Shown here: one piece after another, positions 1 to 64,000 of the stretch | Numbering within the stretch: position 1 is the first letter of the stretch | Layout: each line of letters begins with the position of its first letter | Virus record (IMG/VR): IMGVR_UViG_3300043119_000732 | Reading direction: 5' to 3' (one strand) | From: a virus | Lineage: Duplodnaviria > Heunggongvirae > Uroviricota > Caudoviricetes | DNA: 64,000 nucleotides | Program-made: the position numbers and the translations under genes | The notes under the pieces: model-generated | Seen by the model: only the letters and a program-made list of their open reading frames with translations | What the model was told of the DNA's origin: nothing | Databases searched by the model: none

Positions 1-471
1 GTTAATGGTGTACTAACTAATTCCATTAGTACACCTACTAATTTATTATCTATTGACACTATAGTTAAAAATATTCTATACTTAGGTAATCAGAATTATA
101 GTGACAAGTCAATAACAGACTACATAACAAATCAAAAAATAATTGCAACAGGTTTCGATGTATCAGATTTTAATATATACAACATATCCTTATCAGATGA
201 CTTTATTAAGTATCTCTATATGAGAGGTATAACTATAGACAATATAAACATCGACTTCACTTGTGATGATAGAAATTCTATAGAAACCGTAGATAATATC
301 TTCAAGTATAACATACCTGGTAGATTATCTAATAAAGTATTAGTTTATATTAAAGGATTAGACGTTGATAGTACAACCGCAAGCTCTTTGACAAGTGTAG
401 TTAATGATAGAGTTAGATCTATACTACCTTCAAATATAAGCGATATTACATACAATCTTGACATACGATGA
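1..471 (+). CDS. 3' portion of a structural (fiber-like) protein that begins upstream of the window
   Basis: Frame 1 is open from base 1 to the stop at 469-471. It contains the listed 220..471 ORF. Composition is N/S/T/I-rich like the neighbouring fiber genes. Confidence 0.45.
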   Translation, partial: VNGVLTNSISTPTNLLSIDTIVKNILYLGNQNYSDKSITDYITNQKIIATGFDVSDFNIYNISLSDDFIKYLYMRGITIDNINIDFTCDDRNSIETVDNIFKYNIPGRLSNKVLVYIKGLDVDSTTASSLTSVVNDRVRSILPSNISDITYNLDIR

Positions 472-2171
472 ACATTTATAATTACACAGAAGGTGATACG
501 TTTACCTATAACGGGTCTGCATATACAGGTTTTTATAACCTGAAAGACAATATTGCATATGTTAATAGATATTATACAAATACTTCCGCACAATTACAGA
601 ACCAATCTAACATTTTAAATGATTTTATTATCAACGAAGGATATTTTAACTATACCCCGCTCACAGATACATCGTTACCGTATAACGAACAGGATATAAC
701 CTTTAGCAGTAATGAAATCGTAAATTCGAATTCGATTAATTTAAAAATTGGTAAAATCATTAGTAATTTTTTCGATTTATACAGACGATGCTCTGCATTA
801 ACTAATAACTTACCGAATGGTTATACCGCCTATGCGTCTGTTACTTCAAACGGAGGCACCTTATTAAACTGGAAATCATCAGCTAACTCCGGTGCATATG
901 GTATACAGTCTGTAAACCCGCAACTAACTGCAATAAGTGATATATTATTAGTAAAGAATTTTTACGGTGATAATCTAAACGTAGTAACACAGACACCAAG
1001 CGCATATTTCATATTTAATTTTAATAATCAATTTAATACATTTAGAGCAGTTGCATCTGCAACTGCGGTAGACGCAACTTCAAAAATAAACTTCTTAAAT
1101 ATATCTTCAATAGATGCAGATAGCAACGGTAACTTATATATTGCAGATAAGGATAATAAACAGGTTTATAAGATTAGTATTAACTCAACACTCAATAATA
1201 GTAGAGTTTCTTTAAATAACCCGAAATTAGTGCACATAATAGGTGGTTTGATTGAACCATCTGTTGTACGTTATATTGACGATTTATTATACGTCTATGA
1301 TAGATCTTCTTTTACAGTATACATATACAACTCAAAGATGACGTTTACTACAAAATACGTTAATAGTAAAGTATTTCAAACAAACGAACCCTGTTATATA
1401 GAGAAAGATGTAAATGGAAACTTATATATACTGACCAAAACAGGTGTAATTGTAAAATCGTCACCTTTATTAGATACTACAGCAGAGGTTGTTAGTACGA
1501 ATATCATTCTTGATATAGGCGAATATTGTAATAAAATCAAAATATCATATAATGATAGTAACATTGTATATGTTAGTACAACTAAAAATGTATATAAGCT
1601 ATTCTTAAACAAATTACAGAATAAAATAGGCAAATTTATATGGGGTAATACCACCATATCTTCTGTATCAAGCCTTTCATTTTCTAGTATAATTACAGAT
1701 AATAATTACGATTATATCATGATATATGATACCAATAGATTTATGCTGTTTCAAGAGCAAAATGATCTAACAAGTACATTACAAAAGAACCATTTTAGTA
1801 TATACAATGAGAGTAATATTTTACTACAAAAAGATTACGTTAATAACATAACGTTTAATAGAATGTTATATAAGTTGCTATACAATCATGATATATTTGT
1901 ATCTTTTATTCAGTCTAAGTTATCATATAATTATACAAATTATGATCTACTACTCGATAGCGTTTCTGTACTATCTGTAGACGATGTATCTAATATAAGA
2001 AAAGAAAAGACACTCGATTATTTTGTAGGTGTAAATGAAAATATATCACCCCAAGTTGTAAATCGTGTTTTTAAGAAAATACTTGATTATCAACATACAA
2101 TATTAAGTATTATTGAACCAACAATTATTAATACCAAGTATTCAACAACACAAGTTATACCATTTAATTAA
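468..2171 (+). CDS. hypothetical virion/tail-fiber-like protein
   Basis: 567 aa ORF, N/S/T/Y-rich. It is tightly packed with the following tail-collar genes, with 4-nt overlaps. Confidence 0.5.
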   Translation: MNIYNYTEGDTFTYNGSAYTGFYNLKDNIAYVNRYYTNTSAQLQNQSNILNDFIINEGYFNYTPLTDTSLPYNEQDITFSSNEIVNSNSINLKIGKIISNFFDLYRRCSALTNNLPNGYTAYASVTSNGGTLLNWKSSANSGAYGIQSVNPQLTAISDILLVKNFYGDNLNVVTQTPSAYFIFNFNNQFNTFRAVASATAVDATSKINFLNISSIDADSNGNLYIADKDNKQVYKISINSTLNNSRVSLNNPKLVHIIGGLIEPSVVRYIDDLLYVYDRSSFTVYIYNSKMTFTTKYVNSKVFQTNEPCYIEKDVNGNLYILTKTGVIVKSSPLLDTTAEVVSTNIILDIGEYCNKIKISYNDSNIVYVSTTKNVYKLFLNKLQNKIGKFIWGNTTISSVSSLSFSSIITDNNYDYIMIYDTNRFMLFQEQNDLTSTLQKNHFSIYNESNILLQKDYVNNITFNRMLYKLLYNHDIFVSFIQSKLSYNYTNYDLLLDSVSVLSVDDVSNIRKEKTLDYFVGVNENISPQVVNRVFKKILDYQHTILSIIEPTIINTKYSTTQVIPFN

Positions 2172-2179
2172 ATAATATT

Positions 2180-2860
2180 ATGAGTAATTTATCGACCAAA
2201 ACAATCGAACAAACATACAAATCTGTTTTAAATATCGGTACTGAAGCAGCACCTAATAACACATTAACATCGAAGCTTTCAGTTATAACCGATGGTATGG
2301 GTAATGAAAGTTCTTTTTCTATAAGTACGATAAATAACGGTGCTAGAGTTACAGGTCCCTTTAACGTGGTTGGTACTATCTCTGCCAGTAATTTTGATAT
2401 ACCCACGTCATCCGGTGCGTTTCAGTCGATATTAAATACTATATATCCTATAAATAGTGTATACTTTACTACTTCTAACTCAAGTTTTGCTAGCTTTTTG
2501 GGGTTTACATGGGTTCAAATTTCTCAAGGTAGATTTATAGCAGGTGTAGGTACTGGTACTGATAAAAATGGGAATACATTTAGCGTCAGTGTATGTGCAG
2601 GTAGTGATACCGTAGGTGAATATACTCACGGATTATCCGCTAGTGAACTACCACCACACAACCACGCAATACAAGCTACAGAACGTGTAACTAGTGATGA
2701 TGCTGCAAGTGGTAGTAGAGTACTTACTGCTAATCGTAACATAAGCTACTCTACTATTACTATAACTGGGTTAAGTGCTATAGGTGGATTAACACCCGCA
2801 GTACCGCACAATAATATACCACCATATTTTGGTCTGTATATTTGGCGCCGTGTTGCTTAA
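2180..2860 (+). CDS. tail fiber protein with phage tail-collar motif
   Basis: The motif GEYTHGLSASELPPHNHAI resembles the phage tail-collar fibre signature (GxxxHxH). Confidence 0.55.
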   Translation: MSNLSTKTIEQTYKSVLNIGTEAAPNNTLTSKLSVITDGMGNESSFSISTINNGARVTGPFNVVGTISASNFDIPTSSGAFQSILNTIYPINSVYFTTSNSSFASFLGFTWVQISQGRFIAGVGTGTDKNGNTFSVSVCAGSDTVGEYTHGLSASELPPHNHAIQATERVTSDDAASGSRVLTANRNISYSTITITGLSAIGGLTPAVPHNNIPPYFGLYIWRRVA

Positions 2861-5481
2861 CACAATAGCTGTGTGTTTCGTGCAAAAAATACTCTGTTAG
2901 TATCTGTTATTGTACCTGCACCCCATCTACATTTACCTGTAATGTATGTCTGACCATCCGCTGTTAAGATAGTTGTTGTACCACCTATTGCATCAGTAAA
3001 GTTGCAATATATATCAACGATTGATGATGTTATATTGAAGTTTACCGGTGTAAATGAATTACGCTGAACGTAATCTCCAAGACCTAGCTGACCTTGAGCG
3101 TTGTAACCTGTAGCAAATATTCTATTAGTATTTTTTTCTTTAGCAAATACATGTGGTTCTGGACTATTTACCCCGGAGATATATATTTGCTCAATATCTA
3201 TACCATCTAAAGATGTTATAGCTGATAGTTGTCTTGCATTTGTAGTAACACCTGTACCTAACTGGCCACTGCTATTCTCACCACAACCATAAATACGAGT
3301 ACTACCGTTAGCCTCACGTCTCTTAACAATTAAAAAAGGAGGTTGACCATTACCACCACCCACCCATGCACTTAGTACATTTGTTGTTACTAGTACAGGT
3401 ATACTATTTGTTTCGGTGACAGAATTGTTACCAAAGTTACCCCATTCACCGCGCCCCCAGCCATATAATCTACCACCACTAAGTGAAAGGTTATTACCAG
3501 CGCTTAATGCATAGAATGCAGTGGATGCATCATAACCTCCTGCATAAACAGCTACTATACCTGATAATGGTTGTGTAGTCGCTAGAGGATTAACGACAGA
3601 TAACCAGGTTGTATTTGTACTGGTTGTTGTATTGTTACCCATTTGACCGTAACCACCATAACCTACCATGCGTACTTGACTATTCGCAAGCAATGCGCAG
3701 TATGTTTCAGGTACAGTACTAAGATTATAACCACCCGCAGCAACTACATCAACAACCGGTATAACTGACCCAAGCACTAAACCTGGATTACCTATACCAG
3801 TATTTGTTGTTGTTCCATTACCTAGTTGGCCAAAACCATTATGGCCAAAGCTATAAAGGCGTCCATTTGAATCTAATGCCATGGTTGATAGATTTCGGTC
3901 ATCGTAAGATAATATCATTTTTGTAATATTAGAGAGATTACATTGCGTAGGGTATGATATAGTACTGGTTGTACCTCCTACACCCAACTGACCGTAATCG
4001 TTTCTACCCATAGCATAAACATTTCCAGCTGTTGTTAAAATAAATGTTTTATCGTCAGTTGTAAATAATTTACTAACTTTTACGTTATTTGGTAGTGGGA
4101 CTATAGCACCTGGTGCATATACATTTAGTGTACCAAATCTATTATAAGCAGAATTTTCACCTATCACTCTAGCATTACCTTCGTAATCAACAAAAGCAAA
4201 ACCATCACCTACAAATCTGCGATTGTTAGAATTTTCAGGAAATTGTCTTACAATTTGCGGTACCGGTTGATTTACTAAAGTTAGTCTATTTAGACCATCA
4301 AAACCTATTGATGTATTATCAACACGTACTTGTAATGTACCACCTGAAAGATCTATATTACCTGTGGCTGTATTAGCAGATAAACCAGGTCCTACAATTA
4401 AATTAAAGTTTACTTTTGGATCTGGTAGTGCTTTTATAATGTAGTTTGTTACTAAATATGGCTGAGTATTTGTATGTGATTCACCACCACCTGTTAATCC
4501 CATAGTTATTGATGAATCTGCATTACCTGTAGTACCAGAATTATTAAGACCCCAAGGTACCGTACTATCTCCTTGAGAACCAGTAGTCCTAATTGTTAAA
4601 TCGTGTTTGTGGGGTGGTATCTCTGCAATAGTTAGTGTATGAACGTATTCACCACCTGAAGTGCCTAATGTAAATGTGGCTGTATTTCCGGATACGTCAC
4701 GTACATTAGTACCAGAACCTACCGCTATTTTACCTCTTAAATCAGGTAGTTTATAAAGATCACCAACTTTTGGACCATATGTTTCACCTAAAATTGATGA
4801 TAACCCTGGATATTGAGTACCATTAAAAGTACCACCATTACATAGAAGATAGTTTGAAGGAGTAGATGCAGAAGCCCATGGCATTATAGCACCAATCGGT
4901 ATAGCATCAGCAAACACTAGTGATGTTCCAGACCCCTGTATAGGTTGAGACCATGAAAGATTACCTGCACCATCAACTCTTAAATATCTATCACCCGTAT
5001 AAGAACTTGGCCATGTATACTGTTTTGTATTAAACGTTGTATTACCTGTAACATTTAGTGTACTACCTTGTAATGTTGTTGCGTTTAGAGAGTTAACAGT
5101 AATACTTGTTGTTGTAGATATTTTTGAACCTAATAATGTACCATCAGCTATGTTTGTATTTGTTATAGTACTGTTAGCTATTTTAGAACCTGTAACAGAT
5201 TGACTTGCAATTTTCGACTCTGTTATTGCGCTATCTCTTATAACATTAGTATTTACAGCTTCAGAACCCGGAGACTGTTGTGTTGATATTAACTGTTCAT
5301 TACCTACTATTGCCCTTCTACTTGAATCAGCTGCGTTATAGGTAGGTAACAGATTACTGATTGAAATCTTTCTTGTTATTCCAGGATCTGAACTATTAGC
5401 CCTATCATTAACAATCAACTGATTAATAGTTTTATTAACACTAATCTCGTTAAGTTCTGAAATCTTGATATCTGTTGACAT
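2857..5481 (-). CDS. large tail fiber / host-recognition protein with RCC1-like beta-propeller repeats and tail-collar motif
   Basis: 874 aa. It has six or more RCC1-type repeats (YAMGRNDYGQLGVGGTT, YSFGHNGFGQLGNGTTT, GYGGYGQMGNNTTT, YGWGRGEWGNFGNNSVT, YGCGENSSGQLGTGVTT, GYNAQGQLGLGDYVQRN). It also carries GGEYVHTLTIAEIPPHKHDL, a tail-collar motif. Confidence 0.6.
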   Translation of the reverse strand: MSTDIKISELNEISVNKTINQLIVNDRANSSDPGITRKISISNLLPTYNAADSSRRAIVGNEQLISTQQSPGSEAVNTNVIRDSAITESKIASQSVTGSKIANSTITNTNIADGTLLGSKISTTTSITVNSLNATTLQGSTLNVTGNTTFNTKQYTWPSSYTGDRYLRVDGAGNLSWSQPIQGSGTSLVFADAIPIGAIMPWASASTPSNYLLCNGGTFNGTQYPGLSSILGETYGPKVGDLYKLPDLRGKIAVGSGTNVRDVSGNTATFTLGTSGGEYVHTLTIAEIPPHKHDLTIRTTGSQGDSTVPWGLNNSGTTGNADSSITMGLTGGGESHTNTQPYLVTNYIIKALPDPKVNFNLIVGPGLSANTATGNIDLSGGTLQVRVDNTSIGFDGLNRLTLVNQPVPQIVRQFPENSNNRRFVGDGFAFVDYEGNARVIGENSAYNRFGTLNVYAPGAIVPLPNNVKVSKLFTTDDKTFILTTAGNVYAMGRNDYGQLGVGGTTSTISYPTQCNLSNITKMILSYDDRNLSTMALDSNGRLYSFGHNGFGQLGNGTTTNTGIGNPGLVLGSVIPVVDVVAAGGYNLSTVPETYCALLANSQVRMVGYGGYGQMGNNTTTSTNTTWLSVVNPLATTQPLSGIVAVYAGGYDASTAFYALSAGNNLSLSGGRLYGWGRGEWGNFGNNSVTETNSIPVLVTTNVLSAWVGGGNGQPPFLIVKRREANGSTRIYGCGENSSGQLGTGVTTNARQLSAITSLDGIDIEQIYISGVNSPEPHVFAKEKNTNRIFATGYNAQGQLGLGDYVQRNSFTPVNFNITSSIVDIYCNFTDAIGGTTTILTADGQTYITGKCRWGAGTITDTNRVFFARNTQLLC

Positions 5482-5489
5482 AAGAATAT

Positions 5490-6119
5490 TTATACTCCTA
5501 CAATACGCTCTGAATTTTCAGTATTAATAAAGTTGGATGCACTGAGACCATAAAATGTTGTTTCTGATACAGATGTGTCTATTTCAGGGTCTGTCTTTAA
5601 ATAAATAACTGCCGATGATGTTTGCTGTTGTACTAGTACTGTTGAGTATGCAACAGGGTATATGATATTTTCATTACTTTCAAAATTAAAGAATGGTATA
5701 TAAACACCGCTATAATAAAGCATTTGCGTGTTTAGTAACGTTAAGTCCTTGTCTAGTATATTCTCTGCAACTGTGCATAGAGTAATACCAAATGTAGTTT
5801 TATATCCGTTTCTGTATAAAACATCTACAGTGATATAATCGTTTTTATTTTTAGGATAATATGTATAGTTTATTATAGGATTAGATATGAAAACCGTATT
5901 ACCAGAAATAGATGTTGTAATATCAAAAATATTTAATTCAGGTGTAGTACATTTTACTCTATATACACCGTATGTGCCTATATCAATACCAGTAAGATTG
6001 AATATTAAATTTGTACTACCCTGTATACTGTGTGTTTGGTAGAGAGTATACGACATAGATACAGGTTCATATCCTGATATGTATATGGTATATGTTGGTT
6101 TAGAAGTTAATTGTTCCAT
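5490..6119 (-). CDS. hypothetical structural protein
   Basis: 209 aa ORF in the minus-strand structural operon. Confidence 0.4.
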   Translation of the reverse strand: MEQLTSKPTYTIYISGYEPVSMSYTLYQTHSIQGSTNLIFNLTGIDIGTYGVYRVKCTTPELNIFDITTSISGNTVFISNPIINYTYYPKNKNDYITVDVLYRNGYKTTFGITLCTVAENILDKDLTLLNTQMLYYSGVYIPFFNFESNENIIYPVAYSTVLVQQQTSSAVIYLKTDPEIDTSVSETTFYGLSASNFINTENSERIVGV

Positions 6120-8466
6120 CTGTAAAAGTTTGAGTTGGTGTAGATACTATTGTTTGGGTTGCAAAATCACTAGATAATACATTTTCAGTGTAAAAGTTTT
6201 CCGTAACATTGTGGTTTAAAGGGCTGAAATATCGGTTAGTAAATATACTAAGCTCGCTATTCTTTATTCTAAATATCAGCACATGTATTAGAGGCATGAA
6301 ATTAAGATCCACGTAATTTGTAACCAAACAAAACGCATTAGTTTTTGTGTTAAATATTAACTTTGACTGTCTTATCTTTACAATATTCGTAGTCATACTA
6401 TCAAACGTAAATATTTCAGCAAAAGTACTTTCATTTGTTGTTCTGTTATCCAGTATTGTAAACCTTGTAGCCGTCTTTAGATTATATTTGTATATAGAAT
6501 GAATAACATATTTGGTGTTTACGTTATTTTTTGTTTCTAATTTAATATAATATATATCATCACCTACTCTATATGGGTTGGTAATAGCAGTTATATCGGC
6601 ACCGACACTTGGTTGTCTGTTGTATTCTAATATTACAGGTATATCACCTGTTGCTTTTAATTTTGTATCATATGTAAATCTATCTATGACAACATAATTC
6701 AACGTCTTAATAAAATATACATTACCGAACATTGCTAAGTCTAAGACAGAATTATTCAACTGCTCATACAATACTGAGTTACCTACGTATTTTTTAAAGA
6801 CATTTTCAAAACCACCTGATAAAGGTGTTACATTTTCAGTAGTTATGTCGATAATAAAATAGTTTTTAGTAGATAACTGTTTAAAAGACAGTGTTTCTTT
6901 ACCATCAGGTGTTTCGGTTGTAAACTGTGTAGTTGTGTTATTAAAGTTTAAATTAGAGGGTGTACCACCTATAAAGCTACCTTCAACGTCTTGTTTAAAA
7001 TAAGAGTCCTGTGCAAAACTAATAAAGATATTACCAAAAATATCCGTATCTTTACTATATATATCACCTTTATCTGTAAATTGTTCTATACTATTAAAAT
7101 TACCACTATAGTCAGGAATAAAGTTTTTATTTTCTAAGGCTGTATAAGAAGTAAACTGTTGAGTACCTACATATGTTTTAGGTAAATTAGAACCAAAAGA
7201 GGTAGATATATTTCTAGCAACGCTAGCATCATCTAATATAAACGTTAGTGGTATATAGTTTTGTGTTTTTGATGTATTACTTATATTACCATACTTCGAT
7301 GGGTCAGGGAATACATAGATCTTATTTGATTCTATTTGAGACTTATCTATAAAATAATCAAAATGCGAATCCATCTTAATTATACCTTGATACGTTGGTT
7401 TAAAAAATAATCCAATTTGTCTCTCTGTTAATATTTCATCATTATCTACTGTTAAAGTTGAGGGATTAAAAATGTTTAAGAGGTTACGATGATACTTGCC
7501 ATTACTAAAGAGTTTACCTGACAATACCTCACCTAGTGAGTTGGATGATACGTAGTAAAAATCTGTACCAATATAATTTTTTACTAATTCGACATCAATG
7601 TTGTATTTTAAGTTAGTTCTAGTTGGTTGGGTATAATCAATAGTATCTGTAATATCTAAGTATGATAATTCTGTAGAATTTATATTTACTGCTAAACTAG
7701 TCAATTCTTTTAAGGTTATTACTTTACTAGATATTAACTTTCTTATAGCAGTATCTATATCAAAAAAATACTCAGAAACGATATTATTTGTATTTGACGT
7801 AAAGTATTGCTTACGTTTGCCTGTAGCATTATAAAAGTCTGGTGTTTTATTGGGATCTAAATCATAGTAATCATTAAAAACGTCATATTGTCTCTCTACT
7901 TCTATTACTAAATCTCGTATTATTGAAGATAGGGATTGAGTAGTTGTTAGATTTAATGAGTTATCATCAGTTGAGAATAAAGAAATTACAGTATCTTTTA
8001 TAACCTCTTCTATACTCTGTACGTTGCCTTTTTGAGATACAAAACTTAAATTTTTATTAAAAGTTTTCTTTTTATTTGCAAAATATAAACATATTTCTTT
8101 TATTTTTCTTGCAAAAAACGGTATAATAATTTCTAGATTTTCTGGGTTATTAACATCTAAATTAGATATGTATTTCTTTTCTTCAGCAGAAGTATATTTT
8201 ATTTTTATTTCTGTTAGAAGATTTAAGAACTGGTTCTGTGTATCAGAAAATGTAGAGTCATTATTTTGCTTTATTTTTTCGTTCCAGTTTTTAATGTAAA
8301 TAGTATATTGATCAAAATTTATTACACTATTTGTAACAGCTTTTGCATAATTGAGAAACTCAATAAACGAAAATAGCTTTACAGAATCATATTTTTGATC
8401 ATCTATATCATTTGTGATACTATTAAGTACCTCAAACGTAGTAATATTTTTTTGTGTCAATGACAT
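6100..8466 (-). CDS. hypothetical large structural (baseplate/fiber-associated) protein
   Basis: 788 aa ORF contiguous with the baseplate-like genes. No diagnostic motif seen. Confidence 0.45.
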   Translation of the reverse strand: MSLTQKNITTFEVLNSITNDIDDQKYDSVKLFSFIEFLNYAKAVTNSVINFDQYTIYIKNWNEKIKQNNDSTFSDTQNQFLNLLTEIKIKYTSAEEKKYISNLDVNNPENLEIIIPFFARKIKEICLYFANKKKTFNKNLSFVSQKGNVQSIEEVIKDTVISLFSTDDNSLNLTTTQSLSSIIRDLVIEVERQYDVFNDYYDLDPNKTPDFYNATGKRKQYFTSNTNNIVSEYFFDIDTAIRKLISSKVITLKELTSLAVNINSTELSYLDITDTIDYTQPTRTNLKYNIDVELVKNYIGTDFYYVSSNSLGEVLSGKLFSNGKYHRNLLNIFNPSTLTVDNDEILTERQIGLFFKPTYQGIIKMDSHFDYFIDKSQIESNKIYVFPDPSKYGNISNTSKTQNYIPLTFILDDASVARNISTSFGSNLPKTYVGTQQFTSYTALENKNFIPDYSGNFNSIEQFTDKGDIYSKDTDIFGNIFISFAQDSYFKQDVEGSFIGGTPSNLNFNNTTTQFTTETPDGKETLSFKQLSTKNYFIIDITTENVTPLSGGFENVFKKYVGNSVLYEQLNNSVLDLAMFGNVYFIKTLNYVVIDRFTYDTKLKATGDIPVILEYNRQPSVGADITAITNPYRVGDDIYYIKLETKNNVNTKYVIHSIYKYNLKTATRFTILDNRTTNESTFAEIFTFDSMTTNIVKIRQSKLIFNTKTNAFCLVTNYVDLNFMPLIHVLIFRIKNSELSIFTNRYFSPLNHNVTENFYTENVLSSDFATQTIVSTPTQTFTDGTINF

Positions 8467-8480
8467 TACAAATATATTTA

Positions 8481-9878
8481 TCAGGTAGATATGATACCTG
8501 TATTCGTGTATAGATGATAAACTAATATATTATCTATAATACCACCATCTTCTGCATATTGTCTATATGAGCTGCAGTTATTTAGATATGTATTCTTTGG
8601 GTTGTCGAAATCTATGTATTTTTGTAAAAGAGTATTATCAACTCTATCTATATACTCATAAAATTCATAATACTTAGGTATATCTACGTTTTCAAAGTCG
8701 TTAGGTAATATTAATCCCCAGCCCCAATCTGTGTTGTATGAAGATAATGCGTAAGATTTAAGAACCGGGTCTATATAAACCACATTTAAAGCATCGGGAA
8801 TTAAAGGTGATACTAATGTATAGTTACCGCTAAATTTTTCGTGAGCTATTACAGGTTTATAGTAACTTGGGTTCGTATTTCTGTATAAAACACCAGTAAG
8901 AAAATCTATTTTATTACCTTTATTTAGACCGTAAACAGTGCTATTTACAAAACCTTTATTATCAAAATTAAAGTTATATTGATTTTTACCACCTATTTGA
9001 TATGATAATGGTACGCAAAATATATTGATAAGTCTTTGAAGGCTTGGTGGGTATTGTAGGTTATAGTTTGTATAAACGTCTTTTATACTGTCTAGCATTG
9101 ATGTAAACTGAGGCAAGTTAGAATAAACAACATCGCTATTATTTTGTACAAAATTCGATATCTTTTCATATATCTCTATTCCTAGCGTATTTGGATCGCT
9201 AGAAGAATCACCTACTATTTGACCTAAAAAGTCTCTAAAAAATGATGTTTTGTCTTGTAATATCTGCTGTAATGCAAGAGACTCATATTGTGCGCTTTGA
9301 TTATTATCTTCATTTATAATTCTTATATTATATATACCTGCGCTAGGATATATATTAAATGTATTTGAATAACCAGTAAGTGAATACGTGTCATTATATA
9401 TAGCCTGTATTTTTACATCACTACCTGTTAAAGTAGATACAAAATAACCCTTAAAGAAACCACCATACTCTTCAGAAGATAAATCTTGAAAATTGCTATT
9501 AAATGTTGCACTTAAATCAGTACCGTTGCTGTCTACAATTTTAAGATCTATAGATGATAGTGGTATTAAAGGTATACTCTTTATAGGTACGTCGTTAGCA
9601 GTTTTAACTCTCACTACAAAATATACTTTTGTGTTATTAAACTTATTAATATCAATATTAAAGGTATTATCAGTATAACCTACACCGTCTATACCGTTCG
9701 ATGTTATAACTAACTTACTATCTGCAGAAATAACGTTCTCTACTATTTTAAATGTGGTGTAGTAGTATGTAGGATTTATTACTTCACTGTTATCGTAATT
9801 TATAAAATATGATTCAGCATCTTTTATTTTAGATGTATTGAGATGTGCAAATATTATTACTGGATAAGCGCTGGTCAT
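8481..9878 (-). CDS. hypothetical structural protein
   Basis: 465 aa ORF in the same operon. Confidence 0.4.
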   Translation of the reverse strand: MTSAYPVIIFAHLNTSKIKDAESYFINYDNSEVINPTYYYTTFKIVENVISADSKLVITSNGIDGVGYTDNTFNIDINKFNNTKVYFVVRVKTANDVPIKSIPLIPLSSIDLKIVDSNGTDLSATFNSNFQDLSSEEYGGFFKGYFVSTLTGSDVKIQAIYNDTYSLTGYSNTFNIYPSAGIYNIRIINEDNNQSAQYESLALQQILQDKTSFFRDFLGQIVGDSSSDPNTLGIEIYEKISNFVQNNSDVVYSNLPQFTSMLDSIKDVYTNYNLQYPPSLQRLINIFCVPLSYQIGGKNQYNFNFDNKGFVNSTVYGLNKGNKIDFLTGVLYRNTNPSYYKPVIAHEKFSGNYTLVSPLIPDALNVVYIDPVLKSYALSSYNTDWGWGLILPNDFENVDIPKYYEFYEYIDRVDNTLLQKYIDFDNPKNTYLNNCSSYRQYAEDGGIIDNILVYHLYTNTGIIST

Positions 9879-9886
9879 TCTAATAT

Positions 9887-10657
9887 TTAAGGTTTAAAAT
9901 CTTCATAGTAGTATATGCTTGCAATTCCTGATGTACCTACAAACACAGTAGTTACACCTGCAAACCCAGATGCTTCATTACTAAATAGTACTACTTGATT
10001 TGTTAATGGGTTTAGCTGTGCATATATTTTATCACAAGTAGTTGTTACTTCACTTATAGGAAATAAATCACCACTTAATGTAAACATCGAAAATAATTTT
10101 AAGTGTGAGTATTGATCTGTCTCATATGAAGATATAGATTGTAGTTGTGATTTATTTCCTGATACTGATAACCGTACACTATAACCTTCAGCAGACAGAG
10201 ATGTATATGTCTGAAATGAATTCATACGTGTTATCTGGAGAGGTATACTTGCACTCGAAGAATAAGCAGAATTACCACTTAAGTACGTAAAGGTTAGTTT
10301 ATCAGGTATTAAATTATATGCTTCTAAAGTAGGTATTATAGCCGATTTGTATAGGTTACCACCACTATCAGCAACAACGAGTGTTATATTATATGTACCT
10401 GGAACCTGATATTTATGTGTAGCTGTTAAGCTATTGCTTATGGTACCATCTCCAAAATCTATATAATACCCCCAATTTTCAATAAAATTCAACTGAGACG
10501 GTAAATTGTCAAATATCGGGTAACACACAACTGTATCTATATCACCACAGTAACATGATGTTGTGTTTTGATAAGTATAGTTTAATACACATAAAGGTAT
10601 AGTAACAACAGATAGATTATCATAACTATTAACAAAATTATATTGCAAATTAGGCAT
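9887..10657 (-). CDS. hypothetical structural protein
   Basis: 256 aa ORF that overlaps the start of the downstream gene by 8 nt. Confidence 0.4.
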   Translation of the reverse strand: MPNLQYNFVNSYDNLSVVTIPLCVLNYTYQNTTSCYCGDIDTVVCYPIFDNLPSQLNFIENWGYYIDFGDGTISNSLTATHKYQVPGTYNITLVVADSGGNLYKSAIIPTLEAYNLIPDKLTFTYLSGNSAYSSSASIPLQITRMNSFQTYTSLSAEGYSVRLSVSGNKSQLQSISSYETDQYSHLKLFSMFTLSGDLFPISEVTTTCDKIYAQLNPLTNQVVLFSNEASGFAGVTTVFVGTSGIASIYYYEDFKP

Positions 10658-12476
10658 TTACGTTCTCCACTACTATTTTATTTAAAATTGAACTGTTGAG
10701 TAAGAATGGATACTTAAAATAAGGTAATTGTGTGCTGTTGGACGTTGATACTATATCAACGTCCGGATAAACTGGGTTATATATAATTAAGTTTATGTAT
10801 GGTACTTCAAATATACGGCCATTTGAAACTTTTCTAGTTTTAATACCTACAACACCTGGTAGCTGTAGTATCTTAGTTTGTAATGCAGTTGTATCTATTA
10901 ATAAACCGAGCTGTGTGTTAGTTTTATTAAAGTATTCAACGAATATATTATTAACATTTTCTATTATTTTCTGTGTACTAATCTTATTTGTGAGTGATTT
11001 TTCAACCACTAATACTGTATCATTAACGTCTTGTTGTGTAGGTATATCACCTAAAAAGGTTAGTCCAATAGTTACTGCTGTATAAACAGGGTCCTGTGGT
11101 ATTATTTCCATGTTTAACATTTTGATACTCTCTGCACCGTTCAGTATTTCAGACTTCTGTGATTGTGATAAGAAAAACAGGTTGTTATTTTCATCTACAG
11201 CCTTTATACCAGGTACCATAAAGACATAAACGTTGTTGGTTTGTCCACATGTCGAGAAGTTTACTTCATTGAACAACACCCTTGAATCATCATTAGGTCT
11301 ATCTAATCCTAAACTATAATAGTACTTGATTACATTATCGATATAGCTTAGATTATTAACAACCTTTATACTTGATACTATATTGGAGTAATTTTTATTT
11401 ATATATGTTTCAAGATCTTCTGATGTCACTATTCTATTTTGAGAAAATAACATCTTAGGTGCATTTTGTCTTATTTTATCGACTGATTCAGGTTCTGCAG
11501 ATGAAGATGAACCTGAATTATTTGAAAATATAATATTTGTAACATCAACACCGTTCAATAATGTTGTGTTATTGTATGTATTCTTAGTTAAGTCATTAAA
11601 TTGAGGTGTTGCGTATGTATTTAGTGAGTTATTGTTTAATTGATTAGCTGAAACTATACCGGTTAACCCATCGCTTTTTAAATAATAGATATATACTGTA
11701 TCTCCTGCATTTAATCTTCTACCATAAACACCGTTACCGAATTTTATTTCATAAAATCCATTTTCATTTATACGTTTTTCGAAAGAAAATGATGTAGTTT
11801 TAGCATTAAAAATTGAATCAACTTCTGAAAAACTAATACCATCCGCGTCTGGTGAGCCAAATTTAACAAAAACACCTATGCTGCTGTCTTCTATATTAAT
11901 GGGTTTATTGGTTATTGTATCTTTAACTACTAATGTAATTGTTTCAAAATCTTCACCTATTGCAGTTTGAGGTGTATATTCAAATACCGAACCCTGATAT
12001 AATATGTTATCCGTTGATAGACCTTCAAGATACTCTGCATCATTGGTATTTTTTGCAAATGTTATATCTTTTAAGAATGAATATTTAATACCGTTTATAT
12101 TAAAAAATGAGTATCTTTTTATAGTGTAAACACCTTGTGTTAAGTTTGCATTAGCATTTGCTTGAAAGCTTAATAGCGCTGTTTTGTAACCTGTAGGTTT
12201 ATAACCTATAAGCTTAACAATTCTATTCATATTTTCATAAATAGAGCTTTCTGAAAATGTAGATTCAGAAGAAGTTTGGTTTAGATAAAATAAAAGAGTA
12301 TGGTAAGAATATGCAATAACGTCTATTATTGCAGAGAGATTACTACCTTCGTAATTTTGATCCGTAAAAACGCCTCCTTTTGTTAGCCTATCTTTTATAA
12401 GCTGCTTGAGGGTTAAAGCATCAAAAGTAGCGTAACTGTTTCTAGGTAACGTGAAATCGGTATTGTCCAGAGCCAT
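10650..12476 (-). CDS. baseplate wedge protein, baseplate-J-like
   Basis: The N-terminal region (FTDQNYEGSNLSAIIDVIAYSYHTLLFYLNQ) resembles the baseplate J family. Size of 608 aa and position in the fiber/baseplate operon fit. Confidence 0.45.
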   Translation of the reverse strand: MALDNTDFTLPRNSYATFDALTLKQLIKDRLTKGGVFTDQNYEGSNLSAIIDVIAYSYHTLLFYLNQTSSESTFSESSIYENMNRIVKLIGYKPTGYKTALLSFQANANANLTQGVYTIKRYSFFNINGIKYSFLKDITFAKNTNDAEYLEGLSTDNILYQGSVFEYTPQTAIGEDFETITLVVKDTITNKPINIEDSSIGVFVKFGSPDADGISFSEVDSIFNAKTTSFSFEKRINENGFYEIKFGNGVYGRRLNAGDTVYIYYLKSDGLTGIVSANQLNNNSLNTYATPQFNDLTKNTYNNTTLLNGVDVTNIIFSNNSGSSSSAEPESVDKIRQNAPKMLFSQNRIVTSEDLETYINKNYSNIVSSIKVVNNLSYIDNVIKYYYSLGLDRPNDDSRVLFNEVNFSTCGQTNNVYVFMVPGIKAVDENNNLFFLSQSQKSEILNGAESIKMLNMEIIPQDPVYTAVTIGLTFLGDIPTQQDVNDTVLVVEKSLTNKISTQKIIENVNNIFVEYFNKTNTQLGLLIDTTALQTKILQLPGVVGIKTRKVSNGRIFEVPYINLIIYNPVYPDVDIVSTSNSTQLPYFKYPFLLNSSILNKIVVENVNA

Positions 12477-12477
12477 A

Positions 12478-13161
12478 TTAATTATTTATGTTAGGTGGTT
12501 TGCTATAGTGTTTTAATAATACACTTACATCCCAAAACATATACGGTGTGTAGTACCTTTCAAAAGAAACCTTATTCCAATATAAAACCACTAACTGTCT
12601 AGGTTTCTTACCTGTCATTATAGAGTATATATATGCATATAATGATAATTGAAGGCTGTATGTAGTATACTTACAGTTGTGCAGGTGTTCTAGAGGTTTT
12701 AACAAAGTTTCATTGTATTTGTTATAAAAATCAAACTTCTTATTCGTTTTAAGGTCTAAGACATCAAAAGATTTATCATCAATATCTACGATAATATCCG
12801 ACGTTCCCGCTATTTTGTATGTATCATTCCACAACATAACTTCACTACGCACATCTATTCTTTTATATGGGAATACTTTTTGGAACTCATTTATAATATT
12901 CTGTTCGTCAACAGTACCGTTCTTTAAGTAGTTCTCTACGACTGAGTGAACATCTTTACCAAAAGCACAAGCGTTTTCTGTATTTTGTTTCCACTCCTCT
13001 TTTACTACTTGCTGTGATACACCTCGTTTCTTAGCTACTATTCTACTAAAAAAATCAACATCAAACGGTTTCTTATATTTACCTAAAAGTTGCGAAACAG
13101 ATTGGTATACTTCACCATTATTATTCGAATAAGTATGTGTTTGAGGATCAAAATTAATCAC
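12478..13161 (-). CDS. hypothetical protein with possible PD-(D/E)XK (RecB-family-like) nuclease motifs
   Basis: 227 aa. Carries IVDIDD...VLDLK followed by QLSLYAY, which resemble RecB-type nuclease motifs II and III. This is a weak call. Confidence 0.3.
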   Translation of the reverse strand: MINFDPQTHTYSNNNGEVYQSVSQLLGKYKKPFDVDFFSRIVAKKRGVSQQVVKEEWKQNTENACAFGKDVHSVVENYLKNGTVDEQNIINEFQKVFPYKRIDVRSEVMLWNDTYKIAGTSDIIVDIDDKSFDVLDLKTNKKFDFYNKYNETLLKPLEHLHNCKYTTYSLQLSLYAYIYSIMTGKKPRQLVVLYWNKVSFERYYTPYMFWDVSVLLKHYSKPPNINN

Positions 13162-13326
13162 ATATATATTGTAATTTCAAATGATTTTTAATCAACTTTG
13201 AATTTGATTTTATGTTTTCATATATTATTATAATTGAGATGACAAAGAAAAATTGGTTTGATGCAAATTCGGTATTTGGTTAAATCAACAAAAATCATCA
13301 AAGGAACAAGATAATAATAACTAATT

Positions 13327-13536
13327 ATGACAGTCGGTGACTTTTTAATCAAAAACGTAAGAAACGGTAATTTGCCTACCACTAGTGTTAGTGAGGTAAT
13401 TGGAATGGATGAAATATGGTTTTTTCATCCTGATAAAAAATATCAACCAGGAATTCTAATCAATTCACATAGCGGTACTATTCTAGGTACGGTTGAATTA
13501 TTTGATAGAGACGTAGATGACTCTTGGAGAACTTGA
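13327..13536 (+). CDS. hypothetical small protein
   Basis: 69 aa ORF lying after a divergent AT-rich promoter region. Confidence 0.3.
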   Translation: MTVGDFLIKNVRNGNLPTTSVSEVIGMDEIWFFHPDKKYQPGILINSHSGTILGTVELFDRDVDDSWRT

Positions 13537-13538
13537 AA

Positions 13539-13781
13539 TTAATCATCATCAAATTCATCCATAAGTTCAAGTATAGGTTCGTATCCTAAAACAATACAAA
13601 TTAACTTACCGTCAATTGGTAACTTAAACATTATATCATAAGGTGTCTTATCTATTTTTACAAGAAAATCCTGTAAAAACTTTTCTTGTAAAAATAGAAG
13701 AACCGTACCCCGATCATAGTCGATATGAACATCTTTAGTATACTCTTTAACGATATCCACAATCTTGACAAGATTCTCCAT
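13539..13781 (-). CDS. hypothetical small acidic protein
   Basis: 80 aa ORF. Confidence 0.35.
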   Translation of the reverse strand: MENLVKIVDIVKEYTKDVHIDYDRGTVLLFLQEKFLQDFLVKIDKTPYDIMFKLPIDGKLICIVLGYEPILELMDEFDDD

Positions 13782-13795
13782 AATATTATTTAATC

Positions 13796-14182
13796 ATGGC
13801 ACGTGATAAAAAGTTCATAAACTACACTTTTGACGATGGAGAGTATAAAATACCTGCAACGTATACTGCTACATGTATAGTTTCAGGTGAAAAGGTTGTG
13901 TATTACCATAAAAATCTTGTCAAACTAATAGAAACTAAGTATAAAAATAACTTCAAGTTGTTTGTAGATACTTTTATATCACCTTCTGCTAAAAAAGAAG
14001 AGCAAGAATTACATAATCAAGATAAATATAAATTGAACATATATGCATACTATTTGATTATATGTTACAATGATGCAGTTAAAAAGAATGATGAATATTC
14101 TAAGTTTGTTTGCTCAGAACGCTTTGAAAAGCATTTTAATAAAGACATATTAAATCACTTAAATGATACATATAAAGCCTGA
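13796..14182 (+). CDS. hypothetical protein
   Basis: 128 aa ORF. Confidence 0.4.
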   Translation: MARDKKFINYTFDDGEYKIPATYTATCIVSGEKVVYYHKNLVKLIETKYKNNFKLFVDTFISPSAKKEEQELHNQDKYKLNIYAYYLIICYNDAVKKNDEYSKFVCSERFEKHFNKDILNHLNDTYKA

Positions 14183-14648
14183 TAAGCTTATTAAAACAAA
14201 ATACAAAACAGTAGATTTTCATCTACTGGAACATATATGTAATATATTGTATACGTCTAATAAGACTAATAAAAGAAATTATACGATTCATGTCAAAGGA
14301 GTTAAGGGAAGCGAGTGTCAGTATCAACGTGGTGCGAGAGGTAGATTAACAATTAAAATAGTAACAAATTTAAAAAACGATAGTTCTTTTATTAAATATT
14401 TCTTACATGAGTTTAGACATTTTTTACAAGATAAAATATTTCATGTAGTATTTGACGATACTACATACAATGATGCAACTTATGAAGATTATATTAACAG
14501 CCCTCTAGAAGTAGATGTAAAAAACTTTCTAGACGATCACTTGACTAATTCATGCAAACTTTACGGTAAAATGAAGATATTTAAAGATAAACTACTAACA
14601 TCAAAAACTGGTAAGTTATTTACAGGTTTTAAAGATAATAATGAATAA
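14163..14648 (+). CDS. hypothetical protein
   Basis: 161 aa ORF. Confidence 0.4.
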   Translation: MIHIKPDKLIKTKYKTVDFHLLEHICNILYTSNKTNKRNYTIHVKGVKGSECQYQRGARGRLTIKIVTNLKNDSSFIKYFLHEFRHFLQDKIFHVVFDDTTYNDATYEDYINSPLEVDVKNFLDDHLTNSCKLYGKMKIFKDKLLTSKTGKLFTGFKDNNE

Positions 14649-14874
14649 GGAAGATATTGTTTATAGACATAACGTTAATGGTTATGTATATGTATATGAT
14701 CGATACGGGTTTATACATGTATATGACAACAATAACATTGAAGACCCAACTGTTCAATGTATTAAGAGTGTAAAATGTACTTGCAGTTCTAAGAAAGACT
14801 TTGATTTAGAAGTACTATATATACATTCAAGTGAAAAATACAAAAACATAAACCTAGACGAAGATATTAGTTGA
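14641..14874 (+). CDS. hypothetical protein
   Basis: 77 aa ORF. Confidence 0.35.
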   Translation: MNKEDIVYRHNVNGYVYVYDRYGFIHVYDNNNIEDPTVQCIKSVKCTCSSKKDFDLEVLYIHSSEKYKNINLDEDIS

Positions 14875-14877
14875 TTT

Positions 14878-15132
14878 TTGTATTCTTCACTTACTATAGA
14901 CCTGTTTATGAAAGACGCAAAAGTAACATGGAATGAGTACCTAAATAACCCAAATGTCCGGCCAAAGTGTTTCAATGTAACATTTGAAAGAAACGATGAC
15001 GGTACATTTAGAATCATAGGAAACTCAGCAATCATGCTCGAGGCTGTAAATCAGCATCAAGCAAAGGTAGTTAAGGTTGATGCACGGAACTTAGCATCAA
15101 CCTTAAATAAGAGCAGAATTACAGCTCTTTAA
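14878..15132 (+). CDS. hypothetical protein
   Basis: 84 aa ORF followed directly by an intrinsic terminator. Confidence 0.4.
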   Translation: MYSSLTIDLFMKDAKVTWNEYLNNPNVRPKCFNVTFERNDDGTFRIIGNSAIMLEAVNQHQAKVVKVDARNLASTLNKSRITAL

Positions 15133-15134
15133 CA

Positions 15135-15172
15135 AAAAGGCTAGGTTTGCAAACCTAGCCTTTTTTTATTAA
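15135..15172 (+). terminator. rho-independent terminator
   Basis: The hairpin aaaggctaggtttgcaaacctagccttt is followed by a T7 run. Confidence 0.7.
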
Positions 15173-15180
15173 ATATTTTT

Positions 15181-15606
15181 GTGAAAATTCGCATTAGAGA
15201 TCGTAGATATGAAGATATTGGTTTAAAAAATAATAAAGTAACCGGTAAACCAATTGCAACTATACAAGATAGTCTAGGTCAACGCGTTATTAATTTTGTT
15301 AAAAAATTATCCATAACACCTATTGAGATAAATAAGGCTTACGATCCAAAAAAAGAAACTGAATTAGTACAATATTTAGATAGATATATAACAAATAAGT
15401 TTATTAATGCTAACCCAAACTTACGTGACAAATTTGGTATTATTAAATCTGTTGTTTATAAATATTTTAATTATGAGTTAGTTGAAGATAATCCTAAAAC
15501 TCAAAGTAATCAAGATAAAATTGAGAGTAAACCAGTTACAGCAAAACAACTTGAACTCAGTTTTGAGCAGTTTTATAATAGGGTTTTTGAGAAATATAGG
15601 AACTAA
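15181..15606 (+). CDS. hypothetical protein (GTG start)
   Basis: 141 aa ORF. Confidence 0.35.
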   Translation: MKIRIRDRRYEDIGLKNNKVTGKPIATIQDSLGQRVINFVKKLSITPIEINKAYDPKKETELVQYLDRYITNKFINANPNLRDKFGIIKSVVYKYFNYELVEDNPKTQSNQDKIESKPVTAKQLELSFEQFYNRVFEKYRN

Positions 15607-15621
15607 TATATACTTGGCTGT

Positions 15622-16269
15622 ATGAAAGTAGTACAACCAGAAACAAAGACAACCTTATTACTTAATAAGAATTATCAAGCATTTGCATTCTGTAATGCTC
15701 GGGCTGCCTTACGTCATCTTATAACTGGTAGAGCCTCTGGTATCGATGCATCCGGTAACTTAGTTTCATGGTCTGGTGCTGATCACGATAAAAACGGTGC
15801 TATAAGAGCTACATTATCTTGGTATGGTAATAGAGTAGAACTATTTGAAGATCAACCTTGTCTTAGATCTGCACCTAATCCCGTTACCGGTGAAGATACT
15901 AATTGGGCTATACCAACTATACTGAGATGTACACACCACTTCGGTTTTCACGTAAGAAAGAACGGTAATACATCATTAAAAATGTTATACAATTTATATA
16001 AAGGTGTGTGTCAATATTGTTTAGAGCGTATACCATATCACACAGCAACAAAAGATCATGCATTTCCAAAATCAAAAGGTGGTACTAACGATGATTTTAA
16101 TCTTGTTTTAGCTTGTAAGCAATGTAATAACGAAAAGGATAATATTTTCCCCTTTTTTAATGTAAATGGTGAAGAAGTAAAACCTAGACGTATTGCACCT
16201 CAGGCAATTTTAGTACAAAATACACCTATCTTAAGAGAAGAGTGGCGACCTTATTTATATCTTGAATAA
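15622..16269 (+). CDS. HNH homing endonuclease
   Basis: Contains CQYCLERIPYH...KDHAFPKSKGGTNDDFNLVLACKQCNNEKDN, an HNH motif with a zinc-binding Cys pair. Confidence 0.7.
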   Translation: MKVVQPETKTTLLLNKNYQAFAFCNARAALRHLITGRASGIDASGNLVSWSGADHDKNGAIRATLSWYGNRVELFEDQPCLRSAPNPVTGEDTNWAIPTILRCTHHFGFHVRKNGNTSLKMLYNLYKGVCQYCLERIPYHTATKDHAFPKSKGGTNDDFNLVLACKQCNNEKDNIFPFFNVNGEEVKPRRIAPQAILVQNTPILREEWRPYLYLE

Positions 16270-16309
16270 TACCCACACAATTACATCGGACATATAATAA
16301 ATAAATTAT

Positions 16310-17752
16310 ATGTCCGATGTAATTGTATCTCAAGATATCGATAACTTTATGCAAGCAGCTAATAAAGCTGCAGCGCGCACTAACCTTGGGGTTGGAGCTA
16401 ATGATGATGTTACATTTAATACGCTTTATATACCAGGTAGCGCTGTTGTAAGTGGTGTTGTTCAGGCCGGGCTTATACAAATATACGGTCAGGCTCAGTT
16501 TTTAACTGCCCAAATAGGTCTTAATGCTACTCAATTATATGGTTCAGCAAACAGTAGTGTTGAAGTTACTCTCCCAACTGAAAGTGGTACTTTAGTAACA
16601 ACAGATCAATTAGCTCTCAAAGCACCAATTCTGAACCCTGTATTAAGCGGTACTACAATTACTAACAATTTATCTACCCAAACACTTACAGCAACTAATA
16701 TAAATGTAAGGAGCCTATCTGCTCAAACCCTTACAGTAGATGGTGAAGTAATTGCATTAAGTAGCGTTTACACACCGGCAGTATTGACCAATTTTTTATC
16801 TCTATATGGACAGGCTGATATATTAAGTATAAGGCTTGGACTTAATGTCACAGAATTATATGGTTCAGCAAATAGTAATGTCGTAGTTACTCTCCCAACT
16901 GAAAGTGGTACTTTAGCAACAACAGAGCAATTAGCTCTCAAAGCACCAATTTTAAATCCTGTATTAAGCGGCACTACAATTACTAACAATTTATCTACCC
17001 AAACACTTACAGCAACTAATATAAATGTAAAAAGTCTATCCGCTCAGACACTTACAGCAACTAATATAAATGTAAAAAGTCTATCCGCTCAGACACTTAC
17101 AGCAACTAATATAAATGTAGGAAGGGATTTAGAATGGAACGGATATAATAGGTTTTCACCTAAAATTAGTGCAAATGCATATAATCTTCAAGATGGCCAA
17201 ATATATATAGATGGACCAACATTATTTGATACCACAACACTATCAGAACTAACAGATGTAACATATACTATTTTTGTAAACGGTAATACGTATAGTATAG
17301 GTGTTTCATCTAAAGGTTTGACAGCATTTGATGCAAATATAAATAGATTAGTAGCTTCATCTGTAGATACCAATAATCTAACAACTACTAATGCAAATGT
17401 AAGTGTAATAACAGCTGCTAATGCAAATATAAATACATTAACAGCACGAGAGGTTATATCTGACGTAAACGTAACCAATATAACAACCACTAAAACATTT
17501 AGCTATTCTGCAGACAACTCTAAGATATTCAACTTTAACACTGCATCTGGATCAATATCAGCAATCTTTCCAGGTATCTTGCCAAACGGATTTAACGTGG
17601 GAATAACAAATATTGGTACAAATACAGTTTACATATCATCTACACAAGTAAATAATTTATGTGCTACAAGTAATAAAAATAGTACACAATTTAGCGGTAT
17701 ATACATATATAAAACAAATAATGCTCTATACGGTATCGGAAAGTTTAATTAA
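16310..17752 (+). CDS. tail fiber-like protein with internal tandem repeats
   Basis: 480 aa. Holds two copies of a ~107-aa repeat (…YGSANS.V.VTLPTESGTL.TT.QLALKAPILNPVLSGTTITNNLSTQTLTATNINV…). It also holds a tandem 45-bp repeat that encodes KSLSAQTLTATNINV. Confidence 0.55.
   Translation: MSDVIVSQDIDNFMQAANKAAARTNLGVGANDDVTFNTLYIPGSAVVSGVVQAGLIQIYGQAQFLTAQIGLNATQLYGSANSSVEVTLPTESGTLVTTDQLALKAPILNPVLSGTTITNNLSTQTLTATNINVRSLSAQTLTVDGEVIALSSVYTPAVLTNFLSLYGQADILSIRLGLNVTELYGSANSNVVVTLPTESGTLATTEQLALKAPILNPVLSGTTITNNLSTQTLTATNINVKSLSAQTLTATNINVKSLSAQTLTATNINVGRDLEWNGYNRFSPKISANAYNLQDGQIYIDGPTLFDTTTLSELTDVTYTIFVNGNTYSIGVSSKGLTAFDANINRLVASSVDTNNLTTTNANVSVITAANANINTLTAREVISDVNVTNITTTKTFSYSADNSKIFNFNTASGSISAIFPGILPNGFNVGITNIGTNTVYISSTQVNNLCATSNKNSTQFSGIYIYKTNNALYGIGKFN
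16990..17119 (+). repeat. tandem 45-bp repeats (about 2.5 copies) inside the fiber gene
   Basis: The unit aaaagtctatccgctcagacacttacagcaactaatataaatgta appears twice exactly, after a partial copy. Confidence 0.7.
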
Positions 17753-17844
17753 GAATTTTATGATACCTAAAGAATTTTTTATAATCTGTCGTGGTCAAGT
17801 ATTAAAAACAATACTAACAGCTATATCATAAATATTTTAATCAC

Positions 17845-18468
17845 ATGACTATTAAAGACTTTTATGTTTTCTGTTGTAACCAACAAGATTCTACAGTGGA
17901 ATATACATATATCATGGTATCAGGTGCTGGTGTTGCTTTAGGAAATGGTTTATATACTCTTACTGGGACACGCAATGATAAACCTTATTACACTAATTTA
18001 TCAAATTATGAAATTTATTACAGATCATTTGATGCAAAATGGGTAATAGAGGTATCAACAGAAATATTGTATGTAACCACACAACCAAATTTAACAACTC
18101 CATTGAATACTACATGGCAATCTACTTTAGATGCATTCAACCCACCACCAGTTGAAGTATCAGTTGCATATTCTGTTCAAGTATCTGGAGCAGGAACAGC
18201 CGCGGCAAATGGAATATACATTTTTGACGGTGTCTATAATAATTTTCCTTTTTATGTTATGGATGGAAACGTATTTTACAGTATCTATAAGTCTGATTCA
18301 GGAGCAAATGGCGTATGGATTATAGCTTCTGAAGCTACACAACTATATGAAAACAATTTGTCTGGATTGATTTCTCCATATAATATAATCAACCCATGGA
18401 CTAGATCTTTTACTTCAGTATTTGGCGCCTCTCCTGCACCTACTGTTACTCCATATCCAATACAATAA
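17845..18468 (+). CDS. hypothetical protein with internal two-fold duplication
   Basis: VSGAGVALGNGLYTLTG..NDKPYY and VSGAGTAAANGIYIFDG.YNNFPFY are repeated halves. Confidence 0.45.
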   Translation: MTIKDFYVFCCNQQDSTVEYTYIMVSGAGVALGNGLYTLTGTRNDKPYYTNLSNYEIYYRSFDAKWVIEVSTEILYVTTQPNLTTPLNTTWQSTLDAFNPPPVEVSVAYSVQVSGAGTAAANGIYIFDGVYNNFPFYVMDGNVFYSIYKSDSGANGVWIIASEATQLYENNLSGLISPYNIINPWTRSFTSVFGASPAPTVTPYPIQ

Positions 18469-18665
18469 TAAATTTTCAAAGAAGGAACTTTTTTTAAAAT
18501 AGTGGTGTTGAAAGTTAGTTCTTTTGAATAAATAATTAAACATATGACAACAATATGGTCCATTACAAGTAAATTACAAAGACGCCCAAGTGAAGCGTTT
18601 TATGGTAATCTACCTATATGCGATTACCTAGGGTTAGAATAAAGAATTTCCATATTCTATATGAT

Positions 18666-18703
18666 AACCCTAAGCCTAAGAAAAGCTTAGGGTTTTTTAT
18701 TTA
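18666..18703 (+). terminator. rho-independent terminator
   Basis: The hairpin aaccctaagcctaagaaaagcttagggtt is followed by a T-run. Confidence 0.7.
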
Positions 18704-18921
18704 GCCAAGGAACATACTTAAAATATTTTTACAATTTAGTTAATACAACGCTTTAAAGTTGAGCGAAGGTAAATCAACGAACGCTGAAGAAAATCCATCA
18801 GCATCCTAAACCACACCTGAGAAAGGTAAGTGAGAGAGGTTGAGAGTAGAGTTCTTTGTTTGGTTTGACGACATTATTAAACGTCGTTAGCGGCCCCGGA
18901 CGCTATAAATAGCCGGGTTAT

Positions 18922-19015
18922 AGGAGTAAGGTAGCTGCTGGGTCGTGCTGCACTTGACTGTAAATCAAGTCCCTCTGGGTAAACATCGCAGGTTCAATTC
19001 CTGCTACTCCTACCA
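18922..19015 (+). tRNA. tRNA-Tyr (GTA), type II
   Basis: Acceptor aggagta/tactcct. Anticodon arm cttga-ctGTAaa-tcaag. Long variable arm. T-arm gcagg-ttcaatt-cctgc. CCA is encoded. Confidence 0.75.
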
Positions 19016-19021
19016 TTTTTC

Positions 19022-19107
19022 GCCGCTGTGACAATAATACAAATTGGTACAGTTACTACGTTGAGAACGTAGAGTTTTTGCAGATTCGAATTCTGCCAGC
19101 GGCACCA
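19022..19107 (+). tRNA. atypical tRNA, apparent anticodon GAG (Leu-like), expanded D region
   Basis: Perfect 7-bp acceptor gccgctg/cagcggc. Anticodon arm ctacg-ttGAGaa-cgtag. T-arm gcaga-ttcgaat-tctgc and CCA. The D region is 24-25 nt and no long variable arm is found. Confidence 0.45.
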
Positions 19108-19197
19108 TTTTTTTGGGAGCGACTACACCGCTTTTAGCTGAATATGCGACGAATATTGTCGATAAAACTCTCAAAAATTCATTTCTTGCCTTTTTGT

Positions 19198-19274
19198 TCC
19201 CTCATAACTTTAATTGGTAGAGTACCCGCCTTGTAAGCGGGAAGTTGTCAGTTCGAACCTGACTGGGGGATCCA
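19198..19274 (+). tRNA. tRNA-Thr (TGT)
   Basis: Acceptor tccctca/tggggga. Anticodon arm cccgc-ctTGTaa-gcggg. T-loop ttcgaac. CCA encoded. Confidence 0.75.
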
Positions 19275-19320
19275 CTTATTACTATCTCTTGAAAGCTCCA
19301 TTTTATGAATAAATAATTAA

Positions 19321-20124
19321 ATGTATAAATTCAACCAAGAAGAATTCGATAACGCGACAAATAAAGATTCAGTTACTTGCTGGTGTAAAGATTGTGGAAC
19401 AGAAACCAAAAGACTTAAAATTTATATTAAGCATAATATAAAACATAACGTAGATAAATTTGATTGTCCTTCTTGTAAAGAAAAAGAAAAGCAAAAAATA
19501 ATAGAAGAAAATACAAAAGTATGCCTGACATGTAACATTTCCTTTTTTAGTTACGAAAATAAATTTTGCTCTAATAGTTGTGCTGCTACAACAATCAACA
19601 AGACAAGAGTTTGTAACAAAGTTCATAAAAATACAGAAAATTTTATTAGCAATAATCGCTTCCTTAAAAGAGGTCCTGCATTAAGATATAAAGAATACAA
19701 AAAGTGTTTAAATTGTGAACGAGACTTCTTACCGGTAGCAAAAACGTCAATATTTTGTGAACAAATATGCTCTTCTGAACACAGAAAAAACCAGCGTGAA
19801 AAAGAATTAGAACCACTATTAATCGAAGGAAAGGTTATTTCTCAAAATATTGAAACAAATAACACAATATATAGAAGATACTTAATTCGCAAATTTGGAC
19901 CAAGGTGTATGAAATGTGGTTGGTCCGAAGTAAATCCTTTTTCAGGTAAAGTACCGATCGAGTTAGAACATAAAGATGGTAATTGCATTAATAACATTCC
20001 AGATAATTTAGAGTTGTTGTGTCCAAACTGCCATTCACTATCTCAATTTTATAAAGGTGCTAATAAACGAGAAGGTGGATCTCCAAGATATAAACAATGG
20101 AAAAAATACTTCTCTATCAAATAA
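19321..20124 (+). CDS. HNH homing endonuclease with N-terminal Cys-rich zinc-finger region, inserted in the tRNA cluster
   Basis: Multiple CxxC pairs are present. The C-terminal EHKDGNCINN...LCPNCH is an HNH motif. Confidence 0.6.
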   Translation: MYKFNQEEFDNATNKDSVTCWCKDCGTETKRLKIYIKHNIKHNVDKFDCPSCKEKEKQKIIEENTKVCLTCNISFFSYENKFCSNSCAATTINKTRVCNKVHKNTENFISNNRFLKRGPALRYKEYKKCLNCERDFLPVAKTSIFCEQICSSEHRKNQREKELEPLLIEGKVISQNIETNNTIYRRYLIRKFGPRCMKCGWSEVNPFSGKVPIELEHKDGNCINNIPDNLELLCPNCHSLSQFYKGANKREGGSPRYKQWKKYFSIK

Positions 20125-20190
20125 TTTTTAAGTCCAGACAGCAACCATTAAAATACTACAATAAGGTAAATAAATGGACTTAGTTTTTAC

Positions 20191-20266
20191 GATGGTATAG
20201 TGTAAAGGTTTGCACAGAACACTGTCACTGTTCAAGTCGGGGTTCAATTTCCCCGTACCATCGCCA
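20191..20266 (+). tRNA. tRNA-Asp (GTC)
   Basis: Acceptor gatggta/taccatc. Anticodon arm gaaca-ctGTCac-tgttc. T-arm cgggg-ttcaatt-tcccc. CCA encoded. Confidence 0.8.
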
Positions 20267-20273
20267 TTTTTAT

Positions 20274-20347
20274 CCTTCACAGGTGTTATAGTAGCATTTC
20301 CCGTTTGGGGCGGAAAGGACTCGGAGCGTAACCGAGGTGGAGGACCA
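20274..20347 (+). tRNA. tRNA-like gene with non-canonical T-loop (AGCGTAA); anticodon unresolved, possibly TTG
   Basis: 7-bp acceptor ccttcac/gtggagg with one G-U pair. T-arm ctcgg-agcgtaa-ccgag. The 3' end is CCA. Confidence 0.35.
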
Positions 20348-20354
20348 TTTTATT

Positions 20355-20440
20355 ACGGTGTTGGTTAAGCTGGAATTTGGCAGACAGTATGCATTTAGAC
20401 TGCATGAGCCTTGAAGGTTCAACTCCTTCACACCGTACCA
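20355..20440 (+). tRNA. atypical tRNA, apparent anticodon TAG (Leu-like), expanded D region
   Basis: Perfect acceptor acggtgt/acaccgt. Anticodon arm atgca-ttTAGac-tgcat. T-arm gaagg-ttcaact-ccttc and CCA. The D region is about 25 nt and contains ggaatttggcagac, similar to Leu D-arms. Confidence 0.45.
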
Positions 20441-20447
20441 ATTTTAT

Positions 20448-20521
20448 TGAGATGTCGTATAAAAGTATTACCTCGGACTTTGACCCCGAAGAAGTTGGAG
20501 CGTTACCAGCCATCTCAGCCA
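20448..20521 (+). tRNA. tRNA-like gene, apparent anticodon TTG (Gln?), non-canonical T-loop (AGCGTTA)
   Basis: Acceptor tgagatg/catctca. Anticodon loop ctTTGac. T-arm gttgg-agcgtta-ccagc. CCA encoded. Confidence 0.4.
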
Positions 20522-20527
20522 TTTTAT

Positions 20528-20621
20528 AGTCAGGTAATGTAATTGGAAGCATCGACGGCCTTATAAACCGTGAGCACTAGATTGGTGCCGAGCGAGGGTT
20601 CAATTCCCTCCCTGACTACCA
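20528..20621 (+). tRNA. type II tRNA (long variable arm), isotype unresolved (loop ccttataaa)
   Basis: Acceptor agtcagg/cctgact. D-arm atg-taattggaag-cat. Two internal hairpins. Canonical T-arm gaggg-ttcaatt-ccctc. CCA encoded. Confidence 0.5.
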
Positions 20622-20622
20622 T

Positions 20623-20698
20623 GGTAGAGAGGCCGAACGGTTTAGGCAAGAGTTTCATAAGCTCTTATTTGTGAGTTCAAGTCTCACCTCTACCACCA
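20623..20698 (+). tRNA. tRNA-Met (CAT)
   Basis: Acceptor ggtagag/ctctacc. Anticodon arm aagagt-ttCATaa-gctctt. T-arm gtgag-ttcaagt-ctcac. CCA encoded. Confidence 0.7.
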
Positions 20699-20766
20699 TA
20701 TTTAATAATGTAACGGTAAGAACGCTTACAAGTCAATATTTCAGATTAGTTACATCGCCAATTTAT

Positions 20767-20838
20767 TGCAGTGAGGCAGGTTGCCCAAGGAGTCTCATAA
20801 GCTACCTTCTCTGGTTTCGAGTACCAGCGCTGCACCCA
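20767..20838 (+). tRNA. short atypical tRNA with CAT anticodon loop (Met/Ile2-like)
   Basis: Perfect acceptor tgcagtg/cgctgca. Anticodon loop ctCATaa. T-arm ctggt-ttcgagt-accag. CCA encoded. The D region is shortened. Confidence 0.4.
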
Positions 20839-20975
20839 ATTTAAGTTCATCCAGCAATACTAAATGTCATTGAATACAACAAAAAGCTGAACTTAGTAAT
20901 AAAAGTCCGCACAGCAATCAAAAGCAATTGAATATTAATCAATACAAGCTAAAAACGGACTTTGAAATTTTTTAT

Positions 20976-21052
20976 GCCGATGTCGTCTAATTGGTTAGGA
21001 CACCTCCCTTTCACGGAGAAGCTTGGCGGTTCGATCCCGCTCATCGGTACCA
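20976..21052 (+). tRNA. tRNA-Glu (TTC)
   Basis: Acceptor gccgatg/catcggt. Anticodon arm ctcc-ctTTCac-ggag. T-arm ggcgg-ttcgatc-ccgct. CCA encoded. Confidence 0.65.
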
Positions 21053-21058
21053 TTTTAT

Positions 21059-21134
21059 GTCTCGTTGGTCGAGTGGTTACAGGCTTTTCTCTGCAAAAGA
21101 AATTACATAGGTTCAATTCCTATACGAGACTCCA
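21059..21134 (+). tRNA. tRNA-Cys (GCA)
   Basis: Acceptor gtctcgt/acgagac. Anticodon arm tttct-ctGCAaa-agaaa. T-arm atagg-ttcaatt-cctat. CCA encoded. Confidence 0.7.
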
Positions 21135-21143
21135 TTTTTTTAC

Positions 21144-21222
21144 GCCCTAGTAGCCCAATTGGTAGTATGGCCAGAGTCTTAAACACTCTTCAGTGTGAGT
21201 TCGAATCTCACCTAGGGTACCA
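21144..21222 (+). tRNA. class-I tRNA with TAA anticodon (Leu-decoding anticodon on a short-variable-arm scaffold)
   Basis: Acceptor gccctag/ctagggt. Anticodon arm agagt-ctTAAac-actct. Variable loop only 5 nt. T-arm gtgag-ttcgaat-ctcac. CCA encoded. Confidence 0.5.
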
Positions 21223-21261
21223 CTTTAAGTATATACAGCAAAAATAAAACGCAATCATCAT

Positions 21262-21302
21262 ATACAGATGCTAGTGTGGGTTCAATTCCCACCTCTCCAC
21301 CC
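21262..21302 (+). pseudogene. tRNA 3'-half fragment (T-arm plus acceptor 3' strand plus CCA) with no matching 5' half
   Basis: gtggg-ttcaatt-cccac is followed by ctctcca-c-cca. The complementary tggagag lies 12 nt downstream, not upstream. Confidence 0.4.
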
Positions 21303-21371
21303 AATTTATACTTTATTGGAGAGTAGTGTAACGGTAGCACAGTAAACGCAAAAAATATACTTAGTTTTTTA

Positions 21372-21458
21372 CGCGTCGGTTCCCTTAGCGGCGAAAGGTC
21401 GAGCCTTTTAAGCTCACGGTTTAAACCCATCGAGGGTTCGAGTCCCTCCCGACGCACC
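21372..21458 (+). tRNA. type II tRNA with apparent TTT anticodon loop (cttttaa); identity uncertain
   Basis: Acceptor gcgtcgg/ccgacgc. Anticodon stem gagc/gctc with loop ctTTTaa. Variable arm contains ggtttaaacc. T-arm gaggg-ttcgagt-ccctc. CCA encoded. Confidence 0.45.
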
Positions 21459-21463
21459 ATTTT

Positions 21464-21538
21464 TGCTCCTATAGTCTAATGGATAGGCACCGGTCTTCTA
21501 AGCCGTATTATGTAGGTTCGAGCCCTACTGGGAGCGCC
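21464..21538 (+). tRNA. tRNA-Arg (TCT)
   Basis: Acceptor gctccta/tgggagc. Anticodon loop ctTCTaa. T-arm gtagg-ttcgagc-cctac. CCA encoded. Confidence 0.6.
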
Positions 21539-21696
21539 ATTTTTGTTCATGTACCAAGCGTACAGTGAGCTTTCGGGTCTGTTATGCAGACCCAGTCTCT
21601 TTATCTAAAGATGCGGGTTCAAGGTCCGCTCCTCTCTTACCCAATAGAACAAGGAGGATAGTTCAACATGGTAGAACATTAGATATAAATTTTTAT

Positions 21697-21771
21697 TGCC
21701 TGCTCGTATTCTGGCGAGTACCCCTGACTGTTAATCAGGTGAGCGTGGATCGTAACCACGGCGGGCAGCCA
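21697..21771 (+). tRNA. tRNA-Asn (GTT) with non-canonical T-loop (ATCGTAA)
   Basis: Acceptor tgcctgc/gcgggca. Anticodon arm cctga-ctGTTaa-tcagg. T-arm cgtgg-atcgtaa-ccacg. CCA encoded. Confidence 0.6.
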
Positions 21772-21778
21772 TTTTTAT

Positions 21779-21871
21779 GGAGAGTTGGCCGAGTACGGTT
21801 TATGGCATCTATCTTGAAAATAGAAGGGTCCTCAAAAGCCCCGACGGGTTCAAATCCCTCACTCTCCTCCA
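21779..21871 (+). tRNA. tRNA-Ser (TGA), type II
   Basis: Acceptor ggagagt/actctcc. Anticodon arm tctat-ctTGAaa-ataga. Long variable arm. T-arm acggg-ttcaaat-ccctc. CCA encoded. Confidence 0.75.
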
Positions 21872-21931
21872 CTTTAACATACGTACTATACCTCTTGTTA
21901 TCAATGTGAATAATGGGTACGTGTAATTTAT

Positions 21932-22007
21932 GCATCGTTCGCATAGTGGTTAGTGCGCCTCTCTTCCAAAGAGGATTCCGTGAGTTCGAATCTCACACGA
22001 TGCTCCA
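21932..22007 (+). tRNA. tRNA-Gly (TCC)
   Basis: Acceptor gcatcgt/acgatgc. Anticodon arm cctct-ctTCCaa-agagg. T-arm gtgag-ttcgaat-ctcac. CCA encoded. Confidence 0.8.
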
Positions 22008-22097
22008 TTTTGCGAAAGCAACTAACCTATAATACTCAGCGCTAAGTCAGGTATAAGGAAATTATAGGAAAGCAAAGACCTAATGTTGCTACCTTTA

Positions 22098-22178
22098 TGC
22101 ATCAGTGCCCGGAGTTCGTTTAACGGTCCTCGCTCTTAACGAGATTTACATGGGTTAAAATCCCATCTGATGCACCAA
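22098..22178 (+). tRNA. tRNA-Lys (CTT)-like with non-canonical T-loop (TTAAAAT)
   Basis: Acceptor tgcatca/tgatgca. Anticodon arm ctcg-ctCTTaa-cgag. T-arm atggg-ttaaaat-cccat. CCA encoded. The D-loop is enlarged. Confidence 0.5.
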
Positions 22179-22183
22179 TTTAC

Positions 22184-22261
22184 AGGAGATGGGACTGCAG
22201 GGTTGGTCACCGCTTTTACATAGCGATTAACAGAAGGGTTCGAGCCCCTTATCTCCTACCA
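22184..22261 (+). tRNA. tRNA-Val (TAC)
   Basis: Acceptor aggagat/atctcct. Anticodon loop ttTACat. T-arm aaggg-ttcgagc-ccctt. CCA encoded. Confidence 0.65.
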
Positions 22262-22386
22262 TTTTCTCAGGTTGTACGGTAGAAATCCGGAAAAACTAGA
22301 CCCTTTTCGATTGGGCTCTGGTAGAGGGCATCCAAACGTAATAGTAGGATTGTAAGATTGACGACCCTTACTTGGGACCAATTTAT

Positions 22387-22773
22387 GGGGGTGTACAGGA
22401 TTCGACTTAATTCGATACAGCTCTATTTGCAAGCAGAGATTGATATTATCTCTATAACTAGTATCAAAACTACAAATGGCAACATTGTAAATTACATCAA
22501 GAACTTCTTCAAGAGCGCTGCTCCTGTTGAGGCCCTTGCATTCGCTGCTTAATAAACAGCGATCGAAACTAGATTTGATTCTCACTAAAATTTAATTTCG
22601 TTATATAGTGAGATTAGAGAGTCAGTTATACATTGGGATTCTCTAGTATATAAATGTATACCACTATCTACAGGTTGTAGTATACCTTAAAATAGTTATT
22701 AAATACTACTAAGCTTGTAGATAATAGTGAGGTTTGGGTTAAACACGCGGGTTCAATTCCCGCCACCTCCACC
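22387..22773 (+). ncRNA. ssrA: tmRNA (SsrA), about 387 nt, phage-encoded
   Basis: The 5' end ggggg-tgtacaggattcgac matches the tmRNA signature GGGG…GGATTCGAC. The 3' end is a tRNA-like T-arm gcggg-ttcaatt-cccgc with acceptor cacctcc-a-CCA pairing the 5' gggggtg. Internal reading frame …KNFFKSAAPVEALAFAA then TAATAA, ending in the Ala-rich, degradation-tag-like C-terminus. Confidence 0.8.
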
Positions 22774-22778
22774 ATTTT

Positions 22779-23069
22779 ATGAATAGAAACGAAACGCTTG
22801 AACGTATTAAAGTCAAAATGAAGGAAAAAAATCCATCTATAAAAGATGTTGAATTCGTTGCAAAACGAGATCCTATAAATTTTGGAGCAATAACATATTC
22901 CGTTTTTATAAATGGAGAAAAAAGTCAGGATAGATTACTTGGTGAATTAATAGATGATTTAGAGTTTGTTGGATGTCATTATGCTCCAATAAACGAAAAA
23001 AGAATAGATGTAGTAGAAGAACTTGCTACATTATTATGTAATGTATATGATAGTTCGGAATTTAAATAA
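22779..23069 (+). CDS. hypothetical protein
   Basis: 96 aa ORF immediately after the tmRNA. Confidence 0.4.
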   Translation: MNRNETLERIKVKMKEKNPSIKDVEFVAKRDPINFGAITYSVFINGEKSQDRLLGELIDDLEFVGCHYAPINEKRIDVVEELATLLCNVYDSSEFK

Positions 23070-23261
23070 TTTTTGTTAACAAAGAAAACACATCGATTTC
23101 CAATAGTCGTGATGATCAAAGAGTGCAGTAAAAGTCTGAATATTGGAATAATTTAGGGAAAGCCGCCGTTGATCCAACGAAGAGAAGGCTTGACAGTTCG
23201 GAGAGATTGAACGACATTGCAGTGGATGAGTTGACACTGTAGATTATTAAATAACTCATAT

Positions 23262-23337
23262 TGGAGTTTGGTGAAGCAGGTGCTCACGTCTGCATGAAGA
23301 GCAGAAGATCTCGGATCGATACCGAGAGCTCCAGCCA
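23262..23337 (+). tRNA. tRNA-Phe (GAA) with non-canonical T-loop (ATCGATA)
   Basis: Acceptor tggagtt/agctcca. Anticodon arm tctgc-atGAAga-gcaga. T-arm ctcgg-atcgata-ccgag. CCA encoded. Confidence 0.6.
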
Positions 23338-23338
23338 C

Positions 23339-23412
23339 TGGCCTATAACACAATGATAGTGTGCTTGCCTGATTAGCGAGAAATGGGGGTTTAATTCCCT
23401 CTAGGCCAACCA
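23339..23412 (+). tRNA. tRNA-Ile (GAT)
   Basis: Acceptor tggccta/taggcca. Anticodon arm cttgc-ctGATta-gcgag. T-arm ggggg-tttaatt-ccctc. CCA encoded. Confidence 0.55.
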
Positions 23413-23415
23413 TTT

Positions 23416-23489
23416 ATCCAGCCATGTTCCAAGGTAGGCGATAGAGTCTCCAAAACTCAATGCGGTAAGTTCGATTCTTACGCTGGATG
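23416..23489 (+). tRNA. tRNA-Trp (CCA)
   Basis: Perfect acceptor atccagc/gctggat. Anticodon loop ctCCAaa. Canonical T-arm gtaag-ttcgatt-cttac. The 3' CCA is not encoded. Confidence 0.65.
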
Positions 23490-23515
23490 TTTTTATTTCT
23501 TAACTAAATATAATA

Positions 23516-23845
23516 GTGGGTAAACACATGATACAAAGTATGTTATCACGCGAAGGTAGCGTACTTAAAAAGTATGAAGATTATATAACACCTGATAGTA
23601 ATCTTTATATTAACCCTGATAATCCGGATTCTAATATAATCAGAAGTTTAGCTAAACGTAAAAATAAAGAAGAGACAGTTAAAAAGCATTATGCAGTTGC
23701 TGCAAAAGCAGGTAATTTATATACAAAAAATATACTTAAATTAGCTGAAGAGCAAGGAGTGAAACTAAAGGTAATACATCTTAATATATACCCTGGCGGT
23801 GCAACATCTTTCATGTATAGAATAGCTTTGCAAAAGATAGATTAA
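23516..23845 (+). CDS. hypothetical protein
   Basis: 109 aa ORF. Confidence 0.4.
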   Translation: MGKHMIQSMLSREGSVLKKYEDYITPDSNLYINPDNPDSNIIRSLAKRKNKEETVKKHYAVAAKAGNLYTKNILKLAEEQGVKLKVIHLNIYPGGATSFMYRIALQKID

Positions 23846-23856
23846 TAAATAATTAA

Positions 23857-24189
23857 ATGAATTTTGATCTTCTAATAGAAAAGACTCTATCCAACCTTGA
23901 TGCAAAGAATCAAGAATTTTTCAATGTTAGATCTAAAGGTGCAAAAAAGATAGAAGCATCTGCAAGAGCAAAAGGTGGTCCATCACTGCTTACAGCTCAA
24001 CACTTTAAAGCAAAAGAAATACCATACAAAGAATGTATTAAAAATATAGAGAATCCAAAATTTATTGAATCTAAAGCAGATCAATGCTTTTCTAAACTGA
24101 GAAGTTGGAAGAGTATGACACAGGCTGAATTTCAAAAAGTAACAGGTGAACTTGAAGCATACGGTGAGTGCCTTATTAAGCTAAAATAA
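23857..24189 (+). CDS. hypothetical protein
   Basis: 110 aa ORF. Confidence 0.4.
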   Translation: MNFDLLIEKTLSNLDAKNQEFFNVRSKGAKKIEASARAKGGPSLLTAQHFKAKEIPYKECIKNIENPKFIESKADQCFSKLRSWKSMTQAEFQKVTGELEAYGECLIKLK

Positions 24190-24192
24190 TTT

Positions 24193-24287
24193 GGAGGGTA
24201 GGTAGATATTGTTCTTGCTACATTTGTTTGCTAAACAAAACCGGACCTTAAAAGCCGGTGAGGGTTAAATTCCCTCACCCTCCGCCA
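24193..24287 (+). tRNA. tRNA-Ser (GCT), type II
   Basis: Acceptor ggagggt/accctcc. D-stem gtag/ctac. Anticodon arm tttgt-ttGCTaa-acaaa. Long variable arm accgg…ccggt. T-arm gaggg-ttaaatt-ccctc. CCA encoded. Confidence 0.65.
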
Positions 24288-24295
24288 TTTTTGTA

Positions 24296-24721
24296 TTGAT
24301 ACTGTATCTAATAAATAATAGTATGGAAGACAAGATTATAAGTGAAAAGTATCTAACTGAAATAGCGTTTACAAAAAGATACGATACAACAGATGATTAT
24401 TATATAATGTTCTGGATGGCTGATGATTACGACAACACTATACAACGTCTTTTTAGTAAAAGTTTAGAAGATACAGTAAGTATTGTCGGTTTGAATAGAC
24501 ACGATAAAAAGCAAGCAATCATTAAAAAACTAGAAGAAAAACCTCTAAACATATTTTACGCTATAGATACTTTTGAAGATAGTAGAGAGATAACGATGAT
24601 ATTAGTAGGTACAAACCCTAAGACTACAGATAAGATGAGTATAGAAATTAACGATAAATATGAAAACGATGCACCCAGTTTCTTTAAATTTCTAAGAGCA
24701 GAAGGTCTAAGAATAAAATGA
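24296..24721 (+). CDS. hypothetical protein
   Basis: 141 aa ORF. Confidence 0.4.
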   Translation: MILYLINNSMEDKIISEKYLTEIAFTKRYDTTDDYYIMFWMADDYDNTIQRLFSKSLEDTVSIVGLNRHDKKQAIIKKLEEKPLNIFYAIDTFEDSREITMILVGTNPKTTDKMSIEINDKYENDAPSFFKFLRAEGLRIK

Positions 24722-24906
24722 TCACGTTTAGTTTATTTTTTGAAGCCAATATACATAAAGCTAGACATCCTGGAAGATTTAAAGCAAAGGTAACTAAACG
24801 CTTTGGTAAAGGTAAGATAACTTGTTCTAAAGCAAGATCTTTTACTTCAAGTAGAGACACACTTACTAAGAAACAAGCAAATAGATTTATTAATTACCAC
24901 TGTTAG
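24718..24906 (+). CDS. hypothetical small basic protein
   Basis: 62 aa ORF, K/R-rich. Confidence 0.3.
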   Translation: MITFSLFFEANIHKARHPGRFKAKVTKRFGKGKITCSKARSFTSSRDTLTKKQANRFINYHC

Positions 24907-24929
24907 AAGGAACAAAAATAAAATTTGGT

Positions 24930-25277
24930 ATGGGAAAAGCTAGATACAGATGTCCTTTACTCGATAAACCAAATCAATGGCATGTTGTTCTTGATATAGA
25001 ACAACAACCTTTCAATTGGGTGTATCCAGATTATAAATGTCGACGTCTCTCTGTTACAAAAAAAGATGATGGTACGTACTTACCTTTGGTCAATGGATCT
25101 AATGATTTCCGTAACGTGCCATATGGTGAGACGTTTACAACAAGTAGCTTAGAAGAAGCTCAAAAGTTTTTATTTACATATATAGATAATATAATCGAGA
25201 GAGATAAAAGGCAAGACAAATCTCAATTAAAAGAGTATCTTAAAACGTATGTTGATAGAAAGCTTAAAGAGCAATAA
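24930..25277 (+). CDS. hypothetical protein
   Basis: 115 aa ORF. Confidence 0.4.
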   Translation: MGKARYRCPLLDKPNQWHVVLDIEQQPFNWVYPDYKCRRLSVTKKDDGTYLPLVNGSNDFRNVPYGETFTTSSLEEAQKFLFTYIDNIIERDKRQDKSQLKEYLKTYVDRKLKEQ

Positions 25278-25315
25278 TTTTTAGTAGTCTCTCTGTGCCT
25301 CTCATGCATAATATA

Positions 25316-25343
25316 ATGTAAGTAATTGCGCAATTACTTACAT
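25316..25343. promoter_or_regulatory. perfect 28-nt palindrome (14-bp stem hairpin)
   Basis: atgtaagtaattgc|gcaattacttacat sits between the last protein gene and the next tRNA block. Confidence 0.5.
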
Positions 25344-25378
25344 TATAGCATTGAAGCATAATTCAGGGAGAGTTTATT

Positions 25379-25454
25379 GGGGAGTTAGCTCATTCAGTAG
25401 AGCAATTGCTTTGCAAGCAATAGGTGACCGGAGCAAAGCCGGTATTCTCCACCA
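25379..25454 (+). tRNA. tRNA-Ala (TGC) with non-canonical T-loop (AGCAAAG)
   Basis: Acceptor ggggagt/attctcc. D-arm gctc-attcagtag-agc. Anticodon arm attgc-ttTGCaa-gcaat. T-arm accgg-agcaaag-ccggt. CCA encoded. Confidence 0.6.
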
Positions 25455-25460
25455 CTTTAT

Positions 25461-25536
25461 GTCTCGTTAGTTCAATGGATCAGAACCTTCGGCTACGGAC
25501 CGAACGATGGAAGTTCGACTCTTCCACGGGACACCA
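25461..25536 (+). tRNA. tRNA-Arg (ACG)
   Basis: Acceptor gtctcgt/acgggac. Anticodon arm ttcgg-ctACGga-ccgaa. T-arm ggaag-ttcgact-cttcc. CCA encoded. Confidence 0.75.
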
Positions 25537-25568
25537 CTTTCTCGAAGACTAATTATCTTCGAGTATGT

Positions 25569-25644
25569 TCGATCGTGACGCCGTTTAGTAAGGCAGAGAA
25601 GCTGGCAAAGTGTCTGCCCGCGGGTGCGAATCCCGTCGGTCGAA
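25569..25644 (+). tRNA. tRNA-like gene, isotype unresolved (oversized anticodon-region loop)
   Basis: Acceptor tcgatcg/cggtcga. T-arm gcggg-tgcgaat-cccgt. The central stem gcaga/tctgc encloses a 15-nt loop. No encoded CCA. Confidence 0.3.
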
Positions 25645-25764
25645 CTACAAATTTGAGAATAGAACAATGGTAGGTGAAACCAAGATGTATATCTTTAGAT
25701 TTAAGTCTGTTCTTTCTTTTCAGAAAGTCTAATCACCGATACTACTGAAAAGTTCTCAATTTAT

Positions 25765-25843
25765 GGGGACATCGTCTAAAAACGTAAAGGACATACCTCT
25801 CTCACAGGTAAAATGCCGGCTCGCATTCCGGTTGCCCCCACCA
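25765..25843 (+). tRNA. tRNA-like, apparent anticodon CTC (Glu-like), non-canonical T-loop
   Basis: Acceptor ggggaca/tgccccc with one mismatch. Anticodon arm tacct-ctCTCac-aggta. T-arm ccgg-ctcgcat-tccgg. CCA encoded. Confidence 0.4.
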
Positions 25844-25918
25844 CTTTCTTTCGGCCATCTGGCACCAAGGCATGCTGCCGTTGAGTTCGGCGGATGGAAT
25901 TGCAATCCGAAAGAATAT

Positions 25919-25994
25919 GCACCAGTGACCGGAAAGGCTACGGCTCAGATTGCAACCCTGATTCATGTCGGTTCAAATCCGACCTGGTGCTCCA
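25919..25994 (+). tRNA. tRNA with GCA anticodon (second Cys-like copy)
   Basis: Acceptor gcaccag/ctggtgc. Anticodon arm tcag-ttGCAac-ctga. T-arm gtcgg-ttcaaat-ccgac. CCA encoded. Confidence 0.55.
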
Positions 25995-26297
25995 CTTTCG
26001 GACCAGAATTGAAGCTGGTGGTGTAAACCTTGGAACAACTGAATGACTTCAATTTCAGCCGTATAGGGGAAGAAACTTACCGAAAGCTTTTATCAGGAGA
26101 TGATGTAGTGATTAGCATACTAGGCTGTGAACCTGGGTGGCAGAGTTTGATTCTCTGGCTCCTGACCAATTTGACGGTAATGGCTGAGTTCGACTCAACA
26201 AGGCAAGTCCAGCAGTTCGCCTTCTGTAACCGTAACCTCCAAGCCTTATGGCTTCGGATATGGCCTTCGTTCCGTTCGCCCGATAAGTAACGGATAT

Positions 26298-26374
26298 GCT
26301 CAGGTAGCCCAACGGTAGAGGCGTCGGTCTTAGAAGCCGAATAGTGATGGGTTCAAATCCCTCCCTGAGCACCA
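26298..26374 (+). tRNA. class-I tRNA with TAG anticodon (Leu-decoding anticodon, short variable arm)
   Basis: Acceptor gctcagg/cctgagc. Anticodon arm tcggt-ctTAGaa-gccga. 5-nt variable loop. T-arm atggg-ttcaaat-ccctc. CCA encoded. Confidence 0.55.
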
Positions 26375-26387
26375 AACAAAGAATAAA

Positions 26388-27815
26388 TTATCTACTTACC
26401 TCTTCCCAATCAACAGAACCGTAAACAACCTCAACATCAGTACTTGCTGTTACAGCAAGTGTTAGTTCATAAGATTCACCGGTAAAACTATTTCTCTCAA
26501 GTTGGAACTTAAATAAAGCTTCTTTCAATATATCTATTGTTGTAGAACCTTGAGCGTTAGAACTAAAGTAACCAGATGCTAGTACCCTACCACCTGTTAT
26601 ACTAGTGGCGTCAAGTTTATACTGTACAGAAGAGCTACCACCTGCATCTATCCATGTACCGGTACCACCTGCTGAAACACCACTAGCAATAACCTTCCAA
26701 CTATAAATACCTGTACCATCACCCATTAACGATATTGCTGTTAGAATGACAATAGCATCTAATCTACTTGGTCTCAATCTTATGGTTATTACAGGATAGT
26801 ATGTGCCTGCTGTAACAAGACTCTTTGGTGCGGTTATTAATGTACCAACAGATTGTTGTAAACCTCTTAATTCGTAACCACCTTCAGATATTACTGTGCT
26901 ACATACTTGCTTCAATTTACTAGGACTTGCTGTAGCAGCTTTATTTTCTATCTCATATCTAAGAGGTAGTGAAGCTGTAGTTATATAAGTGACATCAATT
27001 ACGTTAGCATGATGAAAATAGTGACAAGGTATAAACTGACCATTTATAATAAAGCCTGTTCTAACTGTACCTAAACCAAGCCACTCTATATCTACAAACA
27101 AAATTTGTGATTTAGTAATATCTAAAATAATACCTGATGGACCTGTACCATCAAGTCGATCTACATTCCATTGTGATTGTGATATACGATTAGATACAAC
27201 TGAACCGCTTGTAATGCTACGTTCAACCATATAAAGCGTACTATCATCTAATTCTAGATATATACCGTTATCATTACCAAAATAACCAGTGCGCTGTCTT
27301 AAATTAGATTTAGCTTGATTGAAACTAAATGAATTCATTATTTGAAGACTCTTACCCGGTTGATAAGAAAATACTTTTGTTGTCTCTCTATATATTTTTG
27401 AACCACTTAATGCATCGACTCTTAACTCTATTAATCCTTGAGCTTGAATAAATTGAGCAGAAGCAGATGTCGATGTAGTACCACCTGTAAGATTAGACCA
27501 AAGACTGTTATCACCATATCTAAATGATGAATCAAAAAGAGTTAATGGACTAGATGTTCTTGTACGACCAAACGCATCACTTGCCATATTCAAGTTACCG
27601 GTATAATTTGCAGTAGTGTTATCAACATTTTTAACCAGAACAGCGTATTTAGAATATACATCCATTGAACTAACTGGTTGTACCCCTACTGTATCAGGCG
27701 AACTAAATCGTACTACAGAAACAGGAGGGAATTGAGTATTGTTAGTTATTTGTATAAACTTATTATATTCTAAAGTCTGATAATTTACCACTACATTTGA
27801 ATCAAATGATCCCAT
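26388..27815 (-). CDS. hypothetical virion/structural-like protein
   Basis: 475 aa ORF, S/T/G-rich, convergent with the tRNA cluster. No diagnostic motif. Confidence 0.45.
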   Translation of the reverse strand: MGSFDSNVVVNYQTLEYNKFIQITNNTQFPPVSVVRFSSPDTVGVQPVSSMDVYSKYAVLVKNVDNTTANYTGNLNMASDAFGRTRTSSPLTLFDSSFRYGDNSLWSNLTGGTTSTSASAQFIQAQGLIELRVDALSGSKIYRETTKVFSYQPGKSLQIMNSFSFNQAKSNLRQRTGYFGNDNGIYLELDDSTLYMVERSITSGSVVSNRISQSQWNVDRLDGTGPSGIILDITKSQILFVDIEWLGLGTVRTGFIINGQFIPCHYFHHANVIDVTYITTASLPLRYEIENKAATASPSKLKQVCSTVISEGGYELRGLQQSVGTLITAPKSLVTAGTYYPVITIRLRPSRLDAIVILTAISLMGDGTGIYSWKVIASGVSAGGTGTWIDAGGSSSVQYKLDATSITGGRVLASGYFSSNAQGSTTIDILKEALFKFQLERNSFTGESYELTLAVTASTDVEVVYGSVDWEEVSR

Positions 27816-27879
27816 AGTATTATTTAATCAAATAACTAATAATATGTATTATTAGGTTAAAGTTCCACTAAATATACGT

Positions 27880-28425
27880 ATGAAGAAATTACTTACATTT
27901 ATAACTCTACTCATACTAGTTATATCTTTAAGCTCATGCTCAAAGAAATCTACTAATGCTTTACCTTATACAAACGACTCTATACCTGCGTACTTTATAG
28001 ATACACAATGGAAATTGTTATCAAAAGTTCAGAACAGCGGATCATTTCCTTTTACTGGTGATAAAGACTACGCTGTTGTTAATTATGATTGGTTATTTGA
28101 ATTTTATGAAGTATGGAGAGATGAAATATTTGCGCAGAATGTTATAAAATGGGATGATAAATTTGATTGTAACAAATTTGCAACATCTTATATTGCTCGA
28201 GCACAGATCGAATATTTTAAAATAACATGGGGAAATAATAAACCTCAAGCTCTCGCTTTAGCAGAAATATGGTTTACAGAAAAGGAAACAAAAACAGCAA
28301 AATATAATCATGCTATAGTTGCTGCATTAACTAATAAAGGTTTAGTATTTTTTGAACCTCAGACTGGAAAACAAATAATACTAACAGAAAAACAACAGGC
28401 AAGTATCTATTTGAAAAAGTTCTAA
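27880..28425 (+). CDS. putative lipoprotein
   Basis: N-terminal signal peptide with lipobox LSSC (MKKLLTFITLLILVISLSSCSKK). Confidence 0.55.
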   Translation: MKKLLTFITLLILVISLSSCSKKSTNALPYTNDSIPAYFIDTQWKLLSKVQNSGSFPFTGDKDYAVVNYDWLFEFYEVWRDEIFAQNVIKWDDKFDCNKFATSYIARAQIEYFKITWGNNKPQALALAEIWFTEKETKTAKYNHAIVAALTNKGLVFFEPQTGKQIILTEKQQASIYLKKF

Positions 28426-28443
28426 ATATAGTAAATAACATAT

Positions 28444-28896
28444 ATGGTAAAGTTTAACAATCAGAGCCTGGCTATAGTACCTAGAACACAAGGATCGAGT
28501 GTACCGCCACCTCTAGGAAGAACAACACCACCAGGTGGTTTAAAAAAATTTAAGATAGCTCTTAATAAAGATATAGATACACGCCCTTATTTGCTTGTAA
28601 AAGGAGCTTATATTGATGATGGACTAGATTTTAGTGGTAGATATTACTTACAAAGTGGTCTAACCAATGAGAAACCTTTTTATAAAAATAACGACGGTAC
28701 TGTAACTATATTTTGGAGATTCTATCCAGATCCACCTATAGAAGAGAGACCAGGTTTTTGGACTATAGGGGATTTAATAGATTCTCAGACACTGGACGGA
28801 AATAGTCCTGAATCAAATGTATGGAACGTATATGAATGGTTCCTTGCTTCTGGTGGTTACCCTATGCCAATAACAATAACAAGAGTGGGTCTATAA
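28444..28896 (+). CDS. hypothetical protein
   Basis: 150 aa ORF. Confidence 0.4.
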   Translation: MVKFNNQSLAIVPRTQGSSVPPPLGRTTPPGGLKKFKIALNKDIDTRPYLLVKGAYIDDGLDFSGRYYLQSGLTNEKPFYKNNDGTVTIFWRFYPDPPIEERPGFWTIGDLIDSQTLDGNSPESNVWNVYEWFLASGGYPMPITITRVGL

Positions 28897-28914
28897 ATAT
28901 TATTATTATTACAA

Positions 28915-29529
28915 ATGCAACACTATTTAAAAGAATTACAAAGACAACCATACTATTCTTCTGGAAAGACAATAGCAATACCACGTAGTTTGCAACAAAA
29001 GTTAGCGTTTGATGCTGCTGCACAATTTGAAGCTGAGCAACGTACTATTTTTGAAAAAAGAAGAGCAGAATATGATCTATTAGAAAAACATGGTGGAGAT
29101 TTAAACGCTGGTGATTCTAATAAGAGAGTGATACCACCGCCTAGTCTTATATCTTACACATACACAGTAACACTTGCTCAGGCTGGAAATGATACTAGGA
29201 TGACTGAACAATACTTTACTTTAGAAATTGGTATACCAGGGGTAATTTGGGGAATTTCATTAGGTTGGGATGGTAGTGGCGCTATAGAACCAGTACCAGG
29301 TGCAGAAGATTATTACATTGCTGACCCTGGAGATGTAAGTGATAGTGATTTTACAAATAGAATACAAAGCATCGTAGGTACAATCAATACATATTCTGAA
29401 GGTTACGGGTATACCGCAACCTTCTTAGTCGGAAGCGCAGGCGTGGGCTCTTTTAAGATTACACCAACAAATGATGTAGTTAGGTCATCTCCTACGGCTA
29501 GTGTAGGTACCTGGGCTGTATCAACTTAA
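28915..29529 (+). CDS. hypothetical protein
   Basis: 204 aa ORF. Confidence 0.4.
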   Translation: MQHYLKELQRQPYYSSGKTIAIPRSLQQKLAFDAAAQFEAEQRTIFEKRRAEYDLLEKHGGDLNAGDSNKRVIPPPSLISYTYTVTLAQAGNDTRMTEQYFTLEIGIPGVIWGISLGWDGSGAIEPVPGAEDYYIADPGDVSDSDFTNRIQSIVGTINTYSEGYGYTATFLVGSAGVGSFKITPTNDVVRSSPTASVGTWAVST

Positions 29530-29571
29530 AGTTAACATTGCGGGTTTTCTTACAAGTGAATAAATATTAAC

Positions 29572-29868
29572 ATGTCATTTACAAATCTAAACCTTTGTTA
29601 TTCATTTAATCTTATAGCAACAACAGCATTAAAGAAACTGTCTAGCTTTGAATGTAGTGAAATCCTTATAACTAATAAAACAGGTCAAGATATTATTATA
29701 TATGATGCTAATACTACTGACGCTAGTAGATCCTTTCTTTTAGGTAGCCTTGAAGGTGTAGTATTTAGAGGTATTACTAATAGTGATCAATTAAGTGTAT
29801 TAACTACAGCAGGTTCAGGTACAATATATTGTCGCACTGCATATTATAGTAATTTAAATCAGAGATGA
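29572..29868 (+). CDS. hypothetical protein
   Basis: 98 aa ORF that overlaps the next gene by 4 nt. Confidence 0.35.
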   Translation: MSFTNLNLCYSFNLIATTALKKLSSFECSEILITNKTGQDIIIYDANTTDASRSFLLGSLEGVVFRGITNSDQLSVLTTAGSGTIYCRTAYYSNLNQR

Positions 29869-31658
29869 GAATATTTCCTACAGTACCGGGATTTAATGGT
29901 CTAAGCTTTAACAATACCGATGGTGGTATTGGTTACGATGACTATCTTTCTTTAGATTTAAATTTTGCTCTAACAAAAACGTTAGAACCTAGAGTAACAT
30001 TCTCACGCTCAAGTGGAGCAACAAACATCGGCCCTGCAGGTTTGGTTGAGTGGGCTCCTGAGAATCTACTAACACGAAGCGGGGAGTTTAATACCGCGCC
30101 TTGGGCTACATTAAACGGAACTGCGACACCAACTACCGTCTTAGATCCTACCGACGGTCTTGCTGCCTATAGTTTTGTAGAAAACACCGCGAGTGGTAAT
30201 CATCAAATTTTTCAGACACTAAACACCGCCATAGGTGTTCAAACTTTTTCGATCTTTATTAAAGCTGCGGGGCGGACTAGCTGCCAACTTTTGTTGTTTA
30301 ACGCCACTAATGGCAGCTTTGGAAGAGTAAACGTAGACCTAAGCACGGGCGCTTTAAGCTCGGTTATTGGTAGTGCGTCTGTGCAGCAGTTTTCAAACGA
30401 TTGGTGGAGGGTATCCGTTACCGGGACTTCCACTGTTTTGGCTTCAAGTGTAAACATACTCCTTGTTAATAATGATACCACTTCTTATACAGGTAATGGG
30501 GTGTCGGGAGTTTTACTTTATGGTGCACAGATTCAAAGGGGTACATCACCAACTGCATATATAATAACAACTACCTCTGCTGTGTATGGCCCACGATTTG
30601 CACATAATCCCGTTACGCTTGCGTCTCAAGGCCTGCTTATCGAGGAGGCGCGGACAAACCTTTTTGCCAGAAGCGAAGAGTTTAGTGACGCCTACTGGAC
30701 AAAAACAAGGTTGTCGATTTCTGCAAATGCTACAACAGCACCAGACGGGGTGGTTACGGCGGACAAGTTGGTTGAGGACACGTCAACAGGTAGCCATGAA
30801 ATTAGCCGAGCAATAAATGTAACATCTGGGCAAGCATACACGTTTTCTATTTTCATAAAGAAGGCTGAACGATCACGCGTCTCAATGGAGCTTCCGTTTA
30901 GCTTCCCAGCGGGGGCTTCTGCTGTTTTTGACGCGGACGCTGGGACGGTTGTTTCAACGGGGGCGGCTGCAACGGCGTCCATTAGTGCTCTACCCAATGG
31001 GTTTTATCGCTGCGTTCTAACCGCAACAGCAAATGCAACAGCAACCGGAACGCTATACTTAAAGCTGGTTGACACCGGAACTAATACCAGTTACACGGGC
31101 GACGGAACTAGCGGCCTTTTTATTTGGGGAGCGGGCGCGGAAGCAGGGTCGTTCGTAACTTCTTACATCGCTACAACCACCGCATCAGCCACCCGCGCCG
31201 CCGACGTGGCCACGATTACGGGCCCCAACTTCTCATCATGGTTTAAGCAGGCAGCTGGAACCATAGCAGTTAATTATGCCCCGCCACCTATTCCGTTTCC
31301 TTCGTCGCCTCGTTTTGAGTCCGTCTTTAGATTTGGCCCTAGCGCCGAACGCTGGGGCTTACTCAATGGCGGCAGCACTTTGAATTATCAAACTCAGGTT
31401 TTTCGAGGTGGCGTGTTTATCGGATCTAGCGCGGCAGTTCCGCAGTCGTCCAGCATGGCGTATGCCTTTGCGTGGGATGTGTCTGGGCATGCACAATCAT
31501 ACAATGCGACTGCCGCTACGACTAGCTCAGTTTCGCCGACGACAAACGTAAACACGGAGCTTTTGATCGGCACCAGCAATTTGTGCGGCACCATTGCTCG
31601 TATCCGTTTTTACAACCGCCGCTTACCCAACGCTAGCATTCAAATTATCTCAACATGA
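29865..31658 (+). CDS. tail fiber / receptor-binding-like protein with two repeated beta-sandwich-like domains; compositionally foreign (GC-rich) core
   Basis: 597 aa. Two homologous modules (…TASGNHQIFQTL…QTFSIFIKAAGRTSCQ… and …TSTGSHEISRAI…AYTFSIFIKKAERSRV…). GC content rises sharply from about 30000 to 31650 compared with the AT-rich flanks. Confidence 0.5.
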   Translation: MRIFPTVPGFNGLSFNNTDGGIGYDDYLSLDLNFALTKTLEPRVTFSRSSGATNIGPAGLVEWAPENLLTRSGEFNTAPWATLNGTATPTTVLDPTDGLAAYSFVENTASGNHQIFQTLNTAIGVQTFSIFIKAAGRTSCQLLLFNATNGSFGRVNVDLSTGALSSVIGSASVQQFSNDWWRVSVTGTSTVLASSVNILLVNNDTTSYTGNGVSGVLLYGAQIQRGTSPTAYIITTTSAVYGPRFAHNPVTLASQGLLIEEARTNLFARSEEFSDAYWTKTRLSISANATTAPDGVVTADKLVEDTSTGSHEISRAINVTSGQAYTFSIFIKKAERSRVSMELPFSFPAGASAVFDADAGTVVSTGAAATASISALPNGFYRCVLTATANATATGTLYLKLVDTGTNTSYTGDGTSGLFIWGAGAEAGSFVTSYIATTTASATRAADVATITGPNFSSWFKQAAGTIAVNYAPPPIPFPSSPRFESVFRFGPSAERWGLLNGGSTLNYQTQVFRGGVFIGSSAAVPQSSSMAYAFAWDVSGHAQSYNATAATTSSVSPTTNVNTELLIGTSNLCGTIARIRFYNRRLPNASIQIIST

Positions 31659-31900
31659 ACGATTATTGCCTAAAATTTAATTCAGAAGATACATTTATTG
31701 GTATATTACAATCTATTAGTAACCTTGACACTGTAGGAAGTGTAAGCTTCAATCATAAATATGCATTTGATGTTATCGGCAACATCGACGGTGTTGTTGG
31801 GTGGCATGTTAATTTACGTATAATAGATGGTTCAGAACTACCTGAAGTATTTCAGCAATACACCATTACACCAGCAACACCGTGTAGGGTTTGGCTATAA
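31655..31900 (+). CDS. hypothetical protein
   Basis: 81 aa ORF overlapping the previous stop. Confidence 0.3.
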   Translation: MNDYCLKFNSEDTFIGILQSISNLDTVGSVSFNHKYAFDVIGNIDGVVGWHVNLRIIDGSELPEVFQQYTITPATPCRVWL

Positions 31901-31955
31901 TATTTTTAAATCGCGGGAACTTTAATAATATGTTTTTACAACCAAACATATTATT

Positions 31956-32945
31956 ATGGCTCACCATATTACAAAACGAGACAAACAACAAGGCATCAAG
32001 CAAGCTTGGCATGGTCTGACGCAAGTATTAGAACATATCGATCTTGATAATTGCTTTTTATCTGAATGGGAGATTAAATCATCTCGTCTATTCATTGGTG
32101 ATGGTATTGAAACCGATTTTTATATTCTGACTGCAACCGATGATAATAAAGTTATCGGTAAGCCGTTTGCAGAAACTTATAAGCCTATCTCGAATACGCA
32201 GTTTTTGAAGATGATCAAAGATGTGCTTAAAGAGATCGATGGTGCAAAGATTGAATCGGTGGGTTCAGTTTGTAATCGAGGAAGGGTATTTGTATCTATC
32301 TCTCTAAAAGATACATCAGTTTATAAAATCGGTAACAGAGAGTTTAACGACTACTTAAACTTTGGTAATGGTCATGACCAGTCATCTGTTCTCTGGGCAA
32401 ATAATACAAATATATGCACGGTATGCAATAACACATTCTCTGCAAATCTCAATAATAAATCTGGAGATATCAATCTCAGAATCCCTCACAAAGGTAACAT
32501 TGAAGTAAGAATTGAAAACTTTAAAGAGGTTATTGATATTCATCTAGGCTCACAAGCTAATTTCAAGCTTGAATTTGAACGATTGATGGCTGAACCACTT
32601 ACACAGCGTGATGCAAAATATCTATTTACTGGCTGGTTGAACCGTACAACACCTGAAAAAGAACCCTCTACAAAGTTCTTGAACAAGGTAAATCGTCTTA
32701 CTGAACTATTCTCATCTGGTGCTGGTAATCGTGGTGAAAATTGTGCTGATGCATTTAGCGCTGTAACAGACTATTATACTCATGAATCAACACGCGGTAG
32801 TGGTGTTAACGTTGGTGCACAGTTTGTATCATCTGAGTTTGGTCTTGGACGCGCTGCCAAGAATAACTTCTGGGATGTAATCACCGACAAAGATCTAACA
32901 GCTGATTATATTAGCTCAGGAAGTAATATACTTTCTAAGGTATGA
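31956..32945 (+). CDS. hypothetical protein
   Basis: 329 aa ORF. Confidence 0.45.
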   Translation: MAHHITKRDKQQGIKQAWHGLTQVLEHIDLDNCFLSEWEIKSSRLFIGDGIETDFYILTATDDNKVIGKPFAETYKPISNTQFLKMIKDVLKEIDGAKIESVGSVCNRGRVFVSISLKDTSVYKIGNREFNDYLNFGNGHDQSSVLWANNTNICTVCNNTFSANLNNKSGDINLRIPHKGNIEVRIENFKEVIDIHLGSQANFKLEFERLMAEPLTQRDAKYLFTGWLNRTTPEKEPSTKFLNKVNRLTELFSSGAGNRGENCADAFSAVTDYYTHESTRGSGVNVGAQFVSSEFGLGRAAKNNFWDVITDKDLTADYISSGSNILSKV

Positions 32946-32978
32946 TAAAACGCATTTGGATAATATGGGTTAAAACAA

Positions 32979-33113
32979 TGGGTAATAAAATAAGCGAAGA
33001 TGATAGAGAAGCAGATATTGCTGCTATTATCAGAACGTTCTGGTGGTTAGTACATATTATTACATGCTTTTTTATTATCGCAAATAATGGAAGAAATCTT
33101 AAGCTATGGTAAA
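32979..33113 (+). CDS. possible small membrane peptide (44 aa)
   Basis: ATG-initiated ORF with a hydrophobic core (FWWLVHIITCFFIIA). Not in the ORF track because it is under 60 aa. Confidence 0.2.
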
Positions 33114-33426
33114 AGAAAATAAACCTGCTACATATCTATTTCTAGACCCTGATTATAAGAGATTTGTATTTGAAACATGGAAGAAATGTATAGATGAAGG
33201 TTGGTCATCTCAGGATGCACGCGAATACGCAAATATGCTTTGGAACGAAAATAAAATATCAATATGAGTAAAAAAGATATATACTTAATGTGGTCTCTCT
33301 AAAAGTAGAAAAAACAAATCTACCTATAGATCTCACGTTTAGAGGAAAAATGGAGAGATTGGATTACAAAAATACAATCTTTGGATTACTTGTATTAATG
33401 AGCCTGCTAAATAATTATTCAAATTT

Positions 33427-33711
33427 ATGAACAAAGACAATTCACAAGAAAAAAATAGTTTCGCAAAACAAAAAAGATTTGCCTCACATGGATTTAAACG
33501 CATACTTAAACGTATGATAGAGTCTATGGTGGTTTACAACATAGACTATCGTAAGAATGAGTTAAAAGCTCATGAAATGCGAGATCTTGCAAAATATTTT
33601 GCAGTTAAAATCGATACAAGCAATTCTAAGAGTCGAGAGAGTACTGGAGTGGTAGCTGTTCTTGAAAAAATAGATTCTTTAAATACTAAAGCTACTAAGA
33701 AATCTAAATGA
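33427..33711 (+). CDS. hypothetical protein
   Basis: 94 aa ORF. Confidence 0.4.
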   Translation: MNKDNSQEKNSFAKQKRFASHGFKRILKRMIESMVVYNIDYRKNELKAHEMRDLAKYFAVKIDTSNSKSRESTGVVAVLEKIDSLNTKATKKSK

Positions 33712-34097
33712 GATTTACGCAAAAAGTTACAGATGATGCAGTTAAGGACTGTTTAACGGTTGTACCTCCTAATGAATACATAGTTACACTAGTTAATTGT
33801 ACATCTAGAATCGATGATTTTGTTGCAAGTGTTACAGGTAACCCTTATGTAAAAGGTAGCACTTTTTACATGTTAACTAAGCAAGAGATCATACAAAAAC
33901 ATAAGCAGATTTTTATTCAAAATAAAAAAACTAAAGATGTGTTTCAAGGTGTATATGCTCGATCCCTTTTAGGTATATCTGAAGAAACTACAAGAGTAAC
34001 ACCACTACATACCGTAGATTACGATATCTTTATTCAGAGCACATCTTTAAATAGGAAACTTGTATCTGGTACAAAAGTACTTATCATAACCGGATGA
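33708..34097 (+). CDS. hypothetical protein
   Basis: 129 aa ORF. Confidence 0.4.
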   Translation: MRFTQKVTDDAVKDCLTVVPPNEYIVTLVNCTSRIDDFVASVTGNPYVKGSTFYMLTKQEIIQKHKQIFIQNKKTKDVFQGVYARSLLGISEETTRVTPLHTVDYDIFIQSTSLNRKLVSGTKVLIITG

Positions 34098-34507
34098 AAT
34101 ATACACCAGAGAATGTTAATAGGTTAGAACCGAATCAGGTGTTTGTATTCGGTTCTAACCTCGCTGGTAGGCACGGAAAGGGTGCTGCTAAAATTGCACT
34201 TAATAAATATGGTGCAAGATATGGTGTAGGTAGAGGATTACAAGGGCAATCTTATGCTTTACCTACAAAAGACTTTGAAGTAAATACATTATCTCTTGTA
34301 GATATAGAAGCGGAGATCTTTACTTTCTTGAATTTCGCTGACAATAATAGACAGTATGAATTTATTGTTACTAAGATAGGCTGTGGATTAGCTGGTTATA
34401 AAGTGGAACAAATTGCAAAGCTTTTTGCAAAGTGGTGTATTCCAATTAATGTAATCCTTCCAGAGGAATTCTGGAAGGTAATTTTAGAAACAGGAAATAC
34501 AATATAA
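34094..34507 (+). CDS. hypothetical protein with Gly-rich nucleotide-binding-like motif (macro-domain-like?)
   Basis: VFVFGSNLAGRHGKGAAKIALNKYG loosely resembles the macro-domain NAAN…GGGV…AI signature. Weak call. Confidence 0.35.
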   Translation: MKYTPENVNRLEPNQVFVFGSNLAGRHGKGAAKIALNKYGARYGVGRGLQGQSYALPTKDFEVNTLSLVDIEAEIFTFLNFADNNRQYEFIVTKIGCGLAGYKVEQIAKLFAKWCIPINVILPEEFWKVILETGNTI

Positions 34508-34508
34508 T

Positions 34509-34697
34509 ATGCAAATTACAAAAACTAAAACAATTAAATTAGTCGCAGATACTGGTTCAGAACATATCGAGTATGTTATAACAACAAACCCTGATAATAA
34601 TAAGTATGTCAATCTATCCAGTGATGATGCTACTATAACTGTACCTGTACAAGCACTATATAATTTAAGTCAAGCTCTACAAGAATTTGAATGTTGA
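34509..34697 (+). CDS. hypothetical small protein
   Basis: 62 aa ORF. Confidence 0.3.
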   Translation: MQITKTKTIKLVADTGSEHIEYVITTNPDNNKYVNLSSDDATITVPVQALYNLSQALQEFEC

Positions 34698-34700
34698 TGT

Positions 34701-35000
34701 ATGAACCAACAAGAACAAAACTTAGCCATCACTCACGCCTGCGGGTGGAAGTTTCTGAAGCACCGAGAAGACTATAGTTGGTATCACTCCGGTAGCGGAG
34801 GTTATCTAAAAGAACCACCGGATTATTTCAACAGTCTGGATGCCATGCACGAGGCGGAGAAGGTGCTCGATCCTATGCAACGTGAACGATACCGAACAGA
34901 ACTTGTTTATGTTCTTGCAGGTGCAGATATATTTGCCACCGCCACCCAACGCGCCGAGGCTTTTCTTAAAACTTTAAATCTTTGGGAGGATGGTAAATGA
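34701..35000 (+). CDS. hypothetical protein (GC-richer segment)
   Basis: 99 aa ORF with locally elevated GC. Confidence 0.4.
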   Translation: MNQQEQNLAITHACGWKFLKHREDYSWYHSGSGGYLKEPPDYFNSLDAMHEAEKVLDPMQRERYRTELVYVLAGADIFATATQRAEAFLKTLNLWEDGK

Positions 35001-35311
35001 CAAAAGAACCTAAATATAGTTGTCCGCATCTCGATGAGGCTATCAGTGCAGCTGAACAAGCAGCTAATACAGTAAGGCATGAAGTAGAAAAGGCACGAAG
35101 TATTCATGAAGAATTACGGGAATGGGGACGTGAATGGGAAGTAGAAGCTGGAAGACTTGAAAGCAAGTTAAGTGATGTTACCGATGAACGTGATAAACTT
35201 GATGAAGAAAATAGTGAACTGAGAAGTCAAATAGAAAAATTAGAGCAAGCTCTTGCTCAAGCCGAAGCTGAAATTATTGAACACTCAAATTATGTTCAAG
35301 TCACGGCTTAA
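34997..35311 (+). CDS. hypothetical coiled-coil protein
   Basis: 104 aa. Heptad-like EELREW…KLEQALAQAEAEIIEH. Confidence 0.4.
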   Translation: MTKEPKYSCPHLDEAISAAEQAANTVRHEVEKARSIHEELREWGREWEVEAGRLESKLSDVTDERDKLDEENSELRSQIEKLEQALAQAEAEIIEHSNYVQVTA

Positions 35312-35343
35312 AAATGTAACCTGGAACAATATTATTATACATT

Positions 35344-36918
35344 ATGCTACAATTCAATAAAGTAAATGCTACCCCTGCTAAACTCGATCAATGGGTTCAA
35401 CTTGGTGTAAATGTTCTTCTTATTGGCGAGAAGGGTGTTGGCAAGACACAGCGCGTTATAGATGCATTTAAACGCAATAATCTTAAGTTTGCTTATTTTT
35501 CTGGTTCTACTCTTGATCCTTGGATTCATTTGATTGGTATCCCAAAAGTAAGAGGTGCAGAAGGTCAAGAGAAGATGGATTTTATTCTACCTTCTAACCT
35601 TGATGAAGATATTGAAGCATTATTTATTGACGAATATAATAGAACTCATAAACTTGTAAAGAACGCTCTTCTTGAGCTTCAACAGTTTAAGTCAATTAAC
35701 GGTCGTAAGTTTCCTAAGCTTAAGATGGTTTGGGCTGCTATTAATCCACCTAAGTCTGATAGCGATGCTAACTCACAAGACTATGATGTAGAGCAACTTG
35801 ATCCTGCACAACTCGACCGTTTTCATGTTATTGTTGAGCTTCCAAATGCTCCTGATAAGAAATACTTTGTAGATAAGTATGGTGATCATCATGGTAATAT
35901 TCTTATTAACTGGTGGAAAGATCAATCAGATGATGCTAAGAAGATTCTAAGTCCTCGTAGATTAGATTATATTGGAGAGTTTTTCAATAAAGGAGGAGAT
36001 GTATATGATCTTCTACCGGTATCAGCTAATACAAAAGATCTTGTAACTAAACTTGCTACCAAGAAAGAAGACGCATTGTTACATAGTGTATTTGCTAATC
36101 CTACAGAAGATGTAATGAAGCTATTCTTACTCGGTGATCAGAACTATCTCAAGTATAAGGATAAGTTGAATGAGCCTCGTTTCTGGAAATTCCATAAATA
36201 CCTCAAGCAAGAGTATATCTGTGCTAATATAAAGAATAGTGGTATTTATAAGAACTATGCTATATTACAGGGGTTAAAGAAGGATGTAACCTTTACTGCT
36301 GCAATTACAGCGGTATCAAATTCAACTATGAATAATGATTTATTAAAGGTTCTTAAGCTACTAGAAGCGCAAAATCTCGATATTAGTAAGTTTGAGATTA
36401 CAACTCAATCTACCAACAACCTACTTACATCTTTACCACCTTCAGTCACAACAAACGATTTATTCTCAGTTAATCCTGCTATATTAGTAGCAGGCAAAAC
36501 TAAGAAGATAGATTTTACTGTATATAGAAGTCTAGGTACTAACGTTTATATAAGTCTAATGGAGGACTTAGTTAAGTCTTGGAGTAATGTACCCAATCAT
36601 TATGATGTAATTAACTTTACATGTACTATGGTTGGATCGTTTCAAACCACCACATTTACTAAATATAAATCTAAACTACTACCTCTAATTGGTACATGCT
36701 GTATGTTAGCTAAACAAAAGCTAAATACAGATGAGCAAAAGCAAATAAGATCCCAGATACATATTAATAAGGCTAAGATTGGAGATACACACTATAACGA
36801 ATTTATAAACTATTTACGGGGTGATTCAGATGAAACGAGTGTTATTATATCTGAAGACTTTGAAAAGAAAGTAAACGAGGCTAGTATGCTTGTTGCTCTA
36901 TCTTCTAATATAAAATGA
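35344..36918 (+). CDS. AAA+ ATPase, MoxR/CbbQ/CobS-like (AAA_5 family)
   Basis: Walker A LLIGEKGVGKTQ. Walker B ALFIDE. 524 aa. Followed directly by VWA-domain proteins. Confidence 0.6.
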   Translation: MLQFNKVNATPAKLDQWVQLGVNVLLIGEKGVGKTQRVIDAFKRNNLKFAYFSGSTLDPWIHLIGIPKVRGAEGQEKMDFILPSNLDEDIEALFIDEYNRTHKLVKNALLELQQFKSINGRKFPKLKMVWAAINPPKSDSDANSQDYDVEQLDPAQLDRFHVIVELPNAPDKKYFVDKYGDHHGNILINWWKDQSDDAKKILSPRRLDYIGEFFNKGGDVYDLLPVSANTKDLVTKLATKKEDALLHSVFANPTEDVMKLFLLGDQNYLKYKDKLNEPRFWKFHKYLKQEYICANIKNSGIYKNYAILQGLKKDVTFTAAITAVSNSTMNNDLLKVLKLLEAQNLDISKFEITTQSTNNLLTSLPPSVTTNDLFSVNPAILVAGKTKKIDFTVYRSLGTNVYISLMEDLVKSWSNVPNHYDVINFTCTMVGSFQTTTFTKYKSKLLPLIGTCCMLAKQKLNTDEQKQIRSQIHINKAKIGDTHYNEFINYLRGDSDETSVIISEDFEKKVNEASMLVALSSNIK

Positions 36919-38168
36919 ACTATCAAGAACGGTTAGAAATATCTCAAAAGCTCCAAAGTTATCACTATTTCTTTAGAGCTTTTTGGGATATAGGTAACCC
37001 CATAGTAGGTAAGTTTGATGATTTACCTACTGCTGCGATTACCTTTGATGATCAAGGCAATCATCTTAACTTGATGATAAATGAAGATTTTTGGAATTCT
37101 CTAAACGAAGAAACTAAACTCTTTTTAGTTTGTCATGAGATTTTACACATTCTATTAGAGCATGGTTATAGATTCTCTGAGTATATAGGTACACAAGAAT
37201 TTAGTAATATGAATATAGCTGCCGATGTAGTTATTAACGAGACTTTAGTAAGTTCATTTAGTTTTAAGAGAATTGAACTGAATAATGATCTAAGTGAAAA
37301 AGGTTGCTGGATGGATACGGTATTCAAAAATGATAAAAATTGCTTACCTAATCAATCTACAGAATACTATTTTAATAGACTACCTAAAGATAAAGAGAAC
37401 AAATACTTTGCTATAGACTCTCATAAAGTATTAACTCCCGAACAGCAACAACAGATGAAAGATTTGATAGATGCTTCTGGTATTCTTGATAAACTAGATG
37501 AATCATTTACCAATAAACTACCATCAACTGTTGATACGCAAAAATTAAAGAACTCTGCTGCAGGTAAAGGCACAGGTTCATGGCTTACTGTAAATTCGTT
37601 AAGAAAAAAGAAGTACAAGTGGGAGACTGTTATTAAGAAATGGGAAAGTCAGTTTAATAAAGATACTATCAATACGTTAGAACGATGGGAGAGAGTAACT
37701 CCTAAATACTCTCAATTACTATCTAGTGATATATCACTACCTACTGAGAATTGGATCTTAGATGATTTTAAAGACAATCATAAGATTGATGTATGGTTCT
37801 TTTTAGATACATCTGGTTCTTGTATTGGGTTAAAAGATCGCTTCTTTACTGCTGCACGTAGTTTAAATCCTAATAGGTTTAATGTTCGTTTATTTTGCTT
37901 TGATACCTCTGTTGTAGAGATTGATATCAAACAGAATAAAGTGTACGGCGGTGGAGGTACTTCTTTTAGTATTATAGAATCTAAGATACAAAATACTATT
38001 AAATCTGAAAAGATTAAATACCCTAAAGCTGTATTTTTAATCACTGATGGTTATGGTGATACAGTTAAACCAGAGAAGCCAGAACGTTGGTACTGGTTTT
38101 TATCTGATAATTATAGACATTATATACCAAAAGAGTCTAAAATATTTAAGTTATCTGACTACGAATAA
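36915..38168 (+). CDS. putative metallopeptidase (HExxH) plus VWA (MIDAS) domain protein, MoxR-partner type
   Basis: LVCHEILHILLEH is an HExxH…E motif. The C-terminal FFLDTSGSC is a DxSGS MIDAS motif. Overlaps the upstream ATPase by 4 nt. Confidence 0.6.
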   Translation: MNYQERLEISQKLQSYHYFFRAFWDIGNPIVGKFDDLPTAAITFDDQGNHLNLMINEDFWNSLNEETKLFLVCHEILHILLEHGYRFSEYIGTQEFSNMNIAADVVINETLVSSFSFKRIELNNDLSEKGCWMDTVFKNDKNCLPNQSTEYYFNRLPKDKENKYFAIDSHKVLTPEQQQQMKDLIDASGILDKLDESFTNKLPSTVDTQKLKNSAAGKGTGSWLTVNSLRKKKYKWETVIKKWESQFNKDTINTLERWERVTPKYSQLLSSDISLPTENWILDDFKDNHKIDVWFFLDTSGSCIGLKDRFFTAARSLNPNRFNVRLFCFDTSVVEIDIKQNKVYGGGGTSFSIIESKIQNTIKSEKIKYPKAVFLITDGYGDTVKPEKPERWYWFLSDNYRHYIPKESKIFKLSDYE

Positions 38169-38170
38169 TT

Positions 38171-38380
38171 ATGAATCAAAAACAACAAAGTAAAGAATTA
38201 ACATCGCTTAAAGAGAATTATAGAGCTCATCTGAATTCTCTTATAGAAATTGAAGATAAAGCATGTAAACTACTCAATATTGATCCTAATAACAGTAATG
38301 AATATGATAGTGATTGGGTATTAGATTATCTTAATGGTCATTGCTCACAATCCGTTCTTAGAAAGAAAATTAAACAATGA
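38171..38380 (+). CDS. hypothetical small protein
   Basis: 69 aa ORF. Confidence 0.35.
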   Translation: MNQKQQSKELTSLKENYRAHLNSLIEIEDKACKLLNIDPNNSNEYDSDWVLDYLNGHCSQSVLRKKIKQ

Positions 38381-38616
38381 ATATTGAATTTCTAACACAC
38401 GCACCACCTATTCCAGATTGGTTCGAACGACTTGTATGGTATGAAAATGTTGTGGAAGATATGCCTGGTAAGCCAGGTTGGAAACATCAAGTTACAAAGA
38501 AGATGTTCGAGCCACAGATGGACTATTTAGTCCGCTGGAGATTTGCATATTCTAAAGCTATGCAAGATGAATACAGTAAACGTATTAACGAAAATTTCTT
38601 CAACAAAAGCACTTGA
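38377..38616 (+). CDS. hypothetical protein
   Basis: 79 aa ORF. Confidence 0.4.
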   Translation: MNIEFLTHAPPIPDWFERLVWYENVVEDMPGKPGWKHQVTKKMFEPQMDYLVRWRFAYSKAMQDEYSKRINENFFNKST

Positions 38617-38682
38617 TTAATAAGGAACATATATAAAATAAAACTGAAGTATCGACAGCAAACAAAAAATATACTTAGAATT

Positions 38683-40212
38683 ATGGCAACTAAAAAAACA
38701 ATCAAAAAGACAGCTCCTAAGCAAAACGCACTTATCAGTGCTTTAACTACAGGAGATATCAAGACGCATAATGGTGCGGTAAGTCATTCGACTACTGGTA
38801 CTTCTTTGCTCGATTTTTTTGGTAAAGGTGGTTCAATGCGTTCACAACCAGATGATGCATCTATTACACTTTTCCGCTCCGCTTATAATGAGGATAAGAC
38901 TATCGCTCTTAAGATTCTCTTCTATCTAGTAGATGTACGTGAAGGTCAAGGTGAGCGTAAGCTCTTCCGTAACTGCTTTAAGTGGCTTGCGCAAAACGAT
39001 GAGAAAGTAGCTAAGAACCTCTTGATCCAGATCCCTGAGTTTACTCGTTGGGACAACGTACTTGAGACGCTTGAAGGTACATCTCTTGAAAAAATCGCAC
39101 TTAAATTTGTTGCTGATAAACTTATTGAAGATGCATCTGAAAAGAATCCTTCACTATGTGCTAAATGGGCACCAAGTGAACAGGCTTCATCTTCTGTAAC
39201 CAAACGTCTTGCAAAGAAAGTACGTACTACTTTAGATTACTCTCCAAAGCAATATCGTAAGCTTCTATCAGCTCTTCGTAAAAAGATCGATGTAGTGGAA
39301 CGCAAAATGTGTGTAGGTGAATGGGACAAGATCAATTATCCTGCGGTACCTTCAAAGGCTGCAAGCACTTACCGTAAAGCATTCAAAGAACATGACGGTG
39401 ACCGTTACTCAAAGTTTTTAACTAATGTCGAGAAAGGTGAAGAAAAGATTAACGCTTCAGTATTGTACCCATATGATATTGTACGTTCAGTTCGTAATAT
39501 ACGGTCCGTAGATCGTACTCTAGAGGCCCAATGGAAGGCCTTACCAGATTATCTTGCCGGTAATAAGCATAATGGTATTGTTGTAGCTGACGTTTCAGCT
39601 TCAATGGACTCTTGTAACTATTATAATGCTAATATTGGTAATAACATAGCACCTATTGATGTTGCTGTATCAATTGCAATTTATTTTGCTGAACGAAACG
39701 AAGGTGCATTCAAAGATCATTTTATGATCTTCTCCCATAATGCTAAACTTTTAAAGATTACAGGTACAAGTCTAATACAAAATGTAACTGATGTTCTTGG
39801 TAGACGTGAGGTTGCTAATACTAATCTACAATCTGTATTTGATCTTATACTTGATAAAGGCGTAAGTAATAAAGTGCCGCAATCTGAAATGCCATCCCAT
39901 GTATATATTATCTCAGATATGCAATTTGATTGTGCTACCGGGCCAGACTCTCTTAATAGCGGTGAAGTAACTAATCATGCTGCTATTAAGGCAAAGTACG
40001 CTGCAGCTGGTTACAACGTGCCTCAAATTGTATATTGGAATGTTAACTCTTATAGTGATGTACCGGTTAAATATGACGATAAAGGTACTTGCTTAGTATC
40101 AGGCTGTTCACCTTCAATCTTGAAGAGTGTTTTGTCTAACAAATCAACAACACCTTATAACATGATGATCGATACAGTTTGTAGTGACCGTTATGAAGTA
40201 ATCAAAGCTTAA
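38683..40212 (+). CDS. TROVE-domain / VWA protein, Ro60 (Rsr)-like
   Basis: 509 aa. The N-terminal LLDFFGKGGSMRS resembles the Ro60 FG-x-GG-T/S motif. Central VVADVSASMDS is a DxSxS MIDAS motif. The architecture matches Ro60 (about 530 aa torus plus vWA). Confidence 0.5.
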   Translation: MATKKTIKKTAPKQNALISALTTGDIKTHNGAVSHSTTGTSLLDFFGKGGSMRSQPDDASITLFRSAYNEDKTIALKILFYLVDVREGQGERKLFRNCFKWLAQNDEKVAKNLLIQIPEFTRWDNVLETLEGTSLEKIALKFVADKLIEDASEKNPSLCAKWAPSEQASSSVTKRLAKKVRTTLDYSPKQYRKLLSALRKKIDVVERKMCVGEWDKINYPAVPSKAASTYRKAFKEHDGDRYSKFLTNVEKGEEKINASVLYPYDIVRSVRNIRSVDRTLEAQWKALPDYLAGNKHNGIVVADVSASMDSCNYYNANIGNNIAPIDVAVSIAIYFAERNEGAFKDHFMIFSHNAKLLKITGTSLIQNVTDVLGRREVANTNLQSVFDLILDKGVSNKVPQSEMPSHVYIISDMQFDCATGPDSLNSGEVTNHAAIKAKYAAAGYNVPQIVYWNVNSYSDVPVKYDDKGTCLVSGCSPSILKSVLSNKSTTPYNMMIDTVCSDRYEVIKA

Positions 40213-40220
40213 TTAGATTT

Positions 40221-40256
40221 GAGGAGAGCTATACTATAGCTCTCCTCTTTTATTTT
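40221..40256 (+). terminator. rho-independent terminator
   Basis: gaggagagctatactatagctctcctc followed by ttttatttt. Confidence 0.75.
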
Positions 40257-40481
40257 ATGAAAATCGCCAGAGTTACAGATGAAGAATTGATAGAGTTACA
40301 AGAAGATATTGTCTTTAACCCTGATAGATATACAGGTCGTATTGGTAGACTCCTTCAGAAGACAATATACGGTTATCAAGTATTGGTAGATCATGCTGCT
40401 GATAAATCAAAAGACTATCTCGAATACAGATCAGATATTAAGGAATTCTTAGATTCAAATAAAAATGTGTTTAACAGTTAA
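40257..40481 (+). CDS. hypothetical protein
   Basis: 74 aa ORF. Confidence 0.35.
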   Translation: MKIARVTDEELIELQEDIVFNPDRYTGRIGRLLQKTIYGYQVLVDHAADKSKDYLEYRSDIKEFLDSNKNVFNS

Positions 40482-40647
40482 AGAACAACTTATAGAATAC
40501 TGCTACAAGTTTAAAAAAGACTATATCTATGATGTAGGTTCGCGTGAGTTTGATTGTTTAATTTCTCTTATTGATGATAACGAGGTGACTTCGTTTGAAG
40601 ATTTAGCTAAGTATGGGATGGATTATGGTATGCACTATGAAAAGTAA
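40465..40647 (+). CDS. hypothetical protein
   Basis: 60 aa ORF. Confidence 0.3.
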   Translation: MCLTVKEQLIEYCYKFKKDYIYDVGSREFDCLISLIDDNEVTSFEDLAKYGMDYGMHYEK

Positions 40648-40969
40648 AATAATTGAACAGTATACTGATAAAGAGCTTGATGAAAGCTTTTGTAGAGATG
40701 TAGCTAATATACCTTACGAGTATACTGAGCAGGTAGATATAGACTCTCGATGTATATATGAATTTCCTCCACCTAGCTTTTGCCATAACTATATCAGTGG
40801 TGAATTATGGAAGCAGTTAAATGTCTGTGAAAGATATGAGTTTTTCAAGCAAGGGAAGTTGTATACAATAAGACTGTACGAAAATAGTAATGTTTATGAA
40901 TATCAACATGAAACTGTAGGTAGAGCTGTTGTAATTGCATTACTTAAAAAAGAATATAAAATCGCATGA
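40637..40969 (+). CDS. hypothetical protein (start moved to internal ATG to limit overlap)
   Basis: ORF 40613..40969; the MKSKIIEQ… start at 40637 is preferred. Confidence 0.35.
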   Translation: MKSKIIEQYTDKELDESFCRDVANIPYEYTEQVDIDSRCIYEFPPPSFCHNYISGELWKQLNVCERYEFFKQGKLYTIRLYENSNVYEYQHETVGRAVVIALLKKEYKIA

Positions 40970-42000
40970 AAGAAGCACTTTATTATAATCAAGTAACACT
41001 TATACCTAATAAGTGTGTAGTTAACTCACGCTCTCAATGTGATACTACGATTAATTTTTGTGGTTACATATTTAACTTACCAGTAGTACCTGCAAACATG
41101 GCATCGGTTATCGACATAAATAATGCTAAATGGTTAGCGTTTAATAAGCATTTCTATATCTATCATCGCTTTGGAGATACTCGTGATTTTATTAGTCGTT
41201 CTAATTTTGAGCGTTGGCCTCTCGTAAGTATTTCTATTGGTGTACAACCTAGTGATACTATGCTAATTGATTGGCTTGAGATTACTAAATATAAAGTAGA
41301 CTTTATTACAATTGATATTGCTCACGGTTTTGCAGAGTCTGTTGCAGTGATGGTTAGGTATATCAAAAATAAGTTACCCAATACTAAAGTAATCGCTGGT
41401 AATATATGGGGTGATAAACAGTCTATAGAATTTCTACAAAACGCAGGAGCAGATGCAATTAAAGTAGGTTTAAGTTGCGGTGCAGGATGCTCTACATTTA
41501 ATGAGACTGGATTTGGTTCACCAATGTTTAGTGCTGCTTTTGAAGCTGGTGTTAACGCAAAGGTACCAGTAATTCTTGATGGAGGTATTAGACATAATGG
41601 AGATATTGCAAAAGCTATTGTTGCATTCTTATCCAATCAGTTTCAAGCTGTTTATGGAAATCCTTTTAAATGCGGTAATAAACAATGGAGAGAACCACTT
41701 AACGTTCCGATGATTATGGCTGGTAGTATCTTTGCTGCTTGTATTGATGCTCCTGGTGATGATATTATTATTAATGGAAGAGTATGGAAAAATTACTACG
41801 GATCAGCTTCTGCTGAATCCAAAAAGAAGACCGGTCAAGAAGTAAAACACGTTGAAGGTAAGAGCATTGTTCTTGAGGGTAATAGTTTAACTTATGCAGA
41901 AAAATATGATCAAATTAAAGATGCTGTTCAAAGTCAAATTTCATATGCAGGTGGTAATGATTTAACTGCTTTAAAAGATGTTCAATGGAGAAAGATATGA
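40966..42000 (+). CDS. IMP dehydrogenase / GMP reductase family protein (TIM barrel, no obvious CBS pair)
   Basis: KVGLSCGAGCSTFNETGFGSPMFSAA…ILDGGIRHNGDIAKAI matches the IMPDH/GuaC catalytic-loop and phosphate-binding motifs. Confidence 0.6.
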   Translation: MKEALYYNQVTLIPNKCVVNSRSQCDTTINFCGYIFNLPVVPANMASVIDINNAKWLAFNKHFYIYHRFGDTRDFISRSNFERWPLVSISIGVQPSDTMLIDWLEITKYKVDFITIDIAHGFAESVAVMVRYIKNKLPNTKVIAGNIWGDKQSIEFLQNAGADAIKVGLSCGAGCSTFNETGFGSPMFSAAFEAGVNAKVPVILDGGIRHNGDIAKAIVAFLSNQFQAVYGNPFKCGNKQWREPLNVPMIMAGSIFAACIDAPGDDIIINGRVWKNYYGSASAESKKKTGQEVKHVEGKSIVLEGNSLTYAEKYDQIKDAVQSQISYAGGNDLTALKDVQWRKI

Positions 42001-42392
42001 GTAATAGAGAAATTAAGTTTAGAGTATGGGATGTACCTGCACATCAATACACTGATAATTACCATATTACAATAGATCTAAATGGGTCTGTGTATAACCT
42101 ACAAAACGGGGCAGGTGGTAAAGACTATATTCTACAACAATATACTGGATTTAAGGATAAGAACGATATAGAGATATATGAAGGTGATATAGTAAAATTT
42201 ACTGAAAAGCTTCATGAACATGGAGATATACAAACATTAGTTGCAGAAGTTATTTATGATAGCAAAAATGCAGCATTTGGTGTAGGTAAAAATAATGTAG
42301 TGTGGAATTGGTTTACTGATTACGGTATTTCGAATATCGAAGTTATAGGTAATAAATTCGAAACACCTGAAAGAATGTTGATTTCAAAATAA
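41985..42392 (+). CDS. YopX-family phage protein
   Basis: The N-terminal REIKFRVWD is typical of YopX-domain proteins. Confidence 0.55.
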   Translation: MEKDMSNREIKFRVWDVPAHQYTDNYHITIDLNGSVYNLQNGAGGKDYILQQYTGFKDKNDIEIYEGDIVKFTEKLHEHGDIQTLVAEVIYDSKNAAFGVGKNNVVWNWFTDYGISNIEVIGNKFETPERMLISK

Positions 42393-42411
42393 ACTAATTT
42401 AAAATTTTAAT

Positions 42412-42867
42412 ATGGCAATAAACATCGACGATATTCAAGAAGTACTAATTCAAAACGGAATTGAACCAGAAAAGCGCTCTGCTATCATTAAAGATATCAA
42501 AGAGGCTGCTGATGCAGAAAAAGAAGATAAAGAGAAGGCACCTAGACAGAAGTCTAAGTTTACTGTATTAATTCGTGGTGATGCTGAAGTAGCGAAAGTT
42601 ATTCAACAAGCCTGGATTGTACAGACACCAGAAGAGCAAGATGACTCTACTTTAGTAGATAGACTCAAGATTGCTACAGCAAAACACAATAATAACCTTA
42701 AGAAAAAGAAGTGGGCTGTTGAGCTTTGGAGAGATGTATTTGCTTATATTAAGTCAAAGACTACTAAAGAGCAAGAAGTAAACGTAAAAATTAAAACAAA
42801 AGAACCTGTACGGGTAATTGTACTTGAAACCGAAAAGGTAATTGAAAATGACCAAAAGACCAACTAA
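42412..42867 (+). CDS. hypothetical protein
   Basis: 151 aa, K/E-rich. Confidence 0.4.
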   Translation: MAINIDDIQEVLIQNGIEPEKRSAIIKDIKEAADAEKEDKEKAPRQKSKFTVLIRGDAEVAKVIQQAWIVQTPEEQDDSTLVDRLKIATAKHNNNLKKKKWAVELWRDVFAYIKSKTTKEQEVNVKIKTKEPVRVIVLETEKVIENDQKTN

Positions 42868-43324
42868 GCTTGATAAAGAGATTTTAGAGCCTGCAATGAA
42901 AGAGCTCTATACAAAGCATCTAGCAAAACTCGATGACTTTGGAGAAGAAGATGAAGCTATTGACTCACTAATTAAATCTTACCATCAAGATGCATATGAT
43001 TTTGCCAAGGCATTAGATTACGATGGTTGGATTGTAGATTTTCCATTATGCGAGGCACTTGACAATGGTTGGTCTATTTTAGACAAACATTATAAACAAG
43101 CGCTCGAACAATGGTTTATTAATAACCCTATACAACCATATACTGTTGGTACAAAGGTAGTCGTTACCAGACCGTATAGTAGTGTTAAGGGTAAAAAATG
43201 CATCATTACTTCGTTTAAAGAAAATACTGGTGAATATACAGTACGTGAAGAAGAAAAATACAAACAAGGTGATTCTGGTGGTTATGTATTAAATCACGAA
43301 GACCTACAAATAGTTAATGGCTAA
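42842..43324 (+). CDS. hypothetical protein
   Basis: 160 aa ORF. Confidence 0.4.
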   Translation: MKMTKRPTKLDKEILEPAMKELYTKHLAKLDDFGEEDEAIDSLIKSYHQDAYDFAKALDYDGWIVDFPLCEALDNGWSILDKHYKQALEQWFINNPIQPYTVGTKVVVTRPYSSVKGKKCIITSFKENTGEYTVREEEKYKQGDSGGYVLNHEDLQIVNG

Positions 43325-43473
43325 ACAAAAGAAAAGCTATTACAAATCTAAAAAAGAAAAGGATTATGAGGCTGCTCAATCAAAGGCAGCCTCAGTACCT
43401 TCTTTATCTGCAGTACCTGAAAAACGCAGACATATTATACGTAAACATGCAGATGGTACAAATATAAACATAT

Positions 43474-43857
43474 ATGAGTCGTATATCGATACCTAAAATT
43501 CGCATTCGTAAAATCGTACATAATAGTCACTGTGAATATCTCGGTGAGTTTGATTGCACTGATATCTTATATTTCTTTAAGAGGTATACCGGTATATGGT
43601 TTAAAGAGCATACCGATGTAGAAGGTACTATTACAGATGATGTGATTGGTAAATATATAGATAGTTCAGATGAATTTAATATTCTTGAAGAAGATTATTT
43701 TATAATCGGTTATCCTGTTACACATATGTATGAGGGTAAGTTAACAGATTCGTCTAGTATGTTTATCCAGCATCCAGACGAATATGGTTTTGAAACAATA
43801 AAGGACAGTAAAGGAACAGAATTAACATACAACTATGCAAACAAAAGTAAGATTTAA
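43474..43857 (+). CDS. hypothetical protein
   Basis: 127 aa ORF. Confidence 0.4.
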   Translation: MSRISIPKIRIRKIVHNSHCEYLGEFDCTDILYFFKRYTGIWFKEHTDVEGTITDDVIGKYIDSSDEFNILEEDYFIIGYPVTHMYEGKLTDSSSMFIQHPDEYGFETIKDSKGTELTYNYANKSKI

Positions 43858-44248
43858 ACAGAACGCTATTCATATACCACATAAGAACTTATTCTTAGTT
43901 TCTTATCATCGGCATGACTTTATAACATATACACACGATGATGGTAGATATATATTTATAGATGGTGGTAGTGATTATATCCGTGTTGGTGGTAACTTGG
44001 AACTATATAAAGAAGGTATAGTTATGAACTGGTGTACTGATAGTGATTTTAACAATCTAGATGAAATACGTACTATGGCACTTTGGGGTACTCGTGGTAA
44101 AGATGGTAAACAACCTCTAGCTTGGAAACCTATCTTTACGTTTAAAAGAGCACATCTACGTGCAATAAAGAAGAATTGCGCACATTATATGCACCCTATT
44201 TTATTAGATGTGGTTAAATATTGGCTGAAAATGAAGTATAGCGAATGA
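43835..44248 (+). CDS. hypothetical protein
   Basis: 137 aa ORF. Confidence 0.4.
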   Translation: MQTKVRFKQNAIHIPHKNLFLVSYHRHDFITYTHDDGRYIFIDGGSDYIRVGGNLELYKEGIVMNWCTDSDFNNLDEIRTMALWGTRGKDGKQPLAWKPIFTFKRAHLRAIKKNCAHYMHPILLDVVKYWLKMKYSE

Positions 44249-44781
44249 ACATCTTTTGTATACACGAAGAGGCTGCTAAGTCAGCATACGAATTACCAGA
44301 TCAGTATATCAAATCAAAAATGATTATTGAATCTGCTATAATGTTACAGCATTGTTTTTCTAATGAAACGCTTGCATCCTCTTCATGCCCAAGAACTCTT
44401 GCAGGTAGTGTAAGAAAAAGTGGAGGAGGATATTATAACCATCCATGTTCTAAATGGGTTAGAGAGTCGGTAACAAATTATGTATGGCTTTGCTTACATG
44501 CAAAAGCTATGTGTGATGAGAGGCGTAATAGATTTCCCAATAGTAAAAAGCACTTTACAGAAGATTTTATAGATTGGTGCTTATGTAATAATACATCAAC
44601 AAAATTATCTGACAAAGGGTTGACTCCTTTCGCTGAAGCATTTACTAAAAATTCTAAATGCACATCATTACCTACCTTTAAAGATTCTAATACTCAGCAA
44701 AGATATCGCCTATACATTAAACACGATAAAGAATTTGCTACCTGGACAAATACTACAACGCCTGAATGGTACTTGAACTAA
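44245..44781 (+). CDS. hypothetical protein (weak resemblance to pyrimidine-dimer DNA glycosylase N-terminus)
   Basis: 178 aa. The ELPDQ… segment is loosely like T4 endonuclease V ELADQHL. Low confidence. Confidence 0.3.
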   Translation: MNIFCIHEEAAKSAYELPDQYIKSKMIIESAIMLQHCFSNETLASSSCPRTLAGSVRKSGGGYYNHPCSKWVRESVTNYVWLCLHAKAMCDERRNRFPNSKKHFTEDFIDWCLCNNTSTKLSDKGLTPFAEAFTKNSKCTSLPTFKDSNTQQRYRLYIKHDKEFATWTNTTTPEWYLN

Positions 44782-44815
44782 AAAGTACTCAACGGAACTT
44801 AATTAACATATACAC

Positions 44816-45871
44816 ATGATCTTCAACGAACAACCTGAAGTTTTTACAGACTTCCCTACTCTGTTACCTATCGATGCCGCTAAAATTGACAGTCATGAGT
44901 TTCCTGCTTTATTCTTAATTTCTAGTTTAACAAATAAGTTTGCAAGTTCTTATAAGCCAGATACAAAGTATAAGGTTAAACTATTAGATTATCTTTGTGA
45001 GCGAGCTAAGCTTATTAGATATCGTGTATATGAACAAGATGGAAGAGATAACTCATACTACTTTCACTATAAAAACTATATCATCTACGTAGGTGCAAAT
45101 GATGAAATTACTATAAACTTATTTTTCGCAACAGATGTTATACCAGATATAACCGAATTTGATAAGTTTAAGATTACTGATAACTCATCTAGAGTTTCGA
45201 TTCTAATTAAAGGTGCGTATGGACTCGAAGCACGCTCTATCAAAGTTGATCCGATTAAAGTAGAAGATATTAATATCAACTATGGTCCTAACTTTAATAA
45301 GATTCATGAGAATGTAGTCTCAAAGCTTAATAAGCCGCAGTCTTCTATTATGTTCTTCCATGGACCTCCAGGATGCGGTAAAAGCTCATATATCAAGTAT
45401 CTGACCAATGCTGTTGATAAAGAGTTTATTTTTATTCCAGTAGCATTTGCAGGTGAATTGAGCTCTCCAGACTTTATGTCTCTTCTACTCGAACATAAAG
45501 ATTCGGTACTTATTCTTGAAGATTCAGAGAAGGTTGTGCAGAGTCGTGAACAAGATGATCATAATGTAAGCACTGTATCTACTTTGCTTAATATCTCTGA
45601 TGGTATTCTTGGATCGATGCTCAATATTAAAATTGTTGCTACGTATAACGGTGATAAAGATAAGGTTGATAAAGCACTTCTTCGCCCAGGACGTCTTGCA
45701 ATCGACCATACTTTTGGTAAACTCGATGCTGCTACTGCAACTAAACTTGCAAAGTCGCTTGGTAGAGATGTAGTCTTTGATAAAGAAATGACTCTTGCTG
45801 AAGTGTATAATCTCGGTGATGATACTGGATACAAAGAGAAGCAAGTTCGTAAGATTGGATTCGGTGTTTAA
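44816..45871 (+). CDS. AAA ATPase (classic AAA clade)
   Basis: Walker A FHGPPGCGKSS. Walker B ILEDSE. Second region of homology ALLRPGRL. Confidence 0.7.
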   Translation: MIFNEQPEVFTDFPTLLPIDAAKIDSHEFPALFLISSLTNKFASSYKPDTKYKVKLLDYLCERAKLIRYRVYEQDGRDNSYYFHYKNYIIYVGANDEITINLFFATDVIPDITEFDKFKITDNSSRVSILIKGAYGLEARSIKVDPIKVEDININYGPNFNKIHENVVSKLNKPQSSIMFFHGPPGCGKSSYIKYLTNAVDKEFIFIPVAFAGELSSPDFMSLLLEHKDSVLILEDSEKVVQSREQDDHNVSTVSTLLNISDGILGSMLNIKIVATYNGDKDKVDKALLRPGRLAIDHTFGKLDAATATKLAKSLGRDVVFDKEMTLAEVYNLGDDTGYKEKQVRKIGFGV

Positions 45872-45885
45872 TTTTATATAAACAT

Positions 45886-46248
45886 ATGAGCGAATTTTAC
45901 TACAAAGACGAAAAAGGTAAATATCATAAAAGGCATGAAACACCTCGGTTTCTATCTGATGGTGTTTGGGTTGTTCAAACTAAACCTGGAGTGCACTCTC
46001 AGCAATGTATAATGAAGATAGGTGAGTTGTCTTCGGTGTTTCCTTTTGCTGATCTTGCACAACATAGTGATAGGTTAGCTGAATTTATTAGACTATGGAA
46101 TATCTCGATCAATAGGTATAACCCATATGGTGTGCATTCTTTAGCTATTCTTAAATTTATTAGCATGACTGAAGAGGAAAAGAAGAGTTGGTTAAAACAG
46201 TTAAGAGAAGAAACTAAAGACGAAATTTCAAAATATGATGGCTGCTGA
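45886..46248 (+). CDS. hypothetical protein
   Basis: 120 aa ORF. Confidence 0.4.
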   Translation: MSEFYYKDEKGKYHKRHETPRFLSDGVWVVQTKPGVHSQQCIMKIGELSSVFPFADLAQHSDRLAEFIRLWNISINRYNPYGVHSLAILKFISMTEEEKKSWLKQLREETKDEISKYDGC

Positions 46249-46447
46249 ATCATTTATTAGAATAAGTACAACTAAAGTAAACAAAAGATGTAAAGAGATA
46301 TTACAATCTAAACCTAAATTCTATCATTCTAATACACATAAGTTGGCTAAAACATTAACCCTTATGTGTATTCTTACCGAAGAGTCTGGTGATGATACTA
46401 TTTACATGACTATTTCGGATGTACGGATTATATTTGAAATCAAATAA
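46235..46447 (+). CDS. hypothetical protein
   Basis: 70 aa ORF. Confidence 0.3.
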   Translation: MMAAESFIRISTTKVNKRCKEILQSKPKFYHSNTHKLAKTLTLMCILTEESGDDTIYMTISDVRIIFEIK

Positions 46448-46468
46448 GGAACAAATTTAAATTTTTTT

Positions 46469-46669
46469 ATGAAATCTATATACTTTATATTTTGTGTATT
46501 GACAGGTATTATTGGATATAATGTCAATGTGCATCTAAACTCATCATTTCCATTATTTTGGGCGTGTATGGACTTTCTCCTCAGTCCAATTGCTTGGGCT
46601 AAGTGGCTTATTTGTCAAGATGTGAATATTACTATAATCAAAGAGTCGTTTAGCTTCTTTTTTGTATAA
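46469..46669 (+). CDS. small membrane protein
   Basis: 66 aa with two hydrophobic segments. Confidence 0.35.
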   Translation: MKSIYFIFCVLTGIIGYNVNVHLNSSFPLFWACMDFLLSPIAWAKWLICQDVNITIIKESFSFFFV

Positions 46670-46844
46670 TGAATACACCTCTACATGCTTCTATTAATGT
46701 CGGTGAAACGGTACCACATAGATATTTTGCACCTCCATCCACACCAGATCGACCTATTACTAAAGTAAAAGCTTACTTTAATGGTAAAAATTATCTATTT
46801 GATCGATCTACGCATGGTGAGCCCTGGACATTATTAAAGGTAGT

Positions 46845-47249
46845 ATGAGTAAAACCAAACAAGTAATTATCATTAGAAAAGACCTCAAAATGCGTAGAGG
46901 TAAAGAAATATCTCAGGGTGCACATGCTTCTATGGGTGTTTTTACCAAACGAGCTAATTTTCAGGAAGATCCTTTTAACACATCTTGTCACTACATGATT
47001 TGTGATATAGATAGAGCGATGAGAGCCTGGTTAGAAGGTTCATTTGCAAAAGTAGTTGTAACAGTTCAAACCGAGCAAGAACTTATTGATCTTGAAATTA
47101 AAGCTAAAGAAGCTAAAATACCTTGCTGTCTAATTGAGGATAACGGTATTACAGAATTTAATGGAGTTAAAACTAAAACTGCATTAGCAATTGGGCCTTG
47201 GTGGCCTGAAGAAATTGATAAGATTACTGGAACATTACCATTATATTAA
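46845..47249 (+). CDS. pth2: peptidyl-tRNA hydrolase, PTH2 family
   Basis: VIIIRKDLKMRRGKEISQGAHAS matches the PTH2 signature (V…R.DL.MgkGK.aaQ..HA). 134 aa, the typical PTH2 size. Confidence 0.7.
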   Translation: MSKTKQVIIIRKDLKMRRGKEISQGAHASMGVFTKRANFQEDPFNTSCHYMICDIDRAMRAWLEGSFAKVVVTVQTEQELIDLEIKAKEAKIPCCLIEDNGITEFNGVKTKTALAIGPWWPEEIDKITGTLPLY

Positions 47250-47250
47250 A

Positions 47251-47613
47251 ATGCCAAATAATTACAAACTCTATTTTACATTTCATCAGTGGGCCGCTAC
47301 AGGTGAAGGCGTTAAATTTCAATTTATGATTTGTGGTAGCAAAACACCAGATGGTGCTAAAAAGAAACATCTCGAAGAGTTTATGCCTGTTTTTAAAGAG
47401 GTTGTTAAGATTGGTTTGCCAACAGCAGATCTTTATTACCTTAAATCACAAATTGCAGCAATACCACTCAGAACAAACGGTAAACTTAATAAGAAAGTAG
47501 CAGCTATTCTAAACGATTTTCTTAACCACAGCATGATTGAGTACGTTACTAAAATGATAGAAGAAGAAGGTTTAATGAGTTTAAAATTTGAGAGCTATGC
47601 AAACTTATCATAA
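47251..47613 (+). CDS. hypothetical protein
   Basis: ORF 47191..47613; the internal ATG at 47251 directly follows the pth2 stop. Confidence 0.35.
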   Translation: MPNNYKLYFTFHQWAATGEGVKFQFMICGSKTPDGAKKKHLEEFMPVFKEVVKIGLPTADLYYLKSQIAAIPLRTNGKLNKKVAAILNDFLNHSMIEYVTKMIEEEGLMSLKFESYANLS

Positions 47614-47673
47614 GATATACAATTAAATCTAAGGAACTTTAATAAAATTAAAATGTAACAAATTATTATCATT

Positions 47674-48414
47674 ATGAAGCTACACGAACTACTCGCAGTC
47701 GAGAATTCTCTCGAAAATCAGACAAACAAGGTACGTAACGAACTCGCCACGACCTTTGAAAAGAAGCGTCATCTCTTCGAAGAGAAGAAGATTGTATTTA
47801 CACCTTCCGGTGAAGGTCAGTCAACGGTCGAGTCTCAGCTTGATATTCAGACCACTGTTGATAAGGAATTGAAGCTTATTGCTGGGTTTATTACCAAGGC
47901 TCTCGATGCTTCGTATCAGGTTGCTGAAACTAATACTGCAGCTCGCGGTGATATTACTCTTGAAGATGGCACTGTAATTGCTAAGGATGTACCTGCTACC
48001 GCTCTTCTTGAACTTGAGAAGCGTCTAATTGAGATTAATTCTTTAATCCTTTCTATTCCTACTCTCGACCCTGCTAAAGGATTTACACATGATGCTGCTC
48101 GTGGTGGTGGTATCTATCAAGCCCGTACAATTAATAAGACTCGTACGAAGAAGGAAAAGTCAGTAATCGTTCTATATCCTGCGACCGACAAGCACCCTGC
48201 CCAGACTCAGCTTGTTGATGAAGACAAGGTTATCGGTAATATTCAAGAGCAAGAGTGGTCTGGTCTTATTACTCCTGCGCAAAAGTCTGAGTATCTTAGT
48301 CGAGTTGATACTTTGACTCGTGCAGTTAAGCAGGCCCGTTCTCGTGCTAACGATACCGAGGTCGATAAGAATAAGAAGATCGGTGCTAAGTTGATTAGCT
48401 ATATCTTCAACTAA
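47674..48414 (+). CDS. hypothetical protein (GC-richer, highly charged)
   Basis: 246 aa with elevated GC. Followed by a long structured 3' region and a strong terminator. Confidence 0.45.
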   Translation: MKLHELLAVENSLENQTNKVRNELATTFEKKRHLFEEKKIVFTPSGEGQSTVESQLDIQTTVDKELKLIAGFITKALDASYQVAETNTAARGDITLEDGTVIAKDVPATALLELEKRLIEINSLILSIPTLDPAKGFTHDAARGGGIYQARTINKTRTKKEKSVIVLYPATDKHPAQTQLVDEDKVIGNIQEQEWSGLITPAQKSEYLSRVDTLTRAVKQARSRANDTEVDKNKKIGAKLISYIFN

Positions 48415-48727
48415 AACAATTTCGGGTGGCTCCTTCGGGAGTATCCAGGCTCAAAGTGAAATCCGGGTCTAAACCGGTCATGCTCAAGTTCAAACTAAGG
48501 CTATTCACTCGAGGCTCAAAACCCGACTAAGAAGGTTCTTTAAAAGATAGTGTCTATTTAAACCAGATGCGGCTGTTCAAATCAGCTCCTGACCCCCAAT
48601 TTCCGGTTAGTATATATGGTCAGGTAACTTAGTGGTAGAGTGCTGGTATTAAGCTAAAAACACAAAGCATTTTAAAGAACAGAGCTAAAAAACGCTCTTT
48701 GTCACATATTATGAAAATATGACAACA

Positions 48728-48769
48728 GGCAGGGCATTCGCGAGGTAGCGGGCCCTGCCACCTTTTTTT
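48728..48769 (+). terminator. rho-independent terminator (possible attenuator for the downstream prs-like gene)
   Basis: ggcagggc-attcgcgaggtagcg-ggccctgcc followed by T8. Lies 63 nt upstream of the prs-like start. Confidence 0.75.
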
Positions 48770-48832
48770 ATAATTCAGCTTACTCTGTGTTAGTTTTAAC
48801 TAATCCAAGGGAACAATATTACAATATCTTAC

Positions 48833-49699
48833 ATGAACTTTCGAACATATAAAGGAACACATGAACTTGTGATTAAGCAAGCTACCTTCCCAGGTGGTGA
48901 GGTTCTTATACAAACTCAACCAAACTTTGGGTTTTTTAATACGCAAGATACAATTCGTATTGAAGCGCGTATTCGTAATAGCGATGACTTATTTGCCCTT
49001 GCTCTCATTAAGGATGCTATCGAGAATGAACAGATAACTTATGGTGATAAATCGAGTATTGAGCTTATTATACCTTATGTACCATATGCCCGACAAGATC
49101 GTACATGCTGTAAAGGTGAACCACATAGCCTAAAGGTATTTGCTAAATTTATTAATAATTTGAATTTTGATCGTGTAATCGTATGTGATCCTCATAGCGA
49201 TGTTACTGGTGCATTAATCGATCGAGTTAAAATTATCGACCAGGTACAAATAATTAATGATTTTACAGCGTTTTGTAAACGTGTATTACAGGGTGTACTA
49301 TTTGTAAGTCCAGATGCAGGTGCAAATAAAAAGACTGCAAATGTTGCTAAGTATTTTGACCATATTCGATTTATTCGTGCTGATAAACTTCGTGACCTTG
49401 CAACAGGTAAAATTATTGAAACCTCTATATTTGCGGATGATCTTAATGGTGCTGATATAGTAATTGCAGATGATATTTGCGATGGTGGTCGCACCTTTAT
49501 CGAACTCGCTAAATCTCTTAAGAAAAAGAATGCAGGTAATGTGATTCTATACGTTACTCATGGTATTTTTAGTCAAGGTGTTGATACTCTATTTGCAAAT
49601 GGTATAGATGAGATTTATACAACTAATAGCTACAGTACCGATTTAAATATCGAAGAGAAGAATAAAAATAAGTTATATATCCATAATCTTACATTTTAA
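48833..49699 (+). CDS. prs: ribose-phosphate pyrophosphokinase (PRPP synthetase) family protein; Prs or the phage Adps-type homolog
   Basis: IPYVPYARQDR matches the Prs motif PYFGYARQDR. IVIADDICDGGRTF is the PRPP-binding loop (DDxxDTGGT-like). Confidence 0.75.
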   Translation: MNFRTYKGTHELVIKQATFPGGEVLIQTQPNFGFFNTQDTIRIEARIRNSDDLFALALIKDAIENEQITYGDKSSIELIIPYVPYARQDRTCCKGEPHSLKVFAKFINNLNFDRVIVCDPHSDVTGALIDRVKIIDQVQIINDFTAFCKRVLQGVLFVSPDAGANKKTANVAKYFDHIRFIRADKLRDLATGKIIETSIFADDLNGADIVIADDICDGGRTFIELAKSLKKKNAGNVILYVTHGIFSQGVDTLFANGIDEIYTTNSYSTDLNIEEKNKNKLYIHNLTF

Positions 49700-49763
49700 T
49701 GAAAATAACTGATAAATTTATATTCTTTGATATAGATGTTAGACGTAAAATTACACAAAATTT

Positions 49764-50651
49764 ATGACCAAAAGCGACCCATATCTTTCTAATGAACTTT
49801 GTATAGAACGTCTATACAAAGAATATCAAAAGCATAATAGACTCATCATAGCAGTTGATTATGATGATACCTTATATGATTGGCACGGTAAAGGCACGAC
49901 ACATGAGTTTGTAATTGATCTCATGAAGAGATGCAAAGCTCTTGGATTTTACGTAGTGATATTTACTGCTAGTAAAGTAGAGAGACATACATCGATCAGA
50001 GTTTATTGTGCTGAAAAGGGTATCGAGATAGACTCTATCAATAAGAATCCTATCGCTCTCCCATATGGAAACGAAGGTAAGATATATTATAACATCTTCC
50101 TTTGTGACCGTGCCGGTCTTCGCTCTAGCTATTATATACTAGAGCAGGTTGTTACTCGAATCGAAAAAGAGAGACGCGAAAAGGTTTATCTTAAACCTAC
50201 AGATATCTATAATGGTCATCTCTCTGATCTCGATTCTATTTTCTTAGCTGGTTCTATATCTAATGCAGTCGATTGGCAACAAATTGCTGCTGATAAACTT
50301 ACTCCTCATTTCGATGTATTTAATCCTCGTCGATATGACTTTAACGTACTTGATAGCACGATGGAAGAAGAACAAATTAAATGGGAGTTCGAACATTTAG
50401 TTGCAGCCAAGCAAGTAATATTCTGGTTTAGTAATGAAACACTAGCACCGATTTCTTTATATGGACTTGGATTGTTTGGATATAAAGCACACTTTATTGG
50501 CATACACCCAGAATTTAAACGTAAACGTGATGTAGAAATTCAAACCAAACTCAGAAACCCAGATGCGAAGATATTCTACGATCTTAATGAAATGTTAGAT
50601 GCTGTTATTGCATCCAAAGATGTACTACCAGGAAATAAATTAAAATTATAA
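49764..50651 (+). CDS. fusion protein: HAD-like phosphatase N-domain plus nucleoside 2-deoxyribosyltransferase-like C-domain
   Basis: N-terminal IAVDYDDTLYD is HAD motif I (DxDxT). The C-terminal FLAGSISNAVDW…FDVFNP…VIFWF resembles the nucleoside-deoxyribosyltransferase Rossmann-like family. Confidence 0.5.
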   Translation: MTKSDPYLSNELCIERLYKEYQKHNRLIIAVDYDDTLYDWHGKGTTHEFVIDLMKRCKALGFYVVIFTASKVERHTSIRVYCAEKGIEIDSINKNPIALPYGNEGKIYYNIFLCDRAGLRSSYYILEQVVTRIEKERREKVYLKPTDIYNGHLSDLDSIFLAGSISNAVDWQQIAADKLTPHFDVFNPRRYDFNVLDSTMEEEQIKWEFEHLVAAKQVIFWFSNETLAPISLYGLGLFGYKAHFIGIHPEFKRKRDVEIQTKLRNPDAKIFYDLNEMLDAVIASKDVLPGNKLKL

Positions 50652-50658
50652 TACAATT

Positions 50659-51711
50659 ATGAGCCATTATATTATCACCGGTTCCAGTGTTTCAGTCAAA
50701 AACGAAGCTGCTCTTTCGATTGAAAAGAAACTTCCTGTCGGAAACTATGCCGTAAAGGAACACCCTCAGACCGGGCTTTACCTTGAAATAGTTGATCGAT
50801 TTAAAATGCCAAGCCACATTTTTGGCAATACTCCTGATCGTTCTAAACGTATTATCAATACGTTTCTTGACCGCGAATGCAGCACAGGAGTTTTACTCGC
50901 TGGAGAAAAAGGCAGTGGTAAAACTCTTCTTGCTAAGAGTCTTTCGATTGAGTGTGCTAAACTTGGTTATCCTACCATAATCATTAATAACGATTGGTGC
51001 GGTGATGAGTTTAATCAGCTTATTCAGAATATTGATGAACCTGCAGTTGTAATGTTTGATGAGTTTGAGAAGATATACGATGACGAAAAACAAGAGCAAG
51101 TATTGACGCTTCTTGATGGGGTATACCCTACGAAGAAGCTTTTTGTAATTACTTGTAATGATAAATGGCGTATTAACCAGCATATGCGCAATCGCCCTGG
51201 TCGTTTGTATTATATGCTCGATTATCGTGGACTTGATCAAAACTTCATCGTCGAGTATTGTAATGCGATGCTTAATGAGAAGAAACACATTCAGCTTATC
51301 TGTCGTATCTCTGGGTTGTTTGATTCATTCAACTTCGATATTCTTAAAGCACTTGTCGAAGAGATGAATCGATATAAAGAAGACCCTATCAAAGCTCTTG
51401 AGATGCTCAATGCTAAACCTGGTAGTGATAGTGAAGCTAACTTTAGTATTACGTTTGCTGTTAAAGGTAAAATTCAAGATAAAAACGCAATTTATCCGAA
51501 TATTATCGAAGGTCTACCGCTTGGTAAGACCCACCATTTTACAGTTTATAGTAAAGCTGACAAAAAACCTGACCGCCGTGTTGAAGTTGGTGAAGATAAT
51601 ATTATCAATGTTGATACCGAAAAAGGTATTTTTATATATAAACTAGATGATATGACGTTTACCATGACGCGTGATAACGGCAATCAGATTGACTTCTATA
51701 GACATCTATAA
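50659..51711 (+). CDS. AAA+ ATPase (MoxR/CobS-like), paralog of the 35344 gene
   Basis: Walker A LLAGEKGSGKT. Walker B VVMFDEFE. Also NRPGRLYY. Confidence 0.6.
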   Translation: MSHYIITGSSVSVKNEAALSIEKKLPVGNYAVKEHPQTGLYLEIVDRFKMPSHIFGNTPDRSKRIINTFLDRECSTGVLLAGEKGSGKTLLAKSLSIECAKLGYPTIIINNDWCGDEFNQLIQNIDEPAVVMFDEFEKIYDDEKQEQVLTLLDGVYPTKKLFVITCNDKWRINQHMRNRPGRLYYMLDYRGLDQNFIVEYCNAMLNEKKHIQLICRISGLFDSFNFDILKALVEEMNRYKEDPIKALEMLNAKPGSDSEANFSITFAVKGKIQDKNAIYPNIIEGLPLGKTHHFTVYSKADKKPDRRVEVGEDNIINVDTEKGIFIYKLDDMTFTMTRDNGNQIDFYRHL

Positions 51712-51834
51712 AGTCACGCTTGGGTAGTTGATTCCAAATGAACTTTAATAAAATAATTTTGTTAGATCGATGCGTATATATGAATCATTCAAGTGATTTG
51801 ATTCTGTAAAAGCATCGAGACTCAACACAAACAT

Positions 51835-53421
51835 ATGAAAACTAATCCGCTAAATCTAATCGATGGCTATAAAGCCGACCATCGTCGTCAATATCCAGTA
51901 GGTACTGAGTTGGTTTACTCTAACTTTACCCCGCGTTCTACTAGACACGCTGCAAAAGTAAAAGGAGTTGATAATAAAGTAGTATTCTTTGGCCTTCAAT
52001 ATCTTCTAAAGTGGTTGCTTATTGATACCTTTAATCAGGAGTTCTTCAATCAGCCTAAAGAAAAGGTTATAAAGAAGTATAAGCGCCGTCTTGATAACTA
52101 CCTAGGTACTGGAGCTGTACCTATTGATCATATCGAACAGTTACACGACATCGGTTATCTTCCAATCTCTATTAGTGCCCTACCTGAGGGTGCTGTAGTT
52201 GATGAGAAGATTCCGGTGTTTGTTATCGAAAATACCACCTCAGGTGCTTTTTGGCTTACTAATTATCTCGAGACTATCTTGAGTAATATGATTTGGAAGC
52301 CTTGTACCAGTGCTACAACCGCTCGTAAGTATCGTATTCTTCTTAAGAGATATGCAAAGCTTACCGGTGCTGATGTTAATTTCGTTGACTTCCAAGCTCA
52401 CGATTTTAGCTTCCGTGGTATGTCTAGCCCTCAGGACGCGGTAATGTCTGGTGCTGCTCACCTTGCAGCTGGTAATCTCGGTACCGATACGATCCCTGCG
52501 ATCGATCTACTCGAAGATTACTATAATGCTAACTCTGATAAGGAGCTAGTCGGTTGTTCGGTACCTGCGACTGAACACTCTGTAATGTGTGCTGGTGGTC
52601 AAGGTGATGAACTCTATACCTTTAAACGTCTTATTACTGAGTTATATCCACAAGGTATTGTCTCAATTGTATCCGACACTTGGGACTTCTGGCAGGTTAT
52701 CACAGTATTCTTACCTGCTCTTAAGAACGAGATTCTCGCTCGTAAAGGTGGACCTGTTGGAGATAAGGTTGTAATCCGACCTGACTCTGGCGATCCTATT
52801 CGAATCATCTGTGGTTACAATGAAGACGAAGTCATTCGAAAGGACAGTAAGATTTTCCTTGACGATAACACATCACTGATTAAAGCGATACCAGGAAAAG
52901 AGATCACCGAAGCTGAATTCAAAGGAGCTATCCAGTGCCTTTGGGACACGTTCGGTGGTACTGTAACTGAGAAAGGATTCAAAGTTCTTGACTCTCACAT
53001 TGGTTTGATTTATGGTGACTCGATTACACTCGAGCGCGCCTATCAAATCATGGAAGGGTTGATGAAGAAAGGGTTCGCAAGTACTAACGTCGTTCTCGGT
53101 GTTGGTTCTTATACCTATCAGTATTGTACTCGTGATACTCTTGGATTTGCAATGAAGGCAACATCGGTAACCGTAAATGGTGAAGAGCGTGCGATCTTTA
53201 AGGATCCTAAGACTGATGGTGGTATGAAGAAGTCTGCTAAGGGTTATCTTGCAGTGTTTAAGAACGACAAAGGTGATTATGTCCTCCACGACGAAGTTAC
53301 CAAGGTCGTTGCTGATAACTGCGATCTTAAAGAGGTCTTCCGAGATGGTAAGCTGTTGATTGATTATACTCTAGCCGATATTCGAGCGCGAGTAAATGAG
53401 AGCATTAATAAAGCTCTCTGA
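51835..53421 (+). CDS. nadV: nicotinamide phosphoribosyltransferase (NAMPT/NadV) family
   Basis: Collinear with NAMPT along its length: DGYKADHRRQYP, FGLQYLLK, AFWLTNYLETIL, DFSFRGMSS, VPATEHSVM, IVSDTWDFW, VIRPDSGDP. Confidence 0.85.
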   Translation: MKTNPLNLIDGYKADHRRQYPVGTELVYSNFTPRSTRHAAKVKGVDNKVVFFGLQYLLKWLLIDTFNQEFFNQPKEKVIKKYKRRLDNYLGTGAVPIDHIEQLHDIGYLPISISALPEGAVVDEKIPVFVIENTTSGAFWLTNYLETILSNMIWKPCTSATTARKYRILLKRYAKLTGADVNFVDFQAHDFSFRGMSSPQDAVMSGAAHLAAGNLGTDTIPAIDLLEDYYNANSDKELVGCSVPATEHSVMCAGGQGDELYTFKRLITELYPQGIVSIVSDTWDFWQVITVFLPALKNEILARKGGPVGDKVVIRPDSGDPIRIICGYNEDEVIRKDSKIFLDDNTSLIKAIPGKEITEAEFKGAIQCLWDTFGGTVTEKGFKVLDSHIGLIYGDSITLERAYQIMEGLMKKGFASTNVVLGVGSYTYQYCTRDTLGFAMKATSVTVNGEERAIFKDPKTDGGMKKSAKGYLAVFKNDKGDYVLHDEVTKVVADNCDLKEVFRDGKLLIDYTLADIRARVNESINKAL

Positions 53422-53428
53422 TTATATA

Positions 53429-53463
53429 GGCTCAGATCATAAAAGGTCTGAGCCTTTTTTTTT
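53429..53463 (+). terminator. rho-independent terminator
   Basis: ggctcagatcataaaaggtctgagcc followed by T9. Confidence 0.8.
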
Positions 53464-53484
53464 GGAACTAAAATATCATTCTGT

Positions 53485-53691
53485 ATGTTAATATTTCTAT
53501 CTATTTTATTTCTTCTTATATGGAGTATAGTTGGAGTTTGTATACTAAAGCATCTGTCTAATACAAAACCATTCCCTACAAACACTTTACAGTTTTTAGC
53601 TGTATTTATCGCATGCGGCCCTGTTGCATGGGTACTACTTATTATCTGCCTTGTTATTGACATAGCAACTAAAGGACAATACCTTGAATAA
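53485..53691 (+). CDS. small membrane protein
   Basis: 68 aa with two transmembrane segments. Confidence 0.4.
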   Translation: MLIFLSILFLLIWSIVGVCILKHLSNTKPFPTNTLQFLAVFIACGPVAWVLLIICLVIDIATKGQYLE

Positions 53692-54082
53692 CCTCGATCG
53701 ATTTAATACTCCAGTAGTAACTGGTAACTATAAAACATTGAATGATACTGTAAAGTCTTTTGGATGTAAAAACATTCAATTTAGTATCTTTGATACAGTA
53801 TCATACGGTGATGGCGCGGGTCAAGAATGGATAATTATATATCCAGATATTACTTCAAGTCAACCTGTATTCAAAGGTGAATGTAGATTTTGTGTTGATT
53901 ACTGGAGAATATCTGAGCGGCCTATATACTTTACTTTAGAAAACCCTACTTGGAAAGATATTATAATAGAGTTAGATAATATTATGAAGCAAGGCGATGG
54001 TTGTGGTATCTTTCTAGAGAATATTAACGTTAGAAAAGATAAATTTGGATTACAATATTATGAATTTGTAATAGGAAGCTAA
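53684..54082 (+). CDS. hypothetical protein
   Basis: 132 aa ORF. Confidence 0.4.
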   Translation: MNNLDRFNTPVVTGNYKTLNDTVKSFGCKNIQFSIFDTVSYGDGAGQEWIIIYPDITSSQPVFKGECRFCVDYWRISERPIYFTLENPTWKDIIIELDNIMKQGDGCGIFLENINVRKDKFGLQYYEFVIGS

Positions 54083-54083
54083 T

Positions 54084-54338
54084 ATGACAAAACAAGAATT
54101 TGAGCGAGCCTTGATATTAGACTATCTGGCTAACAGAGAGAATGCGCTAGTATTCTCTATATACGCTAACTTTAAAATAATTTATATTCAAGTACTTGAA
54201 ACGTATGTAGGTATAATGATGAGTGATTTTAATAACATAACGAAAAGCTATACATGTAGTATTGAAGTATTAGATTCTAAAGGTAAAATTGACTTTGATA
54301 TTGCATACACAAAATTAGAAAGTATGATCAATGAGTGA
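54084..54338 (+). CDS. hypothetical protein
   Basis: 84 aa ORF. Confidence 0.35.
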   Translation: MTKQEFERALILDYLANRENALVFSIYANFKIIYIQVLETYVGIMMSDFNNITKSYTCSIEVLDSKGKIDFDIAYTKLESMINE

Positions 54339-55080
54339 TATCTATACTATTACACACCCTGAAAATGATATATTCTTTGTAAGTGATTGCCACTTTCATC
54401 ATGATAAAGACTTTGTATATAAACCAAGAGGTTATACTTCTTGTAATGACGCACTTGAAGGTATAATCGGTAAATGGAATGAAACATGTACTTATGACTC
54501 TATAGCTTTTCATCTTGGAGACTTTGTATTTGGTGATCCAGATGGTAAGAAGATTCAAAATCTATTTAGACGTCTAAAATTTCATACTCTTTTTCTTCTA
54601 CCTGGTAACCATACATCAGGTTGGAGGCAGATGTATAAAACTAATAAGCTTAAGCTTTACCCATATATTGCACCTGAAGTGGATATCTTTCCATTGGTTA
54701 CTGAGTTTGAAGGACGTAGAGTAATATATATACCAAACTATATTGAACTAAGGATAAATAAAGATACGCATATGGTATTGAGTCATTACCCTATTGGCTC
54801 TTGGAATTGTCAAAATAAAGGCTCTATTCATCTTTCTGGTCATTGTCATGGTAATTACCCTATATCAAATAAGAATACTGGTAACGGTAGACAACTTGAC
54901 GTTGGTATAGAATCATTTGGAAAGCCCATTAGTTTAACTGAAGTAAAAGCTCATCTCAAAAATAGACCACATGGTCTTGTAGATCATCACGGTAAAAGAG
55001 AAGGATTTACTTCTGAGTTTATGAACGGACCCGAAGACTCACCTTATAAAGACTACAACAACGATAAGAAAGTACTATGA
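54331..55080 (+). CDS. calcineurin-like metallophosphoesterase
   Basis: Motifs D-x-H (SDCHFHHD), GD (LGDFVFGD) and GNH (LPGNHTSGW). Confidence 0.65.
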   Translation: MSDIYTITHPENDIFFVSDCHFHHDKDFVYKPRGYTSCNDALEGIIGKWNETCTYDSIAFHLGDFVFGDPDGKKIQNLFRRLKFHTLFLLPGNHTSGWRQMYKTNKLKLYPYIAPEVDIFPLVTEFEGRRVIYIPNYIELRINKDTHMVLSHYPIGSWNCQNKGSIHLSGHCHGNYPISNKNTGNGRQLDVGIESFGKPISLTEVKAHLKNRPHGLVDHHGKREGFTSEFMNGPEDSPYKDYNNDKKVL

Positions 55081-55643
55081 TCAAACTAACATTTCAAACT
55101 GAACATGATTATATTAAATTTGTAAGAACTGCTTGCATCTTTACTCATTTGCGTGCATATAATGCGGCAGCACATGTATGGAAAAAAGAAGATATGCCGT
55201 TTATCTCTAAGGTAGATGATAAGGAGTTCAGAGAAGAAAACTTCCAAGAGTGGAAGAAATGTTTTGAAGTTTATGAAAAGGCAGAGAAAGAATACGGAGA
55301 AGATATGTTTTATTGGAGAGGTATATTTGAGGGCTATTCTGCTGAAACACTTCTTTATAGTTTGGGATTGGTTTACAATCCAGACGAAGATGGTGATGGT
55401 GTTACATATATTGCTTCTGATTTGGATGTTGATTTAAATACGTTAAAGCGTAACGAGGATTTTCCAAAATCTTTTCCATGTGTAACTTGTGTTGAAGATG
55501 GTAATAAGTACGATGGTCTATTTATAAATCATGTTTATTTAGAAGACTTTAAAGACGAATCTCCACTCCTAAAATTTGATTGGCTTGAAGAGAATGTTCG
55601 AGCTTTTTGGGTTGAAGGTAAGGGTAGTTATTACGGAGGATAA
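55077..55643 (+). CDS. hypothetical protein
   Basis: 188 aa ORF. Confidence 0.4.
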   Translation: MIKLTFQTEHDYIKFVRTACIFTHLRAYNAAAHVWKKEDMPFISKVDDKEFREENFQEWKKCFEVYEKAEKEYGEDMFYWRGIFEGYSAETLLYSLGLVYNPDEDGDGVTYIASDLDVDLNTLKRNEDFPKSFPCVTCVEDGNKYDGLFINHVYLEDFKDESPLLKFDWLEENVRAFWVEGKGSYYGG

Positions 55644-55647
55644 CAAG

Positions 55648-55842
55648 ATGAAAAAACATCTCAAATGGTTTGCTAAATATGGTGGATTGGTAATCTTTGC
55701 TATTTTTCTATATTTATGTGTATGCTGGTGGTTGCCATTGTATGAATTACAAATCGGATTAAAAGCTGTTTTTGTTAGTCATGCAATTATAGGAATAATT
55801 CTTTGGATTGCATACGGTGCTGGAGCGCTTGATGGTGATTAA
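55648..55842 (+). CDS. small membrane protein
   Basis: ORF 55576..55842. The ATG at 55648 (MKKHLKWFAKYGGLVIFAIFLYL…) follows the upstream stop. Confidence 0.4.
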   Translation: MKKHLKWFAKYGGLVIFAIFLYLCVCWWLPLYELQIGLKAVFVSHAIIGIILWIAYGAGALDGD

Positions 55843-55847
55843 TAATC

Positions 55848-56159
55848 GTGTATTCAAATATGAAATTAAATAAAAAACTAATAAGTGGATGGAGGTGTCG
55901 TTTATATGGAACGGATGGAGTTGAGGTTGAAGAAATTGAATTAAAACATCTGGACGGTATAAATTTTCAACGTAGCGGTAAAGTTGAAGATAACGACTGG
56001 TTTATGCAGAATAACTCTGCTGAATTTATTGTTGACAGTGATAAATTTTTCATTATTGAAAATGGAACTAGACATGATGCCGAAGATTGGTTATATCATT
56101 GTCATTTAGACGGAGATTTAGGTTATGACGCGATTTATATTAAAAGATTTAGACAATGA
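55848..56159 (+). CDS. hypothetical protein
   Basis: 103 aa ORF. Confidence 0.4.
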   Translation: MYSNMKLNKKLISGWRCRLYGTDGVEVEEIELKHLDGINFQRSGKVEDNDWFMQNNSAEFIVDSDKFFIIENGTRHDAEDWLYHCHLDGDLGYDAIYIKRFRQ

Positions 56160-56527
56160 AAACTGAAATTCCCATGAAAACTTATTGCTACGAAGTCTGT
56201 TTTGCTCCATCTGGTTATCTTAATTGTATTAGAAAACTAGAGGTTGAAAAACTTATCACACCTAATTCATTCAATAGATATCTCGCCACGGAAAAGATTG
56301 ATGAGGATAGCTTTAACATTGTTTGTGAAGTCGAACAGTCTTGGGATGGATTTCCATTTGACAAAGACGAGAAATATGATTGTTATGTAGAACGTAATGG
56401 ATATTTCACAAACCTAGAAGCCGCAAAGAAATTTGCCGAGGATATTCTAACTCGAAATATTAGAGAACTCATTGATCGAGCCGAAGAACTAAAACGCAAT
56501 CTTATCTATTACGAAATACAAGGATGA
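56156..56527 (+). CDS. hypothetical protein
   Basis: 123 aa ORF. Confidence 0.4.
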   Translation: MKTEIPMKTYCYEVCFAPSGYLNCIRKLEVEKLITPNSFNRYLATEKIDEDSFNIVCEVEQSWDGFPFDKDEKYDCYVERNGYFTNLEAAKKFAEDILTRNIRELIDRAEELKRNLIYYEIQG

Positions 56528-56868
56528 AAAAGACTTTAAGAGTATATCACGAAAGCGGTTACTGGCATGGTAACGGTTATTATGAAAGGTATAATGCAAA
56601 GGGTATTACCTACCATGCCGAAAAGTTTGATTTCTTTGATATAGATGAAAATGATAATTGGATTAAAGAACTGATTCGTTGGAATCGCTACTATAAAACC
56701 CAAAACGGAAAAAAAGCGGTATTCGTTACTAAAGTTGTATTTTACGACCAACCAGGTAAACCTAGAACAATTCTCATACCTAAACATTGGGCTAAACTAA
56801 TGTGCTTTGTTATAAACTTGTTACCGGAAAATATCAAAAGAAAAAGAAAGCTTTGGTTTGGACTATGA
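56524..56868 (+). CDS. hypothetical protein
   Basis: 114 aa ORF. Confidence 0.4.
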   Translation: MKKTLRVYHESGYWHGNGYYERYNAKGITYHAEKFDFFDIDENDNWIKELIRWNRYYKTQNGKKAVFVTKVVFYDQPGKPRTILIPKHWAKLMCFVINLLPENIKRKRKLWFGL

Positions 56869-57125
56869 AACTATTTACTTCAAGAAAAAAGGTAACACGG
56901 CATCATATTACGATAAGAAAAGACAGGTATGGTAGATGTGACGATACTTGGTGTGAACAGAAACTTTACCGGCAACTCATGTTACATGGTAAAGTAGTGT
57001 TTCAATGGGAGATTGACCACGAAATCGTTCCAGTTTACGCGTGGACCGGATCGGCTTGTTTTGGAGATACTTGTGGATGGGTATCGAAATTTGCTCCATT
57101 TGATGAATATGGAGTATGCAAATAA
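56865..57125 (+). CDS. hypothetical Cys-containing protein
   Basis: ORF 56802..57125. The in-frame ATG at 56865 avoids overlap. Confidence 0.35.
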   Translation: MKLFTSRKKVTRHHITIRKDRYGRCDDTWCEQKLYRQLMLHGKVVFQWEIDHEIVPVYAWTGSACFGDTCGWVSKFAPFDEYGVCK

Positions 57126-57155
57126 ACTATCTAGGAAATTTAATATAATCTTATT

Positions 57156-58328
57156 ATGAAATACTCTACACTTTATAGTCGTACCTCAACAGGTGCTATT
57201 CAGACCTGGTATATAGAAACAGAAGGTGCAAAATACCGTACCGTTTACGGACAGCTTGGAGGTGCTATTCAAACCACAGAATGGTATAATACATACACTA
57301 CCAATGAAGGTAGAGCTAATGCTCGTAATGCAGAAGAGCAAGCAGAGTTTGAAGCACAAGCAATCTTTAAACGCAAGCTTGAATCTGGCTATTGGCTAAA
57401 TATCGATGATATCGATAAGGTTCATTTTGTAGAGCCTATGCTTGCTAAGAATTGGGCTGATAGAAAAGATAAGGTAATGTATCCAGTATGGGTAAATATG
57501 AAGTACGATGGTGCTCGTTCTGTACATGGCATTACTGGCCCGTTTTCGAGAAACGGCAAGCCTTGGAAGACTGCACAACATATCTCAAAAGCACTTCAGC
57601 CAGTGTTTGATAAGTATCCTGATATCATTTTCGATGGAGAGCTTTATTGTCATAAGCTCAATAATAACTTCGAAAAGATAATGAGTCTTATTAAGAAGAC
57701 TAAGCCTACTGTAGCTGATATTGAAGAATCTGCTAATACTATTCAGTATCATATCTATGACATTATTGATACTGTACTTAATTATTCACAGCGTTTAGAA
57801 AAGCTTAATAGTATTCTATCTGAGTGTTTGCAGCCTGGTATAATTAATAATGTAATTTGTATTGCTCCTTCTTATCACTGTAATAATGAAGATGAAGTAA
57901 ATCGCTATTATGAACAGTTTATGGAGCTTGGATATGAAGGGCAGATTATTCGCCTTAATAAGCCATATGAAAATAAACGCTCTTCTAATCTTCTAAAACG
58001 AAAAGATTTCGATGAGAAAGAGTATTATATTATTGATATTGAAGAAGGTGAAGGTAATAAAACAGGTATGTGTGGTCGATTTATCTTGCTAAAAGATATC
58101 GATGATATTAACTACGCTGTTAAGAATTACGGATACAACCATAGTGATATCGATAATAAGTTTAACTCAAATGTAAAAGGCTCTCATGAATATCTAAAGG
58201 AACTACTAGATAATAAACAAACATTTAAAGGTAAGTATGCTAAGGTAAAGTATTTTGGTATTGGTGCTGAAGGTGCGCCAAGATTTCCATACGTTATCGG
58301 TATTAGAGATGGAGTAGGAGTAGATTAA
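57156..58328 (+). CDS. lig: ATP-dependent DNA ligase
   Basis: Motif I MKYDGAR (KxDG). FSRNGK. Motif IV IFDGELY. Confidence 0.7.
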   Translation: MKYSTLYSRTSTGAIQTWYIETEGAKYRTVYGQLGGAIQTTEWYNTYTTNEGRANARNAEEQAEFEAQAIFKRKLESGYWLNIDDIDKVHFVEPMLAKNWADRKDKVMYPVWVNMKYDGARSVHGITGPFSRNGKPWKTAQHISKALQPVFDKYPDIIFDGELYCHKLNNNFEKIMSLIKKTKPTVADIEESANTIQYHIYDIIDTVLNYSQRLEKLNSILSECLQPGIINNVICIAPSYHCNNEDEVNRYYEQFMELGYEGQIIRLNKPYENKRSSNLLKRKDFDEKEYYIIDIEEGEGNKTGMCGRFILLKDIDDINYAVKNYGYNHSDIDNKFNSNVKGSHEYLKELLDNKQTFKGKYAKVKYFGIGAEGAPRFPYVIGIRDGVGVD

Positions 58329-58332
58329 TTTT

Positions 58333-58518
58333 ATGAGAAACCCAAACCGCATACCAATTCTTATTGAGAAGTTTCAAAAGATCTGGACAGCTATGCCTGA
58401 CTTGAGATTCGGTCAGCTATGTGTTATTATCTTTGGATCAGAGGATAAGATGTTCAATATGGAAGATGATGAATTTGAGAAGAGGCTTGATGCTTTTTTG
58501 ACTAAAATATGCTTATAA
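58333..58518 (+). CDS. hypothetical small protein
   Basis: 61 aa ORF. Confidence 0.3.
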   Translation: MRNPNRIPILIEKFQKIWTAMPDLRFGQLCVIIFGSEDKMFNMEDDEFEKRLDAFLTKICL

Positions 58519-58865
58519 AAGAATTTGAAAATGGTGTACTATATGCTTTAATATTAGATGGTACACAGATTAAAACATCTGATCATGCAATTGCGTATGA
58601 TACTAATACATATCTACACGCTGGACTTATTATTGAGTTACATGATACTTTTTTTAGTGTAATGAAAAATAGGTATGGTACTGAAGATAAAAACATACCT
58701 ATTTTTTTACTTGACGATTATTTAAACCATTATAGTAATAAGTTTCAACATAAGTCACCTATATTAGATAATTTTGCATCTACATCAATTGCGGATATAT
58801 TATCCAATCCAGTACCTAAGTATAAATATGCAAATTTAGCAGATATTCTTAAACCACCATTTTAA
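58509..58865 (+). CDS. hypothetical protein
   Basis: 118 aa ORF. Confidence 0.4.
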   Translation: MLIKEFENGVLYALILDGTQIKTSDHAIAYDTNTYLHAGLIIELHDTFFSVMKNRYGTEDKNIPIFLLDDYLNHYSNKFQHKSPILDNFASTSIADILSNPVPKYKYANLADILKPPF

Positions 58866-58866
58866 T

Positions 58867-59448
58867 ATGAAAATAGGAGATATAGTAGTTTATACACAAA
58901 AAGCACCCCGTAGTGAGTTTCCTGAGAACGTACGTGATGGTGTTGTAGTAGATATTGCTCCAAATAATATCTATGTACGACCATATAATTGTAAGTGTAA
59001 TGTTTGCTTTAACCCAAACGAGCTTAGAGTTATACTTCCAGGTAGATTGAGAGAGAGTAAGAAGGTACAACCTAGTAAGCCTAAAAAGTCTAAGATTGAG
59101 AATGAGTTTCAGACATATATGGACTGGAAAGTTGCTGGTAGGTATGTACGCAAAGGTGAAAGATATATGAAACGAAATGAAGATGGTGAGTGCCTTTTTC
59201 ATCGATCACAAACCAATTGCTCAGTAACTGAACAACCCAGAACCTTTAAAAGAAATTGGAGTAGATCTATCGATGATGAGATGTATGAAGATAGTATAAC
59301 AGAACCGACCCCGGTCCGAACTTATTACTCAGACTTTATGGGTGGTAGATCACGTGTTACAGAGTATTCTGACGGCACAACTAAGTCAGATTACTTAGGT
59401 ATGGCAGGTGAAGATGATGTACCTTGTGGTATAAGTCTAGGAATGTAA
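58867..59448 (+). CDS. hypothetical protein
   Basis: 193 aa ORF. Confidence 0.4.
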   Translation: MKIGDIVVYTQKAPRSEFPENVRDGVVVDIAPNNIYVRPYNCKCNVCFNPNELRVILPGRLRESKKVQPSKPKKSKIENEFQTYMDWKVAGRYVRKGERYMKRNEDGECLFHRSQTNCSVTEQPRTFKRNWSRSIDDEMYEDSITEPTPVRTYYSDFMGGRSRVTEYSDGTTKSDYLGMAGEDDVPCGISLGM

Positions 59449-59687
59449 ATAATAATGTGAAGAGATTGCTCTTTAGTATATTGCTTTGTATATCATATAC
59501 TACATACTCACAGGATATGATACCTGCTGACTGGTCAGATATCGTGTATTTTGATAATAATGGTAATGGTTGGGGGCCTGGAGGTAAACCTAGACCCCCT
59601 GTACCTGAACCTGATTCATATGGTATGATTATGTTAGGTATATCTCTAACATATGCTTTATTCTTAAGAAGAATACCTAGAAAGTAA
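59424..59687 (+). CDS. small secreted protein with PEP-CTERM sorting signal
   Basis: N-terminal signal-like LLFSILLCISYTTYS. C-terminal PVPEPDSYGMIMLGISLTYALFLRRIPRK gives PEP, then a transmembrane helix, then an Arg cluster. Confidence 0.5.
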   Translation: MWYKSRNVNNNVKRLLFSILLCISYTTYSQDMIPADWSDIVYFDNNGNGWGPGGKPRPPVPEPDSYGMIMLGISLTYALFLRRIPRK

Positions 59688-59716
59688 TCCTAGGAAATTC
59701 TATAATATAAGGGTGT

Positions 59717-59956
59717 ATGAGATACATATTACTCTTCTTATTTTTAGGTCTTACCGGGGTAGCAATCTGGAAGATCTTTACTAGCGCGGCATTTGACCGT
59801 TTTCTTAGCAATCTTTCAAAGAAAACTGATGCTTCTACAATTCAAAGCGAATTTGATATTGCCAATAAACGTGCTAATAACTATAATAGCACGTTAGATA
59901 AAACACAGCAAAAGATCAATGCTGAAAAACATAGAGTATCAAATATTAAAAAGTAA
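59717..59956 (+). CDS. small membrane-anchored protein
   Basis: 79 aa with an N-terminal transmembrane helix and a charged tail. Confidence 0.4.
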   Translation: MRYILLFLFLGLTGVAIWKIFTSAAFDRFLSNLSKKTDASTIQSEFDIANKRANNYNSTLDKTQQKINAEKHRVSNIKK

Positions 59957-60000
59957 TCAAGGAAATTTTGTAAAATTTTAATTGTTAAATATAATAAATT

Positions 60001-61269
60001 ATGGAACTAAAAAATATAATTAAACTCGCAAGCGTCGGTGCTGTCGTTATTGGTGGTATCCTTGTATTTAGTGGTGCTGTCGGTCATAATGACGACCAAG
60101 ATTGGCAGGTGCTGCAATACCCTAATGGAACGGTTCGAATTATTGATAATCCTGGATGGTATGGTAAATGGTACGGCACTGTCTGGACATACCCTCGTAA
60201 CTGGCAGTTTGAGTTTACGAGGGAGATCACGAATGAGTCTCCTACAGATGAGTCGACTCGTGTAACGTTTAATGACGGTGGTACCGCAGATGTTGATGCT
60301 ATGATTTCATTTGCATCACCCCCTACAGTTGACAATAAGCGTGAATTCCATCGCCGTTTCGGTGGTAATCACGATGCTATTAAGAACTCAGTTTGGGGAC
60401 ATCTTTCAAACGTTCTTAAGGCCTCTGGACCTCTGATGAGTGCATCTGAGAATCAGGCTGCTCGTAAGTCTGAATTTAATAATGTTGCATATGAACAGAT
60501 GAATGCAGGTTTGTATGAGATGCGACGTATTGAACGAACTCTAGATCAGATTGACGAAAAGGGTAACCCAATTAAAGTTCTTGCGACTGAAGTAGTAGTT
60601 GATAAGAATGGTAAACCTATCGTTTCACAAACCTCACCACTCAAACACCTCGGTATTCATGTAACCCAGTTTTCTATTACTGAGACTGAATACGATGAGC
60701 AGACTCGAAAGCAATTTGCACAAAAGAAGGAAGCATTTTTACAGGCAGAATCTGCAAAAGCGCAACGTGAAGGTGAGGTTCAGCAGCGTTTGATGATTAT
60801 CGAGAAGGGTCTTCGTGAGAAGGCTGAGACCGAAGCTAAGTCAAATCGTGAAAAGGCTGAGGCTGTTATTCGTGCTGAGAAAGAAAAACAGGTTGCTGAA
60901 ACTGAAGCTGCAAAGCTCCTATCAGTAGCAAAGCTTGATAAAGAAACTGCTGAGACTGCGGCCATGAAACAGCTTGAAGTGGCACGACTTGAACGTCAGG
61001 CTGCTGAAGAAACGGCTAAACAAGTTATTGAACTTGCGAAAGCTGAAAAGGAACGCATTGCGTTGGGTGGTGCTCTCACAGAAGAGAAGAAGGTACTAGC
61101 TGAGATTGCTGCACGACGTGACGTAGATGTTGCTGCGGCGCTTGCTAAAGTTGCAGTACCAAGTACAGTTATTACTGGTGGTGCTGGAGCTAATGGTAAT
61201 GATGGAGCCAGCGTGAATGAGAACTTAATGAATCTGACCCTGCTAAAGAGTATGGGTATTATTAAATAA
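60001..61269 (+). CDS. SPFH (band 7 / HflK-like) domain membrane protein
   Basis: N-terminal transmembrane helix. The C-terminal Ala/Glu/Lys-rich coiled region (QAESAKAQREGEVQQRLMIIEKGLREKAETEAK…) is typical of HflK/C and prohibitin. Confidence 0.55.
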   Translation: MELKNIIKLASVGAVVIGGILVFSGAVGHNDDQDWQVLQYPNGTVRIIDNPGWYGKWYGTVWTYPRNWQFEFTREITNESPTDESTRVTFNDGGTADVDAMISFASPPTVDNKREFHRRFGGNHDAIKNSVWGHLSNVLKASGPLMSASENQAARKSEFNNVAYEQMNAGLYEMRRIERTLDQIDEKGNPIKVLATEVVVDKNGKPIVSQTSPLKHLGIHVTQFSITETEYDEQTRKQFAQKKEAFLQAESAKAQREGEVQQRLMIIEKGLREKAETEAKSNREKAEAVIRAEKEKQVAETEAAKLLSVAKLDKETAETAAMKQLEVARLERQAAEETAKQVIELAKAEKERIALGGALTEEKKVLAEIAARRDVDVAAALAKVAVPSTVITGGAGANGNDGASVNENLMNLTLLKSMGIIK

Positions 61270-61284
61270 GTTTAAGGTAGTTAG

Positions 61285-61318
61285 AAAGAGACTTCAAGAG
61301 TGATCTTGAAGTCTCTTT
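61285..61318 (+). terminator. hairpin terminator candidate
   Basis: aaagagacttcaaga-gtgat-cttgaagtctcttt, a 15-bp stem. Confidence 0.5.
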
Positions 61319-61342
61319 CCCTGTCATATAATATGAAGACAT

Positions 61343-61663
61343 ATGAATAACGTTGTACAAATTACAGATCAAACATTTGCAGATACTATTAATTATAATA
61401 ATATAGTAGTGATTGATTATTACGCTAACTGGTGTGGTCCTTGTAAAGCCTATAGCCCTATATTTGATAGGGTTGCTAAAGAGTTTATTGGAAGAGCAGT
61501 TTTTGGTAAAATCAATACAGATGAGTTTAGTTTCATGAGTGAACATAATATTCGTTCACTACCCACTACAGTCGTTCTAAAGAACAGACAGGTGGTAGAA
61601 AAGATTACAGGTATAATCACCGAAGAAGACCTACGCAATAATATAACAAAGCATGTATCTTGA
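61343..61663 (+). CDS. trxA: thioredoxin
   Basis: WCGPCK active site. 106 aa. Confidence 0.8.
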   Translation: MNNVVQITDQTFADTINYNNIVVIDYYANWCGPCKAYSPIFDRVAKEFIGRAVFGKINTDEFSFMSEHNIRSLPTTVVLKNRQVVEKITGIITEEDLRNNITKHVS

Positions 61664-62219
61664 AATATCGGGAAGACAATCAGGCAAGACAGAGCGCCTT
61701 ATCGATTTTGCTATCGATAAGGCACGTAAAGGTGATACTGTTTTAATAAGTACGTTTAATATACGTAATGTAAGTACGATAAAAAATCACATACGCAGTA
61801 AAGTAGCTAATGAAAAAATTATTATAGATTGCGGTAATCGCATATATAAAGAAGTTGGATTAATTAGTCTAATAGATATCACTGATAAATGCATCGATAC
61901 TGCTGTTTGTTTTAGAAAATATAAATGGAAGTGTTTTGATGAATTTGATTTTAACTCTTTTATTCGACCAGAATATATTGATAAAAACTGTTATTTCGTT
62001 ACCTCTCCCAAGTATCTCCGTAAGGTAGAAGAAAGAAAACAAACAAATAATAGTGATTTACTTTACCAATTAGTTTTGAAGAAGAAATATCGATATAGGT
62101 GTTTTATAAAGGAGCAAGTGCTAAAGCTACCAAATTTAACTATTAATGAGCGTACAGGTATATGGATGCTAGATAAAAATAATAATCCTATTGAACCTAA
62201 AGAATATACTATAGTATGA
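61653..62219 (+). CDS. P-loop NTPase-like hypothetical protein
   Basis: SGRQSGKTE is a Walker A motif. Confidence 0.4.
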   Translation: MYLEISGRQSGKTERLIDFAIDKARKGDTVLISTFNIRNVSTIKNHIRSKVANEKIIIDCGNRIYKEVGLISLIDITDKCIDTAVCFRKYKWKCFDEFDFNSFIRPEYIDKNCYFVTSPKYLRKVEERKQTNNSDLLYQLVLKKKYRYRCFIKEQVLKLPNLTINERTGIWMLDKNNNPIEPKEYTIV

Positions 62220-62446
62220 ACGATGCAGACTATCCGATTGCAATTATCACAATAAACGAGAAAAGTGATATATCTGTTGATATATCACCTATTCTTTTAC
62301 CACCAGACTCTTTACCTCATATAGTATCACAAGTCTATAAAAAGTTTAGAGATGCATATATACAAAGCGGTCAGCTAAATCAAAAAGATTTAGAAAAGTT
62401 TGAAATGAATGTGATTCAAAGTATTTCAGAAGAGATAATAAAATGA
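62216..62446 (+). CDS. hypothetical protein
   Basis: 76 aa ORF. Confidence 0.35.
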   Translation: MNDADYPIAIITINEKSDISVDISPILLPPDSLPHIVSQVYKKFRDAYIQSGQLNQKDLEKFEMNVIQSISEEIIK

Positions 62447-62757
62447 AAATAGAACCTAGTCAATGCCCGACACTATCAGACTGTGATATTAGGGAGTTAG
62501 TAAGATCACTAGATCAGTTCGATTATGTCAATATATATCACGAACGCACTGAACATAGTGAATGGGAAGTAGAAATCCATAACGGTTCAGTATGCATTAG
62601 AAAATCTAGCGGGTGGTTGTTACGAGCACTATGGGCTGCTGTTCAAGAATCCCAGACTACATGGGAACAAGAATATATTGAACACAACAAAAAAATTAAA
62701 GCTGCACTTAGTAAGCTAACTGCAGAAGATAAAATAATTCTCGGACTAACCAAATGA
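62443..62757 (+). CDS. hypothetical protein
   Basis: 104 aa ORF. Confidence 0.4.
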   Translation: MKIEPSQCPTLSDCDIRELVRSLDQFDYVNIYHERTEHSEWEVEIHNGSVCIRKSSGWLLRALWAAVQESQTTWEQEYIEHNKKIKAALSKLTAEDKIILGLTK

Positions 62758-63428
62758 AAAATCGCATCTACTTCGACATTGAAACTGCTCCATATCTAAC
62801 TGAAAAGCTTGAAAAGCTTATGCCTGAATTTGAGGCTCCATCTAATTATAAAGATGCTTCTAAAATTCAAGCTGCTATAGAAGAAAAGAAGCAGAAATGG
62901 ATTGATAATGCTGCACTTAACCCAATGTTAAGTCATGTTGCAGTTATTGGCTATGAACGTAATAAAGATCTTTACGTTAAAGAGAGTGATAATCGTGATG
63001 ACTATCAAGTAATAAAAGACTTTGTAGATACTTGTAAACAAGGATACAATGGTGAGCTAACTATCGTTGGTTGGAATATTTTTGAGTTCGATCTACCTTA
63101 TATTATTCGTCGTGCATGGAAGCATAAGCTAGATACCTCTCATATACAGCTCCGTAATAACCGTTACTGGCCAGAGTACTTTGTAGATCTCAGAGCAATC
63201 TGGGGTCTTGGACAATATCAGTGTGGTGGTAATCTTGGAGAAGTATCTGAATTCTTTGGTGGTACTGGTAAGACAGGTGATGGTGCAGAGTTTGCTAAAC
63301 AGTATTATGGTACTGAAGAGCAGAAGCAAAAGGCTATCTCTTATGCACTAAATGATGTAGGTATTACCGCTTTTGTAGGTGAGCATATGATCGGTTGCGG
63401 TGTTGATATTAATCCAGCTAAACAATGA
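62754..63428 (+). CDS. DnaQ-like (DEDDy) 3'-5' exonuclease
   Basis: Exo I YFDIETAP. Exo II VGWNIFEFDLPYI. Exo III YALNDV. Confidence 0.6.
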   Translation: MKNRIYFDIETAPYLTEKLEKLMPEFEAPSNYKDASKIQAAIEEKKQKWIDNAALNPMLSHVAVIGYERNKDLYVKESDNRDDYQVIKDFVDTCKQGYNGELTIVGWNIFEFDLPYIIRRAWKHKLDTSHIQLRNNRYWPEYFVDLRAIWGLGQYQCGGNLGEVSEFFGGTGKTGDGAEFAKQYYGTEEQKQKAISYALNDVGITAFVGEHMIGCGVDINPAKQ

Positions 63429-64000
63429 AAAAGAAATACGAATTTACTGGTAAAGAAAAAAACGGCCTGAAACAAATCCGGCGCATTTCCGATGACCTTG
63501 TCGGAGGTTGGATTCAGACTGAATCCAACCTCTCCCAAGAAGGAGATTGTTTCGTCTATGATAATGCCGAGGTCTCCGGTGATGCCGAGGTCTATGGTGA
63601 TGCCAAGGTCTCTGGTAATGCCATGGTCTATGGTAATGCCGAGGTCTCTGGTAAAGCCTGGGTCTCCGGTGATGCCGAGGTCTATGGTGATGCCATGGTC
63701 TATGGTAATGCCAAGGTCTGTGGTAATGCCGAGGTCTATGGTAATGCCTTGGTCTGTGATAATGCCAGGGTCTCTGGTAATGCCATGGTCTATGGTAATG
63801 CCAAGGTCTGTGGTAATGCCGAGGTCTATGGTAAAGCCTGGGTCTCTGGTTATGCCGGGGTCTGTGGTAATGCCTTGGTCTGTGATAATGCCAGGGTCTC
63901 TGGTAATGCCATGGTCTATGGTAATGCCAAGGTCTGTGGTAATGCCGAGGTCTATGGTAAAGCCTGGGTCTCTGGTTATGCCGGGGTCTGTGGTAATGCC
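63425..64000 (+). CDS. hexapeptide-repeat protein (3'-truncated by window end), GC-rich
   Basis: ATG at 63425. Frame open to the window end. About 25 tandem 6-aa units (V-Y/S/C-G-N/D-A-K/E/M). Confidence 0.5.
   Translation, partial: MKKKYEFTGKEKNGLKQIRRISDDLVGGWIQTESNLSQEGDCFVYDNAEVSGDAEVYGDAKVSGNAMVYGNAEVSGKAWVSGDAEVYGDAMVYGNAKVCGNAEVYGNALVCDNARVSGNAMVYGNAKVCGNAEVYGKAWVSGYAGVCGNALVCDNARVSGNAMVYGNAKVCGNAEVYGKAWVSGYAGVCGNA
63561..64000 (+). repeat. 18-bp tandem repeat array, including a perfect 126-bp tandem duplication (63749-63874 and 63875-64000)
   Basis: The 126-mer ttggtctgtgataatgccagggtctctggtaatgccatggtctatggtaatgccaaggtctgtggtaatgccgaggtctatggtaaagcctgggtctctggttatgccggggtctgtggtaatgcc occurs twice with no mismatch. 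Confidence 0.85.

Follow-up and report, generated by a model that had tools for sequence, protein, structure and literature searches.

Variant T-loops in a phage tRNA array co-vary with the D-loop and probably build a compensated alternative elbow

Results

Ten variant T-loops in one tRNA array

About one third of the ~30 tRNA genes in a 64,000-nucleotide stretch of a tailed phage genome (IMG/VR record IMGVR_UViG_3300043119_000732, hereafter the window) have a non-textbook T-loop, and all ten of these variants follow the rules by which T-loop bases co-vary with their tertiary partners in phage tRNAs. The best explanation, in which we place considerable confidence, is that they are functional phage elongator tRNAs with a compensated alternative elbow: the docking of the D-loop on the T-loop would be built from alternative tertiary contacts that change jointly.

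The genes belong to a cluster (Table 1) in which nearly all tRNA genes encode the CCA end and around two thirds retain TTC. The original prediction described six of them (Pro, Gln, Asn, Lys-CUU, Phe and Ala) as sharing one recurring aberrant loop with A54. Their six T-loop sequences proved to be exactly as claimed, as did the acceptor stems (7/7 pairs, G-U allowed) and the encoded CCA, and each also has a 5-bp T stem; the 5-bp anticodon stems hold for Asn, Phe and Ala, whereas Pro, Gln and Lys-CUU carry one mismatch each. A54 itself is found in five of the ~30 tRNAs, since Lys-CUU keeps T54 and T55 and differs only by the change of C56 to A. The variant loops are real in all six genes, but the set is larger and includes Ile-GAU, His, Ser-GCU and Glu-CUC from the same cluster, although function is less certain for the last, Glu(CUC)-like gene than for the other variants. 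Instead of one loop, three separable classes emerge, namely G55 with A18, A54 with U58 or A58 and G18-G19 kept, and a swapped Watson-Crick 19:56 pair.

Table 1. The tRNA gene cluster and the ten tRNA genes with variant T-loops. Coordinates refer to the window; ARAGORN gives the setting at which the gene was called.
Feature	Coordinates	Strand	T-loop	D-loop	ARAGORN	Rfam bits	Remarks
Phage tRNA gene cluster	18922..26374	+					~30 tRNA genes, all 20 amino acids, plus tmRNA gene (ARAGORN, Rfam)
tRNA-Pro(UGG)	20274..20347	+	AGCGTAA (A54 G55 C56 G57 U58 A59 A60)	TATAGTA (A18 G19; U precedes AG)	default	no match, even at E<=10	A8 paired with U14; C-A mismatch in anticodon stem
tRNA-Gln(UUG)	20448..20521	+	AGCGTTA	AAAAGTA (A18 G19; A precedes AG)	relaxed	37.0	
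tRNA-Asn(GUU)	21697..21771	+	ATCGTAA (A54 with U58, A60)	TCTGGCGA (G18 G19 retained)	default	32.9	
tRNA-Lys(CUU)	22099..22177	+	TTAAAAT (U54 U55 A56)	GAGTTCGTTTA (GT, without GG)	relaxed	45.8	
tRNA-Phe(GAA)	23262..23337	+	ATCGATA (A54, A58, A60)	AGCAGGTGC (GG retained)	default	47.7	
tRNA-Ile(GAU)	23339..23412	+	TTTAATT (U56)	AATGATA (G18 A19)			19:56 swapped to A-U
tRNA-Ser(GCU)	24193..24287	+	TTAAATT (A56)	GATATTGTTCT (GT, without GG)			
tRNA-Ala(UGC)	25379..25454	+	AGCAAAG (A54 G55 C56 A57 A58)	ATTCAGTA (A18 G19)	default	53.5	
tRNA-Glu(CUC)-like gene	25765..25843	+	CTCGCATT (8 nt)	without GG		38.1	
tRNA-His(GUG)	26094..26168	+	TTTGATT (U56)	AGTGATTA (G18 A19)			

T-loop changes are matched at their tertiary partners

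Co-variation was counted among 1242 distinct phage tRNAs, all having CCA and a T-loop of 7 nt, taken from loci of relatives of the window phage or loci holding an AGCGTAA loop. For positions 54 and 58 the combinations were U-A (1036), A-U (146), A-A (29), C-A (14) and G-G (9), and for positions 8 and 14 they were U-A (741) and A-U (31). In 7-nt D-loops, where the assignment of 18 and 19 is unambiguous, positions 18 and 55 were G-U in 242 tRNAs and A-G in 53, and positions 19 and 56 were G-C in 288, A-U in six and U-A in four. With longer loops scored by the presence of a dinucleotide, the D-loop followed the bases at 55-56 closely: UC went with GG (1019/1039), GC with AG (144/147), UU with GA (31/32) and, more rarely, UA with GT (8/8) and UG with GC (5/5). 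A54 goes with U58 or A58, usually with A60, to which it is also coupled, and A8 goes with U14. Fisher p values ran from ~1e-21 to ~1e-156 (the latter for 54/58) for every coupling except A56 with GT (4e-07 in all tRNAs, 2e-08 in a reduced set), although phylogenetic kinship means that all of them exaggerate how many events were independent; the couplings also hold in the reduced set, from which the tRNAs picked by search pattern had been removed. Variant elbows make up ~20% of the tRNAs in the sampled arrays, a share which, given how the loci were chosen, is not a general phage frequency. The co-variation at D-loop positions 18 and 19 that had been proposed beforehand as a check is thus strongly positive, and altered T-loop/D-loop pairing, the first alternative that the original prediction offered, is what the data show.

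We hypothesise that three swaps, single or combined, make up the alternative elbow. An A18-G55 contact would stand in place of G18-Ψ55 (Pro, Gln, Ala); the T54-A58 reverse-Hoogsteen pair would become A54-U58 (Pro, Gln, Asn) or A54-A58 (Phe, Ala), usually with A60; and the outer G19-C56 Watson-Crick pair would become A19-U56 (His, Ile-GAU) or U19-A56 (Lys-CUU, Ser-GCU), which the GT in the D-loop of Lys-CUU fits. RNase P and the ribosome stack on the flat face of the tRNA elbow. From established tRNA structure, this face and the L-shape should survive, because the outer pair, 19:56, is still of the Watson-Crick type and the stems still pair; processing, charging and use of the variant tRNAs would therefore be expected to be normal.

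The variant genes are not decaying copies

The cloverleaves have a 7-bp acceptor stem, a 5-bp T stem, a 7-nt T-loop, a 7-nt anticodon loop, U33 and a purine at 37. The conserved set G18 G19 / T54 Ψ55 C56 R57 A58 is absent from the variants and co-varying alternatives are found instead. A tRNA-finder artefact, by which another folding register would give a canonical T-loop, found no support, is refuted and can be regarded as practically excluded: TTC[AG]A is absent throughout all six sequences first described, so that no re-folding restores TTCRA, the minimum-energy fold independently gives the same T hairpin in 5/6, and in the Rfam alignment of Asn the T-loop columns are occupied by ATCGTAA.

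The reading of these genes as pseudogenes or decaying copies, with the odd loops as damage, draws on the Rfam tRNA model (RF00005), with which the canonical neighbours score 54-64 bits, Asn and Gln only 33-37 bits and Pro finds no match, and on the anticodon-stem mismatches of Pro, Gln and Lys-CUU. The original prediction had taken low scores in all models as a mark of pseudogenes; five of the six lie above the curated gathering threshold of 29 bits, and Pro alone falls outside. The genes keep intact acceptor stems, U33, a purine at 37, CCA and their identity elements, which by the E. coli rules applied here comprise G3:U70 in Ala, which keeps this alanine identity pair, U1-A72 and G73 in Gln, A73 in Pro and G73 in Asn. 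G73 in Phe is atypical, but it is common to the Phe tRNAs of related phages, which are likewise non-U54. The variant genes for Pro, Gln, Asn, Phe and Ala are the phage's sole copies for those amino acids. The stems, too, have evolved by compensation: in 28 distinct Phe(GAA) genes of the AGCGTAA type, 98.9% of stem cells pair, and compensatory double changes occur at 17/20 pairs, a level that 0/500 shuffles reached. Since every change in a loop has its counterpart at the tertiary partner, the genes are not decaying, in line with the original argument against random decay, and the pseudogene reading, largely refuted by the co-variation, is very improbable; the same loops also occur in conserved chromosomal SAR11 tRNAs (see below). 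The Pro gene alone could be impaired, being invisible to Rfam and having two G-U pairs in the D stem besides its anticodon-stem mismatch; its 17-nt T arm is also found in six other phage tRNA genes.

The module recurs in other phages and in SAR11 chromosomes

A scan of IMG/VR with the pattern GGAGCGTAACC-N11-CCA gave at least 129 matches, about 116 of those listed lying in full cloverleaves. The TAG of the D arm, which is not part of the pattern, was present in 100/101 among the matches listed. No fewer than 105 distinct phage tRNA genes, with all 20 amino-acid types represented, thus carry the module of an AGCGTAA T-loop and a TAG D-loop, and the AGCGTAA loop of the original prediction is indeed found in other phages. 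Window Pro and Gln have A54 G55 C56 G57 U58 W59 A60, and Ala shares only A54 G55 C56. The affected isotypes vary among related phages, being Pro, Gln, Ala, Asn and Phe in the window, Gly, Asn, His and Lys in one relative (L001), and Asp, Lys and Phe in another (L010).

Chromosomes of Pelagibacteraceae (marine SAR11 bacteria) also carry AGCGTAA with TAG in Val(GAC), His and Thr(GGT) genes, complete genomes included; a SAR11 gene with the module adjoins a canonical tRNA-Met, and the RNase P RNA gene is ~2.4 kb away. SAR11 Val, His and some Thr have the window-type module (D-loop AATAGTA, T-loop AGCGTAA), and Phe(GAA) combines D-loop AGGAGTA with T-loop TGCGAAT. The isotypes affected differ from those of the window, the small sample of SAR11 tRNAs contained no member of the A54-U55 class (ATCG...), and no sequence-level relatedness of the window tRNAs to SAR11 tRNAs was found. 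As in the window, SAR11 tRNAs have an encoded CCA and a tRNA-His with A73 and without G-1 (position -1 of window tRNA-His is T), the identity type of the RRCH clade and SAR11 (PMC3937112). This one tRNA-His trait and base composition suggest that the host is an alphaproteobacterium of the SAR11 or RRCH type.

The SAR11 tRNA-Thr(GGT) orthologues comprise the canonical and three variant elbows, with the D-loop matched every time. Such drift among four elbow states, the many different loop sequences tolerated and the variation of affected isotypes between related phages are compatible with relaxed constraint, which concerns the cause and not the structure: in hosts that lack, or do not rely on, the enzymes that read the T-loop (m5U54 methyltransferase, Ψ55 synthase, Gm18 methyltransferase), U54, U55 and G18 would be free to change together with a partner, and not having to rely on these modifications may even improve the folding of phage tRNAs produced in a burst. 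However, the exact AGCGTAA loop recurs with the TAG D-loop in all 20 amino-acid types and many phages, which looks more like one favoured, discrete solution than like free drift, and we hold relaxed constraint only tentatively, as a possible cause.

Discussion

The alternative elbow shares with the canonical bacterial elongator elbow (G18-Ψ55, G19-C56, T54-A58, U8-A14) the cloverleaf, the loop and stem sizes, G53-C61, a Watson-Crick 19:56 pair, the encoded CCA and normal anticodon loops, and differs in that 'invariant' bases are swapped in matched sets (A18/G55; A54 with U58 or A58 and A60; A19-U56 or U19-A56; A8-U14). In animal mitochondrial tRNAs the GG and TΨC consensus is lost, and contacts or whole arms are often lost with it, whereas in the window contacts are replaced by matched alternatives and loop sizes are normal. 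The eukaryotic initiator tRNA-Met has an elbow with A20, A54, A60 and m1A58 (PMC10602860; PMC7912444). A54 for T54, A60 for a pyrimidine and the A54-A58 pair are shared with phage variants, and some phage loops (ATCGAAA) are exactly the initiator T-loop sequence. A54 together with A60 is found in window Pro, Gln, Asn and Phe, whereas Ala has G60; A20 is absent in Asn and Phe (C or U at position 20), most phage A54 loops have U58 and not A58, initiators have nothing corresponding to G55 with A18, and the window variants have elongator anticodons in a bacterial virus instead of CAU. Phage T5 resembles the window in its large tRNA array interspersed with HNH endonuclease genes and has an A19-U56 swap in Ile-GAU plus three A8-U14 swaps, but neither A54 nor G55 among ~25 predicted tRNAs. 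This contrast with the five A54 tRNAs of the window, like the tight coupling to partner positions, speaks for more than chance.

The original prediction also envisaged a recognition feature, such as nuclease evasion or a phage modification enzyme. For such an enzyme, no evidence was found among the part of the window proteins scanned. Escape of phage tRNAs from anticodon nucleases is established (PARIS, anticodon-loop mutations): T5 tRNA-Lys reportedly escapes PARIS, T5 tRNA-Tyr is said to escape retron Eco7 PtuAB, and mycobacteriophage anticodon-loop variants are reported to act likewise. Like the window tRNAs, these differ from the host consensus where a nuclease could recognise them, but the known cases lie in the anticodon loop or stem and the window's in the T-loop, for which no such case is described in the literature searched. 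Evasion of a T-loop-cutting nuclease is plausible, since CbCash, a CRISPR-associated Schlafen nuclease, cleaves tRNAs chiefly at the UUC of the T-loop and fails to cleave when either U54 or U55 is mutated, although whether Cash targets phage tRNAs is open according to its authors (PMC13462974, 2026). Variant loops retained for resistance to a host or competitor nuclease, or to another defence factor reading U54-U55-C56, would give the phage a supply of uncleavable tRNAs, and the ~20% of variant elbows in the sampled arrays, against no A54 or G55 in T5, would agree with this; it concerns the cause of selection and does not conflict with the structural explanation. However, most of the set would still be disabled by a broad T-loop nuclease, because around two thirds of the window tRNAs keep TTC. 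Related phages have different isotypes affected, U54-U55 is retained in the U56/A19 and A56/U19 classes, and the module occurs in essential chromosomal SAR11 tRNAs, where phage evasion does not apply. We therefore consider resistance an unlikely reason for retention, and the occurrence of the module in other phages and in SAR11 chromosomes weakens a purely phage-versus-host recognition story.

The literature searched gave no earlier description of the compensated alternative elbow. Where U54 or U55 is replaced, neither m5U54 nor Ψ55 is possible, and these variants do without UUC, the motif read by enzymes that act on the T-loop. On this reading the variant elbow is a heritable state common to many environmental phage tRNA arrays and to chromosomal tRNAs of SAR11.

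Variant T-loops in the tRNA cluster of the window

All six tRNA genes named in the original prediction (Pro, Gln, Asn, Phe, Ala and Lys(CUU)) are present with the T-loops proposed for them. They had been described as well formed, which holds for the acceptor stem (7/7 pairs, G-U allowed), the T stem (5/5) and the encoded CCA; the 5-bp anticodon stem has one mismatch each in Pro, Gln and Lys(CUU). Lys(CUU) had also been grouped with the tRNAs bearing A at position 54, and since it retains T54 and T55 it is not an A54 tRNA. Recovery of a canonical T-loop by re-folding had been raised as a way in which the observation might fail. The motif TTC[AG]A is absent from all six sequences, and in an independent minimum-energy fold five of the six keep their T hairpin unchanged, therefore re-folding is unable to restore a canonical loop. 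Four more genes of the cluster have non-TTC T-loops, namely Ile(GAU) (TTTAATT), His (TTTGATT), Ser(GCU) (TTAAATT) and Glu(CUC) (CTCGCATT), and about two thirds of the phage's tRNAs retain TTC.

The phage has no second gene for Pro, Gln, Asn, Phe or Ala, each of these amino acids being served by its variant gene alone. Identity elements are retained in the window: G3:U70 in Ala, U1-A72 and G73 in Gln, A73 in Pro and G73 in Asn. Scores against the Rfam tRNA model (threshold 29 bits) were 53.5 for Ala, 47.7 for Phe, 45.8 for Lys, 37.0 for Gln and 32.9 for Asn, compared with 54-64 bits for the canonical neighbour tRNAs, and tRNA-Pro had no match to this model even at E<=10. Variant-elbow genes, those in which a non-TTC T-loop comes with a matching change at its tertiary partner in the corner where D-loop and T-loop dock, are under-scored or, like Pro, missed outright by standard covariance models; the number of phage tRNAs is therefore probably underestimated.

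Features of the window, with coordinates in nt unless stated
Feature	Position	Strand	Remarks
tRNA cluster, ~30 genes and a tmRNA gene	18.9-26.4 kb	+	all 20 amino acids; CCA encoded in nearly all
tRNA-Pro(UGG)	20274-20347	+	T-loop AGCGTAA
tRNA-Gln(UUG)	20448-20521	+	T-loop AGCGTTA
tRNA-Asn(GUU)	21697-21771	+	T-loop ATCGTAA
tRNA-Lys(CUU)	22099-22177	+	T-loop TTAAAAT
tRNA-Phe(GAA)	23262-23337	+	T-loop ATCGATA
tRNA-Ala(UGC)	25379-25454	+	T-loop AGCAAAG
HNH homing-endonuclease genes	15622-16269 and 19321-20124	+	beside and inside the tRNA cluster
tRNA-like gene, 86 nt	19022-19107	+	overlooked by default ARAGORN; acceptor stem 7/7; T-loop TTCGAAT; apparent anticodon GAG; aberrant D arm; Rfam partial match, 21.8 bits
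tRNA-Leu(CAG)	20355-20440	+	overlooked by default ARAGORN
tRNA with anticodon UAU, called Ile	20528-20621	+	94 nt; long extra arm
CAU tRNA, 72 nt	20767-20838	+	3' end CCCA; overlooked by default ARAGORN
T arm, acceptor 3' strand and CCA	21276-21303	+	GTGGGTTCAATTCCCAC CTCTCCA C CCA
5' tRNA half	21317-21345	+	TGGAGAG TA GTGT AACGGTA GCAC; 13 nt downstream of the 3' half; perfectly complementary
tRNA with anticodon UUU, called Lys	21373-21459	+	87 nt; long extra arm
YrlA (Y-RNA-like) family match	21583-21705	+	weak, sub-threshold: 28.8 bits vs 69
tmRNA gene, one-piece, full-length	22387-22774	+	Rfam RF00023, 133.9 bits vs threshold 47; missing from ARAGORN output; tag frame (read by eye) ends ...AAPVEALAFAA, then two stop codons
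MoxR-like ATPase	35344-36918		name from source annotation
Putative metallopeptidase	36915-38168
509-aa protein	38683-40212	+	PHROGs: RNA-binding, phrog_850, E 3e-139; Pfam: DUF2828 and DUF7788
IMPDH/GMP-reductase-like gene	40966-42000
Ribose-phosphate pyrophosphokinase gene	48833-49699	+
Nicotinamide phosphoribosyltransferase gene	51835-53421	+	NAD salvage
ATP-dependent DNA ligase gene	57156-58328

The phage and its tRNA cluster

The window is poor in G+C (~33%), and its myovirus-type gene products include a baseplate wedge protein as well as tail fibre and virion proteins. Its proteins lie on a 209-kb contig and are recorded solely from JGI/IMG and Logan metagenome assemblies; the virion protein adjoining the tRNA cluster is ~62% identical to T4-like cyanophage and SAR116 phage proteins. 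Comparison of the tRNA region with 50,697 records of cultured phages (megablast and blastn) returned no relative, with scattered single-tRNA matches to canonical members, and Pfam and PHROGs scans of part of the window's proteins returned no tRNA-modifying enzyme or tRNA nuclease.

The two tRNAs with a long extra arm have anticodons, UAU and UUU, that are unexpected for type II tRNAs, and the HNH genes recall phage T5, where heg genes likewise interrupt the tRNA region. A 3' tRNA half lies upstream of its 5' half, the gene order therefore being 3' half, 5' half; repeats (AAACGCAA...ATATAC) flank both halves. Either circular permutation of a tRNA gene or rearrangement of a tandem pair could account for this order. 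The YrlA-like match lies ~17 kb from the 509-aa protein labelled as RNA-binding, upstream of which are the MoxR-like ATPase and the putative metallopeptidase, and a candidate Ro-like RNP system is possible.

Compensated changes between the D-loop and the T-loop

A co-varying change at positions 18/19 of the D-loop had been proposed as a check on the variant T-loops, and we found it both in the window and across 1242 phage tRNAs. Within the window, G18 G19 is replaced by AG in the tRNAs with G55 (Pro, Gln, Ala), by GA in those with U56 (His, Ile) and by GT, with no GG, in those with A56 (Lys(CUU), Ser(GCU)), and GG is retained in those with A54 and U55 (Asn, Phe); tRNA-Pro additionally has A8 with U14.

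The larger sample was drawn from two sets of phage arrays, 80 IMG/VR loci with a gene for a protein related to the neighbouring virion protein and loci picked by sequence patterns, and comprises 1242 distinct tRNAs that have CCA and a T-loop of 7 nt. Contingency tables for the tertiary partners are nearly diagonal, and the D-loop dinucleotide is predictable from positions 55-56, whatever the D-loop length.

Co-variation at elbow positions among the phage tRNAs
Positions	Counts
54 x 58	U-A 1036, A-U 146, A-A 29, C-A 14, G-G 9
18 x 55 (restricted to 7-nt D-loops, whose numbering is unambiguous)	G-U 242, A-G 53, G-C 6, others 3
19 x 56	G-C 288, A-U 6, U-A 4
8 x 14	U-A 741, A-U 31
55-56 UC, D-loop GG	1019/1039
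55-56 GC, D-loop AG	144/147
55-56 UU, D-loop GA	31/32
55-56 UA, D-loop GT	8/8
55-56 UG, D-loop GC	5/5

Fisher p-values, which overstate independence since the tRNA sequences are related, were 6e-156 for A54 with U58, 4e-133 for G55 with AG, 5e-29 for U56 with GA and 2e-21 for A8 with U14, and they remain extreme after dropping the tRNAs matched by the search patterns. Each co-variation class covers 6-15 isotypes and 8-45 loci. Moreover, A54 is coupled to A60, a position at which canonical loops have a pyrimidine. The natural variants supply double-mutant-cycle data on four tertiary pairs, 18:55, 19:56, 54:58 and 8:14. An extended Watson-Crick helix between D-loop and T-loop, with U20 pairing to G55, was considered and rejected, position 20 being free (T, C, G or A) in the AGCGTAA class.

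On the most economical reading of these sequences, the variant genes would be elongator tRNAs that function with an alternative elbow. In the structure that we propose, the outermost tertiary pair, 19:56, keeps Watson-Crick pairing in all four combinations; its face is the known stacking site for RNase P, the ribosome and T-box leaders. Beneath this general scheme, A18-G55 would replace G18-Psi55, and A54-U58 or A54-A58, together with A60, would replace T54-A58; the detailed hydrogen-bond pattern in A18-G55 and A54-U58 is inferred. As judged from the genes, m5U54 is certainly impossible where position 54 is A, and Psi55 where position 55 is G. The A54/A60 combination is shared with the special elbow of the eukaryotic initiator tRNA (A20, A54, A60; PMC10602860, PMC7912444), but here A20 is lacking and the anticodons are of the elongator type.

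Spread among phage tRNAs

The exact T arm of the window tRNA-Pro is present in seven IMG/VR contigs, in six of which it belongs to a tRNA gene that differs in its anticodon (CUA, CAU or GAA) as well as in its acceptor and anticodon stems. We rejected the conserved 17-nt T arm CTCGGAGCGTAACCGAG as a specific protein-binding site, as many different T stems bear the same loop. The pattern GGAGCGTAACC-N11-CCA had at least 129 matches in IMG/VR; among the matches listed, about 116 lie in complete cloverleaves, and at least 105 distinct genes with the pattern in cloverleaves cover all 20 amino-acid types. The D arm is absent from the search pattern, and TAG occurs in it in 100/101 among the matches listed. 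In a sample of 28 distinct variant-elbow Phe(GAA) genes, 98.9% of stem positions pair, double compensatory changes occur at 17/20 pairs (0/500 shuffles as high), and A14, U17, A18, G19 and U20 are invariant.

A 147-kb IMG/VR contig (L082) codes at 2874-2947 for a suppressor-type tRNA with anticodon CUA and G73, whose D-loop is AATAGTA and whose T arm is CTCGG AGCGTAA CCGAG; the alternative elbow therefore also serves phage stop-codon-reading tRNAs. Phage T5, a cultured control with ~25 tRNAs, differs in having no A54 and no G55, with one A19-U56 swap and three A8-U14 swaps.

SAR11 chromosomal tRNAs and the host of the phage

We scanned one genome per bacterial or archaeal species for AATAGTA-N29-30-GGAGCGTAACC, and among the loci listed 111 of 120 are titled Pelagibacter, Pelagibacteraceae or Pelagibacterales, complete chromosomes included; in view of these matches we rejected a phage-specific origin of the variant elbow. 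The loci listed correspond to tRNA-Val(GAC) (90), tRNA-His (18) and tRNA-Thr(GGT) (6). These variant tRNAs adjoin a canonical tRNA-Met, and in a complete genome the gene for RNase P RNA is ~2.4 kb away; SAR11 tRNA-Val had no blastn match in the 50,697 cultured-phage records. The SAR11 tRNA-Phe has T-loop TGCGAAT with D-loop AGGAGTA, that is, G55 again with A18. Among the Pelagibacteraceae loci (within L208-L327, e.g. L262, 3334-3405), Val(GAC), His, Phe and Thr(GGT) are without the canonical GG and T-Psi-C elbow. Of the nine other loci listed, three are alphaproteobacterial contigs with the same tRNA-Thr(GGT) (L254, L277, L286), four are tRNA-dense metagenome-bin contigs with a phage-derived look (L209, L264, L311, L319), and the remaining two are a 682-bp Herbiconiux scaffold (L244) and a locus with no cloverleaf (L275).

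Orthologues of SAR11 tRNA-Thr(GGT) occupy four elbow states across lineages, always as matched sets of T-loop and D-loop: TTCGATT with AATGGCA, GTCAGTA with AATGGCA, AGCGTAA with AATAGTA, and TGCAAGT with AGGTAGTA. This drift among states, as well as the differing isotypes affected in related phages, fits the idea that constraint on the elbow is relaxed or shifted in lineages independent of T-loop-reading enzymes.

In the window, tRNA-His carries A73 together with T at -1, the derived identity that characterises RRCH alphaproteobacteria and most SAR11 strains (PMC3937112). Together with base composition, the tRNA-His type suggests a SAR11-like host for the phage. Variant elbows are equally common (~22%) in phage arrays with the ordinary C73-type tRNA-His, so the variant elbow is not confined to SAR11-like hosts, and a restriction to hosts of SAR11 type was rejected.

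Escape from T-loop-directed nucleases could also have maintained the variant, and would be compatible with relaxed constraint. CbCash, a CRISPR-associated Schlafen nuclease, cuts tRNAs mainly at the T-loop UUC, and its cleavage is abolished by single U54 or U55 mutations; whether it targets phage tRNAs was left open by the 2026 study (PMC13462974). As the main driver such escape nevertheless seems unlikely: the two-thirds majority of the phage's tRNAs keeps TTC, U54-U55 is retained in the U56 and A56 classes, and the same module occurs in essential host tRNAs. We regard as similarly improbable that a discrete modification-free elbow (A18-G55, A54-U58, A60) spread among phage arrays and also into SAR11 by virtue of hiding tRNAs from T-Psi-C-reading enzymes and immune nucleases, for example Cash-type Schlafen nucleases. 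If this were true, the T-loop would be a previously unrecognised phage-host battleground beside the anticodon loop.

An alternative at near-universal positions

Teaching on bacterial tRNAs treats G18, G19, T54, Psi55 and C56 as near-universal; some immune nucleases depend on these bases, as do tRNA finders and modification enzymes. The variant elbow is a real, widespread and internally compensated alternative at these positions, which are commonly regarded as invariant. In open-access papers and bioRxiv preprints we found it described neither for phages nor for SAR11, an earlier notice elsewhere being possible, and a paper on SAR11 tRNA signatures (PMC3937112) makes no mention of the T-loop, A54, G55 or the elbow. 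It constitutes a natural, consistent alternative borne by at least 100 phage tRNA genes and by core tRNAs of a very abundant ocean bacterial group. The variant elbow predicts tRNAs without m5U54 and Psi55, and the variant tRNAs are ready substrates for the question of whether phage tRNAs escape from T-loop-cleaving Schlafen nucleases.

Follow-up and report, generated by a model that had tools for sequence, protein, structure and literature searches.

Short-arm tRNA-Leu and long-arm tRNA-Lys(UUU) genes in the tRNA cluster of a T4-like phage

In bacteria, tRNAs for leucine, serine and tyrosine are held to carry a long variable arm and all other tRNAs a short one, a textbook rule that fails for phage tRNA clusters. 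The window analysed here, a stretch of phage DNA of 64,000 nucleotides, encodes two tRNAs with leucine anticodons on class I scaffolds and one with a lysine anticodon on a long-armed scaffold. A preliminary description of the sequence had proposed mis-assigned anticodon loops, altered aminoacylation or a decoy role as possible reasons. We therefore asked what these genes are, how widely their shapes occur and how the tRNAs are likely to be charged.

The tRNA cluster and its mismatched genes

The tRNAs and the tmRNA of the cluster lie on one strand, and most of the tRNAs have an encoded CCA (Table 1). The phage context comes from genes of the window for a virion protein and for a protein of the baseplate wedge, and the source phage is low-GC and T4-like. 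NAD-salvage genes are also present in the window. No synthetase, RNA ligase or CCA enzyme was found among the window ORFs scanned, a sequence search of the DUF2828 protein against the PDB gave no match, and the whole region had no megablast match among INPHARED phages.

Table 1. Coordinates of the tRNA cluster and of the tRNA genes discussed in the text
Feature	Position in window	Strand	Evidence
Phage tRNA gene cluster	18922..26374	+	24 tRNAs (ARAGORN), 3 extra (Rfam), one tmRNA
tRNA-Ile(UAU), long variable arm (5-bp stem, loop AGAUU)	20528..20621	+	ARAGORN
tRNA-Cys(GCA) copy 1, 42% GC, U73	21059..21134	+	ARAGORN
tRNA-Leu(UAA), class I shape, 79 nt	21144..21222	+	ARAGORN; Rfam 54.1 bits
tRNA-Lys(UUU), long variable arm, 87 nt	21373..21459	+	ARAGORN; Rfam 34.0 bits
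tRNA-Lys(CUU), short variable loop, D loop without GG	22099..22177	+	Rfam 45.8 bits; relaxed-threshold ARAGORN
tRNA-Cys(GCA) copy 2, 55% GC, U73	25919..25994	+	ARAGORN; Rfam 40.7 bits
tRNA-Leu(UAG), class I shape, 77 nt	26298..26374	+	ARAGORN; Rfam 54.8 bits

ARAGORN gave a 7-nt anticodon loop with T33 for both Leu tRNAs, the Lys(ttt) tRNA and both Cys tRNAs, each with an encoded CCA, and the discriminator was A73 in the Leu and Lys tRNAs and U73 in the Cys tRNAs. Because the ARAGORN calls are accompanied by Rfam scores above the gathering score of the tRNA model (29 bits), the anticodons are not mis-assigned and the matches are not due to chance. The mismatch between scaffold and anticodon thus survived model-based calling, and none of the genes was reassigned to an ordinary isotype that would fit its scaffold.

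Both Leu genes had been described with 5-nt variable loops and lengths of 77–79 nt, in which ARAGORN and Rfam agreed. The variable loop of tRNA-Leu(UAA) is tcagt, with U48 as its last base, and the gene has the anticodon loop cttaaac, G1-U72, A73, a D stem of 3 bp and the D loop CAAUUGGUAGUAU (A14, A15, G18G19, A20a). In tRNA-Leu(UAG) the variable loop is atagt, the anticodon loop cttagaa, the discriminator A73 and the D loop CAACGGUAGA, and the T stem is fully paired only with one U bulged (gaTggg/ccctc). The discriminator and identity check suggested earlier showed the complete bacterial Leu set (A73, A14, A15/U48, G18G19, A20a) in both genes, together with U54 U55 C56 and A58 in the T loop. 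With a Leu anticodon (NAG or YAA), a 7-nt anticodon loop and no extra arm, both fit type I tRNA-Leu, and neither has the stem-bearing arm of more than 10 nt that defines canonical type II tRNA-Leu. Two degenerate tRNA-like pieces lie in the cluster, at 20355-20440 and 25569-25645. The first was a weak 86-nt candidate for a hidden type II tRNA-Leu (relaxed ARAGORN) and was left uncounted because it had no Rfam match, no homologue in the fetched loci and an over-long D region.

For tRNA-Lys(UUU), the long arm and the TTTT loop of the preliminary description were borne out, and its position (21372-21458) was corrected by one base. The 15-nt variable region, c-ggt-ttaa-acc-catc, is laid out as 1 nt, a 3-bp stem (ggt/acc), a ttaa loop and a 3' tail CAUC. 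The gene carries the Lys identity set, U34 U35 U36 (loop cttttaa) and A73; C27 and A43 are mismatched, and acceptor and D stem are joined by 3 nt. Its shape is not that of class I, in which the variable loop has 4–5 nt. The arm, A73, G1-C72 and U35 are those of tRNA-Tyr, but the anticodon is UUU. The 3-bp arm and A73 do not match tRNA-Ser, which has an arm of several base pairs and usually G73; phage tRNA-Ser genes of the same loci had mostly G73 or U73 and longer arms. G15 (AGCGG) and a final C in the variable region depart from Leu-accepting long-arm tRNAs, and the 7-bp acceptor and 5-bp T stem depart from the 8/4 or 9/3 arrangement of allo-tRNAs. The cluster's one other Lys tRNA is tRNA-Lys(CUU), and the two short-arm Leu tRNAs and the long-arm Lys(UUU) are the sole cluster tRNAs for UUR, CUN and AAA.

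The second tRNA-Cys(GCA), which had been called unexpected, is present, but is ordinary, since 52 of 85 tRNA-rich loci contained a duplicated anticodon; the two copies were identical at only 44 of 78 aligned positions. A similar anticodon/scaffold mismatch was observed in tRNA-Ile(UAU), beyond the range of the preliminary description. Its hairpin has a 7-nt loop, CAGAUUA, that is a copy of the anticodon loop found in the major tRNA-Ile (GAU).

Distribution and conservation of the two shapes

The short-arm Leu pattern occurred in at least 120 viral contigs, where 131 of 131 matching tRNAs were called Leu, and in at least 120 bacterial contigs, Actinomycetota in the main. Prevalence was determined in loci not selected on Leu. 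Short-arm genes made up 10 of 16 distinct Leu tRNAs in the first sample and 48 of 115 in a second, independent one, or about 40% in related phage clusters. In the independent sample, A73 was present in 43 and a final U of the variable loop in 44 of the 48 short-arm genes, and a Leu-type D arm was found in 38/48 short-arm compared to 63/67 long-arm genes. The cloverleaf alignment of short-arm Leu was 97% paired with both-sided changes at 18 of 20 pairs, and its covariation score (0.909) was far above those obtained with shuffles (0.24) or with partners slid (≤0.17). The earlier statement that all bacterial tRNA-Leu are type II does not hold, as the type I tRNALeu(CAA) of S. coelicolor has been biochemically characterised and is leucylated (PMC6614811), and the type is common in Actinomycetota and phage clusters.

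Short-arm and long-arm Leu tRNAs had an anticodon in common in only 1 of 39 loci, compared to 16.8 ± 2.9 under the null, and 0 of 2000 shuffles gave one locus or fewer. The two shapes are therefore complementary by anticodon, which is ordinary isoacceptor behaviour and leaves the proposed decoy or competitor role unsupported for Leu; for the long-arm Lys(UUU), the results speak neither for nor against action on anticodon nucleases. These results show that short-arm tRNA-Leu is a widespread type I family of phages and Actinomycetota and that the leucine case is ordinary. No paper commenting on the missing arm of phage tRNA-Leu was found in the open-access literature.

The window's long-arm tRNA-Lys(UUU) is one member of a conserved viral family, a small one present in at least 14 contigs. 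Ten distinct members aligned with 95.5% pairing, and the extra-arm helix was 100% paired with compensatory changes at 4/4 pairs, in an alignment hand-registered to structure, which favours pairing counts. The CAUC tail recurred in the family though it was absent from the search pattern. The conserved CAUC and the covarying stem show that the arm is under selection, and this is not accounted for by an insertion that is simply tolerated. The long-arm copy was the only Lys(UUU) in 12 of 15 loci, and an ordinary Lys(UUU) stood beside it in the other three. No match to the Lys(UUU) or the Ile(UAU) gene was obtained by blastn against INPHARED phages, so no cultured relative has these two, and no description of long-arm Lys or Ile tRNAs in phages was found in the open-access literature; the long-arm Lys(UUU) is a little-described variant.

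Judged by its D arm alone, Lys(UUU) was closest to Tyr and to the long-arm Thr(UGU). The AGCGGY motif of its D loop is not diagnostic, however, being shared by further isotypes, Val and Asn among them. The gene may descend from a tRNA-Tyr or from a tRNA-Lys that acquired an insertion. We also ran a nearest-neighbour test on whole sequences, with the anticodon masked, the variable region removed and the own class excluded. Short-arm Leu was not clearly closest to long-arm Leu, and Lys(UUU) was closest to no single isotype, in a test whose Ser, Arg and Thr controls behaved as they should and whose Tyr and Asn controls did not. The window and four further contigs (L330, L332, L034, L032) combine short-arm Leu with long-arm Lys(UUU), Ile(UAU) and Thr(UGU), the arm of the last being an A/C-rich extension.

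Charging of the tRNAs and competing explanations

Codon use was then compared with the anticodons. TTA and CTA account for 35% and 19% of the Leu codons of the window, and AAA for 60% of its Lys codons and 4.1% of all codons. In aligned homologues, AAA corresponded to K, TTA and CTA to L and ATA to I, a test resting mostly on one protein. The altered aminoacylation proposed earlier is unlikely, given that UUA, CUA and AAA are heavily used with their standard meaning.

We consider it probable that these genes encode normal, cognately charged phage tRNAs, the Leu tRNAs being charged by LeuRS and the Lys tRNA by LysRS; the arm-swapped tRNAs would be functional and would serve the phage in reading the A/U-ending codons that it uses most. 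The actual charging, and the reason for the loss or gain of an arm, we infer from sequence. Leu identity in E. coli consists of A73, A15-U48, G18G19 and A20a, with the long arm dispensable; Lys identity consists of the anticodon and A73 (PMC9976931). The short-arm Leu tRNAs would most likely be leucylated by the host LeuRS, because bacterial LeuRS does not read the long arm, and what it does read is kept (A73, A14, A15-U48, G18G19, A20a and the D/T-loop elbow). E. coli LeuRS did not leucylate the type I tRNALeu(CAA) of S. coelicolor (PMC6614811), so acceptance would depend on the LeuRS of the host. LysRS would most likely recognise Lys(UUU) by its anticodon and A73 and lysylate it, tolerating the extra hairpin. 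Since the arm is built like that of bacterial tRNA-Tyr, and the tRNA shares A73 and U35 with the Tyr identity set, some tyrosylation is possible.

More tentatively, the short-arm Leu and the long-arm Lys(UUU), Thr(UGU) and Ile(UAU) may form a recurrent "arm-swapped" set of large phage clusters, the variable region then being a handle with a function and not neutral variation. It could serve synthetase acceptance of a poorly recognised anticodon (Ile-UAU) or hiding from shape-reading immune nucleases.

Counter-defence would add to cognate charging and not replace it, but we regard it as unlikely: tRNAs with altered arms would decode normally and evade tRNA-cleaving nucleases, either those of host immunity or one by which the phage removes host tRNAs. 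PrrC and PARIS target tRNA-Lys. The bacterial Schlafen RorSlfn5 acts mainly on tRNA-Lys(UUU), and human SLFN11 is reported to be specific for cleaving type II tRNAs (PMC13056530). Selection on the Lys extra arm, the ordinary Lys(UUU) kept alongside the long-arm copy in L203, L204 and L329, the co-occurrence of arm-swapped Leu, Lys, Thr and Ile genes, and NAD-salvage genes, of a kind deployed against host defence, would all be consistent with such a role. However, the anticodon stem-loops, the part mostly read by known anticodon nucleases, are canonical, the Leu shapes complement each other by anticodon and are not back-ups, and short-arm Leu is a normal chromosomal gene in many Actinomycetota.

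An identity switch or deliberate mistranslation is very improbable. Lys(UUU) would then be charged by TyrRS, SerRS or LeuRS, or short-arm Leu by another synthetase, leaving AAA, UUA and CUA recoded or ambiguous. In its favour are the Tyr-like arm with A73 and U35, both common to Tyr identity (PMC9976931), and known cases of long-arm tRNAs that accept Leu or Ser although their anticodons belong to neither (PMC3333845, PMC5389517). But AAA, UUA and CUA are among the commonest phage codons and align with K and L, so that mischarging would harm the phage's own proteins. Moreover, Lys(UUU) has G15 with C48 instead of A15/U48 and thus fails the Leu set, fits Ser poorly with A73 in place of G73 and a 3-bp arm, and lacks the G34 and A36 of a Tyr anticodon. 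Other long-arm phage tRNAs also keep the discriminator of the isotype given by their anticodon (Asn G73, His C73, Asp G73, Thr U73).

That the genes are decayed pseudogenes whose odd shapes are mutational debris is hardly tenable, for although degenerate pieces do occur in phage clusters, including this one, and there are irregularities in Leu(UAG), whose T stem is bulged, and in Lys(UUU), with its mismatch and 3-nt connector, both shapes recur across many contigs with compensatory changes in every helix, identity positions and encoded CCA are intact, and no other cluster tRNA reads UUR, CUN or AAA.

With many tRNA-Leu of phage clusters armless and conserved Lys(UUU), Ile(UAU) and Thr(UGU) families having gained an arm, there are consequences for automated tRNA annotation and isotype checks. 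The short-arm Leu tRNAs bear on which host LeuRS can serve a phage, as at least one type I tRNA-Leu is rejected by the E. coli enzyme. The families are also relevant to the hunt for phage tRNAs that counter tRNA-cleaving defences, of which tRNA-Lys(UUU) is a favoured target, and, being defined, they offer concrete substrates for charging and cleavage assays.

Comparison with known systems

The S. coelicolor tRNALeu(CAA) resembles the window genes in combining a Leu anticodon with a 5-nt variable loop, ACAGC there compared to TCAGT and ATAGT here and mostly ACAGT in the family. It coexists with type II tRNA-Leu isoacceptors, and members of its sequence family occur in many Actinomycetota genomes. 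The S. coelicolor tRNA is chromosomal, bacterial and has a CAA anticodon, whereas the window genes are phage-borne and have UAA and UAG. S. coelicolor has a specially adapted LeuRS and does not use A73 for Leu identity (PMC6614811). Among cultured phages, the Felix O1-like Escherichia phage wV8 (EU877232; Leu-TAG of 77 nt, Leu-CAA of 78 nt), Vibrio PVA8/V07, Bacillus Deep Blue and others have homologues annotated merely as tRNA-Leu, those of the named phages being 76–81% identical to the window copies. Animal mitochondrial tRNA-Leu is also type I: its variable loop is short, and A73 and A14 serve as identity elements (PMC9976931), but it is organellar, often weak in structure and served by a dedicated mitochondrial LeuRS.

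The arms of bacterial tRNA-Tyr and of Lys(UUU) are built alike, with 1 nt, a 3–4-bp stem, a small loop and a 3–4-nt tail ending in C, and A73, G1-C72 and U35 are common to both; phage tRNA-Tyr genes in the same loci had arms ending in CAUC, CUAC or CUUC. Unlike tRNA-Tyr, Lys(UUU) has the anticodon UUU and not GUA, and whole-sequence similarity did not group it with Tyr, in the test whose Tyr control failed. The nematode nev-tRNAs (PMC3333845), which include UAU, and the allo-tRNAs (PMC5389517) likewise combine long arms with anticodons other than those of Leu, Ser or Tyr. Those tRNAs accept Leu or Ser and cause mistranslation, the allo-tRNAs having 8/4 or 9/3 acceptor/T stems, whereas the long-arm tRNAs of the window, with 7/5 stems and without the Leu and Ser identity positions, serve codons on which the phage depends.

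The tRNA cluster and its phage setting

We analysed the dense tRNA cluster at 18.9-26.4 kb of the window (+ strand), in which ARAGORN called 24 tRNAs and Rfam added three that ARAGORN missed at default settings. For Leu(UAA), Leu(UAG), Lys(UUU) and two Cys(GCA) genes, all of which scored above the Rfam tRNA threshold, both programs gave the same anticodons as the preliminary description. Both also confirmed the 5-nt variable loops of the two tRNA-Leu, and the long arm of Lys(UUU) was confirmed as a variable region of 15 nt, in which a ggt/acc stem closes a ttaa loop. Each anticodon loop has the standard 7 nt and U33, which excludes the mis-assignment that had been allowed for. The scaffold/anticodon mismatches are real, whereas the premise used to interpret them, that all bacterial tRNA-Leu are type II, is wrong: S. 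coelicolor type I tRNALeu(CAA), with the variable loop ACAGC, is leucylated by its own LeuRS (PMC6614811). The second Cys(GCA) gene, described as unexpected, is ordinary, as 52 of 85 tRNA-rich loci carry a duplicated anticodon; the two copies, each with U73 and CCA, are identical at 44 of 78 aligned positions.

Coordinates of the features discussed; L-numbers are related viral contigs or loci
Feature	Location	Remarks
tRNA-Leu(UAA)	window 21144-21222	short arm
tRNA-Leu(UAG)	window 26298-26374	short arm
tRNA-Lys(UUU)	window 21373-21459	long arm
Long-arm tRNA-Lys(UUU) elsewhere	L202-L204, L327, L329-L335	two pattern scans
Further long-arm tRNA-Lys(UUU)	L113, L391, L434	
Long-arm tRNA-Ile(UAU)	window 20528-20621	same cluster
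Long-arm tRNA-Ile(UAU) elsewhere	L001 5376-5468, L002 3499-3591, L159, L164, L171, L186, L332, L336-L451	
Long-arm tRNA-Thr(UGU)	L016 11453-11537, L017/L018, L032 11264-11346, L034 5771-5854, L146, L330, L332	
tRNA-Gln(UUG)	window 20448-20521	Rfam
tRNA-Lys(CUU)	window 22099-22177	Rfam; D loop without GG
tRNA-Glu(CUC)	window 25765-25843	Rfam; 8-nt T loop, acceptor stem mismatches
tmRNA	window 22387-22774	complete; Rfam RF00023, 133.9 bits
Last tRNA block	window 25379-26374	Ala, Arg-ACG, Glu-CUC, Cys copy 2, His, Leu-UAG
Folded spacers	window 21223-21372, 21540-21696	
Weak tRNA-like elements	window 20355-20440, 25569-25645	
HNH endonuclease genes	window 15622-16269, 19321-20124, 36915-38168	
Gene trio	window 35344-40212	ATPase (phrog_1297), DUF2201 metallopeptidase-like protein, DUF2828 + DUF7788 protein
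PRPP-synthetase-like protein and nicotinamide phosphoribosyltransferase	window 48833-49699 and 51835-53421	

The gene neighbourhood is that of a tailed phage (baseplate wedge protein, tail fibre proteins and a virion protein approximately 62% identical to T4-like cyanophage counterparts). The window has a GC content of approximately 33%, and its DNA gave no DNA-level match to cultured phages. The tmRNA within the cluster was not called by ARAGORN at default settings, and tmRNAs are also present in three related loci (L012, L014 and L027). The last tRNA block is more GC-rich than the first, has structured spacers between its tRNAs and may have a separate origin. The three HNH genes, one of them within the cluster, are consistent with mobile-element traffic in such tRNA clusters.

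Two spacers of the cluster fold as circularly permuted tRNA mimics, in the order T arm, loop-closed acceptor-like helix and D-like hairpin, with a long terminal stem enclosing all. This layout is that of YrlA, a bacterial Y RNA; the second spacer scored 28.8 bits against Rfam YrlA, below the threshold of 69. DUF2828, found in the gene trio, may be related to Ro60/TROVE proteins, which bind Y RNAs, and such kinship would fit the YrlA-like RNAs. A PDB sequence search with the DUF2828 protein gave no match. The two weak tRNA-like elements have aberrant middles despite a good acceptor stem and T arm and the presence of A73-CCA, and neither matched Rfam; the first contains a perfect hairpin (atgca-tttagac-tgcat) presenting UAG and had no homologue among the related loci compared. 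The PRPP-synthetase-like protein and nicotinamide phosphoribosyltransferase make up a pair for NAD salvage, such as phages use against NAD-depleting defences.

Short-arm tRNA-Leu genes

A DNA pattern for the window's Leu shape (Leu-type D loop, NAR anticodon, ..AGU variable loop and T loop) matched in at least 120 viral contigs and at least 120 bacterial contigs. Among the matches listed, 131 of 131 tRNAs beneath the viral matches were called Leu, approximately 114 of them with A73, and the bacterial contigs were nearly all Actinomycetota, mostly with single chromosomal genes. In two prevalence samples, neither selected on Leu, the short-arm shape accounted for 10 of 16 distinct Leu and for 48 of 115, respectively. 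Of these 48 in the second sample, 43 carried A73, 44 had U as the last variable-loop base and 38 had a Leu-type D arm (63 of 67 in long-arm Leu). Leu identity features are well kept in short-arm copies. Both window tRNA-Leu carry A73, A14, A15 with U48, G18G19 and A20a, together with a normal T loop. In E. coli, Leu identity is specified by these elements and does not require the long arm (PMC9976931).

Covariation was strong in a 30-member short-arm Leu alignment, with 97% paired and both sides changed in 18 of 20 pairs; the score was 0.909, compared with 0.24 in shuffles and at most 0.17 in slid controls. The most telling result came from the 39 loci holding both shapes: short- and long-arm Leu had a common anticodon in only one, against approximately 17 expected. 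The two shapes together are one Leu decoding set. Full pairing of the T stem in the window's Leu(UAG) requires one bulged U (gaTggg/ccctc), and the corresponding stem of the Felix O1-like homologue contains a mismatch.

Long-arm tRNAs

Relatives of the long-arm Lys(UUU) were found in viral contigs, many of them very large. Several features that the searches did not require are common to the relatives: a 3-4 bp extra-arm stem, a small loop and a 3' tail, which in most of them reads CAUC. When 10 members were aligned by structure, with a fit made by hand that favours pairing, 95.5% of cells were paired, and the extra-arm helix was 100% paired with compensatory changes at 4 of 4 pairs. Selection clearly acts on the extra arm. 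The arm is laid out as in the tRNA-Tyr of bacteria and phages. The tRNA lacks the G34/A36 of Tyr, the typical G73 and long stem of Ser and the A15-U48 pair of Leu; it carries U34 U35 U36 and A73, the Lys identity set (PMC9976931). Neither the D loop, which is not diagnostic, nor overall similarity, which is uninformative, points to its ancestry. Long-arm tRNAs of other isotypes in these phages retain the discriminator base that goes with their anticodon (Asn G73, His C73, Asp G73 and Thr U73), which points to an arm gained within an isotype rather than to identity chimeras. The long-arm copy was the sole Lys(UUU) of the examined stretch in 12 of 15 loci, and a normal copy was also present in three. 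We found no description of the long-arm Lys(UUU) in the open-access literature; it is a conserved variant.

The long-arm Ile(UAU) is one of a large family in viruses, with 96 distinct members recovered from at least 116 contigs. Its extra-arm stem covaries, and the 7-nt arm loop is CAGAUUA in 60 of the 96 members; AGAU was required by the scan, yet was present in 8 of 8 members found earlier by unrelated criteria. In this it is similar to the anticodon loop of the major tRNA-Ile, whose anticodon is GAU. No account of the family was found in the open-access literature, and blastn gave no INPHARED match. Long-arm Thr(UGU) genes also recur, with variable regions of 11-15 nt that are often an unpaired A/C-rich stretch (AUACAAACAAC) and with U73 in six of seven; unlike these, the Thr(UGU) gene of the window is a normal one. 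In L330, L332, L032 and L034, long-arm variants are found alongside short-arm Leu on one contig.

Decoding role and alternative explanations

The ORFs of the window have a GC3 of 0.24, with UUA and CUA making up 35% and 19% of Leu codons, AUA 41% of Ile codons, and AAA 60% of Lys codons and 4.1% of all codons. Given the structures, families, selection, identity positions, complementarity and codon use observed directly, Leu(UAA), Leu(UAG) and Lys(UUU) are most likely the phage's regular, cognately charged tRNAs supplying A/U-ending codons, presumably charged by host LeuRS and LysRS.

The most serious rival is counter-defence by altered arms. The main target of one bacterial Schlafen, RorSlfn5, is tRNA-Lys(UUU), and SLFN11 is cited as type II tRNA-specific (PMC13056530); the selection on the Lys(UUU) arm also speaks for this rival. 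A back-up role for short-arm Leu, and likewise the decoy role that had been suggested, is contradicted by the complementary anticodon sets and by the chromosomal copies in actinobacteria. Counter-defence could add to regular decoding, not replace it.

Recoding by altered charging, also raised in the preliminary description, is unlikely on the codon evidence and the identity positions. In alignments with homologues, AAA was aligned to K in 58% of cases (AAG, 64%), UUA to L in 74%, CUA to L in 88%, and AUA to I in 54% and L in 10%, AUU being much alike. These codons keep their standard meaning, so the window genes appear to be written in the standard code, and the phage would itself be harmed if these tRNAs were mischarged. 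That the genes are pseudogenes is unlikely, as the covariation argues against it.

The S. coelicolor type I tRNA is not a substrate of E. coli LeuRS (PMC6614811), so the compatibility of short-arm Leu with LeuRS may be host-dependent. Homologues already annotated as tRNA-Leu occur in cultured phages, including Felix O1-like coliphages such as wV8, with short-arm copies of 77 nt and 78 nt, and phages of Vibrio, Bacillus, Sinorhizobium and Streptomyces. Short-arm tRNA-Leu are a kind already known, common and under-discussed, and the window's Leu genes belong there.

Follow-up and report, generated by a model that had tools for sequence, protein, structure and literature searches.

The stretch of viral DNA analyzed here, a window of 64,000 nucleotides, carries on its plus strand a long array of tRNA genes, and our results support the presence within this tRNA island of a complete one-piece phage tmRNA (ssrA), the type of RNA by which bacteria free stalled ribosomes. 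In the Infernal search that the original prediction had proposed as a check, the Rfam covariance model RF00023 matched the locus significantly (133.9 bits, E 3.6e-52, gathering score 47), and this score, which is far beyond chance expectation, belongs to an alignment that runs from 22387 to 22774 and covers model positions 1-374 of 374. The proposal of a phage-encoded tmRNA inside a tRNA island is therefore borne out by a full-length match to RF00023, by canonical helices and by covariation in 35 viral relatives. The 5' signature GGGGGTGTACAGGATTCGAC is found at 22387, the 3' end has the tRNA-like T-arm and acceptor described for it (GCGGGTTCAATTCCCGC-CACCTCC-A-CCA), and the tag-like reading frame closes with ...KSAAPVEALAFAA and then TAA TAA, all as had been anticipated. 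The extent first given (22387-22773, about 387 nt) was right in its start but not in its end, which is the last A of the CCA at 22774 and makes the gene 388 nt long. Its parts lie in the standard order and RF00023 wins the clan competition among the tmRNA models; a two-piece (permuted) tmRNA, in which the 3' piece with acceptor and T-arm would precede the coding piece, was rejected on these grounds. A "permuted" call by ARAGORN was spurious and arose only at an 80% threshold with a circular topology assumed.

Table 1. Features of the tmRNA locus and its surroundings in the window
Feature	Position	Strand	Basis or detail
tRNA island containing the tmRNA	18922..26374	+ (all genes)	24 ARAGORN tRNAs + 3 Rfam-only
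Rfam-only tRNA-like genes	20448-20518, 22099-22174, 25765-25840	+	Rfam
One-piece tmRNA (ssrA), complete, 388 nt	22387..22774	+	Rfam RF00023; identical copy on JGI contig L083
Acceptor stem 5' strand GGGGGUG, including the G3·U70 alanine identity pair	22387..22393	+	pairs 22764-22770, 7/7
D-loop analogue UACAGGAUUCGAC of the tRNA-like domain	22394..22406	+	fits conserved GGAUUCGAC of the Rfam consensus
Helix P2 5' strand	22407..22434	+	partner 22713-22742; P2a 22407-22413, P2b 22421-22427, P2c 22428-22434
Pseudoknot PK1	22435..22467	+	stem 1 22435-22439/22449-22453; stem 2 22440-22447/22460-22467
Single-stranded spacer AACUACAAAU, 10 nt, sets the resume frame	22468..22477	+	PK1 to resume codon
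Resume codon GGC (Gly), predicted	22478..22480	+	opens the sole long frame
Tag frame, 24 codons, GNIVNYIKNFFKSAAPVEALAFAA, then UAA UAA (22550-22555)	22478..22555	+	translation
Helix 5 hairpin, stop codons in loop	22542..22562	+	22542-22547/22557-22562, 6/6 pairs; agrees with Rfam helix
Pseudoknot PK2	22564..22613	+	22564-22569/22595-22600 5/6; 22580-22586/22607-22613 7/7; window complementarity only
Pseudoknot PK3	22615..22660	+	22615-22623/22637-22645 9/9; 22627-22633/22654-22660 7/7; window complementarity only
PK4 region, putative topology	22663..22709	+	22663-22672/22676-22680+22692-22696; 22677-22682/22704-22709; all proposed pairs form
Helix P2 3' strand	22713..22742	+	P2c 22713-22719, P2b 22723-22729, P2a 22736-22742
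T-arm, stem GCGGG/CCCGC, canonical loop UUCAAUU	22747..22763	+	5/5 pairs; 4/5 covary in the clade
Acceptor stem 3' strand CACCUCC, discriminator A 22771, encoded CCA 22772-22774	22764..22774	+	pairs 7/7 with 5' strand
Peptidyl-tRNA hydrolase PTH2, 134 aa	46845..47249	+	Pfam PF01981, E 2.4e-30, 105.5 bits

The setting of the gene is that of a bona fide phage genome. The same contig encodes a baseplate wedge, a tail fiber, a virion structural protein and NAMPT, its best protein matches are in T4-like cyanomyoviruses, and the tRNA array lies on both sides of the complete tmRNA gene. The phage is present in the samples JGI 3300036945 and SRR11805301. The array was first put at about 30 tRNAs; the actual count is 27. 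The Pth2 hydrolase described as a neighbor of the tmRNA is real (PF01981) but lies some 24 kb downstream. A small ORF directly downstream of the tmRNA (22779-23069) was considered as a partner protein and rejected, having no homologue beside other tmRNAs.

In the window's own copy the helices of the tRNA-like domain form and complementary segments exist for all the pseudoknots. Helix P2 has 20 of its 21 pairs (P2a 7/7; P2b 6/7, with one U·U; P2c 7/7), and PK1 is fully paired in both stems (5/5 and 8/8). In related phages compensatory changes keep the tmRNA architecture intact: an alignment of 35 viral homologues has 95.3% of its cells paired, whereas sliding the partners lowers this to 40-57%. 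Double (compensatory) changes occur in 34 of the 44 pairs, and none of 500 shuffles reached the observed values. Of the 35 clade members 34 retain the G·U at the third acceptor pair, pairs 4-6 covary, and in the D-loop analogue G12, T16, C17, G18 and A19 are invariant (alignment A2). Double compensatory changes affect 7/7 pairs of P2b and 3/6 of P2c and, in the 35 sequences, 5/5 pairs of PK1 stem 1 and 6/8 of stem 2. One PK4 helix also covaries in the clade. PK2-PK4 of the window copy are putative pairings, drawn from self-complementarity in an AT-rich segment with low Rfam posterior probabilities, a region where the clade alignment is unreliable. We give a probability of about 75% to the reading of 22387-22774 as a one-piece tmRNA gene that is functional, as judged from its sequence, and that comes from an uncultivated, low-GC, T4-like aquatic myovirus.

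Related one-piece tmRNAs occur on at least 83 viral contigs in IMG/VR, where the tmRNA adjoins the same phrog_1645 virion gene and tRNAs. This virion gene is also carried by contigs of 0.2-1 Mb. By its sequence, the window gene is a divergent member of this large uncultivated viral clade; against a profile of its viral relatives built without it, it scores 40.1 bits (E 4.4e-12) from end to end, a homology measured with a profile HMM rather than a covariance model, on a clade alignment of more than 400 columns. It lies in the same neighborhood as the clade's other members and agrees with them in the architecture of TLD, P2 and PK1, in the context of the spacer and in having the tag core in frame; its tag differs in length (24 versus 32-45 aa), in not being acidic and in beginning with Gly rather than Ala, and its GGC arrangement is shared, within the clade, only with the locus L012. 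Possession of a tmRNA is patchy among the relatives, one of which (L001) is without one within 13.9 kb. The exact 5' 20-mer of the window tmRNA has no match in IMG/VR, and the window shows no enrichment of the motif that is conserved upstream in the clade. Searches for DNA similarity among annotated phages gave no match for the window tmRNA, for the 18-30 kb region or for a clade-member query, and on this basis no isolate appears to carry the clade.

The tags of the clade have a character of their own. Most members encode an acidic tag of about 33 aa (range 32-45), whose conserved core was present in 83 of 119 viral pattern matches; among the 120 bacterial-genome matches listed, none placed the core in a tmRNA. 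Single-nucleotide codon differences in the clade tag frame are synonymous in 175 cases and non-synonymous in 88, with 21% synonymous expected, and third-position changes dominate. The acidic tags of the clade are under purifying selection at the level of the peptide, a conclusion that applies to the clade and not to the tag type of the window. Some of the clade's tags end in LLT, CLA, LFA or MVA instead of LAA.

The window's tag of 24 residues is not acidic and has the C-terminus …EALAFAA, so that it ends in AFAA rather than the canonical ALAA. A second phage with this type of tag was not found: the pattern of its C-terminal half had 74 matches and that of its N-terminal half 21, and all were discarded as chance matches, none lying within a tmRNA. 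A scan of metagenomes with the 5' 20-mer returned 18 tmRNAs that are 56-62% identical to that of the window and have no flanking tRNAs. One group among these 18 agrees with the window in its GGC resume context and, loosely, in its tag, GNKNRVKAFGLKSQKLALAA; the contigs of this group carry orphan genes with no NCBIfam matches and, mostly, none in PHROGs either, and they were set aside in weighing the evidence.

Established tmRNA biology suggests how such an RNA would act. It would come off a common transcript with the tRNAs of the array, and RNase P would trim it at G1 as in tRNA maturation; its CCA is already encoded. The scan for promoters and terminators beside the tmRNA found nothing above background, which fits co-transcription with the array followed by processing. 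Alanine would then be loaded by the host AlaRS via the G3·U70 pair, and host SmpB and EF-Tu would bind the RNA and bring it to ribosomes that have stalled on an mRNA that is broken or has no stop codon; alanylation, SmpB/EF-Tu binding and tagging are all predicted from the determinants that the RNA possesses (G3·U70 and the TLD). The nascent chain would be moved onto the alanine of the tmRNA, translation would restart at GGC 22478 and append GNIVNYIKNFFKSAAPVEALAFAA, and UAA UAA would end translation and release the ribosome. The hydrophobic, Ala-rich C-terminus …LAFAA would most likely pass the tagged product to host proteases. The likely gain for the phage would be that ribosomes are kept available during the decay of host mRNA or in the face of host defenses that cut mRNA or tRNA, and the 27 tRNAs and PTH2 would serve the same goal. 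Scans of approximately 90 ORFs of the window and of related viral loci totaling 2.28 Mb did not find SmpB itself, and therefore the RNA must rely on the SmpB, AlaRS and EF-Tu of its host, unless an SmpB is encoded elsewhere in the genome. The idea that the phage supplies its own kit for ribosome rescue and translation maintenance is a supposition: PTH2 and the tRNAs are present, but PTH2 is 24 kb away and SmpB was not found.

The foremost alternative accepts trans-translation but holds that the tag is something other than a plain degradation signal and that tagged proteins meet a virus-specific fate, such as being passed to another protease or adaptor, being sequestered, or being shielded from the host ClpXP. 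The clade's tags, which are acidic and 32-45 aa long, are conserved as peptides well past the C-terminal degron, their core has the distribution between viral and bacterial matches given above, some of them have an ending other than LAA, and the window's own tag has 24 residues and an AFAA end. Yet the window and most members retain the Ala-rich, hydrophobic C-terminus typical of degrons, the window's tag is non-acidic and host-type in look, and long tags with internal adaptor-binding sites occur also in bacteria (Mycoplasma, Chlamydia). Nor was a binding partner found, and searching the PDB with the sequence of the acidic tag gave nothing significant. We consider this alternative unlikely, though of all those weighed here it retains the most credit.

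Translation is predicted to resume at GGC 22478-22480, a choice that several lines of indirect evidence favor. The GGC frame is the only long one, and it ends in AFAA, with the UAA UAA that follows lying in the loop above a 6-bp stem; it would give the 10-nt spacer that is modal in the clade (26 of 35 members), in a resume context (ACAAAU, then G) that is identical in the locus L194. ARAGORN, left to itself, chooses GGC as the resume codon in the analogous L012, many tags in the table of known tags begin with Gly, and the resulting peptide aligns in frame with the homologous tag core of the clade (FFKSA in the window, IFNNA in the clade). The GGC lies one base upstream of the GCA implied by the Rfam alignment, and a second possibility is that this conserved GCA (22479-22481) is the true resume codon, in which case the tag would shrink to Ala-Thr-Leu and the RNA would free ribosomes with no degron added. 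The Rfam alignment does place its consensus resume codon on this GCA, which was invariant at the aligned position in the first five copies compared, three codons precede the stop in the frame GCA ACA UUG UAA, and the 11-nt spacer that it implies occurs in 7 of 35 relatives. Against it, the GGC frame runs for 24 codons to AFAA-UAA-UAA, which falls exactly in the loop of helix 5, it matches the clade tag core in frame, and it has both the modal spacer and the shared context; moreover, in L012, which has the same GGC arrangement, the tag ends in ALAA but the GCA frame stops after six codons. Resumption at GCA is on this evidence improbable.

The GGC codon also explains why the gene can be overlooked. 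ARAGORN, the other tool named in the original prediction, made no call at the tmRNA even at relaxed thresholds, but changing GGC to GCA at 22478-22480, with no other alteration, brought back a call at exactly 22387-22774; the miss therefore reflects the rejection of the GGC context by the program's resume-site heuristic. Among 38 clade members ARAGORN called 18, and in every acidic-tag member that it called the tag was shortened or misplaced. Three published searches for phage tmRNAs rest on this program (PMC4131195, PMC7162821, PMC9004378). As it misses 20 of 38 members of the clade and spoils the acidic tags, the one-piece tmRNAs of aquatic phages have probably been under-counted.

Less credible than resumption at GCA is the proposition that the RNA is a decoy, which titrates the SmpB or AlaRS of the host and so blocks host trans-translation. 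Such a role was proposed for the TLD-only tmRNA of mycobacteriophage DS6A (PMC4131195), and the failure to find a phage SmpB would agree with it. However, the window's RNA has kept its whole mRNA-like domain, with PK1, the spacer, the tag frame and the double stop; a decoy would need none of these features, yet the clade keeps them under selection. We regard it as quite improbable.

Still harder to sustain is the view that the tmRNA is a non-functional passenger, whether an ssrA gene captured from a host, an attP-type relic left by integration into host ssrA, or an assembly chimera. Fragments of ssrA are frequent in temperate phages, owing to their integration there (PMC9004378), and the window's tag has a weak likeness to cyanobacterial tags. 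The gene, however, is complete rather than a 3' fragment, it lies in the tRNA array of a T4-like genome of lytic type, and no integrase was among the families returned by Pfam scans of the window's ORFs. An identical tmRNA is present on an independent metagenome contig (L083), so the gene is not an assembly chimera. In addition, its homologues form a viral clade with at least 83 tmRNAs, whose structure is under selection, and a close bacterial counterpart was not found, the best metagenomic matches being 56-62% identical. The chance that it is a passenger appears very small. Finally, there is next to no chance that the region encodes a 64-aa protein (ORF 22358-22552) and resembles a tmRNA by coincidence: the ORF exists, but it is the tag frame left open upstream and not a gene, this upstream portion is not kept in relatives, the covariance-model E value of 3.6e-52 stands against it, and the elements that it overlaps (acceptor stem, P2 and PK1) all covary as RNA.

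The functional one-piece tmRNA favored here has counterparts both in bacteria and in other phages. The bacterial one-piece SsrA (RF00023) has the same G3·U70 TLD, UUCAAUU T-loop, discriminator A with CCA, P2 and PK1, the same spacer, and the same kind of tag ORF with its stop in the helix-5 loop; to its PK2-PK4 correspond putative pseudoknots in the window copy. The window gene differs in being phage-encoded within a phage tRNA array, in its Gly (GGC) resume codon set in a context that ARAGORN rejects, in its AT-rich pseudoknots and in that no cognate smpB was found near it; the tag has 24 codons, whereas 10-12 aa are commonest in the ARAGORN tag table. That tmRNAs are rare in phages is a fair statement, since an ARAGORN census found them in 2.3% of 18,146 phage genomes (PMC9004378). 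Phage tmRNAs are already known, and the window adds another one-piece case. One-piece tmRNAs occur in Bxz1, Catera and their relatives (mycobacteriophage cluster C1) and in Bacillus phage G, all of them large tRNA-rich myoviruses. The acidic 25-aa tag of Bxz1, ATDTDATVTDAEIEAFFAEEAAALV, may recall the acidic tags of the viral clade; the hosts of cluster C1 and phage G (Actinobacteria, Bacillus) are nevertheless unrelated, and no DNA similarity was seen in the phage collection. Methylophilales phage Melnitz, Pelagibacter phage Mosig and pelagimyophage MAGs have circularly permuted two-piece tmRNAs, and some of the two-piece tmRNAs of marine myophages have a glutamine riboswitch (PMC9004378); no riboswitch was found with the window tmRNA at the Rfam gathering threshold. 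The Melnitz/Mosig group resembles the window's phage in being aquatic, low-GC and T4-like, and the role proposed for its tmRNAs is the upkeep of the hijacked translation machinery, but the window gene is in one piece and in the standard order. Marine phages hold only 2.5% of the one-piece phage tmRNAs in the published census (PMC9004378).

A further resemblance concerns the peptide. Cyanobacterial and plastid tags follow the pattern ANNIV·F·R··APVAA, and the window's tag agrees with them in a NIV block, an AAPV block and a final AA, although it is eight residues longer and begins with Gly. Of the 40 known tags that score best with it, 26 come from cyanobacteria or plastids, which supply 60 of the 1,273 tags in the table overall. 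The top score is not significant, since 79 of 300 shuffles reached it; the enrichment was attained in 9 of 200 (p ~0.05). This weak likeness may serve as a lead on the host or the origin of the gene, rather than as a demonstrated relationship.

The viral clade and its tags are the chief by-product of interest of this analysis. One could speculate, as a doubtful proposition, that the window gene is a branch of a large, virus-only tmRNA lineage in which phages have remodeled the tags to serve a purpose of their own. In this same speculative scheme, and with equally slender odds, the window's branch would have evolved, or retained, a host-like tag of cyanobacterial type. To our knowledge, the role of phage-encoded tmRNAs has never been established by experiment. 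If such a lineage exists, phage tmRNAs would do more than supplement ribosome rescue: they would redirect proteins from stalled ribosomes during infection, so that truncated host proteins, for example, might be marked for a particular protease or adaptor, or spared. The combination of a tmRNA with 27 tRNAs and PTH2 fits the idea that large phages sustain translation under host shut-off or under defenses that cut RNA, and the conserved tag of the clade provides a concrete, testable handle on why phages carry a tmRNA.

Within the tRNA island of the window, the segment at 22387-22774 (+) is a genuine and probably functional one-piece tmRNA gene of the phage. Rfam's covariance model for tmRNA, RF00023, aligns with it end to end (model positions 1-374 of 374) at 133.9 bits and an E-value of 3.6e-52, the gathering score being 47. 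The sequence marks on which the original prediction was founded are all present: the 5' end GGGGGTGTACAGGATTCGAC, the T-arm GCGGGTTCAATTCCCGC with CACCTCC-A-CCA behind it, and inside the gene a frame that ends …KSAAPVEALAFAA and then TAA TAA. Its start was correct, but its end (22773) fell one base short, the length being 388 nt. The anticipated tRNA-like domain folds completely, as does PK1; PK2-PK4 appear as complementary segments in the window copy, with low Rfam posterior probabilities (table).

Coordinates of the tmRNA elements, flanking tRNAs and other genes in the window
Feature	Position	Strand	Remarks
Acceptor stem	22387-22393 × 22764-22770	+	7/7 pairs, with G3·U70
P2a	22407-22413 × 22736-22742	+	7/7 pairs
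P2b	22421-22427 × 22723-22729	+	6/7 pairs
P2c	22428-22434 × 22713-22719	+	7/7 pairs
PK1 stem 1	22435-22439 × 22449-22453	+	5/5 pairs
PK1 stem 2	22440-22447 × 22460-22467	+	8/8 pairs
Spacer AACUACAAAU			10 nt, directly after PK1
Tag frame	GGC 22478; UAA UAA 22550-22555	+	24 codons
Helix-5 hairpin	22542-22547 × 22557-22562	+	6 bp, stop codons in loop
PK2	22564-22613	+	complementary segments, window copy alone; low Rfam posteriors
PK3	22615-22660	+	complementary segments, window copy alone; low Rfam posteriors
PK4	22663-22709	+	complementary segments, window copy alone; low Rfam posteriors
T-arm	22747-22751 × 22759-22763	+	5/5 pairs, loop UUCAAUU
3' end			discriminator A and encoded CCA
tRNA-Val	22184-22261	+	upstream neighbour
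tRNA-Phe	23262-23337	+	downstream neighbour
phrog_1297 'ATPase'	35344-36918	+	no Pfam match
DUF2201 metallopeptidase-like domain protein	36915-38168	+	follows phrog_1297 'ATPase'
DUF2828/DUF7788 protein	38683-40212	+	509 aa; PHROGs label 'RNA-binding protein'
PTH2-type peptidyl-tRNA hydrolase	46845-47249	+	134 aa; Pfam E 2.4e-30
PRPP-synthetase-like protein	48833-49696	+
Nucleoside 2-deoxyribosyltransferase-like domain protein	49764-50651	+
AAA/STAND-like ATPase	50659-51711	+
NAMPT	51835-53421	+

The gene does lie inside a tRNA array, between tRNA-Val and tRNA-Phe, although this array, with every gene on the + strand, counts 27 tRNAs (ARAGORN and Rfam combined) rather than the roughly 30 first supposed. 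Beside the tmRNA, a scan for promoters and terminators showed nothing above background, which fits a scheme in which it would be co-transcribed with the array and then processed in the manner of a tRNA. Three tRNAs are longer than is usual for tRNAs of their type, Tyr (94 nt, 18922-19015), Ile-TAT (94 nt, 20528-20621) and Lys (87 nt, 21373-21459), and may carry introns or insertions; three tRNA-like genes (20448-20518, 22099-22174 and 25765-25840) were found by Rfam and missed by ARAGORN. Homologues of a very basic 62-aa ORF (MITFSLFFEANIHKARHPGRFKAKVTKRFGKGK…, 24718-24906, +), which has no Pfam match, occur in nine further loci, each with a tmRNA and often 0.4-1.5 kb from it; this association is a lead only, these loci being tmRNA-selected and interrelated.

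The PTH2 hydrolase said to adjoin the tmRNA is indeed encoded, but 24 kb away, and is a second translation-maintenance gene of the window. No SmpB was found among about 90 window ORFs scanned, nor by tblastn with the Pfam-validated E. coli protein in the window and 2.28 Mb of viral loci, a search that does recover a bacterial smpB at 36% identity. On present evidence the tmRNA would thus depend on the host's SmpB, AlaRS and EF-Tu, the window being part of the genome only.

The window also encodes a baseplate wedge subunit, a tail fibre, a virion structural protein (phrog_1645) and NAMPT. The best annotated matches of the virion protein are in the T4-like cyanomyoviruses S-RIM8, S-RIM50, S-WAM2 and S-SRM01 (~62% identity); cyanomyoviruses are also best for the wedge, at 23-28% identity only, which makes the phage an uncultivated and distant relative. 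DNA searches of the phage collection with the tmRNA and with the 18-30 kb region of the window gave no match. The phrog_1645 protein (26388-27815, -) also shares ~61% identity with one from the SAR116 podovirus HMO-2011, so it passes between phages of unrelated types and says little about taxonomy. It recurs on independent metagenome contigs, one of which (L083, JGI 3300036945) carries a tmRNA identical to the window's; an assembly chimera is therefore ruled out. Elsewhere, a nucleotide and NAD-salvage cluster (48833-53421, +) may be an NAD-reconstitution counter-defence module, and the genes at 35344-40212 have no associated structured RNA at the Rfam gathering threshold.

Relatives were sought among 80 IMG/VR loci retrieved via the virion protein, using a local profile search. 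Ten of these (L002, L003, L012/L014, L017/L018, L027, L033, L039, L079) contain tmRNA-like sequence, usually adjoining the phrog_1645 gene and tRNAs, and in eight of those scanned (nine, all but L018) Rfam reports full-length tmRNAs, with scores of 86-143 bits; L079, whose sequence ends at the contig edge, gave no match. The locus closest by virion protein (L001, IMGVR_UViG_3300042544_002111; 76% identity) has about 30 tRNAs and no tmRNA within its 13.9 kb. The tmRNA is an accessory gene, patchy in this phage group. The tags of most relatives are long and share a conserved core, …LLAEAEYIFNNADEF…EEE…LAA, and a degenerate DNA pattern for EYIFNNA matched at least 120 IMG/VR stretches. Among the matches listed, 83 of the 119 newly retrieved loci (L085-L203) carry a tmRNA of this clade, which thus spans at least 83 contigs, some >200 kb, with acidic tags of 32-45 aa (consensus AEDNTSDLLAEAEYIFNNADEFLAGVE…ALAA; e.g. 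L033:11849-12310). No carrier was found in the phage collection of isolates.

In a 35-sequence alignment, 44 pairs (acceptor stem, P2b, P2c, both PK1 stems, one PK4 helix and the T-arm) are paired in 95.3% of cells versus 40-57% with slid partners; double compensatory changes occur in 34 of the 44 pairs, none of 500 shuffles reached the observed values, and 34/35 sequences retain the G3·U pair. A profile built without the window and without L012 matches the window copy end to end (40.1 bits, E 4.4e-12), aligning its FFKSA with the clade's IFNNA. The tag core is part of this match. The window gene is a divergent member of the viral clade and no independent capture.

Several clade tmRNAs (e.g. 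L091, L162, L147, L150, L017) replace the T-loop GGUUCRA by GGCAGAA, UAUCGUA or GGCAGAU, and in many the 3' CCA is not encoded, the ends being …CUCCACUU, …CCAGUU or …CCAAAA. Unrelated sequence, which may be an intron, splits the T-arm of L123 and L125 after GGGGTTCAACTC; in L012 and L014, Rfam reports a group I intron match (60.6 bits; L012:13839-14033) 1.3 kb from the tmRNA. In most clade loci the mature 5' G directly follows a conserved motif, (G)ATCTTTGAAA(A)TTT(AT), whatever stands further upstream; this motif may serve in processing or as a promoter. The window shows no enrichment (2 matches versus 1.3 expected), and 22375-22386 has AATTTAT only.

The proposed ARAGORN check came out negative: the program reported 24 tRNAs and zero tmRNA in the window, and run locally in tmRNA-only mode with linear topology it made no call down to an 80% threshold. 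Calls at 70%, or at 80% with circular topology, were spurious, one being on the wrong strand and one 'permuted'. Editing GGC to GCA at 22478-22480 in silico was enough to produce a tmRNA call at exactly 22387-22774, with tag ANIVNYIKNFFKSAAPVEALAFAA, whereas swaps of the tRNA-like ends, D-region, T-loop, tag length or tag C-terminus left it silent; the miss thus stems from the resume-site heuristic and is no evidence against the gene. Across 38 clade members, the window included, ARAGORN called 18, and it truncated or misplaced the tag in all 17 acidic-tag members called.

The Rfam alignment sets the consensus resume codon at GCA 22479-22481, a frame reading Ala-Thr-Leu-stop. One base upstream, GGC opens 24 codons ending AFAA-UAA-UAA inside the helix-5 loop, and its 10-nt spacer is the clade mode (26/35 members). 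The context ACAAAU|G is identical to that of clade member L194, the frame is in register with the clade tag core in the profile alignment, and the relative L012 has the same arrangement (tag GKAKNVVNAIFGRGSRNESFVGGELALAA), called by ARAGORN from GGC. Gly resume codons are common among the known tags of the ARAGORN table. From these comparisons we infer that the window's resume codon is GGC. Selection was assessed on seven acidic-tag copies found via synteny and hence unbiased by tag pattern: single-nucleotide codon differences were 175 synonymous versus 88 non-synonymous (21% synonymous expected by chance), and third-position changes dominate (365 versus 183 and 142). The clade's acidic tags are therefore translated and under purifying selection as peptides. 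The result concerns acidic tags only; tag pattern searches found no second example of the window's own type.

As to origin, NIV-containing tags in the ARAGORN table (~1,270 known tags) are all cyanobacterial or plastid, as are all NII tags but one, that of the cryptophyte alga Rhodomonas salina, for which the table names no compartment. Among the window tag's best 40 matches 26 are cyanobacterial or plastid, versus 60/1,273 in the whole table; 79 of 300 shuffles score as high as its best match (34), and 9 of 200 composition-preserving ones show as much enrichment. Such likeness is a lead and no result. Metagenomes scanned with the 5' 20-mer of the window tmRNA yielded 18 tmRNAs, 56-62% identical to the window's and without flanking tRNAs. 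In one group the GGC resume codon stands in an AUGGCAA context and the tag loosely resembles the window's. L419, L425, L426, L430, L435 (and L423) have the exact 20-mer, with GGC in ACAUGGCAA context and tags such as GNKNRVKAFGLKSQKLALAA; their low-GC contigs, which may be bacterial or viral, have no tRNAs nearby and mostly orphan genes. The tmRNA of L423 measures 448 nt, and its acidic tag of 40 aa ends in PMTV. The acidic core looks virus-specific, with no bacterial or archaeal tmRNA bearing it among 120 pattern matches listed.

The record of phage tmRNAs goes back to those of Bxz1-like mycobacteriophages and of Bacillus phage G (PMC4131195), and in huge phages they were reported together with SmpB (PMC7162821). 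An ARAGORN census placed a tmRNA in 2.3% of 18,146 phage genomes, those of aquatic phages being mostly two-piece and the marine share of one-piece phage tmRNAs 2.5% (PMC9004378). ARAGORN was the tool in all three studies, joined in one of them by Infernal/Rfam models, and this standard tool has a detection blind spot. What is new here is therefore not a tmRNA in a phage as such; the clade adds a large uncultivated set of viral one-piece tmRNAs with long, selected and apparently virus-specific tags.
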